Program-made: the position numbers and the translations under genes | Shown: one piece after another, positions 1-64,000 of the stretch | How positions within the stretch are numbered: the first letter of the stretch is position 1 | Layout of the letters: the number at the start of each line of letters is the position of its first letter | The notes under the pieces: model-generated | Told to the model about the DNA's origin: nothing | What the model saw: the letters and a program-made list of their open reading frames with translations, nothing else | The model's database searches: none | From: Leptogorgia sarmentosa | Taxonomy: Eukaryota | DNA length: 64,000 nt | Direction of reading: 5' to 3' | Assembly (NCBI GenBank): GCA_964658305.1 | Contig: OZ210885.1 | Location: 22,444,001 to 22,508,000, forward strand

Positions 1-97
1 CATCTTCCTAATCAATCGCCTCCACAGAGAACTGCAGAGATGTGTAAAGACGAATGACGTTAATGGCTACATTTGTGTATTCCCAACGATACTGTCA

Positions 98-2583
98 GTG
101 TTCTTTGCCCTAAACCGACCAAATTACGCCAGATGGGGAACTCTTTTTCTGCATAAGTTGAAAAGTGCAGGCCAGGAGTTGCATGACGTATTACAGAACG
201 GTGCATTTTCTATCAGACGTACTAAAAAGAATTACAACCGATCCGCTGTCGATCTCTCCTTGGAGCAGACAGTAAACCGTGATGCTGCTTCTAGAATGAA
301 GGGAATCGTGTCTTTCCGAAATTCGGAGAAGGCAATGCGCTGCTGGTCATTAAACATGACCCAGCGTGCTACGGCAGTCACTGAGCTGAGAACATTCGCT
401 GGGCTTGAAATGGGAGAAACTGTAACATCCAAATGCCGCCTCTCAAGAATCAAAAGAGACAACAATCAAATGGCTGAACTGAGTGCAAAAATTGACGAAT
501 TCTGTAATCCATTCAGAGATGATGCTCCAACGTCCTTGGTGAACATTGCAACGGGTCAAGTAGCATCAAAACCTACTGAATCATATCTGATCAATACACT
601 GAAACGGGGTGAAGATGAAAGAGACAAGTTTCAAGACGAATGCAAGAAGGACAACAATCGATTTCTACAACCAGTGAAACACACGCGTGTACAGAACTTC
701 GCTGCTCAAAACGCGAAGAAGCAATCCAAGCTACCCGCTTTAGGGAAAGCCAAGGCAAATGCTGAGAGCCTGAGGGACATGTTTGTACGAATGATCATTG
801 TAGTTTCAGAGAAGACAGCATTTGACCTTCGAAAGATTATCTCCTACCCAATTACAACGTACCCACTGTCACTTGCACACTGCGATGGGTCTCATATGAA
901 AACCGAAAAATCGTCACTGCTGAGGAAGCTCGAGTCCCTACAGATGCAAACAATCAAAAACGAAGAATTGCCGACAAGTTACGTGAAGGTCTATGATGGG
1001 GGACTCCTTCTACATTCCGTCCTTTCGCAAACAGCTGTGGGAGCATCTTATGCATCAATGGCTCGGGCCATGCTGTCAGTGGTATGTTCAGGGAGGGTTA
1101 GTGAAGTACATGTTTGCCTGGACAAGTATGTGGAGAACTCCATAAAGGACAGTGAGAGAATGTTGCGGGGTGCAGTTGACTCAGCGTATTCAATAACCGG
1201 GCCAGAACAGAAGATCAGACAAAGCGGGAAAAAACTTCTCACAAATGGAGTTTTCAAGAATGAATTTGCCCAGTTTCTCTTAAAGGAGTGGAAGAAAGGT
1301 AACTACTGGAACATCTTTGGTGGAACGACCGTCATTGCTTCTCACGGCGGCGAATGTTATCAGTACATCCCCAATGAGCTTCATGAAATCAACGTAACCT
1401 GCCCACTACATCTCCAAGGCAACCATGAAGAGGCAGATACCTCGATTGCTTTCCACATTGCAAATATTACAGCAGACAATGTCATAGTGAGAGCATCCGA
1501 CACTGATATCTTAGTTATACTTATTGGCGGTATTGGCCAAGAAAGCCGAGAAGACAGAACGATAGCCGATATTATCATGGATTGTGGCATGGGAAATAGC
1601 AGGAGATATATCAATGTGACCAACATTGCTGACGTCCTGGAAGAGCGCAAATCTGGACTTCCAAGAGCACTGCCTGGATACCATGCCTTCACTGGGTGTG
1701 ACTTCACATCGGCTTTTTACAGGTAAGAATGACAATAGTTTATTTTTGTATAAGACGTTTTTGAAAAGTTTGTCGGAAGTTGTCTGGAAGAATGGGAAAT
1801 ACATTGATATTTCATACTATATACTGTTTCAGAAAAGGAAAAACTAAACCACTTACCATCATTGAGAGGGACAAGACCAACTCCTACGTTGACCTTTTCA
1901 TAAGTATGGGTGACGTGAACAGTGTTGTTGATCTGGATGTCGCATCCGAATTTGTATGCTATGTGTATGCACAAAGCAGTACTCAAGATGTCAATGAAGC
2001 ACGATACAAGAAACTGATGCAAATGACTGGCAAAGTTGATCAGGTGATTAAAATGAGAACCATAATAAACTTAAATCAAGTTAAACCGAAATAACTGTAC
2101 TAACAGGAAACCACTGTTTTTTTAGTCGTACAACAAGCTCGTTCCGAAAAAAACACTTCGTAATAGCTCTAATCAATTTATATTAATATTCTATTTCATT
2201 ACTTTTAGGAGAATCCACTGGCAAACATCAAGAAGATAGATTGCTCCTTGTTGCCACCTTCTCGCCCAGCCCTTGAGATGAAGATTCGGCGTACGCAGTA
2301 TGTTACAGCTTTGTGGACACATGCCACGACTGCATATCCCGAGGAAGGTTTGTCACCAACCGATTATGGATGGTATGTGAATGACAACCTTCTAATGCCA
2401 ATCTGGTTCGAAGGGCCCACTGTACCAGACAGCTTGTTTGCAAACGACAGTAACAACCCTGATGAAATGCCGGTCGAAGATGGTTTTGATTTGGAAGAAG
2501 AAACTCTTGATGGACTGAGTGATCCTGACGGAGAAGTATGGAGTGAAGAGTCAGATTCAGAGGAAGACGATGACGACTATTAA
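98..2583 (+). CDS. Academ-type transposase/XPG-like nuclease, C-terminal part; spliced exons ..1722, 1833-2043, 2209-2583
   Basis: ORFs 98-1726, 1780-2094 and 2248-2583 join via GT-AG introns (AFYR|KGKTKP, KVDQ|ENPL). Acidic tail. Confidence 0.7.
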
Positions 2584-2754
2584 CAGACAACAACTCCAGA
2601 CAATTTGTTAAATTTGTTGTTGATTATATCTGCATGTTTCCATTTATATTCACTACACAATGCTAAGCTTAACTTTTTTAGGTCACTTAAATAAGTTTTA
2701 TAACCCAAAAGCTCAACCAAAACTTAATGTGATCTAGCTCAGTTAATTTTAAAC

Positions 2755-3010
2755 CACCGCTGAAATTGTCTGGCAATAGTCATTAATGATAAACAGGGTC
2801 ATGATGAACATTTTCCAGTAAGTTTTATCAGGTTAACTCTCCAGCTGATCTAGCTGAATTTTGAACATTTTAAAGTTGTCAGTCCAGGGTCGTCTGGCCG
2901 GCCCACCCCACCGCTGAAATTGTCTGGCAATAGTCATTAATGATAAATAGGGTGATGATGAACATTTTTAAGTAAGTTTCATCAGGTTAACTCTCCAGCT
3001 GATCTAGCTC
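2755..3010. repeat. Subterminal direct duplication, period ~155 bp
   Basis: ACCGCTGAAATTGTCTGGCAATAGTCATTAATGATAAA...GGTTAACTCTCCAGCTGATCTAGCT occurs twice. Confidence 0.85.
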
Positions 3011-3268
3011 AAATTTAGGGTTTTTTTATCATGCCCCCCTGACCACATCCACCACTATCTGCCTGCCAGACACCCGTTTCCTTGTATAACCATGTATATG
3101 GAATATTGCTATATGCATGAAAATTGGTTAACTTTCCAGCTAGGCTCAACCCTGCTGGCTCCCGGTCTAAATACATAGAATTGTTGTCTCGTCAATATAC
3201 TAGCATGCTCAACGACACTTATATTGGCAGTTTTGAGTATGGAAATGGGAATGATAAGATGAGGATAA

Positions 3269-3432
3269 AGGGAACGAGCGCGAATGCAGGTCCCCACTAC
3301 CTGAAATTATACGCTCGAGTTACCCACATTAGGGGTAATCGCAGGAGTCAACCCAGTCGAAGTGCAATGAAAGGGCCTTATCCTGAGAGGACCTCCTAGT
3401 TGATCAAGGTGCCTCTCGCGTCAGGTAAGTAT
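3269..3432 (-). ncRNA. RNU1: U1 snRNA gene, full length (164 nt)
   Basis: Reverse complement starts ATACTTACCTG. It has SLI GATCA, SLII loop ATTGCACTTC, Sm-site ATAATTTCAGG and terminal SLIV with TTCG loop. Confidence 0.96.
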
Positions 3433-3455
3433 GACTTTATGGCGCATACGATTAT

Positions 3456-3463
3456 CTTTTATA
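3456..3463 (-). promoter_or_regulatory. TATA-like box at -31 of U1
   Basis: TATAAAAG on the minus strand; same position in the second copy (32699-32706). Confidence 0.5.
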
Positions 3464-3864
3464 TGCTGCAACCGTGTGGAATGCTTGTGGAACGAATGTA
3501 TGGGGAAGAGTTTGTCTGCCCATCTCTCGGACTGCACCGTGTTTGCACGTTCCGACAATTCTCGACCATATTCAATACGAGTTTACAAAAAAATCCATGA
3601 GTGTAAATCTCATGAACAGCGATGCTGCTTTGTTGGCCAGCGAGCTACCCAAGACTATTTTATAACATAAATGTGTTAGGCTGCTGCTTACCATGCAAGT
3701 ATAATTCGTTTGTCGTCGGACATCCGCACTCAATACGTCATATATACGTATTTCCTGCCAAATGCCGGTTTGCGGCGATGATCTATCTGTAAAGACAAGA
3801 ATAATTTAATTGTTAGAATTTTGAACTGTTAGTGAGAAATCTTCCCCCAATAATGAAATTGGGG

Positions 3865-4033
3865 AAGTGGGCCGTACTCGGAGGTAGTGCAATACAGAGA
3901 CAACCCGTGGCCAGGGCGAAGCAAGCTTCAATCCCATGGTCAAGGTCCAAAAATCAGTTTAATATATGAGTTAGGACATTGCCTAACATATCAGATATTA
4001 AGCTGATAAGAACAGATACTACACTTGATCTTA
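3865..4033 (-). pseudogene. RNU2: U2 snRNA nt 22 to end; 5' 21 nt displaced by an insertion
   Basis: Reverse complement reads TAAGATCAAGTGTAGTATCTGTTCTTATCAG, Sm site ATTTTTG, SLIV loop ATTGCACTAC. Confidence 0.95.
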
Positions 4034-5170
4034 TTTTGGTTTATTAAAACGTTTTAACTATTTACAAGGCGCAGTGCAATGCCCATAAGTCAAAGCACGA
4101 GAAAAAAAGATCATGCCATACTAGTCCAGCTAGTTGTCCGTTTTATGGCCAATGGCCTACACTACTAAAATTAAATCAAGCGTCCTGCGCCCATCAGTCT
4201 GCAAAGCTGACACATGCTCCAGCCTCGTACCCAGGCGCGAAAAAGCAAAAAATAAATGCACTACAGGGTGTATCAAAAAAAAGTTTACTCGCGAAAAATG
4301 TCTTTTAAGCCGAAGCGCACGCACCCCATTGCAAACCATTGGTATATCTAAGTAGTTTGAGCCCTTCGGATACATCCTACACTAAAAGTTTGCAGAAAAC
4401 GACCATTTTACGACTACGAAAAGTGTTATAAAAAGCCGTAGTAAAAATGGCTTGCACGAAAAAATGTGAGCCGGAAAATGCAATTTGATTTGACAGCCTA
4501 AATCTATCGAACAAGTTTCATAAGTTATTCACGTTTTGAGAAATTTGGTTCACGCTGAGACGAACGTGCAATGTCCGAAAACTGGATTTTCCGCAATTTC
4601 TTCGCGTAATTACGTACCTTTGGGAATTAGCTTCCAATTTGCATTGGTAATTAATGCAAATATCCAATTATGCATAAATAAATGGTAATCACGCAGGAAA
4701 GAACGCAAAATCCAGTTTTCGGACATCGCACGTTCGTCTCAGCGTGCACCAAATTTCTCAAAACTTGAATAACTTATGAAACTTGTTCGATAGATTTAGA
4801 CTGTCAAATCAAATTGCATTTTTCGCCTCACATTTTTTCGCGCAAGCCATTTTTACTACGGCTTTTTATAACACTTTTCGTAGTCGTAAAATGGTCTTTT
4901 TCTGCAAACTTTTAGTGTAGGATGTATCCGAAGGGCTCAAACTACTTAGATATACCAATGGTTTGCAATGGGGTGCGTGCGCTTCGGCCTAAAAGACATT
5001 TTTCGCGAGTAAACTTTTTTTTGATACACCCTGTATAGTGCTTTTACATAGATCAGTGGCTAGGCTGAGCAAGCGCGCGGGGGTTGATGGGCAGGACGCG
5101 ACGGGAATTCGCAGCGCCTGGCAGAGAATGCAAATATGACTCTTCAGAAATATGATATCTGAAGAGTGAG
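4034..5170 (-). mobile_element. 3' end of an unclassified retroelement abutting U2 nt 22; far boundary uncertain
   Basis: Minus strand reads AATAAA-CC-AAAA directly into U2 TAAGATC. No coding part seen. Interrupted by the MITE at 4264-5033. Confidence 0.55.
4264..5033. mobile_element. Tc1/mariner-type palindromic MITE
   Basis: TA|CAGGGTGTATCAAAA...TTTTGATACACCCTG|TA; nearly the whole element is an inverted repeat. Confidence 0.92.
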
Positions 5171-6649
5171 ACCACACAGCTATTTACATGTGCATCTTCA
5201 ATCATTTTTTGCATTTTTGGTGAATATAACTTATGGATGAATTAGAACAATCGCTGAAGGAATTATCGTTTGAAGGTACGTCAAACTCGTCTGCCATTAT
5301 CCTAATATTCTGATAATGAAATTGCTCTTTGTTCAAATTAGCATCTTCGAGTTCTGATGATGATTATCTAATCTTTAATTTATCGTCGCGTGGGGAACTA
5401 AATTATCAAGGTGAAATAGGTAGTTATTTTATAATTTATATAGCAACTCAAGTATAATTCATACAGTAGATACCCCGTGGAAATGCACAAATTAACAAAG
5501 ATTGTTTGGTCCCTGTAAATCAGAAGAGGGGCAGGGGAGGGGAGAGGGGGTACAAAGATTGTTTGGTTCTTATAGAGTAATTCAGATGCAATAGTGCTGT
5601 TAATGGTCTCAAGGGTTATGTCCAATATCTTAGATTATTATTTATTTCAAACAATTCAAGAGTTTTGATTGGTTAAGAGCAGTGCAATAAATCTTCATAT
5701 ACGACATTATGATGTAATTATGTCGTATATTGAAAATTATACGACATTATGATGTCAACTAATTTATTCTGCATATGCCAAAAGCGGGAAAATTGTGGAA
5801 AATACAAATGGCTTCCTCAAAGGAAAGGTTCTTCCAAACGTTTATACTGAGTTGAAATAAATTTGTTTGATTTAATCCTTGTTTAGCTATGTTGAATTGC
5901 TTTGACTGCGATCTTGAAATGTACAACAGCTATATAGTCAGGGAGCATGTGTAATCCCGTGGGAAATCTGTGAAGAAAGCAAGCAACAGTGCTAGTCGTG
6001 TTCAGGGGACTTCCAATATTAAGAAAAGTGATGTTGCCAAGTTTGCAACTTGCTCTATGCCAATTTACGGGGTATTTTGTAAAATGACGTCACAAGTTCA
6101 GCATAGAAACGAGGCTGGTATCAAAATCATTAATATCTTTGCTATTTTCCAACGAAATTTCACGAAACTTGTAAAAAATAATCATCATGCCATTCAGACG
6201 ACAGTAGTGGTATTTTCATTGTGTCACGTGACTCCTAACATGGAAACGAGGCTAATAATGTAGCGGGCTACTTGGGCTACCTGTGTATTGCTCCGTGGGA
6301 CTGGGACTAAGTATGATGATGCACTATTGCTAGTCAGCGGTTTTTATCATTGAATAGTGATCCGGTGATCTGCCATGTTCTATCTACAGGCTCTGTAAGT
6401 ACATATTTTGTGGCCTTTGTTCTCTGGATGTCAGACAATAGACCGGATTTTAAATTCTGCATTTTGTGCCACAAGAAAACACAAGAATCTCTAGTACAAA
6501 ATCCAATGTCACACGAAAGATTGCTTTGATTTGTGGAAGAGAGAAGTGGATATGGAGATCTTTATTATCGTGATACCTGGTTATTGCTACAGCATTACAC
6601 ATCACAAGAGTTAGCTCTTCAGAATGCAACATAGCACAGATCATGCTAT

Positions 6650-7905
6650 CAGGAAGTCACCAATACAGGAAAGTTAAAAAGAGCAAAAGAGAAATGCGAA
6701 AAAGAAGATGGACCTACAAGTTCTAAGCGAAAAAAGGAGGAAGGCAAAAAATTGACACGGTCCCAAACATGCCCCTACAATAAGGAACTGTGCTTCTTTT
6801 GTGACCAAGCGGCTGGCAACAAAGATCCTCTGCATTCCGTTAGCACCACGTCAGCAGGACAGTCAATCCGGGCTGCTGTAGAGATTCTGGGAGATGAAAA
6901 ATTGCAAACAAAGCTTGCAACATCAATTGACGCCAATGACGCTCATGCCATAGATATCAAGTACCATAAGAATTGTTACCTGAACAATGTCACAAATATA
7001 CTGCGAAGATCCCAATTCCAATCAAGCGAGGATAATGCCGAGACAGCTGGCAGGATTGAATTTTTACATATCACTGAGAAGGCTTTGAGAGAAGGGAAAC
7101 CTTTAAATATGGCAGATCTCGAGACCCTGTATATAAATGTGCTTCTCGAAAATGATGTACTGAATCCCTCATGCTCGAGAAAGACACTGAAGCAATTAAT
7201 TTCAAGTCACGTTCCAGATGTTGAATTTCACAGGCCGAAACGACTGAATGAACCGGAAAGACTAACTGTAAAAGAAACTCGGGATAAGTCAATATCAAAC
7301 AACAAAGACTGTTCCACCGACACTGAGATGAAAGCTATCTATGATGCTGCAGCACTCCTTTGCAAGCGTATCAATCGCAGCAAGAGTTGGACCTTCACCG
7401 GACGCTTTGACGAGCTTGGTAATGAACATCTTCCCAAGGAGCTATATTGCTTTTTTAGATGGGTCATACATGGTCCAATAGAATTTCAATCAGGTAAGTA
7501 TATCATTACAATGTTTTTTATAGATTGGGCTGGGTAGGGGGATTTCCATATTGACTATATTAATTATTATAATATCGCCTTTACCTAGATGACAAGTTCA
7601 GTGAAATCTACAAGCGGGCAGTTACCCTGAGCCAGAGCACCATCTCGATGACCCTTACTGATCGCCAGGTGAAGCACCGGAAGTCAGAGGTATATTAAGG
7701 GCCTTCACATCCTCCAAATCAATGACATAATAGATGTATTTATTTTCTTCTAATCTGTGTTTTTAAAGGTAATTCGATCAACAAAAGAAATGCCTCAACA
7801 ACTTGCCATTGGTTTGGCAATACACCAGTGTATTAGGAGCAAAGCGATTGTAAATATGCTACATGGGTTTGGGATGTCGGTAGAGTACAATCGTATTCTA
7901 AGAAT
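6650..7905 (+). pseudogene. Academ-like transposase N-terminal fragment (spliced)
   Basis: CFFC...DAHAIDIKYHKNC, then a downstream exon PQQLAIGLAIHQCIRSKAIVNMLHGFGMSVEY; breaks off near 7905. Confidence 0.6.
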
Positions 7906-8456
7906 TGGATGTAAGTGATCCAGAAAACATTTCATCTTCACAGAAGAAGCAAATTGAAAAAGAAATGAAGGAAATGGAAGAAATGTGCTCCTTGGGAATG
8001 AGAGAGGAAAGTGATATAGAAGACCTATTCAAGAGAGAGATCTTTAAAGATCTGCTTAACAATTTTGAAGAGAAGTGCCCGCTTTTGCACAATGTTCTGC
8101 AGACACTGTTGGTAACAGATAAAAGGCAAAGAGTTTATAAAACTTCAGAGTATAAACTGACCTGTGGTGTTAATGCATTGTATCTATTACTTAGTGTCAG
8201 GAATCGGAAATGTAAAAATGATGTACGACTGCTCCTCGGTCTTGTTTGTGTCACATATGGAGCTGGTAAACAGTTTATCAATCTTTTAAATTCTATTGGA
8301 TTGACACCACATTGGGATACCATGTATGTATCTTTTCCTTTGTCAATGTACTTATACATTTCATTTTGGTAGTTTGCACAAATTTTATTCCCTGATAATC
8401 ACTAAGTAAATATTGAAAACATCCATATTCAGAAAGACTCAAAGAATCACCATCTG

Positions 8457-8701
8457 GGGCCGGTTGTACAAAAGGTGAATAGCGCTATCCATCAGATAGC
8501 GACTTTTTCAAACTTCCTAAAACAACCCGTTGATCCATCCAATTCAGATTAAACTTTGATATTTTAGAGTTGAACTTTTCTTTATTAATTTCCAGGCCCA
8601 TATGTGCAGTTTTATAGCTTTTTGTGTATTTTTACAATGATTGAAAAAATCAATATCCAATGGCAGTGGATAAAGTTATCTGACTTTCGTACAACCGTCC
8701 C
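8457..8701. mobile_element. PIF/Harbinger-like MITE
   Basis: TIR GGGCCGGTTGTAC..GTACAACCGTCCC with TSD CTG. A related copy in opposite orientation is at 31215-31439. Confidence 0.8.
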
Positions 8702-9835
8702 CTGGTGGATAGTATTCTAGTATTCTCAGTCCACCTTGTATTCTTACAGATGATCTTCTAAATTGTAATAGTTTGGATACCAGTTATATTTAAGAAATAG
8801 AAAACATTTTCCGTGTTTCTATAGAGTTTTAGTAGAATCATACTCCTATACTATTGCAAATGCTGCAATTTGATTGGCTACTCTACTCGCTATCTATTCC
8901 TCGATAGATAGCGAGTAGCAAAATATGTGAATTTTCGTTCAAGAAAATGTCTTCTGAGACGCGGTTTTCAATTATTTTTTGCAATATTTTCATGTTTGAT
9001 CTCTGATTCTACTAAAACAATAGATTACTCGCTCTCGATTTCTACGAAATGATAGTTGAAATACTATCCTCTCGTAGAAATCTCGCACTCGTAATCTAAT
9101 TGTTAAATAGAAACACGGGTTTTTTGAGCTCTCGACCAATCAACGCCCGTGTTTTTAAAAGGCTATTTTATAAACGTATATAACATACATGTAATGTAAA
9201 TTACTCACCCAAGTATAGTGATCTGAAACCCAAAACATTCTTTCTACATACAGACACAGTATAGCACAAATTAAGTAATTTTTTTGTTTACTTTTAGAAA
9301 TAATTTTCTTGATCATCGCCAAGAAGGATTGTCAAAGCTTATCGAAGACAAGTGCCCCGAAACAACACCAGTTATTTTGTTAATGGGCAATGTGAATATT
9401 TACCGTGGAAGAAAACGCCATCTAAGACTTTTCAAATCTTTGGGGCCTAAGATGTGGAATTTTACCGTAAGAGGAGCAATTATCCCTGACATAAGCGAAA
9501 TTGAAGAGTTAATGATGTGTAAGGAAACTGCCACAATGCCACAAAGAGATATTTCACAAATAACAGCTGAAGATCTGTTTTTAGGTAACTAACATACAAT
9601 AACATATAGATGTAAAGCTATAGTTGTTTTTAAACAGTGACATCCTCCCACCACTGGCAAATGACTGTAACTGAAATAAGGAAAGATTGATTGGTGGGTT
9701 GTAAACTTGTGAATGCACATGCTCTACTATTAGTCCTGTGTGTTTTAAAGCCGTTGTATTTATTTATTTATTGAAATATGTTTCTCAATCACGGATTCAA
9801 GGTCAATCTGTTTTATCTTTTTTTTACAGATTCCA

Positions 9836-10115
9836 TATTGAAGTTATGGTAATAAATCGAATACCTGAATCCAGTTTAAGTAATCATTTTGTATAATAAA
9901 CGTAACCCCTACAAGAACAAGTAGAAAAAGATATACATATAAAAGCTATATTGTTCCCAATTATATCGTATGTTCAGTGTCACGTGACAATAATTAACCA
10001 ATCATATATCTATAAACTATTATGTACTTTAACCTATAATAATCCCGTGATTAAAGTGTGATCATTACATTGATACATTTGAATTAACCTTATATGAAGT
10101 AGTCACTTCTTAACA
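9836..10115 (-). repeat. Copia 3' LTR
   Basis: Matches 18635-18914 with two substitutions seen by eye. Confidence 0.97.
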
Positions 10116-10441
10116 CTCCCACTTAATGATTATACTTAATTAATCAAAAATCAAACAATTCTATAAAGTTAAAAATTGTTTGTTAAGACCAAAAGTTATT
10201 CTTTGATTTCAAAAACACCTAACATGTCTCTAAACTTCTGAAATTAAACTTTTGATAGTCCTTTAGTCATAATATCAGCTAACATGTCCTTAGTTGCACA
10301 GTACTTCACAGAAACAGTGTTCTGATTTACTTGCTCTCGAATATAATGGTATGAGACATCAATGTGCTTAGTACGTGAATGGAACTTTGGATTCTTTGAC
10401 AATTGGATCGCACCTTGATTGTCTTCATATATGACAGTAGG

Positions 10442-10594
10442 CAGTGGCGTCGCCAGAGTCGATAAGTGGGGTGGACGTATTCATATATTCGTGTTCGCAG
10501 ACCATAAAAACAATCGATTTCAAAAGAAATTAATTGTGCAAAACACGAATATATGAATATGTCCACCTCACTTATCGAGCTGGCGACGCCACTG
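10442..10594. mobile_element. hAT-type MITE in Copia RNase H
   Basis: TIR CAGTGGCGTCGCCAG; 8-bp TSD ACAGTAGG. Confidence 0.92.
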
Positions 10595-11003
10595 ACAGTA
10601 GGATCATTCTGTTTGATACATACCTCATCAAGTAATCTTCTCAACCAAATTCCTTCTTGGCAAGCAGTACTTAATGCGACATATTCAGCTCTTTCCAATT
10701 GCTTCTTTCTCTCTCTTTAACATTTCAACATTATTTGAAAGGAAAATCATATCGTCCACGTAAATTGCAATGATGACAAAATCAATCTTGCCACTTGTGG
10801 ATACAACCGATTTGATATAGATACATGGATCTGCAGTGCTCTTCTTATAACCATTAGCCAGTAGATAACCATCAATTGAGTTATTCCAACACCTCGCAGC
10901 TTGCTTCAGACCATAAATGCTCTTGTTCAACTTGCACACATGATCAGGTCGATCCTTATCAATAAAACCATCAGGTTGCTTTAGATAAATCTCCTCCTCC
11001 AAT

Positions 11004-11393
11004 GGACCAATTGCATAATAGACAAAATTTTAAAAAGTTCGAAATAGTACAATTCATAACAATAGCGTGAAAGAGCATCCCAAAGTTAGTAAAATGGCAA
11101 AGTTTGGGTGCGAAATGTTGTAAAATACGGAAAATATAACCGTGCGAAATTGGCAAATTTGTATACTTTTGTATTACGTGCGAAATGAAGTAACTAATTT
11201 AGTTAGCAATTCACGCATGTAATACAAAAGTATACAAATTTGCCAATTTCGCACGGTTATATTTTCCGTATTTTACAACATTTCGCACCCAAACTTTGCC
11301 ATTTTACTAACTTTGGGATGCTCTTTCACGCTATTGTTATGAATTGTACTATTTCGAACTTTTTAAAAATTTTGTCCATTATGCAATTGGTCC
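11004..11393. mobile_element. Palindromic MITE in Copia RT
   Basis: GGACCAATTGCATAAT...ATTATGCAATTGGTCC is a near-perfect palindrome. Removal with an AT duplication restores LQGELEEEIY. Confidence 0.88.
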
Positions 11394-12746
11394 ATTCTCC
11401 TTGTAGAAATGCCGTCTTGACATCCATCTGATGGATTTCCCAATCACACACATTTGCAACTGGAAGCAACGATCTAATGGAGTTATAGCGAGCAACAGGA
11501 GCAAAGACTTCTTCGTAATCAATTCCTTGTGATTGACTATACCCTTGCGCCACCAACCTTGCTTTGAATTGTTCGACAGATCCATCAGCGTTTCGTTTCA
11601 CTTTGTACACCCACTTACTGCCAATCACATTCTTGTTCTCAGGTGGTGGAACCAAGTCCCAAGTGTTATTCTCCAAAAGAGAATTATACTCCGATTCCAT
11701 TGCACTTTTCCACTCACTTGAGTACTCCCCAGTGACAGCTTCATGAACATTGCTCGGTTCATCAACATTATCTGCAGTAAGATTACTTGTAACATGGCAC
11801 TCTTCAACATACCTTGCAGGAGGTCTTTTCACTCGTTTTTCTCCAACCTGTCTAACTTCTTCCATGAAATTTTCCTCGAAGGTTGCTCCCACTTGATTGT
11901 TGCGATTCATGTCCTGCATGTTGCCAGCATTTGCATTCTCATCACCAGGCACCCTTTCAGGATCTTCATCATCACTATTTCCAGCGACAGGAGCATTTAT
12001 TGAAACAGGAACATCTTTAACATCTTCATGATCATCACTTGAAACAGATTGTTTACTTTCAAAGTCATAAAACTTTCTTTCTTGAAAAACAACATCACGA
12101 CTTCGAAAAAACTTTTTAGAACTTGGATCATAAAATTTGTATCCTTTTGTTCCTTCAGGATATCCAACAAAGATCGATTTTCTGGATTTCCCCTCCAGCT
12201 TTGTACGTTGACCGTCAGGAATGTGTACATAACTAACACAACCAAACACATGTAAATTTCCAACATCTGGTTTTTGCTTGAATAAACACTCATATGGAGT
12301 AACACCGTCCAGAGCACTTGTAGGACATCTGTTGCGAATATAAACCGAAGTGTTCACTGCTTCAGCCCAAAACTGATTTGGCAAATTTGAGTGGGACATC
12401 ATGGCTCTGGCCGACTCCATAACAGTCCGATTCATTCTTTCGGCAACACCATTTTGTGCCGGGTTATATGGCACAGTCAGTTGATGTACAATTCCATTTT
12501 CTTTCAAAAAGGACTCGAATTCCTTTGAGCAGTATTCTCCTCCATTGTCAGTACGAATGACTTTAATTCCTTTCCCAGAAACATTCTTTGCATAATTGTG
12601 GAAGTCCTTTAACTTTTCCAAAACTTGGCTCTTATTCTTGAGAAAATACACAAAAGTACATCTTGTAAAGTCATCAATAAATGTGACATAGTAACAAGAT
12701 CCACCAATTGAACTTTCAGGCATGGGTCCACACACATCACTATGGA

Positions 12747-13365
12747 TTAGACAAATGCGTCTTCATTATGCACCTTCGTGTCATTCGCTCGATCTTCGTC
12801 GTTCAAGATCATATTCTTAACTTTTTCATATAACTCAGCCTCACCGACAACGTCTAGAGCTGTGATTAACGGCTTGTATTTCTCTGGTAGGCTAGCTAGA
12901 AGTGTCATTGCTAACTCTTTATCGTCAACGTTCACCCCCATTTCTTTTAACTGATCGTGAAGCGATTTCAAATTACTGATGTGATCAAGCATGTTGTCAC
13001 CAACGCGAAATTTACACGAATAATATTGCTGACGCAGTCTTACCTTCTGTAATAACGATTTTCGTGCAAATTGCCCTTGAAAGGCATCCCAAGCCTCTTT
13101 CACAGTCGTTGTTTCCCGCACATGTATTTGTTGTTCAGGCTCGACAGCCAAACAAATATATGTCCATGCCTTCTTTGCACGCGAGTTGAACTTCCTTCGA
13201 ACTTCATCACTGGCGTCTTCAGCAGGAGATTCAGCACTACCATCTGCGAACTCAAACAGATCCATGCTCTCCAAATACAACCGTATGTTGAATGCCCATG
13301 ATCGATAATTTGTGCCGTTCAACTTGGCAAATTTCAACGCACTCGAAACGTCCGACGATGCCGCC
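12747..13365 (-). pseudogene. Copia gag; start codon region separated by the MULE insertion
   Basis: KLNGTNYRSW...LLASLP motif; the ATG lies just beyond 18539 on the other side of the MULE. Confidence 0.88.
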
Positions 13366-14392
13366 GCAAATTTTTTTTCCGTAGACAGTCGGACCCTTCC
13401 GAGATGGTCGTACCCCTCCTTAGCTTGTGCCCAAAATCATATCGGACAGCGGTTACCGAATAACTTACAAATTAAAATTATTACAGAATAATTATTATAA
13501 ATTAAATATTCAGCATGCTACTGCAATTTATGCAGTCTGTTTGCTCATTTCCTGGTGCGGTTATGCATAGAACATGGCAGCGAGCAAGGAAAACATATCG
13601 GGAGTTTTTAATCAGAATTTGAATCAGAATAGGGCTGATTCTTCGATAAAGTTAACCAGAATAACTGGATATCACGCATTTTACAAAACTGTTTCGGTGA
13701 GTACTTAGATTGCTCTTTTACTACGCTCTAAATCGTTTTTGAAGGCTTTGATAAACAACAAACACGTGGTTTATAATTTATTCGTACCATGTCTGATTTG
13801 TAGGGTCAGATCAAAGATGAAGTCCCTGATGCAGATTTAAGTATGATGAGCAAAACAGCTTCGCGCATGTGGAAAAGATGCTCTTCGTATGTCCATCAAG
13901 TAAGATATAAATTTATAACAAATATGACAAAATGAAATGCTATCAAATGCTATATTGTACTTCTTCACATTTTGGAAATTTAACTTGTGTTGTTGCAGTT
14001 TAAATTTAAGTGTTTTCATAGTGTTGATAAGTGAAGAAGTCATGCTTTTAATGAGCCCCCTCCCCCTTCGAGGATTTTTCACTTACACAACTCCTGTGCA
14101 TTCCTGATGAAACCATCCCAGTGGATTTTTTTTGCTACTGCATATTTACCATTCAAGATATCTTGTTCAATTTGCTATCCACAACCTTGGATAGGGATAT
14201 TAAATGGAATGCCCAATTGAGCTTTTTTTTAAATGTTAAGACATTTTTGAGATGCTCATATCAACATTTTTGAGATGTTCATTACCACATAAATACCTCT
14301 TGGGATTTTATATATCCTGTATTGATGATCCAATAAAATAACATTTCGTCATGACTTTTAATTAATAGGACTGGAAAAAGGAGGCACAAAAA

Positions 14393-14743
14393 ATGACAGA
14401 AGACAGGGATTGTGGAATTGTGGAAAACATCTGCAAGAAATGTGAGAAGTCATTTCCTCGAGCTAAAGATGCGATTTATCATGAAAAGCATTGTGGTGAA
14501 TGTGCATGTGATACCTGTGGAAAAGTGTTTTCAAACAAGTTGTCACTAAGGAGACATAGCCAGACACATGAGGAAAAGAACAAATGTGAATCATGTAACA
14601 AAGCATTTTCCAGCCGAAATTCATTAAAACGACATTTGAAAACGCATAGTAGCAGTCGTGAAAAGAATTTTACATGTCGTTTGTGTGCAGCAAACTTTAC
14701 CACCATGTCCAATCTGAAGAGACATTCGAAAAACTGTTTGTAG
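14393..14743 (+). CDS. C2H2 zinc-finger protein (about 4 fingers) inside the MULE; possibly the last exon of a longer gene
   Basis: CDTC..F..L.RH...H, CESC..F..LKRHLKTH and CRLC..F..LKRH motifs. Confidence 0.8.
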   Translation: MTEDRDCGIVENICKKCEKSFPRAKDAIYHEKHCGECACDTCGKVFSNKLSLRRHSQTHEEKNKCESCNKAFSSRNSLKRHLKTHSSSREKNFTCRLCAANFTTMSNLKRHSKNCL

Positions 14744-15022
14744 CCATTATGCAGACTAATTGATTAAAGAACAAGACTTTAAACATTAAACAGCCATCCA
14801 TTTAGTACATTTGCTGATTGTTTAGAAAACTTTACACCTTCATTCCCCATTTACACAAAGTAATAGAAATGATATTATACAATAGGAATATGCAAAAACC
14901 TTTTGACTTTCTATGCTCTAAATGGATGGTCCAAAAATTTGTTTATTTATAGTTAATACAGTGAGTTAAACAAGTTTGTACTACTATCAGTTCATATTTA
15001 TATTACAATCACAATTCAATGT

Positions 15023-18000
15023 TCATTTATGTTCATATAGCCTTGTTTTGGTAGCCATGTGTCTTCCAGCCTTTTTTGCTACTGGCTCATTTTGTCGCAC
15101 ATTCTCGGCAAAATTGTGTGCACGTTTGGCACGGCCAGCTTGCTTTTGAAATGGATTGTTTCTCACCAGTTGACCTTTGTTTTGTTGTCTTCTTGATCCA
15201 GTTTTATTCTTTCTACGCTTTACTGCTTCTGGCTGCACATGGATCTTACCACGTTTTCGCTTTTTCACAATAGAATTTGCTGTAAGATGGGTATTATATA
15301 CACCCTGTGCACCAAAAGAATGGAAACAAGTTGTCAGCTTGGACCTGGGCATTTTTTTCACTCTGTCTGTGAATTTCAAGACACCTTTCAAAAAGTTTTG
15401 GTCAGCTCCATGCAACTTCCCCTTTAAGATATCTAAGGTTTCCGTCAAGGCTGCAGAGCATTCTTCAACTGAGATCATGTCCTGAGGGATGTCTCTTCTC
15501 GGTAGAGCTAGAAAATAAAATGACACTAAGCATTATTCTCACCAAGTTTATGACCATGCCAGTTTCTGGCTAATATTAATCAGAATACATAATATATTCA
15601 GACCTGTTATGAAAAACATTGTAGCCAATAAAGTTATAAACATCAGTTGCAAGAAGTGACGACCATGCTTATTGCTTAACCATTGAACATACATGAAGTT
15701 TCAGGAGATACATACCTGTCCCTGTAATGTCTCTTTTATCTGTATAATTACAAACATCTGAAGACTGCTCAGCTGAATCAGGGAGGGTCAAAACTTGATC
15801 ATGCAGCCCTTCGTAGTATTGCAATGGTAATGACATCCCAATAGCAATCTGTGCATATAATTGTCTCTGTTCTTTACTGAAAACAGGAAGAAAATTGACT
15901 CCATCTGCCAACTTGTGTGCCCAAAGAATGTATTGATGTTTGCAAGGGGAACCATTTATACCAATCTTGCACTGGCAGATACCAGTTTTCATATCCACTA
16001 GGTACTGTATTCCTTCTGTGGTAATACTTGGTACAAGGAATATCCGGTCACCAATTTCAATGGTTTTCTCCACTGCTAACTTCTGCTCTTCATCATTTGG
16101 GATTTGGAATCCAATTCCACCAGCAGTTTTCTTCTCTTTAGCTCCACCTTGGAATCTTCTGCTGTAAATACCATCGTATTTGCCTAGACAATGTGTAAAT
16201 CAAGTTGCAAAGAGAGAGGTGGATAATTACAGCCAAATTGGATTTTCTCTTTGGAGTAATATAAATATTGCAGCACAATGTTGCAATATTCACAGGTAAA
16301 TTCTTGAAGCATTAATGCAACATTGCTTCACAATATTGCTCGGAAGAGAACATCCAGTTTGACTGTAATATTTATAAGAAAACAAAAGGGTACATTGTAC
16401 AATTACAGTCAATCTGATATGTAATTACCTGATGATACTGACAACACCTTGTCGCGGTAATGTTGGTCAAGGTCTGATGTAAACTTATCGACAAGACCAA
16501 CAACATTAATCTCCTTCTGCCTATTAAGAACCCCATCTTTGATGACTAGAAATTGAGCTTCGCATAGGTTGTTTGTGTTGTTGCCTCTGATTGGTAAGTC
16601 ATCTCTGTAGCAAAGTGCCCAAGCTTCACAATCTTCAAAGACATCTGTTACATACTTTTTGAAATTGGCATACTTGGATGCTACATCACTTGATATAAGA
16701 TTGTCAAAAGAGTCCTGGAGGTCAACCTCGCTTTCAGCATAGAGAATATGTTTAAATGATAATAACAATATAGGTCTATCTTCCATCGTGATCCCATTCT
16801 TTTTCTCGTGCAACCATCGCCAAACTTGTTGAAGAACATGGAATATGCACAGCAACAACACAGAAGTAGGCCAGACTTTTTTCAAGGCTTCTCTCAGTTC
16901 ACTACAGTTGTCGGTCATGAAAACTTTTGGCCCAACTGCACCATAAAATGCTGAATCACCAAGGCAAGATTTCATCAACTCCAGTGCATCTGTAAGTGTC
17001 TGCTCTTTCTCATCACTAGTTATGAAGATGCCTAGGGGCAAAGCGCCACAAACACTATATGTAACCATCACAAATACACGGAGGTTATATTCTTCCATAT
17101 TGCCCGATGAATCTAAGAATGCCAAGTCTTTGCATTGTGGCACCTATGCAAATATACAAATAAACATGTCTTATATCCCTATGCCAAATGGTTATTTCAG
17201 CAATATTTAAAAGTAAAATCTACTCATTTGTAACCATTTTGTGATCAAACAATTAACAATTCAATGGTCCCAGGCAGTTTGCATAATTGATACGACAGAT
17301 ACTTTGCACTAATATAGACACACTCTAGACAAACAATCAGGTCAAGGCTAATACTAAAATCAATACTACAACATTACAACTTTACACATGGCCTTGTTTT
17401 CAAGATAGCTTCTGTGCCAATGAAACCTACCAATACACTTACCAGCTTGTGAACTCGCTTCATCAGTGGTGTTACAATAGCGACAATAAATGGTTGATCA
17501 ATTTCTTCATCGAATTTCTGGTATTTTATTGTGTAGTCTTGATCTTTTTGTTGAAGACATTCAATTCTTTCTTCGAGAGCTGAAAACATGTCAGACATGT
17601 TTCCAGTCCCAAACCGTTCCCTCTTAAACTCAGAATAGATGTCATTGAAATCCTGCCTCCGAGGAGCTATTGAGCGATCCGCAAGTCTCTGATGATATTC
17701 TAGTTCATCTTTGCATTCACTTCTAAGTTGACGAAGGAATTCTCTATATGCTACACCAGGCAACAAACCACTTGCAAACATTTGCTTGATGTCATTTTTC
17801 ACTGATGCTGGTACATCCTTAAAACTAAGTGAGTGTAGTGACTGAACAGAGTGATTGTGGTTCCACTCTATGTCAATAGTAGAGCCAACTTCGTGTACGT
17901 CACGCTTCTTACTTAACCTTACGACAAGGGAAAATGGACAATTGGTATTCTTGAATCGTTTGCTTGGTCGAGACGACAAGATTTCACTTGGATATTGTGT

Positions 18001-18357
18001 GCCTTCATACCTTGTATTGTGATGGCATCGGTAGTATTGGGTTAATATACTTTCTCCGTTTGACTTTGGGCAACCATTTCTTGTTTTAGCAATCCTCAAA
18101 GTTTCATTGTTCTTTAGCCCGTAATTCTGAATGAACTTCGTTATATCTCCTTCGCTTTGCAGATTGGCTTTGATTTTCGCTTTGAACGTTCGAGCAGTTC
18201 CTTGGACGCTGATAATTTCGTAATTTTCTTCTTCGATGGGTAAAACGTTTCTTACACATTCATATAATGTATCGGTATTGTCTTCGCCAGAGAATATATT
18301 TGTTGTATCGTGTATTACTTCGCGAAGAAGGTCGGCAATACCTTCTTCGTTAGCCAT
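15023..18357 (-). CDS. MULE transposase with SWIM finger; exons 18357-17443, 17143-16429, 16183-15716, 15507-15023
   Basis: Motifs W.HNH, FLDSS, FMTDN, LCIFHVLQ, TNNLCEA, CQC..PCKH. GT-AG junctions keep the frame. Confidence 0.87.
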
Positions 18358-18634
18358 ATTCTCTGTATTTTATATTTGTATATTAATTATTAATACCAGA
18401 CAAAAATAAGCATGCGGGAAATTGCAGGTATTGTATCCGCGTGCGTACGTTTATCACAGGTCTGGGCACGAGCTAAGGAGGAGTACGACCATCTCGGAGG
18501 GGTCCGACTGTCTACGGAAAAAAAATTTGCGATGCCGCCATCTTATACCTTTTTAATATTCACGCAATTATACGTAACATTCGATTTGTTTACTACCGGT
18601 TGACAAGGACTTTTCACGTCCTGGGCCCATAACC

Positions 18635-18914
18635 TATTGAAGTTATGGTAATAAATCGAATACCTGAATCCAGTTTAAGTAATCATTTTGTATAATAAAC
18701 GTAACCCTTACAAGAACAAGTAGAAAAAGATATACATATAAAAGCTATATTGTTCCCAATTATATCGTATGTTCAGTGTCACATGACAATAATTAACCAA
18801 TCATATATCTATAAACTATTATGTACTTTAACCTATAATAATCCCGTGATTAAAGTGTGATCATTACATTGATACATTTGAATTAACCTTATATGAAGTA
18901 GTCACTTCTTAACA
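18635..18914 (-). repeat. Copia 5' LTR
   Basis: Adjacent to the PBS; flanked by TSD TTCCA. Confidence 0.97.
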
Positions 18915-19468
18915 TTCCATGCCCGAACATAAAAAATTATGGAATGACTGGCTCGATGGTTACTATTTAGAGCTTCTTGATGGTACTATGAACAGTATAC
19001 CGGAACCTCCAAAGCCTTTTCGGGAAATGAGTGAGGTAGATTTGAATTTGTGGCTTTCCAAAGTTAACTTCGATAAACACAAAAGAGAAAGCGTTAAAAA
19101 GTTCAAGATCAGTAATCCTTCGAAGCAAGAACGTTGCTTAAATCATCAAACTACGAAGACAGATGTTGTCAACCTTCAGTTGTCGTTGGAGAACAATTCA
19201 ACCCTTACAGGTACTGCTGCTATTCTCGAACAGTTTGCTAAAGAATTTTCCATTCCTTGCCCTCATCATTATGAAATTCCCTTTAACAAATCCGAAAAGA
19301 AATATGATCTAAAGTCTGCCCGACTGCAGTATGAATTCATGAGGTCAGTTGACGTGCATAACACCGAAATGCAAGAAATGGAAAAGCAATTGCGATCGTA
19401 TGAAAAACAGATCGATGCATCTACGTATGATGTTAATGATACTGATTCTAACGATGATGACGATGAAA

Positions 19469-22400
19469 GATGTATCTACGTATGACATATAGATATCAAG
19501 ATGGCGGTTGAAGCGGTCGCTCTTAAGAGCGTTCTGCTTGTTTTGGTAATTCTTGCAGTTAAGAAACCTTGCTTTACCCAGAGTAGTTCCTATTGCTACT
19601 GGGAAGTCTCAAAAGATGTTATTCAGCCTAATGAAACATATATTTATCCATCCTTGTGGCAATGTAAGCAAGAAAGATGTCTAGTAGCCAGAAAGGCGTC
19701 TTTGCTTCGTATGTTGTTGCTCTTAGCGGGAGATGTCGAGCTCTGTCCTGGCCCTAATAGAAGCTGCCAAGCGTGTTGGAAGACAATCCGAAAGAACCAA
19801 AATTCAGGTACCTGTGTTAGTTGCCATAAAGATTTTCACTTGAAATGTATGAAAGACGAATTGCGAAATAGTAAGGAACAGTTCTATTGTAATATCTGCT
19901 TTGTTAATACCGACCAGGAATTAGATGAGTTATCGGCACACTATGATGATGGTGTTTTAAACACTTTTATGAAAAAACGGGGACTTAAGTTGCTTCACCA
20001 AAATGTGTATGGGATCATGAACAAATTAGACCAAGTTAAGCTGCTTCTGAGCAACAAAAACGCTCATATATTCGGGTTTTCTGAAAGTCATACAAACACT
20101 TTGATTAGTGACGCTGAGCTTGAGATGGATGGGTATGTTATCGAACGTAAAGACCGAAATTCTGCGGCATGCGGAGGTGTTTTGTGTTATATTCGCGATA
20201 ATATTAACTATCATCGGAGAAAAGATCTGGAAACTCAAGGTATAGAAGCAATTTGGATTGAATTGTTTATCGTAAATTCAAAATCGATTCTTGTTTGTAT
20301 AACATACAGACCGCCGGATTCATCCTCATATCTCGATAAGGATTTTAATTCCAAGTTCGACAATATGCTTGATATAGCCACTAATGAGAACAAAGAAGTA
20401 TTATTGGCGGGAGACTTGATCTGCGATTATCTAGTTCCGGCAAATAATCAAAAACTAAAGGATGTTTTCAGGGTTAATGGTCTCAAACAGCTAATTACCA
20501 CTGCTACAAGAATAACAGCTCATTCGAAAACACTTATCGACTTATTCTTTACAACCCATAAACAGAATATTGCTGAGACTATTGTTTATGCTAACTCGTT
20601 AAGTGATCACGACCTCATTGGAATAATTAGGAAAATCAATATTCAAAAATTCAAACCTTGTAAAATATCAAAGCGTGATTTTTCGAAATACAATACGACG
20701 TCCTTTAAACGAGACTTACTGGACATTGACTGGAACACTGAGTTTTCTGGGGATGATTTAAACCAAGATTGGTGCATATTTAAAGAGAAACTCTCACAAA
20801 TTATAGGCAAACATGCCCCGTTTGTTGAGAAATTAGTTAGAGGACGTGTTTGCCCTTGGCTAACAAAGGAAATAAAGTCTTTGATGAACTCGCGGGATTT
20901 TTATCTTAAACAAGCTAGACGAACCAATTGCGAACAGGATTGGTCGACTTATAAACGTCTGCGAAACTCAGTTACCTCCGCTATACAGGGTGTCTCAAAA
21001 AAAAGGTAATCCAACTTTGACATGCCATTGTGCATTAATTACTGGGTGTACGAACGTGATTTTTGCATGGTCATAAAGATCAAGGTCTTAGCAGTTGAAT
21101 GACATATTTGTTGTACGATATGGAAGAAAATCAGGCAAATGCGAGCGTGTTGAAAAATCTCGGTGAAAAACGCATTCTTTCACCTCTGAGAATTGCAGCT
21201 AAACTTATTCAAAATTAACTCCCTCTGGGACTCGAAGATGACGACCTTCCCTTCAACAATCGACCTGATTATGCATAATTATTAAAAATCCTGATAAAAT
21301 CTTTGTTACCATGACACATTCGCGATGAATTGCATTTTTCTTTTGTTATGCACTGCTTTAATTAGGCACAGAGGTGAAAGAATGCGTTTTTCACCGAGAT
21401 TTTTCAACACGCTCGCATTTGCCTGATTTTCTTCCATATCGTACAACAAATATGTCATTCAACTGCTAAGACCTTGATCTTTATGACCATGCAAAAATCA
21501 CGTTCATACACCCAGTAATCAACGCACAATGGCATGCCAAAGTTGGATTACCTTTTTTTTGAGACACCCTGTAAAGCATAGTAAAGCTAACTTTTGTCGA
21601 AATCTTCTCCATAGTAATGATGAGTCCCCTAAAGACTTCTGGAAGTTAATCAAAACATTATATCCTGTGGGTAACAAAACATCGAAAACACCCTTTTTTA
21701 AAGTCGATAATGAAGTAACATCAGATACCGCAAAAATAGCAAATGGTTTCTGTCATTATTTCTCCACCATTGGTTGCCGTCTACAACAAGATGTTGTGTC
21801 GATCACCGATAAGACCTGGAGATGGGTCACAAATGACAGTTTACTGCGTAGGATTAATCTAACCAACAAATCATTTAAATTCTCTCAAATCCAGTATTCT
21901 ACAGTTGCTAGATTGCTAAGGTCGTTGAAAATCTCCAAAGCTTCTGGCCCTGATAATCTGCCTGCATCTTTTTTAAAAGATGCATCCGAAGAGTTAGCAA
22001 CGCCCCTCTGTATGCTTATCAATCTTAGTTTCCAGAGTGGGATTTTTCCATCAGCAGAAAAATGTGGTAAAGTGATCCCAATCCATAAATCCGAAGATTG
22101 ATCATCCTTTGATAATTATCGACCTATAACACTTCTAAATGCTGTTTCCAAAGTTATTGAAAAGGTGGCCTATGAGCAAATCACAGATTACCTTGAAGAA
22201 AGTAAATTATTGCGTCCCCAACAATTTGGCTTCAGACGCGGAAAATGTACCCAACATGCTGTTACGTATCTTAATGAACATATACGACAAAATATGGATA
22301 AAAGCTGTTGTACTGGAGCAGTATATCTGGACCTAAGGAAAGCATTCGACACGGTTAATCACGCATGTCTTCTAAATAAGCTGCCATATTATGGAATAAA

Positions 22401-23587
22401 AAATAATGAATATCTTTGGATTCAAGATTACCTGTTCAATAGATCTCATTACGTATACTATAACCAAGTAAAATCGGAAAAGGAACATGTACCATATGGT
22501 GTCCCCCAAGGGTCAATTCTTGGCCCCCTCCTGTTTATTATTCAGATTAATGATACGTATTTGGCTGTAAAAAAATGCAACATCTTGATGTATGCCGACG
22601 ATACTGTACTTTATTATTCAGCGAACAGCACTGACGAAATTGAGGAATCTATCAACAGTGATTTAAAACTTGTTTCTCAATGGCTAGTTTCAAACAATCT
22701 GATAGTCAATCTGAAAAGGGGGAAAACTGAATTTGTGTTATATGGATCACCACAAAAGTTATCTCGTCAATCAGAATGCAACATAACAATGAACGCTACC
22801 ACTATTAACCAAGCCAAGGAATATGAATACCTAGGTGTCACTCTGGATAGGCATTTAACTTTGTCTAGTCAAGTATCCAAAGTTTATAAGAGTGTCATCT
22901 CGATTGGGTCAGCTTTCACGAATACGTTCGAACATAAATCCATATGTTGCTGAAAGAATTTATCGAGCAATGATCAATCCAATTATGTTTTACTGCTATC
23001 CTGTGTACCTGGGACTCAGTAACTCAGGCAACTCCAAGTTACAGAGACTCCAAGATAGAGTGGCAAATATAATTGGCCCAAAAAATTGTTTACAAGATAA
23101 TGTCGTAACCTGCCGTAACCGCCGTGTTGTGATAGATGTTTTCAAATCTCTCCACTCACTCTGCCCAAACTTCCCTCATGTGAACTTTGATCGTTTCCAC
23201 CATGGGATTAACACTTGCAACAACAACTCGCGCTTAGTTATACCAAGAGTCAAGACCGAGGCCGGTAGAAAATCATTTTCAGTGCAAGGGGCACTACTGT
23301 TTAATTCTTTAAGCGAGGAAATTAGGAATGAGATTTCCTATATTAACTTTAAACAAAAAGTTAAAACTGTTACATTTTAAATGCTCCTATTTTAATTTTA
23401 TAATGTGTACTTTTTGCAACATTTTATAGACTGTAGTTTATTAACAGACAGTAATGACTGTAGTATAATATTGTTAATAGCTTTTATTCTTAACTTAGTC
23501 ACAGGTCCCTCGTTGATAGCAGGCTATATGTTGCCTGAAGAGGCTAACCTGTATAAATATGTTTTTATAATAATAATAATAATAATA
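19469..23587 (+). mobile_element. CR1/L2-group LINE (2A-like, PHD, APE endonuclease, RT), degenerate
   Basis: Motifs GDVELCPGP, PHD Cys pattern, YRPP, SDHD, GVPQGSILGP, YADD; (TAA)n tail at 23568-23587. Confidence 0.93.
20986..21571. mobile_element. Tc1/mariner-type palindromic MITE
   Basis: TA|CAGGGTGTCTCAAAA...TTTTGAGACACCCTG|TA. Confidence 0.92.
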
Positions 23588-23663
23588 AACACGATCTTCA
23601 GGAACTGTGATTAAGGAAACCGCTCAGCAACAAAAAGACTGAAAGTTCAAAGCTTTGTATGAG

Positions 23664-24920
23664 CAGGGGCGGATCCAGACTGATGCAACAGATGCTTGAG
23701 CAACAGTCAAATTCTGACTGAAAAGCTTTAATTCAAATATATTACATTTTTATTCGCTTTGTCACGACATCGACAAACAAGAATTAACGTGACAAAATAA
23801 AGTCTAATATTGTTTTGTGGTCATTCGAAGCGATAAATTACTCATTATCTTCACTCAATTTAAAGCTTCAATGCCCTTTATGTGAATTACTTGAAGTACC
23901 CTCAGAAAAACACTTCCATTATGCGCGCCCACAGGCCTCAGTGCTCACTGAGCGCGCTATGCTTGTAGAATGATGCATGCTGATGCGGGAACCGTTCACT
24001 TGCAACAGTGAATTCAAACTGACTGATGCAAGCCAATGAGAACAGACTTCTGACTGATGCAAGCCAATGACTTTTCTTCAAAATACGCAATGCTATTGGC
24101 TTGCATCAGTCGACTGATGCAAACCAATAGCATTGCGTCTTGCATGAAAATTGTCGGAATATAAACCCACAGATTAATCACTAACCTGTGATAATACTAT
24201 AGTCTAACTATACTATACTATACAATACTATAATGTCTGAGCGTCGAAGAAAGTCAATCTCGCCAGCCTGTGAGGTAGTGTGTATATCTAAAATATATCA
24301 TTTTAGGTTTCAATTTCATTGAATATTGTGATAATTCACTGGTTAACTCAGGTTAAGTCGTGTGTAGATATTAGCATATAATTATTATGCATGCGATGAT
24401 AATAATATTCGTAAAGGATTTGCAGTATTGGCGCGCCAACAGCGGCGGTTAATATTAACCTTCGATCAGAGATATTCAAAAATATCTGCACAATAGTATC
24501 GTGATTGAGTGATTCTACTTATTTAGGCAAGATATTTTTGTTTGGTCATGGTTATACAAACGTATTTAGACACGACTTATTCAGTAATCGGGCAAGCTGC
24601 CTATGAATGTGAAGCCACCGCGTGGGAAATATAACATTGTTTACATGCTATAGTATTTGTAACGTGAAGTGTCTCGACCTATATAGCGTCATCCTATTGT
24701 TGACATAAAATTGTATCCACATTATTTTTTTCGCTTAATGCGCCTCTATTTTATTCAGTTTGAAAATGCGAATTTCTGCACTAAAGGTTTGCTCAGAACG
24801 CAGGAAATGGCATTTGCAAGGTCCACATTTCAAAAATTTTACGGGGGACCCCCGGACCCCCCTATTTCGGTGAAGGTCTTCTCCAACCATCAGTCAAGAA
24901 ATTGGCTAGATCCGCCCCTG
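23664..24920. mobile_element. Non-autonomous hAT-like element with 5-bp TSD
   Basis: TIR CAGGGGCGGATC..GATCCGCCCCTG; ATGAG duplicated; removal restores the host frame. Confidence 0.8.
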
Positions 24921-24966
24921 ATGAGAGAATTTCAAACATGGCGCAAGACTCCAGTCGTGCAATTAA

Positions 24967-27150
24967 CACTTTCCCTGCCATGCGTTTTACGAAATATGAT
25001 GTCCACTGCCAGGTTTTTAGCGTTTTTTGTCCTTTTTTGTGTCTATAAAAAATATACTTACAAATGAGCAATGCCTCTGAAACTTTGCAAACTTGCAGTT
25101 CTAGATGTCTGCTTTGTTACACTGTAGCATTTGAGTGGTACAAAGCAAAACATCCTTCTTTGCAGAGGGGCACATTGCACTCCTTACAGCGGTATCTTGT
25201 GTCTTTTCTGATATCTGCACGATAGCAAATTCGACAACGCTTTTGTGGATTACGTGTTCTGTTTGTACCTGGAATAAGTTCTAGGTGATGTTTCTTGTAG
25301 CCACCAATAAGTCTTGAGGAAGGATCATGTACTGGGCTCCTCATTGCTAGACTGGGGTTATTTTCACTGTCATCTGACGATGAATCATGATCAACATTGC
25401 ATAAAGCTTTTACAATTGCCGGACATCTTATTTCCTCTTAGGTTGTACAAAATGTGGGCATTATGAATATTGACTTCAAATAAATAAAGCAAGAGCTTCT
25501 TCCACCATTTGTAACCCTTTCTGGTGAATGGATAGTAATCATTTGGTCCATCTTGTCTACACCCGACATGTGCTTGTTGTAGTCACAATTACAAACTGGC
25601 TTGAAAATTTTTTCTGTTTCACCATGCCCTCTTTTTTTCTTCTAGTAATTTCAATCATAGAACCATCATGCTTAGTACTAAGAGCACGAACAGGTTTTTT
25701 ATCCATCCAACAAATAGTCATGACTTTTCCATTGTCTCTAGCAACGGTTTCCCCCCTCATAAGTTTATGACCTTTACTGCCAGCAACACTAACTTCATTT
25801 CCCTCACCTCTATTTGTTCTCATTGTCCCAACTGTATGGACTTGATCACTTAGCAAAGATTCAGCTAGTTCTACACTGTTATAAAAATTATCCATATATA
25901 GGGAATGCCACTTGTGGAGACAGGTATCAAGAAGGCGGCAAATAGTTTCTTCTAACTTCATACCTTTCGAAGCATAAACATCAAGAGCCCAGCAGTAAGC
26001 ATTTGCTGAGTCACACAGTATATAACTTTTGATTCCATATTTTATAGGTTTGTTTTTATTGTATACCCTGAATGATAACCTGCCCCTCCATTTGAGCATT
26101 CCTTCATCGATAGATGTGTATTCACCTGGATTATACATGTCTTTCCATATTTTTCTTAGTAAGTCATAGAGTGTACGAATCTTGTATAGTTTGTCTATAC
26201 AATTGGCAGGTTTATTATTGTTGTCTACACAGTGCAAAAATCTAGAAATTATTTGGTAATGGTTTCTTGACATTGTTTGATTGAAGAAGGGAGTTTGCAA
26301 AGCCTTATCTGTAGTCCAATACGTAGCGATATCACCTTTCTTGTTGATCAATCCAGTCAATAATGTCAAGTCAATCCAAATCTCTATATCTTTTTTTGTA
26401 ACTGGGGACCAACTTGCTGCCCTAGAATATCGCTGAAGCACACCAGTCTTTTCAAAATACTGCTGGGCATATAAATTAGTTTGTGTTACAAAAACATCAA
26501 AAACTTCTTCAGGTAAAAACTTTGTAACAATTTCCATAACATCATCTACATTCTCAACATTGCAAAGTTCAGTTGGGCAGGTGTACCCAAAAATTGCTGA
26601 TTTTCTGGCTGTCTTGTTGCCTCAACCCAAACATAGTTTTTTCTACAACGTTTTTTCCTCTTTATTTGCTTGTTTTTTACGATTTCTAGATCCACCTGCA
26701 GCCCTCTTCCTGCCACGACCACACCCACGAACTGACGTCTCACATGTTGAAGTATTTTCTTCACAAACTCGTTCTTGTCGCTCGTTATTGCCCGAATTTT
26801 CTAAATCGGAATTGTCACTTGCATTACTTAACTCATTTTCTTCTAAATCTGACGCAAATCCCCTCACAGAAGTATTATTTTCTGAATAGTCCGAATCTGA
26901 ATCATCATTTAAATCACTAACATCCGAGAAAGAATCGGCTAAAATTTTGTTTACTTCTTCCAAAGAATAACGCTTTGATGCAGAAGACGCCATTTTTAAA
27001 CAGTTTATATAACATACATTACAAGTAGACCTATAATCTACGCCCAAAATGTCGGAAACAAACGGCAAGTGATCGGCAAGTTAGAAAACTAGCGGTAAAT
27101 TCAAAAATTCTAACCATGACGTTCATAAAAGGCAATTGGGCAGAGAAAGT
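24967..27150 (-). mobile_element. piggyBac transposon with frameshifted transposase (about 26993-25117)
   Basis: TTAA on both sides; TIR CACTTTCCCTGCC/GGCAGAGAAAGT; motifs SIDEGM, KPIKYGIK, MDNFYNS; C-terminal Cys-rich domain. Confidence 0.93.
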
Positions 27151-28306
27151 TTAATGGTGACGCATTGGACAACGTAATCCAGCAGCTTTCGAACGAGATT
27201 GAACTAATTAATAAGACAACAGATCAGTACGGTAGGACCATATTCCATTGTGCAGTTGAAACAAAAAATTATGTCCTGGTAAAACTCCTACTTGCGGTTG
27301 GAATCAACCCTAACGCAAAAGAAGGGTGTGGAGCTACACCCATGACAATTGCTGTACTTAATGCAGACCATGAAGCAAGCAAAATTTTGTTGGAAAATTT
27401 CGCGGAATACGAAGGAGCTCTCTTTGGCTCTTTTCCAAGTCCACTAGAAATGGCAACTGCTATGGGATTGGCAAATATTGTAGTACTGTTTCAGTCCTAT
27501 TCGCAAGCAAATGACAACCCGGTAGTAAAAGCACTCCAAAGGTCTGACAGCAGTTTAAGCAACATTAAATCTACCCAAAACCCAGTCGAAGATATGGACG
27601 CGGACAGCAATCCTCCAGCCGAGAGTGGTTGTGAGTACGAATACAAGAGGTCCGATTACAAAGGTTTTCCAACCGCTGTTGTGGGCGATGTCGGAACATG
27701 TAAAGTAAATCGTAGCGTTAAGCACAGGAACAGTACAGCATATAGTTGGATGACTGAAATACCCGGAGATATGCATGCAAAAGGTCATTTGTGCGAAGCA
27801 ACATTCAAAGCACACGGGAAGAGCGGGTTCCATAAATTAGTACATTCTGTCATGAAAAGACCAAAACTCACTGAAGAAGCCTTTAAGAAACGAAAATTCC
27901 AAGAGCAAAACCTCAACCATATCCAGGAAGCCGTAAGAGATGCCAGTTTTGCCTATGGCAGTTGAAGAGTTAAGGGCATCGGACGAATTTCCATCAGATG
28001 AGGATTAGACTGAAGACTTAAAAAAGAATGGAAATCACAATACGGTTCTACTTAGTAGTTTCAAGAAGTGGTTGAAAAAATGCGCCGAAAATGATGACAG
28101 TCATAGCTATCACCAACAATCATTTACTTTGTTTGGTCCGTTGTTACACTTGTTCATAACTGTGGGCAAAGAAGGAGATGGAACCCTACGTGAGACTGCG
28201 TGGATTCTACTACTGCCTATTTTTGCACAATTGAACTTCCGGAACTATTGGACCGAAGCATTTGTGCATGTGGTGAATTTCACGTCCCTATGGCCGCTGG
28301 CTTTCC

Positions 28307-31300
28307 ACTCCTCCCCCTCCCTCCCCTTCCATCTGTGAAACTCCCGCACCCTCCATATGTGACCTCCCAACCGAGGACTATGATGACCCAGATATTTCCT
28401 TTGATATTCCCTCCCCTCCACACGCTTCAGAATTCCTTTCCCAACCATTCCCTTCCCACCCTAGCAGACCTTCCGTTTCCCCACCTCAACAAAATCCTCG
28501 CCCTACCTCCCAATCCCCCCCAATCCCCTTCCCCTACACTCCCACGCACTCCCTCTCCTACCCCCCTCATCCACCCCTTCCCTGACCCATCCCATCCATC
28601 AAGTTCTCATCCACCCTCAGACCCCTCCCATAATATCCCTATGTCCCCTCCCGCTGATGCCTTACCATCTACACCTCCGACCGATCCCTCCTCAAGTGAT
28701 ACGTCTAACTCATTACCCCCGAACCATCCCAATAACCCCTCAGATGTCTCATCTGAGTTCTCAAACAAATGGTTAGCTACATTCTCCACCAATTCCAACT
28801 GGGATGACTTCTCCAACCAATGCTATAACTTCGCAAGTGATGTCATCCTGGAGTGTGATAAGAACTTTGATCTTAGGAAGAAAGCTGCACCTCGACGTAA
28901 CAACCGCCCATCTGCCAGACCTATCAATGCCAACCGTCGTCCGCTCAAATACAACCCTATCGAAGCCCGTAGAATCCAACGCTTATACCGCCTCTCCAAG
29001 AAGCGTGCCGCCAGACAAGTAATAAGCGATAATAAACCATCCTACACTGGCTCGGTCGATGAAGCGAACCATTTCTTCCAACAGGTCTTTGGTGAAAAAA
29101 CTGTCGACCCTGATGCAGTCCAACAAGGTCTTAAGGACAACGTTCCATCTGGCCCTAAAGATCACTCCCTCTATGATCCCATCACTCCCAATAAAATTGC
29201 CAAAAAACTCTGCTCCCTTTCTAACTCCGCTCCTGGTGCTGACCGAGTTGAATACGGACACCTAAAGTCCGTTGACTCCAAAGGTGAAGTACTCTGCGCC
29301 ATCTACAACCGGTGCTTAATAGAAAATGATGTTCCTTTAAAATGGAAATCATCTTGGACAGTCCTGATCCATACAAAAGGTGATGCCGCTGACATTTCCA
29401 ACTTTCGTCCCATAGCCCTGATGAGTTGCATTTATAAAATTTTCATGAGTATTCTGGCCGACCGTCTGGTCACCTATTCCATCGACAACAACTACCTGTC
29501 CAACTCCCAAAAAAGCGCTCGTCCCACCGAAGGATGCTATGAACACACCTTCATCCTGCAATCATTTGTTCTTGATGCCAAAAGACACCAAAAGAATCTC
29601 TTTGTTGCTTGGCTCGATCTACGAAATGCCTTTGGTAGCGTTCCCCATGAAGTCATCTCCCTTACTCTATCCCACCTTGGCATGCCTGATCCCATCGTAA
29701 ACCTGGTTAAAAACATCTACACCAATGCCACAACCGAAATCAACACTCCTGCAGGAATAACTCCCGGCATTCCCATCCATGCTGGTGTTAAACAAGGCTG
29801 TCCGCTATCACCCATTCTGTTTAACTTATGTATTGAGATCATAATCCGGGCAATTGCCTCAAAGGGACATGACAGCGGTCCTGTTAAGCATTACAATGGT
29901 GAAATTTCTGTCTTGGCATATGCTGATGATTTGGTCCTTCTCGCTAAAACCAAGGACAAACTCCAACTCCTTGATGCAGCATCCACCTCTGCCAACCTCA
30001 TCGGTCTTGTTTTCCGTCCTGACAAATGTGCCTCCCTAAGTATGACCTACAGCAATAGATGTGATGGCAACATACAAATCAACAACCTCAATGTTCAAGA
30101 CAAAGCCATCCCTGCTCTAAAAGAACACAAACACTATCGGTACTTAGGAGTTCCCATCGGTATGATCCGCGACGTCGACAATTTAGACTCTCTGGTTGAT
30201 GACCTCTGCAATGACCTCGACAGAATCAGTAACTCTCTCCTCGCCCCCTGGCAAAAACTGGACGCCATTCGAACTTTTGTGCAGCCTTGCCTGACATTTG
30301 CTCTCTGTGTCGGCGAACCACAAAAAGCGTCCCTAACCAAGTACAGAAGGAAACTCATTGAAGTTGTTCGCTCCACCTGCCATCTACCTCTCAGTGCCAC
30401 AACCCATATCATCTTTGCCTCAACAAAAGCAGGTGGCCTCGGCTTTCAAGACCCATATGATGAAGTGGACGTCCAAACGGTGGTCCAAGCAATCAAAATG
30501 CTTTCCTCCAAAGACCCCTTTGTCTCTGCCGTGGCCATTGGTGAACTCAGACGAGCGGTCACCTTCGCAATACAATCAGATGTGTCCCCTGCTAACATCC
30601 GTGACTTTCTTTCCGGATCCACCCAAGGTAAATTGCACCACTCACGCATGCGATACCGTACCCACTCCCTATGGACACGAGCAAGACAAGCATCCCATCG
30701 TCTGGGCTTAACTTTCAACGTCCCTGACAACGACGCCCCGTCCATCTCAACGACCTCAAAAGGCCCTTGCCCTGCTCGATCAGCATCCGCCTTCCTACAT
30801 CGTATAGTACAAGATCGAGCCTCAGAAAAGCTGATGGCCCTCCCGGATCAAGGAAAGGTTGCTCGGGCTCTTGTCAAAGATGCATTTTGTAACGGTTCCT
30901 CCTGGCTTTTCTCGGGTCTCAACATGCGTTTCAAGGATTGGAGATTCATCCACCGTGCAAGATTGAACGATGTTCCAACAAACCAGAATAAATCCCGTTG
31001 GTCCGACTGCTCTAATCTCTGCCGTGTTTGCTCCTCCCACCCAGAAACCTTGCCCCATGTCATTTGCCATTGTACATCCAATATGGTCCAAATTCGAGAA
31101 CGCCACAACTCCATAGTGAATCGACTAGCGAAAGCCGTCCGATATGGTAACGTTCAACTTGACTGTCAAATTGATGGCCTAGATGATGAGTGTCGCCCTG
31201 ATATTGTAATACTGGGGCCGGTTGTTCGAAAGTCGGATAACTTTATCCACTGGATAGTGATTTTTTCAACCGTTGTAAAAATGTTCAAAAAGCTATGAAA

Positions 31301-32135
31301 TTGCAGATGTGGGCCTGGCAAGTAATTGAGAGAAAGTCCAACTTTAAAATATCAAAGTTTAATCTAAATAAGAGTGATCAATGGGTTGTTTTAGGAAGCT
31401 TGAAAAAATCGCTATCCAATGGCCCCGGACAACCGGCCCCAGGAGGATAACGAAGTTACAATCATCGATGTAACCTGCCCCATTGACAACGACGAAAACG
31501 CCCTCTCCACCGCGGACTTCAATAAAGTAATGAAATATAACCACCTGAAACATCATTTCAAGCAACTCGGACTTAACTGTCACGTCTTTGGTTTCGTTAT
31601 TGGCGCTCTTGGAACATGGCACCCTAACAATGAAGCTGTCCTAAACCAACTCCGTATGGCTAAATCCTATAAGTCGCTGTTCAGAAAGCTATGCTGCTCC
31701 GATGTCATCCGTGGCTCAGCAGAAATATACTACAACCACATGGCCCAGCTAGTGGACTAAACACTGAACAAACAATTATTCATAATTTCATAGCTTAATT
31801 ACTCCTCACCTGAAAAAGTATAATCCCATTCTTTGTGTGCCTTCTGTATTCATATAACATGAAACAATAGTATAACAAAGTTAGTTCTTAGTCACCCCAG
31901 AATCAGTAGTAAAACAGCACATCCGTATACATAGTACAGCAAACTAGTTCCCGAAAACATTCGTCTCAGAATTATTAAGCTAATTAGTATTCAGTTATCA
32001 CGAACATTACGTCACATATAACATATATATATATAGTCACTTAAGGTATTCTAATAACTATGTCATTAGTATCTCACGAATAACTACGTCATCAATGTAA
32101 ATAACTATTTCTTGTTTTGAATAAATTTGTTACAA
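28307..32135 (+). mobile_element. Utopia-type (RLE, R2/NeSL-group) non-LTR retrotransposon inserted in U2; 5' end missing
   Basis: RT (GVKQGCPLSP, AYADD), CCHC (CRVC..ETLPHVICHC), RHN, RPDIV..IIDVT RLE domain. The 3' end AATAAA..ACAA joins U2 nt 39 TCTGTTCTTATC. Confidence 0.93.
31215..31439. mobile_element. Harbinger-like MITE in the Utopia endonuclease domain
   Basis: TIR GGGCCGGTTGT..ACAACCGGCCC with CTG/CAG flanks; splits RPDIVI|EDNEVTIIDV. Confidence 0.85.
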
Positions 32136-32288
32136 TCTGTTCTTATCAGCTTAATATCTGATATGTTAGGCAATGTCCTAACTCATATATTAAACTGATT
32201 TTTGGACCTCGGCCATGGGATTGAAGCTTGCTTCGCCCTGGCCACGGGTTGTCTCGGTATTGCACTACCTCCGAGTACGGCACACTTT
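32136..32288 (+). pseudogene. RNU2: U2 snRNA nt 39 to end
   Basis: TCTGTTCTTATCAGCTTAATATCTGATA..ATTTTTGG..GTATTGCACTACCTCC. Confidence 0.95.
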
Positions 32289-32729
32289 CCCCAATTTCAT
32301 TATTGGGGGAAGATTTCTCACTCACTATCAGTTCAAAATTCTAACAAACTATTCTTGCCTTTACAGATTGATCATCGCAATCCGGCATTTGGCAGGAGAT
32401 ACGTATATATGACGCATTCATTGCGGATGACCGACCACGAATTATACTTGCATGGTAAGCAGCCTAACACATTCATGTTATAATAGTCTTGGGTAGCTCG
32501 TTGGCCAACAAAGCAGCATCGCTGTTCATCGGAGATTTACATTCATGGAATTTTTTGTGAACTCGTATTGAATATGCGGGTAGAGAATTGTCGGAACGTG
32601 CAAACACGGTGCAGTCCGAGAGATCGAGAGATCCATCTATCGACAGACAAACTCATCCCCATGCATTCGTTCCACAAGCATTCCTCGCGGTTGCAGCGTA
32701 TAAAAGGTAATCGTATGCGCCATGAAGTC

Positions 32730-32746
32730 ATACTTACCTGACGCGA
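32730..32746 (+). pseudogene. RNU1: U1 snRNA 5' 17 nt only
   Basis: ATACTTACCTGACGCGA, preceded by a spacer homologous to 3433-3860. Confidence 0.9.
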
Positions 32747-32849
32747 CACTGCTTGGCTGTCCTTTCATGGCATTCTACCCACGGCCGATCGATCATTTTT
32801 TCACTTGGCTTTTCTCGCTTAAAAGATGGCGTGGAATTGCGAAGAAGGC

Positions 32850-32874
32850 ATCGCTTCTCGGCCTTTTGGCTAAG
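32850..32874 (+). pseudogene. RNU2: U2 snRNA nt 1-25 with upstream flank
   Basis: ATCGCTTCTCGGCCTTTTGGCTAAG. Confidence 0.95.
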
Positions 32875-35800
32875 TTGTTCTGACAGTTGGTGGTCTTGCT
32901 GCCGAAGTCTGATTGCTGCTGAAGAAGATATCCGTGCTGTGGCACTGTTCAGTTTCGTGGTCCTGTCCTGTTGGTCGTTCCTGTGCCGTTCAGTCCGTTC
33001 CTGTGCTGTTTTCCTGTGCTGTTCCTTTACTGTGCTGTCCAGTCCGTTCCTGTGTTGTCTTCTTGTGGTGTCCGTCCCTGTGCTGTCCAGTCCGTTCCTT
33101 TGGTTCATGTCGGTCGGTTCAGGCCTCCTTGGCTTCGGCCTTGGTGGTACACCGCGTGGCTGTGCCTTTCTGCGAGGCCCTCTAGGGGGAATCGTTAGGA
33201 CAGGCTCCTTCTTCCTTTCCTTTTTAGAGGGATTCGTTCCTTTTTTCTGCTTCCCTTCCTGTTCGAGACTGGGTTCTCGGTTTAGTTAGTTTTCGAGACT
33301 CGGTTCTCGGTTTAATTAGCTATCGGGACTTGGTTCTCGGCTAAGTTAGATTTTGAGACTTGGTTCTCGAGTTACGTACTGTGTGTTTTCGAGAATTGGT
33401 TCTCGGTTTAGTTCGTTATCGCGACTTGGTTCCCGGCTAAGTTAATTTAGTTCTCGAGATTTGGTTCTCGGTTAAGCTCAGTGTGTTTTCGAGACTTGGT
33501 TCTCGGTTTAGTTAATTTTCGGGACTCGGTTCTCGGATAATTTAGTTCTAGAGAGTTGGTTCTCGACGTAAGTTTAGTGTGTTATCGAGACTTGGTTCTC
33601 GTAGTTAAAGCTTTATAGACCTTTCTGTTCTCGACGTTAAATTTATCCTTTTCTTTTTCCTTTTTTCTCTTCCCTTTTTGCGAGACCTTGGTTCTCGTAT
33701 GCAATTTAGAAATTAAAATATAATAATATCGTATAGTAATATTGTGTATTGAGGATGATTCCTCATGTCAATCGCACCTGCAATGAGGTCATAGATGACT
33801 TTCGTGGTCAAGTAGATGACTACACCTTCGTTTTCGAGGCTATCGTGATGATGGCCCCTGGCCGATTCCGTGTCACCTTTAAGGGTGCATGGAAGATAGA
33901 AGCTGCCGAGCACTCGGGTTTGCTAGTGTGAGGCCTCCCTGTAGAATTCATGCCAATCTCTAAATACACCTGGGTAAACGTTACCCGCGTATCATACGGC
34001 GTACCTGAAGTCGAGATCACTAAGGTGTTAAGTGGCTTCGGTGAAATAAAAAAGATCTCGTCAGAGGTCTACTCCAACATATACACCGGTGTGAGACATG
34101 TGTTGATGGAAATCCGTCAACCTATACCCTTCTGTATGCGCATCGCTGGCCATTGGTGCTTTGTCCATCATAAAGGCCAGAAACGCCTTTGCTTTCGCTG
34201 TGGCCAAGAAGGCGTAAAGATTGCGTAATCCCCGAAATCGGAAAACCTTTTTCTCCTGGCTTAATTGCGCCAAGCCAGACATCAGAGCACTTCAAGAGAC
34301 ACACTGTCGATCGCTTGAAGAGTTTCAATCCTGGCTAGCTACTGAATCACGTGAAAATAATAATTTACGACATTACTTAGTAGAATCTTCTCCGGGCTCT
34401 ATTCGTAGTGCCGGGGTCGCACTACTTTATAAACCTAGCTTTAAAATTGAGAAGGTTGCCAAAGATTCCGACGGCCGACTTATAGTAGCCTGCTTTAAGC
34501 ATATCAACCTGGAATCTGTGTTTCAAGTTGTAAATATCTACGGTCCGAACCAAAAAAATGCCAGTATAGATTTTTTTGCCTCCTTACATCAGAGGATCGA
34601 TCCAGCCCTTCCCACGATATTGTGTGGGGATTTCAATGTCGCCGTTGATCCGCAGATCGACCGTTTGGGATGCAATCCAGATTCTCCCTGGGCTTATAGC
34701 TGACCTGCACCTCTTTCTTCTTTAACTAATAGGTGTGATCTACTCGACACCTGGCGTTTACACCATCCAAACGATCGTGCTTATACATGGCGTCGAGCCA
34801 ATGGATCCCAAGCATCCAGATTGGATATGTTTTGGATTTCTTCTTCCCTGCATGAACATGTCTCTGAGGTGTCTATCTCCCCTTTTTTCCGGTCTGACCA
34901 CTCCTACGTTTTTCTCCGAGTGGCCTTTCCGGCTTTGCCTGAACGAGGTCCTGGGGTGTGGAAATTGAATACCTCGCTATTGCGCGATGAAACTCTGTGC
35001 GCAGAGGTCCGTTCTTTTTGGGTTTCGTGGCGGTCCGAAAAAGAGACCTTTCCGTCCTTGGCCGTTTGGTGGGATGCGGGCAAGGCTCGTTTGAAGGACA
35101 AGATTCGACATTTTTCTCGTGGCAAGGCTTAGTCACGGTGGTCAAACATCCACAATTTAGAAATTACCCTAGAACATCTTCACCGGCAGGAAGCCAATGG
35201 TGATGACGTGGCACACCTCGTAAAAGAGACTAAGGACAAACTCGAACTGAAACATCTACATGCGGCGGAGGGCGCGCGCATTCGCAGCAACGAGCAGTGG
35301 GCCGAGGAAGGCGAAACTTCTTCTGCCTTTTTCTTCCGTCAGGAGAAAGGGAGGGCATCACGCTGTTTATTTACTGGCATTCGCGATGCACATGGCACTA
35401 TAGTACGATCTGTTTCCGCCATTTTACGAGTTTGGTGCCTTTTTTACGTTCAACTTTTTTCTGCGTCTCTTTTATCTCCCTCGGATGAGTCTTTTTTCAT
35501 CAATAGCTTAGATAAATCTCTTTCTTCTCAAGAAGCCCAGCTTTGTGAAGGAGAGGTCACATTATCTGAATGCCAACGAGCTTTGAATTCCTTCAAGCAT
35601 AACAAATCTCCGGGTCTCAATGGTTTGCCATACGAGTTCTACCAGTCTTTTTGGGACACATTAGGACCTGATTTAGTAGCTGTATATAACGATTGCATGG
35701 CACGGGGTGCCCTTTCTTTTTCACAGCGAACTGGGTTAATCTCGCTTCTCTTTAAGAAAAATGACCGCTTGGACGTCAAGAATTGGCGTCCCATTTTCCT

Positions 35801-37203
35801 CTTATGCACTGATTATAAAATTTTATCTAAGGTGTTTACCAACCGCCTCAAAGTAGTTCTATCTTCTGTTATCTCAGAATCACAAGCTTGTGGTGTTCCT
35901 GGCCGGTATTCCGGGCTGAATGTCAGGACATTGCAAGATGTAGTTAATTTTTGTAATCGCAACAATACTGGAGGGGCTATTATTTCCTTAGATCAAGAGA
36001 AGGCTTTTGGTCGGGTTGACTGGGGATTTATGCTACGCACTTTGGAAAAGATGCATTTTGGTCCGTCCTTTTGTGCATGGGTCAAACTCCTGTACACCAA
36101 CATTTTTTCTCGCGTCTTAGTTAATGGTTTTGTGAGCGATGCCTTTATCATTACTCGTGGCGTTCGTCAAGGGTGTCCTCTTTCTCCCTTGCTATATATA
36201 ATTGTGGCGGAGACCATCTCAAGCGCAATAAAAAAGGACCTCAACATTGACGGTTTCCAAATGTTCAATGTGTTCCCTCTAAGAAGTCGAGAGCGACTCG
36301 AGAATCGTCTGACTATTTAGCAGGTCAAGGTCTCGTTCGTTAACGGAATGAATTAACAGAATCGTCGTTTTTTCCGCCCTGCTGGGTGTGCTACGGCACA
36401 ACATTTGGCTCAGCCGCAACGTCAGCGCTTCGATCACGTTGCTCCTGATGCTACCACCACCTTGAAGAAAGCCAAGTCCACCTTCCGCTTTCTGGTGCGA
36501 ATGTACAAGAGACATCGCCCACAAGACCGGTTTGTCCAGGAGTGGCTGGCTGACGGCGTTATTGGCTCTCTCACCGAGCAAGACTGGATCCGTTTTACCA
36601 GGGATTTTATTACCTGATTCCTTCTTCTCTCTTTCCTCCCTCTTCTCCTTTTTTCGTTCTTTGTGTTCTATGTAGCGGTCTAGGGGCATGACGGTCGCCT
36701 TAACTGGTTGTACTGTCGTCGCCTTCTGGACTCGTTTGTTTTTGTGTCGTTGTCTTGGACTGGACAGCACATTTGTTTTTATGTTCAATGTTGGTTTGTT
36801 TTGTCCTCCCATGAAGATCTAGCGGTCGCCTTCATTGGTTGTACTGCCTGTATCGGATTGGGTTGTTTGTTTGTTCCAATTTTTGCCCTGTGGTTCGCTT
36901 GGACTTGTTCCAAGCGGGTTGCACAGGTGTTGATCTAGGGGTTGCTGCTCATGTTGTAATCGTTTAGTTTAACATCATCATCTGACCATTTCACCATCAT
37001 TAGCTTAGGGATCCCTGGGCATGAAGGTGGATAGCACCGGATCGTTCAGGCCACTCACGGTTGCATCATGGCACGGGGGAGGGGCTCACAACCCCTGTCG
37101 ATCCGCGTCACCTGTAGTGACCCCCCTGGGTGCGGCGATTTGTTTGGGTCCAGGCTCCATTGCACCGTCGGAGTCGACAAGCCCGTCGTCGTTCAACTCA
37201 AAA
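32875..37203 (+). mobile_element. Tx1-clade LINE, family A copy 1, inserted in U2 with TSD TAAG; internally deleted
   Basis: Repeat-rich 5' UTR, ORF1 from 33756, APE (LQETH, GDFN, SDH), RT (GVRQGCPLSP), ~590-bp 3' UTR. Both U2 junctions are present. Confidence 0.93.
33262..33700 (+). repeat. Array of ~13 palindromic CGAGA-CTTGGT-TCTCG units in the Tx1 5' UTR
   Basis: Period mostly 30-36 bp with T-rich linkers; also at 48427-48780 and 59917-60122. Confidence 0.9.
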
Positions 37204-37228
37204 TAAGATCAAGTGTAGTATCTGTTCT
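37204..37228 (+). pseudogene. RNU2: U2 snRNA nt 22-46 between two LINEs
   Basis: TAAGATCAAGTGTAGTATCTGTTCT. Confidence 0.95.
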
Positions 37229-38969
37229 GAACAGAAGCTATGTGACGAGCTCCGCAGTTTTATGCTTTTTCCACTGCGAGTATTGGTCGGTTGACGGTCA
37301 AAAACATACCAAAAGATAGCTAAGGTCCTCCTGCATCGATTGGTGTTTATTTTATCGACAACGGTCGAGCATTTCGCACGCTACGAGGAGAATACGGGCA
37401 GACGTCGAGCAGGTTTGTATACGAGTATCGGATTACACGTCGACAGCCAGCTTTACGCCGTTGTTTCAGCGCGATTGGCGGTTCAATCTCGGCATAATAC
37501 ACACCGTTGGAATCGGAAGCGAATTCCCTGTCGAACGGTGGTATTTTCGTTGCGAACGGGGCAGCCTACGCAAAGTTACGACCGAATTTCAATTTGTAGC
37601 ACAGTATACGACGACGGCTCGCTATTTTCACAAGCCTTCAGGGTGCTGGAATCGACAAAGCAGTGATCGAAATCGAAGGGATCGAATGCTACAGCAAGAC
37701 ACTGTGGTATGTTGTTTTTAACACCCGCGGTGACAGACAGAAACACCGAGAGCACAAAATCACGCTATTCGGCAAAGACTTTGAACTGAAATCCAACGAC
37801 TCCCGACCAAGCCGACCCACGTACATCTTCGTACGCGCCTACGGATACCCCCTGGACGCAGACCGTGACACTCTTGAAAAAACGCTAGGTCTATATGGTG
37901 ACCTACTCGAGGTGGTAGACGACGTTCACAGCTGACTGGGCATAAAAACTGGCGTATGGTACGCCAGGTTCAGCAAGCTGCACGAGCACATTCCCTCGTT
38001 CATCCACGCCAGCAAGTACCAGGTGCGAACAAGCTACCGAGACCAGCCCCAAACGTGTCGCAACTGTCACCGAGAGGGCCACAACGCCAAGAACTGCACG
38101 GCCGGGAAAGTCTGCAAACAATGTGGAAAACCCGGGCACACAAAAGGAGACTGCCCAGAACGGCAATGCTTTTATTGTAAAGGCAAAGGCCACGAACTGT
38201 CGCACTGCGACAAGTACGCGCAGGAATTCCCCGGGCTAGACGCCACACTCGATGACACGACCAATGGCCAGGACACCACTACCCCCGGCCACTCGAGCCA
38301 ACAACGGGAGGGCGACCCCGCCACGACGACCACCGACACCAACACAAAGACACCCCCCAGTCCCAGGCGGAAATGGAGGTGACAACCACCCACGAAATCC
38401 AGGCCGACAACATGCCCAACCATTCAAGCCAAACCCAAGAACCACCCCTTGAGGAAAGCCCACCCACTGCGACGATGGTCAGCAATCCCCTGCGGCGGCC
38501 AACCAGACAGCGGACGTAGACCACCCCGAAGACCACCCAGACCCGAAGGACACGAACAGAGACACAGAACACACATCCTTCCCCCCACCCACTACTGGCC
38601 CCTGGGGCGGGGATGCGTGCGAATGGGATCCAAACGATTCGATGGACTGGAACGTCCCTCCGCTAGATACCGCCACGGACTCTTCGTGGTCCTCCGCCCT
38701 CGAATCGGGTGAAGAACCACCCCAAAAGGCCTCCAAGACCACCAACGAACCCGCCGGTGAGACTCGCAAAAAAAAACGCAAGGGCAAGAAAAAGGACACC
38801 CAGCAGAAACCAACGGAACAACAACAACAACAAAGACCACCCGAAACGCAAACGAAATGACCATCCGTTAAAGTGGCGGCAGGGAAAAGCCGGCACCCCT
38901 TTATGCAGCCAAATTCAAGTGCGTAAGCCTGAACGTCAACAGCATCGCGGATAAACGGAAACGTGAACG
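37229..38969 (+). mobile_element. Tx1-clade LINE, family B (Keno-like): 5' UTR, ORF1 with three CCHC knuckles, start of ORF2
   Basis: CRNC..GH..C, CKQC..GH..C, CFYC..GH..C; APE start CVSLNVNSI near 38915. Begins right after U2 nt 46. Confidence 0.8.
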
Positions 38970-41900
38970 TATGGGGCGCCAAAACGGACAATATTGCCTT
39001 TCAAAAATATATATTTTCTAAACTACAAATGTTTGCTCTAATACAAAAATATTTGTCCTAAACTTCAAAAATATATGTGCCAAACTTAAAATATATGTGC
39101 CAAACTCAAAATATATCAGCTAAACTCAAGAAGTTTTTTGTAGTCATAAAATACATGCTCATGGAAAAATATATATTCTAATTATCGTGCTTTGCGGCCT
39201 TATTTATTATACACGTGACAACCCAGCAACAGACGACCGCCATGTTCTATGCATGCAAGCATGTATAACTCAAATGATCTCCAGCTCCAACTAAACAACG
39301 CACTGCAAAGGATACATCAACTTGAAAGTGTCAGTATTTCTCCGAACACTCAGCCATCGACAAGTTCCACTGCAAATAGTGGTTTGACGTTAACAGAAGA
39401 ACTGCGAAGAAGTTTTCCTAGCTTAACAAATTTGCAACCAGGACCAGACCGTACTTTAACTCCTACCTCGAGCCCAGCTGTAAGCTTTTCTACAAATTCA
39501 GCAACAAGCTTAACACAAATGCCATTGAATCGCGCTTCAACCTCAGGTTTTAGTGTCAACAAGAAAAAACGAAAGCGTGGGTTGACACCAAAAGTAAACA
39601 TAAAGCCGAAAGCAGTCCACAAAGATTTGGTGTTGGTCCCTGACCCACTACAAACCTCTGTTCCGACTCATTCAGCTCGGGTAATGTTGGAAACTGACGG
39701 TTACGTTCTTCATAGCTTTCCTTTTGTAAGAGATTGAGATCACATTCATTTAAAAAATGAAATTGTAAAAGTCTTTCCACAAATCCAGTATTGTGGTTAT
39801 GAGTACATGAAGGTATAGTGGATACGACATGATTTGCTATATAATACAAATTTAAACTTAAATGTACGAGTACAGCATGAAATTGAAACTTTAGATTTTT
39901 GGAATCGTCCTAGAAATTTGATAATTCAATGAGAGGTTTACAGAAGATATTTACACAAACATCTATCATTTTTATTTGTGCTACATGTTAGTACAGGGCT
40001 TGTATGGAAAACTTGTCGCACCAAATTTGGCCCCTGGAGTTAGTATGAACTGCAATATGTTGCTGAAGCTGTCTGGCCAAGGAGCTGTGTACATTCGCTC
40101 AAATGTGAAACTTGACAGTGATCCTTCTGATAATGATGATGAGGATTTGTTTATGCCATCCACAGTTGCAGTAAAACAAGAACCAGAAGTCTTGGAAATT
40201 CCATCTGATATTGAAGGTAGATAAAATACCAATGAAATGACATATGAAACAATTGTGCAATAAATAACGCCCAGTAAAGCAATTGCATAATTTTATTTAA
40301 TTTTTTGCCCATATGAAGAATCCTGTTGCAATTCTGATTGGATGAATTGAAGTGTGAATTTAGACCTTTAGGCAGTCAGGGTTTAATGACATAGATGTGT
40401 CAAGTACATCATTGATAGCATCACTGAGGACTATAAACCATTCATCCTGAAATGTGAATGTATGATGAATATATGTCAATGTGGATGTTCACTAGCTAGC
40501 TGTTTGCATGACATTGACATATTGTAGCATTGCAGCAAGTATCATGGGACAGTACTCGTCTGTTGACATTGTATTTACTAGCACTAGTGGAAATGTATTA
40601 ACATTTTAGACATGATCATTGAAGAAGCTGTTGGTATTGCTGAGACTGTGCCAGAATCCACCAGTGTACCTCCAGTAAATGGTAATTGCTGAGAAAATTA
40701 ATCCCAATGATGAAAACCCCAGAATATTGAGTATCGATCCCTTACTCTAGCACAGATCCCAGTAACCCCAGGCAGGTAAATCTGCATATTAACTTATCTG
40801 AAAAAAAATATTCAAATCTTAGATCCTGTTATGGTTGAACAAGCTAATGATATTGCAGAGTCATTTTCTGACTCCATTCAGTTGGTTGATGAAGAGCACC
40901 CTTTCATTGGTAAGTTATTTGCACAATTACAGTGTTTTATCCCTACTTTGCTTGGAATTTCCCACTTTGAATAAACTTGTCTGCAGTTGACTGATTGAAA
41001 TAACAAAACAGCTATTAAATTTTAACATTTTATAAAAACTGGAAATTACAAGAGGTACAGGTACTGAGCACATGCAAAGATTGAAAATATGTAAATATGT
41101 TTTAATCCTTTTTAACTTTAGTTACACATTAATAAATTTGTTCTATTGTATTAGGAATGATACTGTATTTCAGATTTTACAGTTTGTACTGTGGTCAGTT
41201 ATGAAATACCGACTAATGCATTAGGTGTATAATGTGCCCAGTGCTTTCAGATACTCTTCTCAATTTGGCTGATGCCACGTAATGTTACTGGTAGATGAGA
41301 AGGAGAGTGCTCACTCTGTCATTTATTAATCACCCATTGGTGAAGCTAAGTTGGTAAAAATGTACATGTAAATAGAATATTCACGAGTTTTTATTTAATT
41401 TAGAACATCACTTGACAACAGAAACTGGAGTAATAGATCTCAATCTCAACATGGATGACTATCCAGTCAAAGCCGTAACAGTACACAGAACAACCCTTAA
41501 GAATGATATGATTGAATTATTTCAAGACCCAGACACACTTAGTAAAGTTTTAATGTTTAGTGTCATAGGTTTTGATGGTTCAACTGAAAAGGGTGAAGGC
41601 GTAGGGTTAGCTAGGGATGTTCTTACAAGCTTTTGGCAGGTTTTCTTTGATTCTTTGGCTGTTGGTGTGCAGGAAAAAGTTCCATCAATAAGGCATGACC
41701 ATAAAAAAATGCAGTGGGTTGCAATTGTTAGGATTCTGATTTATGGTTACGTCAGAGAAAAATATTTCCCAATTTCATTTTCCTTAGTATTTGTTGCTAC
41801 TTGCTTGTTTGAAGAGGAAAGTCTAACCAATCATGACCTGCTACAATCATTTCGAATGTACATATCAGATGATGAGCGTGAGACCTTTGACAAGTGTTTA

Positions 41901-42460
41901 AATGGAGAATTATCTCCTGACAATGACGAAGTGTTAGAACTATTGAGTTCATACAAGTGCTACCGCATTCCAAATGCAGAAAACATCAAGTTAATTTTTT
42001 CTGAGCTTGCACACCAAGAACTAATTCAGAAACCCAGATATGTTGTTCACTGTTGGGGCCCCCTTATTCAAACTTTAAAGTCTTTTCCCCCATTTCAGTC
42101 TATAGAAGTGCTGAAAAAAATGTACGATGAAAAACGGCCGAGCGGTCGTAAAGTGATAAAGTTGCTCAAGTGTGTTCCAGCTACTGACGCTGAAAGGCAA
42201 TGTTTAGATCACCTAAAGCGGTATATCAAGTCTTTCAGTCGTTAACACGGTTTCTTCAATTCACTACAGGTAGCGATATTATTATAACCGAACAGATCAA
42301 GGTTGACTTTGTATGTGCTCAGGGATTCGCAAGGCGACCGATTGCACATACATGTGCGCCAGTTTTAGAGTTACCAAGTACATACCAATGTTATAACGAT
42401 TTAGCTGAGGAATTTAGTAATATCTTAGCCGAAAAATTGTCATGGACATTCGACATAATT
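38970..42460 (+). mobile_element. Probable DNA transposon fragment carrying a spliced HECT-domain pseudogene (IS3EU-like terminus, tentative)
   Basis: Abrupt start TATGGGGCGCC. Exon ORFs at 39249, 39976 and 41412-42460 with GEGVG..RD, FLQFTTG, RRPIAHTC..LELP. Confidence 0.5.
41412..42460 (+). pseudogene. HECT E3 ligase-like domain, frameshifted
   Basis: C-lobe PIAHTC motif with catalytic Cys. Confidence 0.75.
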
Positions 42461-45400
42461 CCCTTCTCGTATACATATCCGGGGCAACCCTATCAATGTT
42501 TTCTACCGAGGACAAACCCGTTCGTGTTTCACCTGTGGCAAATTAGATCACGAATCCAAAATGTGTCCAAGAAAGGGGCGCGCCTCACTACCCCCAGCTA
42601 ATCCACCATTAGTGGCACGAGACGGAGAAGCAACGGTCCGCAAGAGTGCTCCAATCCGACTTTCTTCCGGTGAGCCAGTACGTAACAAGAGTGCATCCAA
42701 CTTGGCTGAAGACCATCCGGACACCCACTACCTACGCTGATATTGTGGTAGCCTCAACGTCTTCCCATAGTGCCCTCTCCCCCAGTCCCACTTGTGCGAT
42801 TTCCCCCCAAACATCGGCAACAGCATCGATCAATTCGGATCAATCGGCAGCGAACCTACCGCCTCCTCCACCACCCCCACCCCTTCCACCATCTCCACCC
42901 CCTCCCCCACCACCTCCACCACCCCCACCCCTCCAGTTCTAGACATGGAAAATCAACCTAAGACGCCAAGTGCAGAGGTTGAGCCAACCAAAAACGTCAT
43001 GGAAGTCGACACTGAGACTCAAAAGGCTAGTAAACGCCAGCACCCACCTGAAGATCATTAGTACTGTCGAATACCTTTTCCGTGCTTTCTGATGAGGTAA
43101 ATCCCGGTCCAATAAGTGGTAATAGCAGCAACCCGGAACGCGAAAAAGAACCGCCTAACCGTGAGGAAGAAACCGAAGCTGACAAAGAGAGTGACCAGAG
43201 CAAGGATTCACTGGGACACAACAGCACATCTGAGAAGGTGTCGTTCACAGAGTCCATGGTGATTCAGTCAACCAAAGAATCGACGAGGGTTTATTCAGAT
43301 ACGACGACATTCGGGGATGCGAAACGGGACGAGAATCCCCGATCCGCGACAACAGCGCAAGAGTCGGCACCCAATCCACCAGAAAGGGGTTGGCGTAAAG
43401 TCCAAAGGCGTAAAGTCCAAAGTCGCAAGACATGATGTCGAGTCGAGAATGTTCACCACTTTTGTACGACGGTGAAGACGAAGATGAGAATGAAACCGAG
43501 GAAACTACTACTGCGCGCTCGTCGCTCCTTCCTCCAAACCTTCCGAAAAAAGTCCATCGCGTGGATAGTTGCCAAGAACTCCGAGATAACCTGACAGCCT
43601 TTCTTTCTTCAAAAAAGACGACGCCAGCTCCAGTTTATGGCACCTCGAAAACGTCTAAAACTCCGTTCTCCCAATCATAATGGACGCAATGCCTCAACTT
43701 AAGATAATTACCTTAAATTGTCAAGGTCTCAGAACAGATTCGAATCGCGAAACGCTTTTTGCATGGTTAAACTGCTTTCGACCAGTGAACAAGAATTCGA
43801 GCGATGGGTGAAAGATGTCAGCCCAACTATGTCCGTACACTACAACGCAATATCAAGTCCTGGATCTGCACGGAGTTGCGGGGTAGTGATTCTGTTCAAA
43901 TCTGAATACATTTTACAATCAGTTTTCCGGGATGAACAGGGACGGTGTGTTTCGGCACATTTCTCAATATTCTCGACGGATTTTCAAATTAACAATATTT
44001 ATGGCCAAAATAATAAATGTGATGGGTCATATTTTTTCGAGTCCTTATATCCAGTGGTGCAACCAGATCTTCCTCTTATTGTATGTGGCGATTTTAACAC
44101 AGTGATGGATCCCACAAAAGACAGACGAGGCTGTAATAGTTCGTCGTATTGGTCCTATAATTGTCCCGCCTCCTTAAGTACACTAATATCCACTCTGAAC
44201 TTGGTAGATGCGTGGCGTGCTCGTCACCCGCTGGCTAGTGAATTTACTTGGACACGCCCTAATGGTTCCCAAGCGTCACGTTTAGATATGTTCCTGGTTT
44301 CCAAAGAATTGGTTCCCAACATCCGCACAATAGATATCCTCCCATTCTTCCGCTCGGACCACCATTATGTTTATCTGGAAGTCTCACTACCATCTACACT
44401 CTCCCTTGGACCGCGCGATATTGGAAACTTAATACATCATGTCTTCAGAATGACCAACTAGCTCAGACGGTTCAAAATCTTTGGATCCACTGGCAAACTC
44501 AAAAAAATCGGTACTCCACGTTAGCGGCCTGGTGGGATGCTGGCAAAGTCATGCTAAAGAAACATATTGGTTCCTTTAGTCGGAAGCAAGCAAAGTCACG
44601 GAAACAGAAGATCAGGTCATTACAGAATACGTTATATCATCTCAATCGCCGTTTGATACGTGGAGATGATGTAGATAGATATATCAATGAAACAAAGACA
44701 GAATTGGAGATGGAATTGATGCAAGACGTGCGAGGAGCCCAAGTAAGATCCAGAAGTCGCTGGGCAGAGGAAGGCGAATGCTCTACAGCGTACTTTTTTC
44801 AACAAGAGAAGTTGTATAGAAAACATTCCGTCATCGAGACCATTACTAAACCTGATGGGTCCGCGGCAACCTCTTCACATTCCATATTAGCCGTATTTCG
44901 CTCCTACTATGAAAACTTATTCTCCTCAGCTCAGTTGGACGCTGGAGACCAAGAGTACTTCCTCAATAATATCGATCGCAAACTCTCTACTGATGAATCG
45001 AAATCATGTGGAGGACATGTGACGAACGCCGAATGTTTAGCTGCGTTATCTGCAATGGCCCACAATAAATCACCTGGTCTACAGTGCGACCCACAGTATT
45101 AGTTTGGTACGATATTAGTGCATTGTAGATTACATGTTTGGAGGATTAAACATAATATGGGTGAATTTTGTTTGGTTCATGGTAGAAACAATATTGCATT
45201 GATTACATTTCATATTAGTCACATGACAACAAAATCCAGGTGTTCCTCCATAAAAGAGGTGGTCCACGCTATTAGTTTCATAAATTGCCGAGCAATATGG
45301 GAAGTAGAAAAGACCTAACCTTAGCCAAAAAAAGCCATTATTATGAAAGAAATAGCAATAACCAACATTACAAAAGCAATTTTTGAAAGATTTGATGGTC

Positions 45401-48365
45401 ATGTTGTGACAGTGATAAGATTTTTGCAAAATCCATTCTTCAAGTGGAAATTTCATTCTGATCGTAACTATTAAAGCCAATTTTAAAGCAGGATACGAGT
45501 TGAGCAACCAGTAAGTTGCATAAAATGCCTCCAGCAGCAAGTGGAAAATTTGCCCAGAAAGCTGGTTCGCTCGATCTTCCAAAAACCACTCGCAATCGTG
45601 GACCTGCGAAGACAGGTTCCATGGAGTAAATGAAGAAATGTTGAACTTTCACTGCTAGACACGATCATTTGACGATGGAATGGGCCGGAAAATTCATGAG
45701 GACGAACACAATGTTTGTTCTTTTCACTGACGAATCAAGGCCGACACTGGATGGTTCAGATGGCTGGAGTAAAGGATGCGATGAGGAATGCCCTAAGGGG
45801 ATGAGACGCCAACATGGTGTTGGAGGATTATGAACAGGAATGGAATCATCGCAGATGCACTCATTGGTCCCTTCCGTGTGCCTGAAGGTCAGAAGTTGTC
45901 TTCTGCTATGTATTGCCCTATCCTGAAGAAATCCCTTGAGTCACGGTTGGATAAACTTCCTTTAGCAACATTGAAGAAGATTACCTTAACGCATGTCACA
46001 TGCAGCAAAGGCAACAACGGAATCCCTTCAGTCGTTTGGTTTTGTGAACAAAATCGTAATGGTTTGGCAACTAAACTCGCCAAATTTGAACCCAATTGAG
46101 AACTTGTGGTGGATAATAAAGCGTCATGTTTATATCATCTAGATGGAACCCATCTTGGCAGGTGCACGATTGCGAGTGGTTTTTGCAACATCGAGGAGAC
46201 CAGCTTTCTGTGCAAATTTTCCACTTGCTGCCGGAGGCATTTTACGCAACTTACTCGTTGCTCAACTCGTGTCCTGCTTTAAAATTGGCTTTAATAGTTA
46301 CGATCAGAATGAAATTTCCACTTGAAGAATGGATTTTCCAAAAATCTTGCCATTGTCAGAACATGACCATCAAATCTTTCAAAAATTGCTTTTGTAATGT
46401 TGGTTATTGCTATTTCTTTCATAATAATGGCTTTTTTTGGCTAAGGTTAGGTCTTTTCTACTTCCCATATTGCTCGGCAATTTATGAAACTAATAGCGTG
46501 GACCACCTCTTTTATGGAGGAACACCTGGATTTTGTTGTCACGTGACTAATATGAAATGTAATCATTGCAATATTGTTTCTACCATGAACCAAACAAAAT
46601 TCACCGGTATTATGTTCAATCCTCCAAACATGTAATCTACAATGCACTAATATCATACCAAACTAATACCGTGGATCGCACTGTAGACGGCTTTCCTGCA
46701 GAATTTTATTTGAAATTCTGGCCTGTTTTAGGAGAAGACTACGTAGCGATGGTGAACGAGTGCTATGATTTGGGTTCTCTTTCTGTCACACAGCGTCATG
46801 GCCTTATCACCCTCCTTTTCAAGCGTGGTGATCGTACTCTTACGAAAAATTGGCGCCCAATCACTCTGCTATGCATTGATTATAAAATTATCTCCAAAGT
46901 TATTGCCAACCGTCTCTTACGAGTCATTGCATCAGTCACAACACAATCTCAAACCTGCGGAATCCCAGGTCGCATGTCTGCAGAAAACGTTCGCCTATTA
47001 AAAGACCTTGTCCATTACGCCAACGAAAAGAATATTGGAGGAGCGATTCTGTCCTTGGATCAAGAGAAAGCTTTCGATCGCGTTGAATGGTCCTTCATGG
47101 TGAAAGTCCTCCAAGGAATGGGATTCGGACAGTCCTTCATTCAATGGGTACAATTATTCTACACAAATATTTCATCATCGGTTTTTGTAAACGGGTTTAT
47201 CTCGCAGGAATTTACCGTGTCCCGTGGTGTCAGACAAGGTTGTCCATTGTCTCCTCTATTGTATGTGCTGGTCATCGAAGCTTTGGCTATCACTATTCAG
47301 AAAGATCCTCACATTGAGGGAATCGTCCTACCAGATAGTAGTGTTCAAAAACTGGTTCAGTACGCAGACGACACAACAGTCCTGGTATGCTCTGATGCGG
47401 CCATCCTCAAATTGTTTACTACTTTCGGATGGTACGAACACGCTTCTGGGGCTAAATTGAACCTTAGTAAATGCCATGCTTTGCTTCTCGGCTCATGGCA
47501 ACACCGTCAATTCTTTCCGGTCGACTTAGAATGGAGAACAGATCACATCACTGTGCTGGGGGGTCGTATTTCTAATACCAACGAAGAAGATTGGAGCACA
47601 CCATTAGCCAAATATGATACAGTGTTACGTTCCTGGAGTCAGCGTCAACTCTCTTATTGGGGGCAAACTCTCATCGCGAACATTTTAGGTTTGAGTCTGT
47701 TTTGGTACATAGCCACGTTTGACACAATTCCTGAACGTGTGGTTCGTACGATCAATCAGAAAACGTATGTTCTAATATGGAACAAAAAACGTGAAGCACT
47801 CGCTCGGCTCTCCATGCTTAAACCACATAATGAAGGCGGCCAAGGGGTAGTGGACGTGAATACTAAAGTAAAATCACTACATTGTTTATGGGTGAAACGA
47901 TATATCCTTGGCGTTGGCACGCGTTTTTTGAAGATGCATTACGGTCGGCATTTCCTAGTTACGCATCAATCGAGATAATCCTTTCCACACATTCCCTTCC
48001 AACTCAAAGTTTGAAACGACTCCCGCCTTTTTACAAATCCGTGCTGTCATCATGGGCTCGACTGACTCCCCGTCTTGAGAGTGGAACATGGTTTATTCCC
48101 CTACGACCGGGAGTGGAAATAAACTTGGCACAATTAACAGCACGAATGGCCTACCGGAAACTTCTCCCACCACACCAACACCGGTGCATTGAAAAATTTC
48201 ATTCTCTGGATCTTCAAGTTGACTGGCCTCCGGTTTGGAACAGCCTGCCTCTGTGGAATTACATCCGCTCCGTTCAAGACACTTCGTGGTTATCGTTCCA
48301 CGGGGTGTTAGCGACCGCAGATCGGCTCATCAATTTTGGTATGAACGTTAATGCATCCTGTCGCT
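42461..48365 (+). mobile_element. Tx1-clade LINE, family C, truncated at both ends (ORF1 tail; ORF2 from 43680)
   Basis: YPGQP..C, Pro-rich tract, APE (GDFN, SDH), RT (LDQEKAFDRV, QYADD). Confidence 0.88.
45082..46683 (+). mobile_element. Tc1-like element with ~550-bp inverted arms and transposase remnant
   Basis: TA|CAGTGCGA..TCGCACTG|TA splits the host KSPGL|DG. Remnants FTDESR..LDG.DGW and SPNLNPIENLW. Confidence 0.9.
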
Positions 48366-51300
48366 AGGCAGGCTCCTTTTCCTTTCTTTTTTGGAGGGAT
48401 TCGTTCCTCCTTTCTTTTTTCCTTTCCGAGTCTGGGTTCTCGAGTTAGGTCAATTTAGTTTTTCGAGACTTGGTTCTCGATTTACGTTAAGCGTGTTTTC
48501 GAGACTTCGTTCTCGACTTAAGTTAAGTGTGTTTTTGAGACTTGGTTCTCGAGTTAGTCAAGTTGTTTTTTGAGACTTCGGTTCTCAAATTAGGTTAACT
48601 TGTTTTTCGAGACTTTAGTTCTCGAATCAGGTTCTTTTCTTTCTTTCCTTTTTTTCGAGACTTTGGCTTTCAGGTCAGGTTAATTTGTTTTTCGAGACTC
48701 TGGTTCTCGAAGTTAAATTTGTCCTTTTCCTTTTTCCTTTTTTTTCCTCTTTCTTTTTTCGAGACTTTGGTTCTCGAATGCAATTTAGTACATAAATAAT
48801 AAGTAAAGTAATATAATATAGTGTGGGGAGGATGATTCCTCACGTTAATCGCACTTGTGATGTCATCCTTTCGGATAACATCGAGGCGCAGAGAATAAAT
48901 GTTAAAGAAGTCATTGATGAGTTCAGGGGAAAAATCGATGACTACAAGTCTACTTTTGAAGCCATCGTATTGATGGCCCCTGGTCGGTTTCGCGTCACTT
49001 TCAAGACGGCAAGGAAAATGGAAGCTGCTGAACATACGGGTCTCACCGTGCGAGGCTTCCCGGTTGAATTCCGACCAATTCCTAAGTATACTTGGGTTAC
49101 GTCACCCGTTTATCATACGGAGTTCCTGACGAAGAAATTACCAAAGTCCTAAGTGGCTTTGGTGAGATTCGCAAGATCTCGTCAGAGGTATACTCGAATA
49201 TCTACACTGGGGTTCGGCACGTTTTGATGGAGATCAAACAGCCTATCCCTTTTCGTCTTCGAATCGCTGGTCATTGGTGCTTCGTGCACCACAAGGGCCA
49301 AAAGCGACTTTGTTTTGGTTGTGGTAAGGAGGGCCACAACCGCTCAGACTGTCCAGATCGTGTCCCACCTTCGGCTCAGGACTTGACGTCTTCTGGGTCT
49401 TCCAATCTTTCGGGGCATGTGCCTGAGCAGGTTCACCAAACGGTGGACCAATCGAACCACTATCGGGTTCGCTTCCTCCCTTACCATCAGGAGTGGAAAG
49501 CGAACGCTCCTCTGAGACAGTTAAAAATCTGTCTCGAAAAAGACCCGTTCCACGGCCTCGTAATCGCAACAAGCAAAGGCGGCCTGTAACAACTGGCGAA
49601 CAAGATCACTCGCACTCACCGCCCCGTAAAGACTCTCGTCGGGAGAGTGAGGATCCCCCTTCTGGGAGTTCATCACAGGCCGGGCAGACATCGATGGATG
49701 TCGACCCTGCGTTGAAACTGACCCCTCTGCCTGAAGAGGTGCCCCTACCACCGGAGGTTCCCAAAGAGGTGTCTCTGCCTGAGGAAATAGACAACCTTTT
49801 AATCCAGGGTTCGTCCCTCCCTGACCCACACGTTGACGGCTCGGCTTCACACATGGCCAAGGAACTATCAGATTCTCTTTTGACCTTTGACGCACTGGAT
49901 GGTGCTAGCTCTCTTAGTGGGAGTAGCCCAAAAAATAATGTACCGGAAGCCTCTCAAGTTTCCGAAGAAACTCTTGTAATGCGCCACTTTTTTGAGGAAG
50001 GTGGCCCCCTCTCCGATGATGGATCGGAGGGCTGCTTTTGATCCCTTTTTTTTCCCACCTAGTGATTTAATTTATAATAATAGTAAATAATTTATATAGT
50101 ATATTTTTCACACACCCATCATGCCTACACAAGAACTAACTATAATTACCCTCAATGTTCAAGGGTTACGTCTCCCTCGTAATCAGAAAACTCTTTTTTC
50201 TTGGTTAAACTGTGCTAAGCCTGATATCATTGCCCCGCAAGAAACGCACTCTCGTTCCATAGAGGAATTTTCCTCCTGGGTGGCGTCTGAAACACAGGAA
50301 AATAATAATTTCCAACGATACCTAGTGGAATCTTCTCCGGGCACTATACAGAGTGCTGGTGTAGCACTACTATACAAACCCTGTTATAAGGTAGAGCATG
50401 TTGATAGAGACACAGATGGTCGTGCCCTCATAGCGCAATTGAAACATGTCGATCCTGAATCTCTGATTCAGGTTGCCAACATATACGGTCCAAATAAAAA
50501 GCAAGCTGGTGAAGAATTTTTTTCCTCTCTTCATCCGCAACTTGACCCTTCTCTCCCCACCATTTTGTGCGGTGATTTTAACGTTGTTGTCGACCCCCAT
50601 GTTGACCGCCTTGGTTGCAACCCAGACTCTCCTTGGGCATATAATTGGCCTGCATCTCTTTCATCACTGACCGATCGGTGCGATCTGGTTGACACTTGGC
50701 GATTAACGCACCCAGATAAGCGGAGTTACACGTGGCATCAGGCTAATGGCTCCCAGGCTTCACGAATAGATATGTTCTGGATTTCCTCTTCGTTACATGA
50801 GCAGGTCTCTGAGGTATCCATTCTTCCTTTTTTCAGCTCGGACCTTTTTCACCTGGTGTATGGAAGCTCAACACATCTTTGCTGCGCGATGAGACGCTGT
50901 GCGCGGAGGTCCGCAACTTCTGGGTCTCGTGGCAGTCCGAGAAGGACACTTTTCCGTTTCTTTTCCGTTGGCAAAGCCCGCCTGAAAGAAATCATCCGTC
51001 ACTTTTCTCGAGGCAAGGCCCGATCAAGGTGGTCGAACATGCACGAGTTAGAATCTACCCTTGAACAGCTCCATCAACGAGTGGCTAACGGTGAAGATGT
51101 GGCTCATTTGATAAAGGAGGCACGGGACAAACTAGAACTTAAACATCACTATGCAGCAGAGGGTGCGCACATCCGGGGCAGGGAACAGTGGGCAGAAGAA
51201 GGTGAAACTTCGTCTGCCTTTTTCTTTCGCCAAGAGAAGGTGCGCGCAACGCGGCGCCTTTTCACTGGCATCAGAAATGCTCAGGGAGCTATAGTAAGAT

Positions 51301-54205
51301 CCCTATCTGCCATCTTGCGTGTTTGGTGCATTTTCTATGTCCAACTTTTTTCTGCATCCATCCTATCTTCTTCGGATCAGTCCTTTTTTATAAACAGTTT
51401 GGAGCATTCTTTGTCGGCAGAGGAAGCTCAGCTTTGTGAAGGAGAGGTCATGTTACAGGAATGCCAGCGTGCGCTAAACTCTTTTAAACATAATAAATCC
51501 CCGGGTCTGGATGGGCTACCCTATGAATTCTATCAGTCCTTTTGGGACACTCTGGGTTCCGACCTAGTGGCAGTCTACAATGATTGCCTGGCACGAGGTG
51601 CCCTTTCCTTTTCCCAGCGCACTGGCTTAATCTCTCCCTTGTATAAGAAAAATGATAGGCTGGATGTTAAGAACTGGCGACCAATTTCTCTTTTGTGCAC
51701 TGACTATAAAATCCTGTCCAAGGTGCTTACAAATCGCCTTAAAACTATCTTATCCTCGGTTATCTCCGAATCCCAAGCATGCGGCGTCCCTGGACGTTTT
51801 TTCTGGCCTGAATGTTAGGGTATTACAGGACATAGTTAATCACTGTAACCATAGCAACACTGGGGGTGCCATCATCTCGCTGGATCAAGAAAAAGCTTTC
51901 GATAGGGTTGGGGGGGTTCATGCTGCGGGTTTTAGAGAAAATGAATTTTGGTCCGTCCTTTCGTGGGTGGGTCAAGCTTCTGTATACGAACATCTTTTCC
52001 CATGTTTTAGTGAATGGTTTTACCAGTGGCGCCTTTAGTGTCACTCGGGGAGTTCGTCAGGGGTGCCCTCTCTCTCCTTTGCTTTACATCATTGTAGCTG
52101 AAACAATCTCGTGTGACATTAAAAAGGACTTAAATGTCGACGGCTTTCAGTTGCCGCATGGGGACTCTGTAAAAATTTTTCAATATGCGGACGATACATC
52201 CATTATCGGAGCAGGCCCTCCGGTCACTTTTCTCACTTTTCGCACGATACGAGCTGGCTTCCGGTGCGAAGCTAAATATTAACAAAAGCCATGGTCTCCT
52301 TTTCGGGTCCTGGAAGGATCGGACCGATTTACCGATCCAATTGAATTGGTCTAGCGAGGCTATAACCGTGATCGGTTGCCGGATAGCAAATGTGGAGGGA
52401 GCGGATTGGCACACCATTGTGGAAAAGTTGGAGCGGCAGTTGGGTGTCTGGAAACAGCGCCAACTGTCGTTTCGGGAAAGAGCTCTAATCGTCAATACTC
52501 TTGGCCTGTCCAAGGTACCAGGTACCAGGCAACATCCTTTGATATGCCTAAAGTAATTGCAGCTAAGATTAACAAGATTGTTTTCCCTTTTGTTTGGGGG
52601 AAGAAGAGAGAGTGGATGGCTCGCACCTCCGTCGTTCAGCCCACCACTGCAGGGGGCTTGAATGTTGTCGACATCCACAATAAACTTTTGTCTCTTCGGG
52701 CCGTATGGCTCGGCCGGTTTTTCCTCCACCATAGACACCCGTGGTCATCCCTTTTTTCGCAACTTGTTGCTGGCGTGTTCGGCCAGTCGGTGCCAGAAGT
52801 ACTTGCTCGTGATCCTCTGCCAGCCTACCTAATAAAAAAACTCCCTCCTTGTTATCGAGGTGTATTAACGCCATGGGTCCTCCTCAAAGGCAGGAGTGAG
52901 CAAGGGTGAATGGGTAATTCCTTGCCCTTCGGGGCATTTGCTTCCTATTTCTGAGCTGACCGCTTGCGCAGGGTATTTTTTCCCTGCTTCGCAGCTCATC
53001 AACCGTCAAACACCGGTCAGTTGCAAAGTTCCGCGAGTGGGGCATTGATGTCCCATGGCTGACTGTATGGACATCCTTACACCTATGGCGTTTTGTGCGA
53101 TCTGTACAAGACACTGCCTGGCTGTCGTTCCACGAAATACTCCCGACAGCAGACAGGTTAGTGCGATTTGGCATGCGTGTCGATCCTCGGTGCTTCTGTG
53201 GCCAGCAGGAGACATTGTTGCACCTATTCACCGACTGCCCTTTTGCAATAGCAATTAAAGCATGGTTTCATGCACAATATGCTAAGTTTCGGCCAAACGC
53301 TCCCCAATTATCAGCATTCCACCTCCTTTTCACTTTTGCCAACGATCATCAGGTTCCTGTAGCTTTTTCTGCCCTGCTGGGTGTGCTACGACACCACATC
53401 TGGTTAAGCCGCAACGCTCAGCGGTTCGATCATGTGGCCCCAGATGTTCAAGCAACCATGAAGAAAGCCAAGACCACCTTTCGCTTTCTGGTGCGCATGC
53501 ACAAACGACATTGCCCTCGGAACAGCTTTGTTCATCAGTGGCTGGTTGACGGCCTGATAGGGACGCTCACTGAGGAAGATTGGATCAGATTCACAAGGGA
53601 CTTCATCACCTAAGTTCCCCTTCTTCTCTCTCCCTTCTCTCTTGCTTTTTTTCCGTCTTCTTTGTGTTTAATGTAGTGGTCCAGGGGCTCGACGGTCGCC
53701 TTTACTGGTTGTACTGTCGTCGCCTTCTGGACTCGTTTGTTTTTGTATAGTTGTCTTTGGACTGGACAGCACATTTGTTTTCATGTTTAATGTTGGTTTG
53801 TATTGTCCTCCCATGAAGATCTGGCGGTCGCCTTTATTGGTTGTACTGCCTGTATCGGATTGGGTTGTTTGTTTGTTTCAATTTTTGCCGTGTGGTTCAC
53901 TTGGACTTGTTCCAAGCGGGTTGCACAGGTGTTGATCTAGGGGTTGCTGCTCATGTTGTAATCGTCTAGCTTAACATCATCATCTGACCATTTCACCATC
54001 ATTAGCTTAGGGATCCCTGGGCGTGAAGGTGGATTGCACCGGATCGTTCAGGCCACTCACGGTTGCATCATGGCACGAGGGAGGGGCTCACGACCCCTGT
54101 CGATCCGCGTCACCTGTAGTGACCCCCCTGGGTGCGGCGACTTGTTTGGGTCCAGGCTCCATTGCACCGTCGGAGTCGACAAGCCCGTCGTCGTTCAACT
54201 CAAAA
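48366..54205 (+). mobile_element. Tx1-clade LINE, family A copy 2, near full length, 3' end at U2 nt 22
   Basis: ORF1 about 48831-50041 (CFGC..GH...C); ORF2 50121-53613 with frameshifts; ends CAACTCAAAA|TAAGATC. Confidence 0.93.
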
Positions 54206-54374
54206 TAAGATCAAGTGTAGTATCTGTTCTTATCAGCTTAATATCTGATATGTTAGGCAATGTCCTAACTCATATATTAAACTGATTTTTGGACCTTGGC
54301 CATGGGATTGAAGCTTGCTTCGCCCTGGCCACGGGTTGTCTCGGTATTGCACTACCTCCAAGTACGGCCCACTT
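54206..54374 (+). pseudogene. RNU2: U2 snRNA nt 22 to end
   Basis: TAAGATCAAGTGTAGTATCTG...GTATTGCACTACCTCC. Confidence 0.95.
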
Positions 54375-54580
54375 CCCCCAATTTCATTATTCCTCTCAGG
54401 ACGTCTGGCAGCGGTATTACACCGGACTCTTTACTGCGGCACCCTGCGATACATCTGCTCAGGATAAGATGCTGTCAAAGCTGTCTCGCCGCCTTAGTAA
54501 GGAGGAACGTGCGTGTTGTGAGGGTCTTCTCTCTTTAGAGGAGTGCTTTACTGCCTTATCTGGTATGGCTAGAGGAAAAG

Positions 54581-57500
54581 GCTTGTGAGCAGAAGCGACG
54601 AATAGATATTGTTGGAGATTCGATGCTCAAAGGTTTGAAAGGGCATAAAATGTCCAGAACCAACAAGGTTAGAGTGAGTACATTTTCTGGCTGCTCTACT
54701 AGAGACATGTTTGACTATATTAAACCAACTATAAATAGAAAACCCGATCAACTTATACTGCATGTTGGCACAAATAGTTTGCGAGATTGTTCCAGCCCCA
54801 CTGAATGTGCTGGCGAAATCATTGATCTAGCAAATTCAATTAAAGATTCATTGCCCACAACTGAGTTAGTTGTGTCAGCCTTAATAACACGCTCAGATAA
54901 TACAGAACTTGCTGGACAAGTGGGCGAGGTTAACGAAATACTCAGAGAACATTGTGACAAAAAACGTTGGACTATATTAGAACATTCTAATATAACAAAA
55001 CGCCATCTAAATCGAAGTTGACTACACTTAAACAAAGAGGGAACAACTCACTTAGCATGTAACCTCATTCAGTGTATTCAGCATGGTAATAAATAGGATA
55101 ATGCCGAGTGGGAGGCCATAGATAGACAACGAATATACATAGAAATAGATGCCAATAGTACGACAATTCATGAATCATCAACCGAAGCAAGCGAACGGCA
55201 TAATACATTCGGTAATGGCTTAGTAATGGCCTCGCTGAATATAAATAGCTTACTAGCTCATATTGACGAAGTTAAGATATTTATGAGTACTAATGCACTT
55301 GATGTGCTGATAATTAACGAAACGAAATTAGATAGTACGATTTGTTAGATAAACAATGAGTAACTGTGATGTCATTCCTTTGTCACGTGTCATGATCACA
55401 TGAACACTACGATATGAAATACAATAGCGCACTGCATACATTGTTAGTTTTGTAGAGCACATGGTTAGTTGATGAGCTCTGTAATTTTATGTTATATTAA
55501 TAAATGTTCCTCTTGTAAATTCCACCGTCATGAGTTTAACACGATTGATAATCAAGAAGTAAACATACCGGGTTACAAAATAATTCGAAAAGACAGGAAA
55601 ATTAATGGCCGTAAAGGTGGTGGAGTTTGCATATACATACGGTATAACCTAAATTATTCTGTAAGAGATGATTTAGAAGTAGAAAATTTAGAAAATCTGG
55701 TGATCCAAGTAAATAAACTAAGATCCAAACCAATATTAATTAGCACTTGGTACAGACCTCCCGATACACCTATTGCTATCTTTGATAATTTTGAGGAATT
55801 GCGAAAATGGACTCAACTGGCCACGAAATGTTTTTACTGGGCGATTTTAACGTTGATTTTATGCCAGATGTAAATGCAAACAATACCCATAAATTCAAAG
55901 AGATCTTTTCTACCTATGGTCTTGGAGCAGCTGATTGCTGAACCCACTAGAATAACGTCAAACTCAAGTACATTAATCGATCTTTGTGTCACAAATACCC
56001 TAAGTAAAATAATTAATTCTGGGGTTCTTCACCTGGGTATCAGTGATCACTCGCTTATCTATATGACGTATAAAACAAAATATGAGCGGACTGGAAAACG
56101 TATTATTGAAATAAGAAGTATGAAAAAATTTAGGAAGGAGCAATACCTATGGGATTTGGAGCAGCAAAATTGGAGTGATGTTAAGTTAAGTAGTGATCCA
56201 AATACAATGTGGTCCAAGTGGAAGTCTCTGTTGATGGAATGCATTAATAGACACACTCCACAAGACATAAACGAGTAGGTAATAAGAGATCTCCATGGAT
56301 TACTAGTCAACTGCAACGCGAAATGCGCAAAAGAGACCATCTAAAACAAAAGGCAATACGAGAAGACAATTCCCAAATCTGGGAACAGTTTAAACACGCA
56401 CGAAATCACACAAACAATCTTATTAAAACTGCTAAACGTGAATATTTTGTAAATAACTTTGAGGTCAACAAATCAAACTCCAAGGAGACGTGGAACTTGA
56501 TTAATCAATTAAGTTCTCGATCGTCAAAAAAATCGGCAAATATCTCTGAGATAAAAACGGGGAGAAATGTTGTAAATACACCCACAGAACTGGCTGAGAC
56601 ATTTAATTTACATTTTTCGACTGTTGGTAAAAACTTGGCTGCAGAAATACCAAATGAAAATATCGAGCCTGAATCCTATATGCAACCTACTCAACATAGA
56701 TTTTCCTTAAAAGCACCCACAGCCAGTACAGTGTACAAACTACTGGAAAATATAAATGTTCGAAAGGCTACTGGCCTTGACGGGGTTTCAAACAAACTAT
56801 TGAAATTTGCGGCACACATAGTAGCCCCTTCACTTACGGAGATATTTACTACGTCCATAAATACGGGGATTTTTCCAACTGAATGGAAAATCGCCAAAGT
56901 AACGCCAATTTTTAAAAAGGGCAAAAAGAATGATCTGAATAATTATAGACCGATTTCAGTGATTCCGACAGTAGCAAAAATATTTGAAAAAATTATTTAT
57001 GAACAATTATTTTCATATTTTAACGATAATAATCTTCTGACGTTTTGTCAGTCTGGATTCAGATGATTTCATAGCACGCTCGCTGCCCTAACTGAGGCAA
57101 CGAATAGCTGGTCCGTCAATATTGATAACGGGCTATTAAATGGAGTTGTATTTCTTGACCTCAAAAAAGCTTTCGACACCATTGACCACAGCATAATATT
57201 ACAAAAACTTCAATTTTATGGTATTGAAAAAGAATCACTTAAATGGTTTCAATCGTATCTTGATAATCGAAAACAAACGTGCTGTGTCAATGGATACACG
57301 TCGAATTCGCGATCCGTTTCATGTGGAGTACCTCAGGGTAGTAATCTTGGTCCGTTTCTCTTCCTTATATATATAAACGACCTACCAAATTGTCTCAGCA
57401 CGGCTTCTCAGAGAATGTTTGCAGATGACACTAACGTAAGTTTTGCATCACCCACTTTATCTGAACTCGAAAACGTGTTAAATCGAGAACTTCAAAACCT

Positions 57501-58435
57501 CAATATTTGGTTGAAAGTTAATAGGCTCAGCCTTAATATTGCGAAAACTGAATTTATGATAATTGGGTCGCGCCAACGATTGAATGTTAATGCTAATGGA
57601 AACATTAACATTACAATCAATGACCAACCGATTAAAAAAGTAAAGGAAACGGAACCATTGGGCATGACAATAGATCAACACCTCTCTTGGTCCAAACATG
57701 TCGAGGAAAAATCGAAAAAGATTTCCTCAGCTATTGGTGCCCTTAAGCGCATAAGACCTTTCATAACATTAGATGTCGCCGATAAAATATATAAAGCAAT
57801 AATCCAGCCACATATTATTGTTCCACGGTCTGGGACGGCCTTGGTGTGACTTTGCTTGACAAAATTCAGAAATTACAAAATCGAGCTGCAAGAATAGTAA
57901 CGCAGTCAAGTTATTATACCAGTGCAAGCAGTCTCTTGAGAGAGCTGGGCTGGGACAATGTTTCCACTCATTGGAAGAAACAGAAAGCAATCCTAATGTT
58001 CAAAACATTGAACAATAGGGCTCCTGAATATTTACGAAATCTTTTTTCCGATCGTAACACGCATTATAACAGAAACGCTGGTGGTAAACTCAACGTACCA
58101 CATCCACGCACAGATTATATGAAACGAAGCTTTAGCTATTGCGGGGCACATCTATGGAATAATTTGCCCGAATCTATTCGTACTATAAAATCACTTGGAA
58201 ATTTTAAAAGAGCTATTCAAAACTATTATAAAAACGATCAGTAGACTCCCACACGGCAATCTTGTAAAACAGTAAATATATATATAAATTGTAAAATATG
58301 TTAGTATATATGACTTAGATTTTTATTAGATAACAAGTATAGGTTAAGTTTTCTTTTCTTTGAATAATATAAATATATACTGAAGATTCTACCGTGTTTA
58401 AATAAAGAATGATTGATTGATTGATTGATTGATTG
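54581..58435 (+). mobile_element. CR1/L2-group LINE with SGNH-esterase ORF1 remnant, APE and RT
   Basis: Motifs VGDSM, HVGTN, LHLN, YRPP, SDH, GVPQGS, FADD; AATAAA plus (GATT)n tail. Confidence 0.92.
55343..55541. mobile_element. Solo LTR (199 bp)
   Basis: TGTTA...TAACA termini; 5-bp TSD CGATT; internal AATAAA. Confidence 0.85.
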
Positions 58436-59916
58436 AAGACTCTGGGTTCCGATGGCTTTCCCATGGAGTTTTACCTCAAGTTTTGGTCATGCCTTGGCGC
58501 TGATCTGGTTCATGTCCTCAACGTTGCTTACGAGGCCAGCCAGCTTTCCACCTCTCAACGTCGAGGTCTGATCATAGTACTCTACAAAAAGAATGACCGC
58601 TTGGAGACAAAGAACTGGCGGCCGATTAGTCTGCTCAATGCAGACTATAAAATAGCTACTCGCGCTATTTCGGGTCATCTCCTAGCCGTCATCGGGTCTG
58701 TTGTAGGGCCAGATCAAACATGCGGTGTTCCAGGCCGTACCATCTCAGAACCTCTTTCTGATCTGTGATCTAATTGAGTATGCGGAGCATGAGGACATTC
58801 CCCTCGCTCTGCTCTCTTTGGATCAAGAAAAAGCATTTGATAGGGTCGATTGGGGTTTTCTTTTACGGACTCTGGACACCATGAATTTTGGTTCGGATTT
58901 CTGCCGGTGGGTAAAATTGTTTTACTCCGACGTAGAATCGGCTGTTGTTATTAATGGCTAGACCTCCTCCTTTTTTCACCCTTCACGGGGTGTGCGGCAG
59001 GGTTGTCCACTTTCTCCACTATTGTACGTTCTGTCGATTGAGGTGTTAGAGAATTCACAAGGCAGTTTGGAAGTTCTTCTGGTCTGGCAAGCGGGATCTT
59101 GTTGCCCGCAAAATAGTCTGCCTTCCCAAATCCAAGGGTGGATTTGGAGTTATTGACTTCCAACTCAAGGCAGATGCTTTTGCACTTCAATGGGTAAAAC
59201 ATTTGTTTGCCGAAGATCGCGGCAAATGGAAGGACTTTTTTGCCCATTTTGTTTCTGCCTCACTTGGTTGCGAGCCTCGTGAGGCCCTTTTATCTTCCTT
59301 TTTCCAACGTCGTTTGAGAGCCTTGCCCGAGTTCTATCGTATCATCTTCCGGGTGTGGCAATCTCTCGACGGTGGTCTTACCGGTAATGACTTGTGCATT
59401 GCTGCCTCGTCTGCCTCGTCTGCCTCGTCTGCCTCGTCTGCCTCTCCACTACTAGTGGAAAACATATCTAGTCGAAACGTGTACCACATTAGTCAAAATA
59501 ATTTAAACAGCCAGCCACATTGTATTGCCAAATTTACGCCGCAGTATGGACCTCTACACTGGCCCCAAACTTGGAGTCAGCTCCATCTATGTCCATTTGA
59601 CCGGCTGGTAATCGACCTGAATTGGCAAATAGCGCACAGCATTCTATACACGGGCTCTCGCTTGGGAACCCGCTTTAACATGCCCAACATCGATACGCGC
59701 TGTTTCTGTCGAGCAGATGAAAAACGTTAGAACATCTGTTGTTCGAATGTGAGCTGGCCCGCCTTTTGGTGGCATGGGTACACTACAATTTATGGCAGAT
59801 ATGTCCTACTGCCGCACCATTTACCGTCACAGAACTCTTGTTCGGTTTCTCGTCCGAATGACGGCGCATCGTGCCCCCAATCATCGTGTGGATGCTCCAT
59901 GTTATGAAACATACCA

Positions 59917-60921
59917 TCTCGGTTAAGTTAGATTTCGAGACTTGGTTCTCAGTTAATTTAGTTCTCGAGACTTGGTTCTCGAGTTACGTACTGTGTGTTT
60001 TCGAGACTTGGTTCTCGTAGTTAAAGCTCTACCTCTTTCGAGACCTTTTTGTTCTCGACGTTAAATTTTGCCTTTTCTTTTTTCCTTTTTCTCTTCCCTT
60101 TTTTCGAGACTTTGGTTCTCGAATGCAATTAGTAAATAAAATATAATAATATAGTATAAAAGTTTAGTAATATCGTGTGGTGAGGATGATTCCTCACGTC
60201 AATCGCACCTGCGATGTGGTCCTCTCGGATCATATAGAGGCTCATAGAGTAAACGTTAAGGAGGTCATAGATGAATTCCGTGGTCAAGTAGATGACTACA
60301 CCTCCATTTTCGAGGCTATCGTGATGATGGCCCCTGGCCGGTTCCGTATAACCTTTAAGGGTGCACGGAAGATGGAAGCTGCCGAGCACTCGGGTTTGCT
60401 AGTGCAGGTTTCCCTGTAGAATTCAGGCCAATCTCCAAATACACCTGGGTAAACGTTACCCGCTTATCATACGGCGTACCTGAAGTAGAGATCACAAAGG
60501 TGTTAAGTGGCTTCGGTGAAATCAAAAAGATCTCGTCGGAGGTCTATTCCCACATATACACTGGTGTGAGACATGTGTTGATGGAAAGCCGTCAACCTAT
60601 ACCCTTCCGCATGTGCATCGCTGGCCATTGGTGCTTTGTCCACCATAAAGGCCAGAAACGCCTTTGCTTTGGCTGTGGCCAAGAAGGCCACAACCGCTCA
60701 GACTGCCCTAGTCGCGTGCGAACAGAAATCCCAACCGAAACAACGTCCGGGACGTCTAACGTCCAGTCTGGTGCTCTTGTCGGAGATGCCAGCGGGCAAG
60801 TCCACCAGACAGCCGTGGACAACGTAACGAAGCCTTCTGTGTCTACCGACCCATCTCAGTCCGGTACTTTGCCTCCGATTCCATCGGAGTTGGAAACCGC
60901 AAGCCCATCCGAGTCAGGCGT
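59917..60921 (+). mobile_element. Tx1 family A copy 3 (5' UTR repeats and ORF1 fragment)
   Basis: MIPHVNRTCDV..., CFGCGQEGHNRSDC. Confidence 0.9.
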
Positions 60922-63900
60922 GTAATTGTAATTGAAATTGTAAGATACATAGGCAGCTCGAAAGCTGAATTGCGTATTTACAAAACTACATATAAATAAG
61001 ACTAGTTCTTTAAAAATTTAATTTAAACAAGTTGCTGGTGAGACACCAAGTTTAAAATTGTCAATCGTGACTGCTGTTTTTAATAGCAGAGGCCATAATA
61101 AAAGTATCTCTAAAACGGTTGGTACTCCAATTGGGAATGTCAAAACGCCTATTTCGTCTTAATTGATAAGTTGTTTCGTGGATCGGAGGTAAAAGCTTAT
61201 GCAACTTATTATTTTTGTCATTCACGACCGAGTCGAAGAAACCCCTGCATGTTGTATCACCATATGACAGAATAGATGGAATGTTCGTTTCTACCAGGGC
61301 TTCGTGGTACGTTAAACCTGGATCGATGATTGAGAGGGCCCTTTTTTTTGTACACATTCCAATTCGCTTTGAAGATATTTCGGTAAAGCATAAAAGAATA
61401 CTGGCATTGCGTAGGTCAAAAGGGATCGAATACATGTGATGTAAAAGAGCACAAGATCCTTTCGGGGTAGATTTGCTCTCTTTAATTGTACTAGAAAGTA
61501 AAGCCGTTTCGCCGCTTTCTTTATTACATTGTTGATGTGAGCGTTCCAGGAGAGGTCACTAGTTACTGTGACCCCCAAGAATTTTGCGCTTTTAACAATT
61601 TCTAATTCTTTTCCATTCACATAGATCGGCTGAAAATCATCTTGATTCCTGGCAAAACATACCCGTAGTTCTTTGCATTTTTCGTCATTTAATATTAGTT
61701 TATTATCTAAGGACCACTGAGCAACGCTGTCGACGATGTTCTGTGAGTAACTCGAATGTCCCTTTGCTACGATTTCTGAGGATGTTGTATCATCAACGTA
61801 CTTCCACAAATAGGCATTTGTATCGTTATTATGAGCTAAATCATTCATTAATAATAAAAACAACCACGGTCCCAGCTTTGTCCCTTGTGGGAGTCCAGAG
61901 GGGACTGAGCCCCACTCGGAAAAACAGTCATCAGCAAGTTTAGTTCGTTGTAAACGGTTAGATAAAAAATCAATTATCCAGTTCACTACACAGTTTGGCA
62001 GATCCAAAACACACAGCTTCTCGACTAGTATAAGGTGGTCTATTAAGTCGAAAGCCTTTCGATAATCAAAAAGTATGGTCCTAACAGTGGCGCCATTACC
62101 ATCTGTTTCACTAGCCCAAACATGTACCATATGGATAAGCGCATGAATTGTTAAAGACTTGCGTATTGCACCATATTGATTTGGGTCCAGAATCTTTAAA
62201 ACAGCAGGCTTTACATAGTCTTGTACCACAAAGTTTTCAGCAACCTTTGACAGGCATGCTGTTAGAGATATGGGTCTCAAGTGTTTGTTCAAGTTTTCCA
62301 CATGTTTTACTTTAGGCAACGGAATTACATTAGCAACTTTCCAAATAGATGGGAGTTTCATTTCTCTAAAAGAAGAGTTAATGATTTTACTCACAGGATA
62401 TGCGAGGAGTATGGCAGTAGCCGGGTCGGAATATCATCTGGACCACATGCTTTTGATGGATTTAACTTTGCTAAAGCTACTTGGACTTGTAACTCCGAGA
62501 CTTTAGGGTAGACCGCGGATTCTTCTACAGGTAAACGGTTTAGTGGTTGGGGTGATCGATATTCTTCTAATGGGTCAAGAAAAGCTTTATTTATTGCCGC
62601 CGCCAATTCCACCTTTGAGACATTCTTGGTGCTTTCGACTTGAATTTGATTAATCAGATTGTCAGTGAAGGATTTAGAGCCGCATAGCCTTTTTACTTCT
62701 TTCCACCATACTTTCGGATTTTCTTGTTTCATGTGTTCCACTTTGGAATGATAAAATTTTGCTTTAAGCAATTTCCTTTCACAAATTTACTACGTTTCTA
62801 TAAAATTTATACTGTGGTGACTCAGTTCCATATTTGTGAAAGGCATTTTGTCGATTTAGAATTAGAGACTTCACATGTGCGGTCATCCTAGGGGCATCAG
62901 TTGTATTTACGCGAATCCGCTTTACCGGCATTAATATGTGAAGCCCCGTGTGCACTACATTATTAAAAACGTACAGCAGATCCTCACATAATATTAAGGA
63001 TGAGAAAAGTATAGGCCAATCAACACCACTAAGATACCTCCCCATCTCAGCCTTTTGACTAGCCCGTTTATCGCGACTGTATACGATTTTAGTTGTATTA
63101 AAATGTTCTCTTTCTTTCCCCTCGACCGTAACTGCATTATGATCTGAGAGACCAAACGGTGGAAACGTACATGGGTTCTCATAATAGTCATGCATATTAG
63201 TTAATATTAGGTCAAGAATTGCGTTTTTCCTTGTTGGTTTTTTAACGATCTGTTTGAGCCGGAAATGTTTTTTGATGGTACTAATATTTAAGCCATTAAA
63301 ATCACCAGCAATGATAACCCCGCAATTTGGGTATGTTGACTCGGCCTGTGCTAAACTTTGGAACAAATGTTCGCGCATATAATCGTTCTCACTTGTTGAC
63401 CAATGAGGATGATAGATAACTGCAACAATAAGGGAGGAAAAACCTCTGGGTAAGCGTTTCGGACATAAGTGAAGCCATAAAATTTCATGATTTTCACAGC
63501 ACGAAAGTGACTCCAATTTTCTACACTTAAAACAATCATTTGTAATATAAATACCAATACCACCATGGCTGTCGGACAAACGATCTCTCCTCATCAACAA
63601 AAATCCAACAATATTCACAACACTGTCTGTAATAGTTGGCCGTAACCAAGTTTCAGTAACCAATGCAATACTGATCTGATTACGGTTAAGGAATTCTTGA
63701 ACTTCTTCGATTTTAGGTACCAAAGACCTAACATTTGTCACCATGATTTTGGGGACGTAATAAATGTTGTTTACACTAATGTCTCCATTTGCTGAAAAGG
63801 AGCTGGGGTTCGGGTTTGGGCAGAAACTTTGTTGAGATGTTCTTTCCAAGATCGTTTCTGTTCGAACAATGCATTCATCCAGAAAAAATTTTGGTGGTGC

Positions 63901-64000
63901 CTTTGATACAATCCATTTCGTCTGCGAGGTGGTTCCGAAGGTGCCTTAGAGCGGCTGTCGATCGACTTGGGTTGGTGTTTAAATTCAAAATTGTGACGAT
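60922..64000 (-). mobile_element. CR1-group LINE (APE and RT), degenerate, running off the window end
   Basis: Motifs VTETW, GDFN, SDH, PQGTKLGP, KYVDD; short (CAATT[A/T])n tail. Confidence 0.9.

Follow-up and report, generated by a model that had tools for sequence, protein, structure and literature searches.

A repeat ending at nt 22 of a U2 gene in Leptogorgia sarmentosa, likely the tail of a second Tx1-lineage family, carries a hairpin predicted to bind host U1A/SNF

The window analysed here, the whole stretch of 64,000 nucleotides of Leptogorgia sarmentosa DNA, contains a repeat, insert B, that ends exactly at nt 22 of a U2 snRNA gene. In the reading that we consider probable, B is the 3' tail of a second Tx1-lineage family, beside the Tx1-type family A of the same window, and the hairpin in this tail is predicted to bind the host protein U1A/U2B''/SNF. 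Insert B would then belong to a Tx1 retroelement with target specificity whose tail bears a predicted site for a host protein; the motif is more general than an earlier note on this DNA had seen. To our knowledge, the protection and nuclear return of the RNA of site-specific LINEs are largely open questions, and we know of few host partners of LINE tails that are known by sequence. Here the U1A/SNF hairpin, a well-characterised protein-RNA code, recurs in unlike tails with its known tolerances, while relatives in the same arrays do without it; the hairpin tails and their hairpin-free relatives thus offer a direct test with ready controls.

Read on the minus strand, the U2 junction of insert B runs from GGGC (4084-4081) through the loop ATTGCACTGC (4080-4071) to GCCT (4070-4067), and continues in a 33-nt spacer that ends in AATAAACCAAAA and leads to U2 nt 22 at 4033. 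This reading confirms the C-G-closed GGGC-loop-GCCT hairpin 33 nt before U2 nt 22 that had been noted earlier. With its 4-bp stem, C-G closing pair and 10-nt loop, this AUUGCAC hairpin (4067..4084, minus strand) is a predicted U1A/SNF-type site, and its heptamer ends 40 nt from the U2 junction. The surrounding 3' part of B (4034..4263, minus strand) is T-rich and non-coding and has AATAAA-CC-AAAA at the junction; the AATAAA, recognised from the sequence, lies at 4040..4045 (minus strand), 28 nt 3' of the heptamer. The target is represented by the U2 snRNA gene from nt 22 on (3862..4033, minus strand), nt 1-21 being missing at the B locus. Rfam matches beside B are U2 at 3862-4055 and U1 at 3269-3432, the latter an intact U1 snRNA gene (3269..3432, minus strand) with its SLII loop, ATTGCACTTC, from 3368; the order U2-spacer-U1 is common to 32135-32746. 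The loops ATTGCACTGC of B and ATTGCACTTC of the window's U1 SLII are one base apart. This one-base difference, also pointed out before, stands for the window copy but not beyond it, the variants in runs X1 and X5 reading ATTGCACCGA.

To evaluate chance we used 100,000 dinucleotide shuffles of the 230-nt B segment, in a test framed after the motif had been seen. The heptamer fell 25-55 nt before the end in 587 of the 100,000 shuffles, and the heptamer in that interval together with a stem of at least 4 bp closed by C-G/G-C in 16. Among the background ATTGCAC sites of the window (outside snRNA genes and the A and B elements), one of ten passes the stem filter, indicating that single chance hairpins do occur. 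The statement that B is unlike the family A 3' UTR was likewise borne out: once the heptamer was removed, the A and B tails gave no alignment beyond chance, 261-479 of 2000 shuffles scoring equally high, and an apparent likeness in a 'GACTT' arm shared by A and B was rejected as not significant. In the window copy the B stem is weak, with a closing-pair probability of 0.34 and a folding z-score of -0.13, no better than shuffles. The closing-pair probability is 0.95 with the seven listed variant letters and 0.98 in family A.

Is B a repeat? Contigs from four of 20 listed sequencing runs (X1, X4, X5 and X7) were compared with window positions 4037-5400; X1 was possibly drawn from the window's own source. 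The X1 depth, a sum over contigs that does not measure copy number, was 917, 2040 and 861 over 4037-4174, and 54 (one contig, no differences) in the flank at 5187-5400, and up to six variant X1 contigs cover one place of the tail. Several X1 variant contigs, and one from X5, lie over 4039-4170. In the loose end of one X1 contig U2 can be read from nt 22, and the precise 3' end of B, AAAA followed by U2 nt 22, is therefore seen both in the window and in this contig, the one contig in which the junction is visible; the X5 contig also leaves 23 letters past its aligned part. The heptamer is kept in the variants, as read from X1, since only seven of the 20 differences between the X5 contig and window B are listed. 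The X1 and X5 variant contigs are changed at loop positions 8 and 10, reading ATTGCACCGA; variant letters in and beside the hairpin lie at 4071, 4073 and 4085, and the pair below the stem, T-G in window B, has become C-G. X4 and X7 have no contig cover of 4037-4128, the last 90 nt of B, which says nothing on absence. The junction is thus not a one-off and B is not single-copy, in agreement with the earlier proposal. Since the U2 body next to B differs from that next to family A copy 1 at 3 of 156 places, window B and the variant look like subfamilies, and not like the products of simple decay.

Insert B is interrupted by a 770-bp palindromic MITE (4264..5033, no strand assigned) with CAGGGTG termini, a later insertion at a TA that is duplicated at 4262-4263 and 5034-5035. 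The empty site is consequently 4263 joined to 5036, and the join of 4261 to 5036 proposed earlier drops 2 nt; MITE-free joints were found in three of the four runs (X1, X4 and X5). A second MITE with CAGGGTG termini like these lies at 20986-21571 of the window. Beyond the insertion, the 5'-most surviving part of B covers 5036..5105 (minus strand, end approximate), where the X1 depth falls from 1803 to 257 and 54 and flank contigs stop at 5075 and 5080. From these stops and from 31-letter words we infer a repeat edge near 5105-5110, short of the 5170 first given, which leaves about 300 nt of B at the locus. No terminal repeat of a transposon was found at this 5' edge among the longest 25 of 242 repeat pairs. 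The pieces 5036-5105 and 4181-4263 form an imperfect palindrome, whose arm-to-arm score was reached by 24 of 2000 shuffles, and this palindromic part around the MITE may be a repeat separate from the B tail. Its cover in X4 and X5 is 64 and 106, vs 0-5.5 for the tail, and the X1 depth at 4175-4220 is only 36; in one X1 variant contig the sequence that continues past 4170 closely resembles the outer end of the palindrome.

We found no ORF, 5' U2 piece or target duplication for B at its locus (upstream on B's strand), from which the 5' flank of the insert is lost, so that its reading as a retroelement rests on the junction and on analogy. Rfam, searched at E up to 10 over 3900-6600, had U2 as its sole real match; the interval still included the MITE, and the 5' end of B may have been lost from it. 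A telomerase RNA, a ribozyme or another Rfam RNA in B was rejected on the lack of an Rfam match and of a template visible by eye, and a coding frame because none was evident. Neither the B tail nor the palindrome had a convincing match in five bins (best E 0.13 and 0.03), and B had none in five contigs of bin G001, described below (best E 0.72; a 60-nt match inside ORF1 was taken as chance). Outside B, a 300-aa frame at 6635-7537 (plus strand) gave no Pfam match; its look-alikes are uncharacterised eukaryotic clusters of low recognition value, and it may be a decayed DNA-transposon protein.

The labels MITE, Tx1 and Utopia-like used throughout were assigned from domains, termini and sites. Family A copy 1 (48361..54205, plus strand, start approximate) is of Tx1 type, encoding a CCHC ORF1 and an ORF2 with AP endonuclease, RT and zf-RVT, and is frameshifted; its heptamer, at 54161-54167, lies in an 11-nt loop, and it joins U2 nt 22 at 54206. 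Copy 2, also of Tx1 type (32875..37203, plus strand), is internally deleted, has its heptamer at 37159-37165 and ends at U2 nt 22 (37204). Its 5' flank is U2 nt 1-25 (32850..32874, plus strand), which with the 3' flank gives a 4-bp duplication, TAAG (nt 22-25). In family A, ATTGCAC ends 38 nt before the U2 nt 22 junction. A search with its ORF2 found 83 relatives, the best named one being from an octocoral, at 52%. As a comparison element the window offers a Utopia-like RT element (28194..32134, plus strand, 5' end not mapped), which ends at U2 nt 38 and has no hairpin.

The locus is rearranged: two other Tx1 ORF2 fragments join directly to A-type 5' sequence, and there are several deletions. 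These fragments (43680-48361 and 54403-59918) have lost their 3' ends, and one of them groups with the U1 nt-3 families described below; either could be the parent of B. A further element starts after U2 nt 46, from 37229 onward. At 32730-32849 we also found U1 nt 1-17 only, followed by about 100 nt of other sequence and then U2 nt 1-25, which points either to truncation of a U1 gene or to a U1-targeting insert whose 5' junction lies here.

A search based on 28 aligned ORF2 relatives retrieved 57 loci from public prokaryote bins, and RNA genes were scanned by Rfam at 12 of them and by BLAST against U1 and U2 at all. The arrays of U1, U2, U5 and 5S genes in these loci identify them as animal DNA; the prokaryote species representatives G001, G002, G003, G004 and G007 contain such animal DNA, with snRNA genes and LINEs. 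Five G001 contigs contain Tx1 relatives, 38-40% identical to P0001, that stop at U1 nt 3 and have U1 nt 1-13 to 1-19 at their 5' side. All 13 of these junctions have C-[A/T]TTGCAC within 120 nt, and in 12 of the 13 it is presented on a C-G-closed stem of 4-9 bp, often at two sites, one tail having no good stem. In ten of the 13 tails, 40-44 nt separate the end of the last site from the junction (40 in B, 38 in A). The 13 junctions comprise 11 distinct 120-nt tails (two duplicates) of about seven types by our own reading. The stems pair though their sequences differ (GGGC/GCCT, GGCTCC/GGAGTC, CACAAGGC/GCCTTGTG, CAGAGAC/GTCTCTG and GATGGGC/GCCCATC), and the loops of the hairpin tails measure 10-21 nt, with the variation lying 3' of the heptamer. 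Many tails have two sites, one of the pair about 90 nt from the end. The hairpin also occurs outside snRNA genes: on L093 a Tx1 relative seen in one copy (4321-7929) lies in a tRNA cluster, where its end is 4 nt away from a tRNA-Gln(CTG) gene, on the upstream side, and carries two ATTGCAC hairpins. The motif is therefore not peculiar to the U2 nt-22 site, where it had first been noted: Tx1 relatives at U1 nt 3 have it, as does the one next to a tRNA gene. A role of the hairpin as a homing tag for snRNA genes was rejected, the tRNA-flank relative having it and five nt-38 Tx1 tails lacking it.

Five distinct G001 inserts of 1.0-1.9 kb lack ORF2 and end the same way. Three of them, of 1.0-1.3 kb (C46/C68; L064, L065, L067 and L068), have Pro/Ser/Val-rich frames of 190-291 aa and GGTAAG near the 5' end, and the two of 1.8-1.9 kb (C46/C68) are ORF1-like, with CCHC knuckles. 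In G001 both LINE tails and ORF2-less inserts thus carry the hairpin, and B, with no ORF at its locus, may be a sister LINE or a non-autonomous partner, in line with the earlier suggestion.

The hairpin was absent from all nine comparison tails, namely four G001 Tx1 tails at U2 nt 38, the window's Utopia-like element, a U1 nt-32, a U5-array and a 5S element and the G003 nt-38 element; two G003 U1 elements with an A-closed ATTGTAC were counted as ambiguous. In 32,250 nt of ORF2 DNA there was one CATTGCAC and no hairpin, and the motif was absent from the five tails examined among the near-identical loci L027-L060. Loci cut by contig ends (L005, L007, L012, L019, L061 and others) were left out of the tail counts, and the hairpin counts come from two genomes and from kin elements, which are not independent samples.

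Several further features of these loci were recorded. The G001 contigs C5, C46, C57, C68 and C71 (L062-L069) carry a U2-U1-5S array with a 2.08-kb unit, which holds several Tx1 families at U1 nt 3 and U2 nt 38, the 5' junctions in U2 ranging between nt 21 and nt 41. Other Tx1 families end within U1, at about nt 32-40, in L016 and L082 (G003; the pair with the A-closed ATTGTAC) and in L015 (G002), and in L023-L026 the Tx1 elements lie within a tandem U5 array of 436-bp units; their A tails are long and the hairpin is absent. A pattern of heptamer plus U2 junction matched no viral locus and four metagenome loci, all of which have the same U1-U2 chimeric gene and none a Tx1 insert; a pattern of A tail plus junction matched no viral and no genome locus, and an ORF2 search of viral contigs gave none. 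In the chimeric snRNA-like gene (L003 1102-1391, minus strand), from a metagenome eukaryote, the U1 5' half (5' end, SLI and SLII) is joined directly to a U2 that starts at about nt 9 and is otherwise almost complete, with overlapping Rfam matches of 120 bits for U2 and 52 bits for U1; L001, L002 and L004 have the same sequence at the match.

How are the hairpin-bearing elements related? Family A and the G001 C46 U1 nt-3 family have in common a 23-nt 3' UTR motif. In a 46-row RT tree, A, the two other Tx1 fragments of the window and the G001 hairpin families were joined at SH-aLRT 93, below the mark of 95, and apart from the nt-38 families; in a 23-row tree one unresolved node took in the hairpin groups and three additional rows, of which two are known to be hairpin-free. 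Both trees are quick searches with no reference Keno, and B, having no RT, is in neither. Holding together the seven hairpin rows and three rows of unseen tail was not rejected by the AU test (p-AU 0.54). Given the UTR motif, the trees and this test, inheritance is the simplest reading, short of proof: as a putative U1A/SNF-type site the hairpin was probably handed down within a single Tx1 lineage, in the tails of its elements, and two independent inventions are improbable.

Why would such a lineage keep a U1A-type hairpin? According to PMC4114683, U1A requires its sequence to sit in a stem-loop whose loop is no shorter than 10 nt, prefers C-G as the closing pair and leaves the 3' loop bases uncontacted, and Drosophila SNF binds both the U1 and the U2 loops with a preference for C-G closure (PMC5992148, in part). 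In insert B, AUUGCAC occupies the 5' part of a loop that reaches this length, the closing pair is C-G, and the changes in its variants, at loop positions 8 and 10, concern positions that U1A does not read. Since the tails vary just where the U1A rules permit, we predict, as quite likely, that SNF/U1A binds the tail hairpins.

The scheme that we propose starts with a Tx1 ORF2, either B's own or that of family A acting in trans, which would nick the U2 DNA at nt 22 and reverse-transcribe from the short A tail. The element RNA would likely be transcribed from the promoter of the host gene. In the window copy of B the MITE would have entered later, and the 5' part would have been lost in a deletion-rich locus. 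The hairpin would have been passed on within a single Tx1 lineage whose target changed between U1 nt 3, U2 nt 22 and a tRNA flank. Lastly, and this is the weakest step, put forward only tentatively, the hairpin may provide the 3' end of the element RNA with a host snRNP protein that replaces the poly(A) signal and the long tail, with effects on stability and nuclear handling. Active import and shuttling are described for U1A in the relevant part of PMC2289521. AATAAA is found in the last 45 nt of one of 17 hairpin tails, vs six of eight hairpin-free tails, and the hairpin tails end in short A runs; from this rarity and these runs it would follow that a bound protein stands in for the poly(A) end. 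B itself, the sole hairpin tail of the 17 with AATAAA, counts against this step. Taken as a whole, it is possible, though we would not call it probable, that this Tx1 lineage and its partners dress their RNA as snRNA, the poly(A) signal being replaced by one or two U1 SLII mimics that recruit SNF/U1A and are kept across U1, U2 and tRNA targets, and that B is an independent-looking tail that has kept them.

Among the alternatives, the one that survives best, unlikely as we hold it to be, is that the element's own ORF1/ORF2 protein reads the hairpin, which would have been captured once from U1 SLII or U2 SLIV and kept for self-recognition, with no host protein involved. At 19-44 nt from the 3' end, the hairpin falls in the region that LINE recognition tails occupy (as treated, for shared tails, in part of PMC4494074), it is present in ORF2-less inserts, which need recognition in trans, and it tracks RT kinship and not the target, the tRNA flank included. 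Yet the variation fits the U1A contact rules closely, with a fixed heptamer and C-G pair, a free 3' loop and loops of up to 21 nt; many tails have two sites, one of them about 90 nt from the end; and the stem and spacer sequences are not conserved.

A different host protein, such as one of the GCAC-binding RBPMS/Hermes family, or a PIE-like block of polyadenylation that allows read-through into the target gene, appears improbable to us. GCAC binding is reported for RBPMS-family proteins (PMC5311487), two U1A sites inhibit polyadenylation in the PIE RNA (PMC9977717, likewise in part), most G001 tails have tandem sites, and in B an AATAAA lies 28 nt past the site. But a GCAC binder leaves the fixed upstream C-AUU and the C-G closure unexplained, 16 of the 17 hairpin tails have no nearby AATAAA that could be blocked, and B and one G001 tail type have a single site. 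That B is a composite, in which a rearrangement brought a U2-linked tail of 130-140 nt, with a hairpin due to chance, next to a palindromic repeat that has nothing to do with it (4181-4263 plus 5036-5105), would accommodate the uneven cover (64 and 106 vs 0-5.5 in X4 and X5, and the X1 depth of 36 at 4175-4220), the weak stem, the one in ten background heptamers that pass the stem filter and the several deletions at the locus, but is very improbable in view of the X1 variant contig that leads from 4170 into a near match of the palindrome's outer end, of a junction, spacing and closing pair like those of family A and the 13 G001 tails, and of the joint chance of 16 in 100,000 shuffles, and a composite upstream part would in any event leave the U2 junction and hairpin of the tail standing.

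In the literature searched we met neither a U1A-type site described for a LINE tail nor Tx1 elements at U2 nt 22 or U1 nt 3, and no paper that treats AUUGCAC together with a retrotransposon. As of 2015 the elements of snRNA genes for U1, U2 and U6 were Keno, Utopia and Dada only, according to the part of PMC4640811 available, and the available part of PMC8869645 has nothing on U2 nt-22 or U1 nt-3 sites. The nt-22 and nt-3 families may already be deposited in Repbase, and the supplements of PMC4640811 and PMC4494074 may contain junctions relevant to whether the nt-22 site is new.

Keno is among the closest known systems. The family A ORF2 has a Tx1-type AP endonuclease, RT and zf-RVT, both A and B sit in U2 genes, and Keno is reported from cnidarians (PMC4494074, in part). 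However, Keno and Utopia have a common 3' junction at U2 nt 38-39 (PMC4640811, in part), whereas A and B, which otherwise work like Keno, end at U2 nt 22; moreover, the five nt-38 Tx1 tails are without the hairpin, and their RTs fall apart from A in trees that hold no reference Keno. Utopia, of the RLE clade, likewise targets U2, and the window has a Utopia-like copy at nt 38, but the site differs from nt 22 of B, the endonuclease is another one, and the window copy has AATAAA and no hairpin.

Non-autonomy linked to Tx1 machinery and to U1/U2 sequence is known from the crocodilian SINEU, moved by Tx1-Mar (in the relevant part of PMC4494074). There, by the same source, the heads are snRNA-derived and insertion is into a Mariner element; in the elements described here insertion is into the snRNA gene itself, and it is the tail that bears the snRNA-like motif. 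A SINE partner of family A would need an A-like tail, and the B tail has no significant likeness to it outside the heptamer. A 3' RNA structure reported to protect retrotransposon RNA, the ENE of the Evade LTR retrotransposon (PMC12501189, in part), offers an analogy only, being, by the same part of that source, an RNA triple helix with poly(A) and not a predicted host-protein site. The paired sites of many G001 tails recall the U1A PIE (PMC9977717, in part), which has two sites by a poly(A) signal, unlike B, with one site and AATAAA, and unlike the G001 tails, often with two sites and no AATAAA. Finally, U1 SLII and U2 SLIV, the sites of U1A, U2B'' and SNF, present AUUGCAC in the 5' part of a C-G-closed loop of at least 10 nt (parts of PMC4114683 and PMC5992148), just as the tails described here do, with the difference that the predicted site now sits in the tail of a mobile element.

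Follow-up and report, generated by a model that had tools for sequence, protein, structure and literature searches.

A LINE inserted at nucleotide (nt) 22 of U2 snRNA genes carries, shortly before its junction with U2, a hairpin whose loop begins with AUUGCAC, and this loop is predicted to be a dock for the host protein SNF that would stabilise the end of the element RNA or bring the RNA to snRNA gene clusters. Docking of a host protein is the best single explanation of the results presented here, and we give it an even chance of being correct. The U2 site at nt 22 is apparently new, and the SNF-type hairpin that this LINE family carries at its 3′ end is conserved. No description of either the site or such a retroelement hairpin, and nothing combining U1A or SNRPA with retrotransposons, was found in the full-text literature, a body outside which lie supplements, Repbase Reports, and most subscription journals. 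The terms 'U1A' and 'stem-loop' have no occurrence in the main texts of PMC4494074 and PMC4640811, the supplements of which may list an nt-22 family, and the available part of PMC8869645 contains neither an nt-22 site nor such a hairpin.

The window, that is, the whole stretch of 64,000 nt of Leptogorgia sarmentosa DNA analysed, contains an animal U1/U2 snRNA gene cluster dense in mobile elements, with one U1 and three U2 matches to Rfam. In a word scan of the window, U2 sequence restarted at nt 22 at 37204, 54206, and 4033 (minus strand) and at nt 38 at 32135. The two plus-strand insertions at nt 22 (family A), their flanks, and the reference U1 gene are as follows.

3269–3432, minus strand: host U1 snRNA gene, whose SLII loop (3368–3359) served as the reference
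32850–32874, plus strand: U2 snRNA nt 1–25, 5′ flank of copy 1
32875–37203, plus strand: copy 1, with a 5′ UTR containing tandem repeats, ORF1, ORF2, and a 3′ UTR
37204–37228, plus strand: U2 nt 22–46, 3′ flank of copy 1, beyond which a further zinc-knuckle LINE starts with its 5′ end
48361–54205, plus strand: copy 2, 5′-truncated compared with copy 1 and frameshifted
54206–54377, plus strand: U2 nt 22–192, 3′ flank of copy 2, with the Sm site and U2's own SLIV AUUGCAC loop at 54346

U2 nt 22 is the 3′ junction in both copies. Copy 1 sits in the sense orientation between U2 nt 25 and U2 nt 22, and U2 22–25, the last 4 nt of its 5′ flank, are repeated at 37204–37207 as a 4-bp target duplication. 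Keno, a U2 snRNA gene-specific element of the APE-type Tx1 clade (PMC4494074; PMC4640811), and Utopia share a 3′ flank published as nt 39 (PMC4640811), and the Utopia-type copy in the window joins nt 38, which corresponds to this published site. The nt-22 site is separate from that of Keno and Utopia, lying 16 nt upstream of it, and is used by at least two different tails. Identification of family A as Keno was rejected, since the junction lies at nt 22 in both copies and not at nt 38/39.

Within this one cluster, elements use two or three positions in U2: nt 22, nt 38, and possibly 38–46. A second zinc-knuckle LINE (37229–38990, plus strand), of which ORF2 and the 3′ end are absent, starts after U2 nt 46; at 37221–37235, the 7 nt with which it opens read as the reverse complement of a 7-nt stretch that stops one base short of the junction. 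This LINE is possibly of the Keno type, with U2 38–46 duplicated. Elsewhere (32730–32849, plus strand), a U1 gene with its upstream region is cut short beyond nt 17, and 103 nt separate this break, probably a deletion within a U2–U1 repeat unit, from U2 nt 1–25. Long inverted-repeat elements occupy 4253–5046, 11001–11396, and 45077–46688.

In copy 1, ORF1 begins at about 33755, and ORF2 (34218–36617), comprising APE endonuclease, reverse transcriptase (RT), and C-terminus, is broken by stop codons and has lost about 400 codons internally. APE and RT are encoded in both copies, and copy 2 also matches a C-terminal zinc family and the ORF1 zinc knuckle (Pfam PF03372, PF00078, PF13966, and PF13696, with some matches on fragments below the curated cut-off). 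The endonuclease at the ORF2 N-terminus is thus of the APE type and not the RLE type of Utopia. Among solved structures, the full-length relative P0002 was nearest to human L1 ORF2p (E 9e-93), compared with 4e-20 for R2. Named protein relatives came only from the octocoral Paramuricea clavata. Family A fits an APE-type L1/Tx1-like LINE, with the label Tx1 resting on architecture and target specificity. The first-pass annotation, made from the sequence alone, had called the element a Tx1 retrotransposon; the APE, RT, and zinc architecture agrees with that assignment, but none of the homologs returned was a named Tx1 family beside which the element could be placed.

The 5′ UTR of family A holds degenerate tandem repeats of ~30–35 nt (33262–33620, 48423–48744, and 59917–60023, plus strand), and a third ORF1 fragment lies at 59917–60920. 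A profile of the ORF2 C-terminus found three metagenome loci (L001, L002, and L003) and no locus among viral and genome contigs. L001, a 58%-identical relative, includes only about the first 256 nt of the 3′ UTR and so stops short of the position of the hairpin, and L002 and L003 stop inside ORF2. The junction pattern was absent from the viral, metagenome, and prokaryote genome collections, and neither the U2 pattern nor the hairpin pattern occurred in viral contigs. No tRNA head was found. A U1 pattern matched two viral contigs by chance; these were not U1, and comparisons with them were discarded.

The hairpin occupies the tip of a longer predicted stem at the end of the 3′ UTR.

36618–37203, plus strand: 3′ UTR of copy 1, with several conserved predicted hairpins, ending in four A
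37132–37192, plus strand: predicted terminal stem
37153–37175, plus strand: apical 6-bp hairpin with a C–G closing pair and an 11-nt loop
37159–37165, plus strand: AUUGCAC heptamer, recognised by SNF/U1A and placed 45 nt ahead of the U2 junction
54155–54177, plus strand: the same hairpin in copy 2

The apical stem (37153–37158/37170–37175) consists of five Watson–Crick pairs and one G–U pair, with C37158–G37170 closing the loop 37159–37169. Below it, the terminal stem comprises a lower helix (about 37146–49/37181–84), a variable 5′ linker (37140–45), and an outer helix (37132–39/37185–92). Predicted pair probabilities of the apical stem were 0.96–0.99 in all four contexts of copy 1 and 0.86–0.97 in both contexts of copy 2, with the heptamer predicted to be unpaired at 0.71–1.0. 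Coordinates and fold predictions agree with the earlier description of a 6-bp C–G-closed stem with an AUUGCAC-led loop, separated by 28 nt (37176–37203) from U2 nt 22 at 37204. The region was not stabler than shuffled sequences (z −0.13 to −0.72), and z-scores are uninformative here. In the same 3′ UTR, a structured module is present twice (36686–36722 and 36813–36855, plus strand) and also in L001 at 4070–4115, and changes in a long hairpin downstream of it (36885–36930) keep pairs.

The window contains 17 ATTGCAC words, five of which stand in a C–G-closed loop of 10 or 11 nt: those of host U1 SLII, of copies 1 and 2, of a second, unrelated nt-22 tail called family B (4080), and of a chance-like site at 4572 (minus strand). 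In 300 shuffles of the window, such a loop on at least six pairs occurred at 0.017 per window (1.3e-5 per 100 nt), and one of 20000 UTR shuffles contained such a loop. Counting the apparent chance site at 4572, with its 4-bp stem, gives an empirical rate of ~8e-4 per 100 nt, and the chance of the motif overall is thus about 1e-5 to 1e-3 per 100 nt.

AUUGCAC is the recognition sequence of SNF/U1A (PMC10466895; PMC5992148) and is reported to lie at the 5′ side of the loop in SLII of U1 and in SLIV of U2 alike (PMC4114683; PMC5992148), as it does in the element hairpin. The loops of host U1 SLII (10 nt, C–G closed) and host U2 SLIV (11 nt, U·U closed) are as the first-pass annotation gave them. 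The element loop resembles SLII in its C–G closing pair, in C7, and apparently in variable 3′ loop bases, and resembles SLIV in its length of 11 nt, but differs from SLIV proper in the absence of U at loop position 8 (C37166, with T only in minor contigs), so that it is an SLII/SLIV hybrid. Three features expected of an SNF site are present: AUUGCA(C) standing first in the loop, C–G closure, and one of the two loop lengths of such sites, 10 nt (as in SLII) and 11 nt (as in SLIV). Unlike SLII and SLIV, it is located in a mobile element and is unrecognised by the Rfam U1 model. The 3′ loop bases of U1 SLII are reportedly not read by the protein, and for a reconstructed SNF ancestor, U8C was tolerated within an 11-nt loop and a C–G closing pair improved binding (PMC4114683). 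A U1A-like ancestor reportedly lost at least tenfold in binding with an 11-nt C8 loop. A C–G pair also tightened binding by Drosophila SNF threefold (PMC5992148). The ancestral data predict that a single SNF-type protein would tolerate an 11-nt, C–G-closed loop with C7 and C8 (PMC4114683), and together with the Drosophila data, they predict binding of the element hairpin by host SNF.

Conservation was evaluated over 37105–37230 in 131 contigs aligned at ≥80% from four runs bearing four other organism labels (53, 8, 59, and 11 contigs). Runs were picked by shared 31-mers, and seven of 24 were compared (X1, X7, X8, X9, X11, X12, and X19), of which X7 and X8 have little or no cover over the hairpin and carry no evidential weight. 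Only changes reaching ≥2% of depth in some run were counted and contigs below 80% identity were left out, which inflates invariance. On average, the heptamer diverged by 0.001 and the two strands of the apical stem by 0.000 and 0.008, compared with 0.086 for the four loop bases on the 3′ side, 0.11 for the 3′ strand of the internal loop, and 0.70 for the 5′ linker (37140–46). Positions changed at ≥10% numbered zero of seven in the heptamer versus nine of 18 at other predicted unpaired positions (Fisher p 0.027, in a biased run set); without the linker, the comparison was zero of seven versus three of 12 (p 0.26). Retention of the heptamer with free 3′ loop bases is the pattern of U1 SLII and would be in the direction predicted for an SNF site. 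In these related sequences, heptamer and stem are nearly unchanged under four other organism labels, in a run set that is biased.

At T37168, X9 has C in 29341/30787 depth units; in X19, G37146A (11638/12802) and C37184T (29425/33461) are both dominant and would retain a lower-stem pair, and one-sided changes at 37135, 37138, 37139, and 37190 keep the outer pairs. The apical stem showed no compensatory change among the changes listed for the four runs. The closing G was replaced by A in minor contigs of three of the four runs (87/30787, 257/1857, and 871/71575), and heptamer position G37162 was altered in one X12 contig. The unpaired CCA at 37150–52 and the stretch 37105–37134 were also without listed change. 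Depth continues into the U2 piece in all four runs, where the aligned stretch amounts to 27 letters past the junction; with only these 27 letters compared, no contig bridges the junction under a 31-letter criterion.

A second, unrelated tail at the same U2 nucleotide and a control at nt 38 were compared with family A.

4034–4212, minus strand: family B tail, joined to U2 nt 22 at 4033; its upstream limit is approximate
4067–4084, minus strand: family B motif, with a 4-bp stem, a C–G closing pair, and a 10-nt AUUGCAC-led loop
28194–32134, plus strand: control, a Utopia-type element joined to U2 nt 38, with RT and an RLE-type motif read from the translation

Family B ends in CAAAA like family A, and its loop starts 47 nt before the same U2 nucleotide, compared with 45 nt in family A. 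The flanks of the two families have no similarity (p 0.86), and a family A model built from the two copies recovers just these two and misses family B (19 matches at E up to 10, the other 17 having E ≥ 2). The chance that the motif recurs no more than 100 nt from one junction is 5e-5 to 8e-4, a figure that applies because the motif was defined before family B was inspected. The family B hairpin is weak, with pair probabilities of 0.00–0.32 and a cost of 4.6 kcal/mol in the 179-nt fold, and in the one look-alike of family B found elsewhere (30 letters, X11), either the third stem pair is broken or 12 nt including most of the loop are missing. The inverted-repeat element at 4253–5046 interrupts the sequence upstream of family B and contains the chance AUUGCAC hairpin at 4572. 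The Utopia-type control, whose ORF end is interrupted by a 209-bp repeat (also at 8489–8702), has no AUUGCAC in its 3′ 712 nt and has AAUAAA. The first-pass annotation had named equal frequency of the loop in untargeted LINEs as evidence against its reading; in the window, the sense-strand heptamer occurs in none of four other LINE 3′ ends, including that of the U2-targeting Utopia. Two Tx1-like ORF2 remnants (42540–48360 and 58436–59918, plus strand; 33–64% identical to P0002) are both truncated at the 3′ side by family A sequence, so that their tails are unusable as controls. SLII-like conservation and the same loop motif in the unrelated family B tail thus favour the earlier reading of the hairpin as an SNF/U1A site, in which binding itself stays a prediction from sequence.

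The same 23 nt are present in copy 2, as previously noted, though this identity is uninformative as evidence of conservation because the 3′ UTRs are 94–99% identical from 36705 on. Between the copies, ORF2 is 60–76% identical, and the last 163 nt have three differences. Over 36369–37203 versus 53364–54205, identity rises from 74–85% to 94–99% near 36705, which suggests that subfamilies have exchanged the 3′ UTR or that the UTR as a whole is under strong selection. The rest of the 3′ UTR is conserved too, which counts against the docking reading. The heptamer may be a neutral passenger in a block-conserved or recently exchanged UTR, with the family B match due to chance. The difference between UTR and ORF2 identity is explicable by recombination, the window does contain one chance site with a 4-bp stem, and the run set is biased. 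However, the terminal 100 nt are the deepest part in X9, in which two other UTR stretches are without cover at 80% (a weak point, from contigs only), and among the matches listed, some X9, X12, and X19 contigs lose alignment just upstream of 37146–37148 and retain the hairpin. Given also the low probability of a second match so close to the junction, we consider a neutral passenger improbable.

Recognition by the element's own protein is a serious rival to SNF docking. In LINEs of the stringent type, such as eel UnaL2, a 3′ stem-loop is read by the element's own ORF2p, and LINE tails often keep a loop for their own reverse transcriptase. The hairpin may accordingly be an ordinary recognition stem-loop for ORF2p (or ORF1p), its likeness to an SNF site a captured U1/U2 relic or a coincidence, and family B a partner sharing the signal. 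The fixed distance from the junction (−45 and −47) and the invariance of the loop would be equally expected under such recognition, and the UTR contains other conserved hairpins, one stretch being common to family A and L001. An N-terminal piece of ORF1 gave weak look-alikes only (0.83–0.87; one cluster 18% RRM_1), which amount to no more than a lead. On the other hand, the heptamer and the closing pair, which are all that families A and B share, are exactly what SNF reads, and an arbitrary loop would match an SNF site with a probability of about 1e-4 or less. Taken together, we regard recognition by ORF2p or ORF1p as somewhat unlikely.

As for a relic, pieces of snRNA captured by Tx1-related elements are documented for SINEU and Tx1-Mar of crocodilians (PMC4494074), and both arms of the hairpin resemble by eye, in short matches, the Rfam U1 consensus around SLII. 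However, the Rfam U1 model recovered the isolated host SLII (E 3.5e-4) and did not match the element hairpin at E up to 10, and the similarity of its flanks to host U1 was not significant (p 0.10). In Rfam scans, neither the UTR and its hairpin nor family B matched a ribozyme, the PIE, or U1. Derivation of the hairpin from a captured U1 SLII fragment is possible but unsupported.

The loop might instead be kept for base pairing, either with U2 nt 31–37, in read-through RNA or on the displaced target strand, or with the upstream stretch 37129–37135. U2 22–192 holds one full complement of the heptamer, nt 31–37, with a duplex energy of −5.2 to −6.9 kcal/mol, and the upstream duplex reaches −10.5 kcal/mol. 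Nevertheless, 26 of 581 UTR 7-mers have such a complement in U2 22–46, making the match a modest coincidence; two of the seven pairs are G–U wobbles, with no listed shift towards a perfect complement though C/T changes are common nearby, and the upstream fold is 7 kcal/mol less stable. We give base pairing only a slight chance.

The first-pass annotation had further suggested that bound U1A controls polyadenylation, and a block of polyadenylation by SNF/U1A, like that by the PIE of U1A mRNA, is in our judgement very unlikely. The PIE binds two U1A molecules, but each family A UTR has a single open-loop site, and its other UUGYAC words are without a C–G-closed loop, three being in or at predicted stems. 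Moreover, AAUAAA and AUUAAA are absent from the about 590 nt of both family A 3′ UTRs. What favours such a block comes from family B, in which AAUAAA lies 12 nt before the junction and ~30 nt after the loop, and from the X11 look-alike, which has AUUAAA at that place. The suggestion of polyadenylation control is thus not borne out for family A.

Returning to docking of SNF, we propose the following scenario. The element RNA may be transcribed from the U2 promoter as a U2(1–25)–element chimera. The sense position of copy 1 behind U2 nt 1–25, together with one X12 contig that, among the matches listed, runs from the element end with the duplication into U2 nt 1–24 and then into other sequence, makes transcription from the U2 start likely. 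This order of the contig is expected if the U2 head travels with an element, and it suggests that the head may do so. In the 103 nt before U2 nt 1, promoter identity was looked for and could not be shown. Bound to the tip of the predicted fold of the last 75 nt, close to the priming point, SNF would shield a 3′ end that has no poly(A) tail, a role also ascribed to U2B″ in U2. The SNF-bound particle would resemble an snRNP and would be drawn to Cajal bodies and to the U1/U2 gene clusters where ORF2p nicks, with the exact nucleotide set by the endonuclease and not by the hairpin. Routing to snRNA loci, which the first-pass annotation had also suggested, has a precedent: association with Cajal bodies was rare for human U2 arrays without stem-loop IV, with U2B″ put forward as a candidate factor, though low expression could explain the result (PMC2196410). 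Read-through RNA that extends to the 3′ end of U2 would have the SLIV of U2 itself, which counts against this scenario; the element site would thus matter most where template RNA is cut back close to the junction or comes from copies outside intact U2 genes.

A bolder version, which we put forward tentatively and with a chance well short of even, is that two unrelated nt-22 tails both mimic an snRNA hairpin, so that an RNA in which a poly(A) signal is missing passes for an snRNP and follows its route, and SNF with U2A′ returns ORF2p to U1/U2 arrays associated with Cajal bodies. If so, a spliceosomal protein of the host, docked on the template, would lead the element to its target. How snRNA gene-specific retrotransposons persist on a low-copy target, including the stabilisation and return of RNA made from an snRNA promoter, has been raised as a puzzle (PMC4640811), and a defined SNF site in the element tail reduces it to a one-hairpin experiment. 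If the dock is real, a spliceosomal protein would join the short list of host factors recruited by the fold of a retroelement RNA. The nt-22 site, whatever the mechanism, could matter for site-specific insertion tools.

Among known U2 elements, Keno is, like family A, a non-LTR element of animal U2 genes with APE and RT, but its 3′ junction is reported at nt 39 (PMC4640811) and that of family A lies at nt 22 with a 4-bp duplication. The RLE-type, U2-specific Utopia (PMC4640811) has the target gene in common with family A and differs in its endonuclease, its site, and a 3′ end with AAUAAA and without AUUGCAC. In SINEU and Tx1-Mar, the captured U1/U2 pieces are described as 5′ heads recognisable as snRNA (PMC4494074), whereas family A has a short 3′ motif within otherwise unrelated sequence. 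Like family A, the PIE has a U1A-type site near an RNA 3′ end, but it places two sites upstream of a poly(A) signal, whereas family A has one hairpin site and no signal. Alu RNA, which is derived from 7SL, is bound by SRP9/14 at its 5′ domain. It offers the analogy of a retroelement RNA that recruits a host protein for its mobilisation through a host RNP fold, as is predicted for the element hairpin; in contrast to Alu, the family A site lies at the 3′ end of an autonomous LINE and would draw on the spliceosomal pathway.
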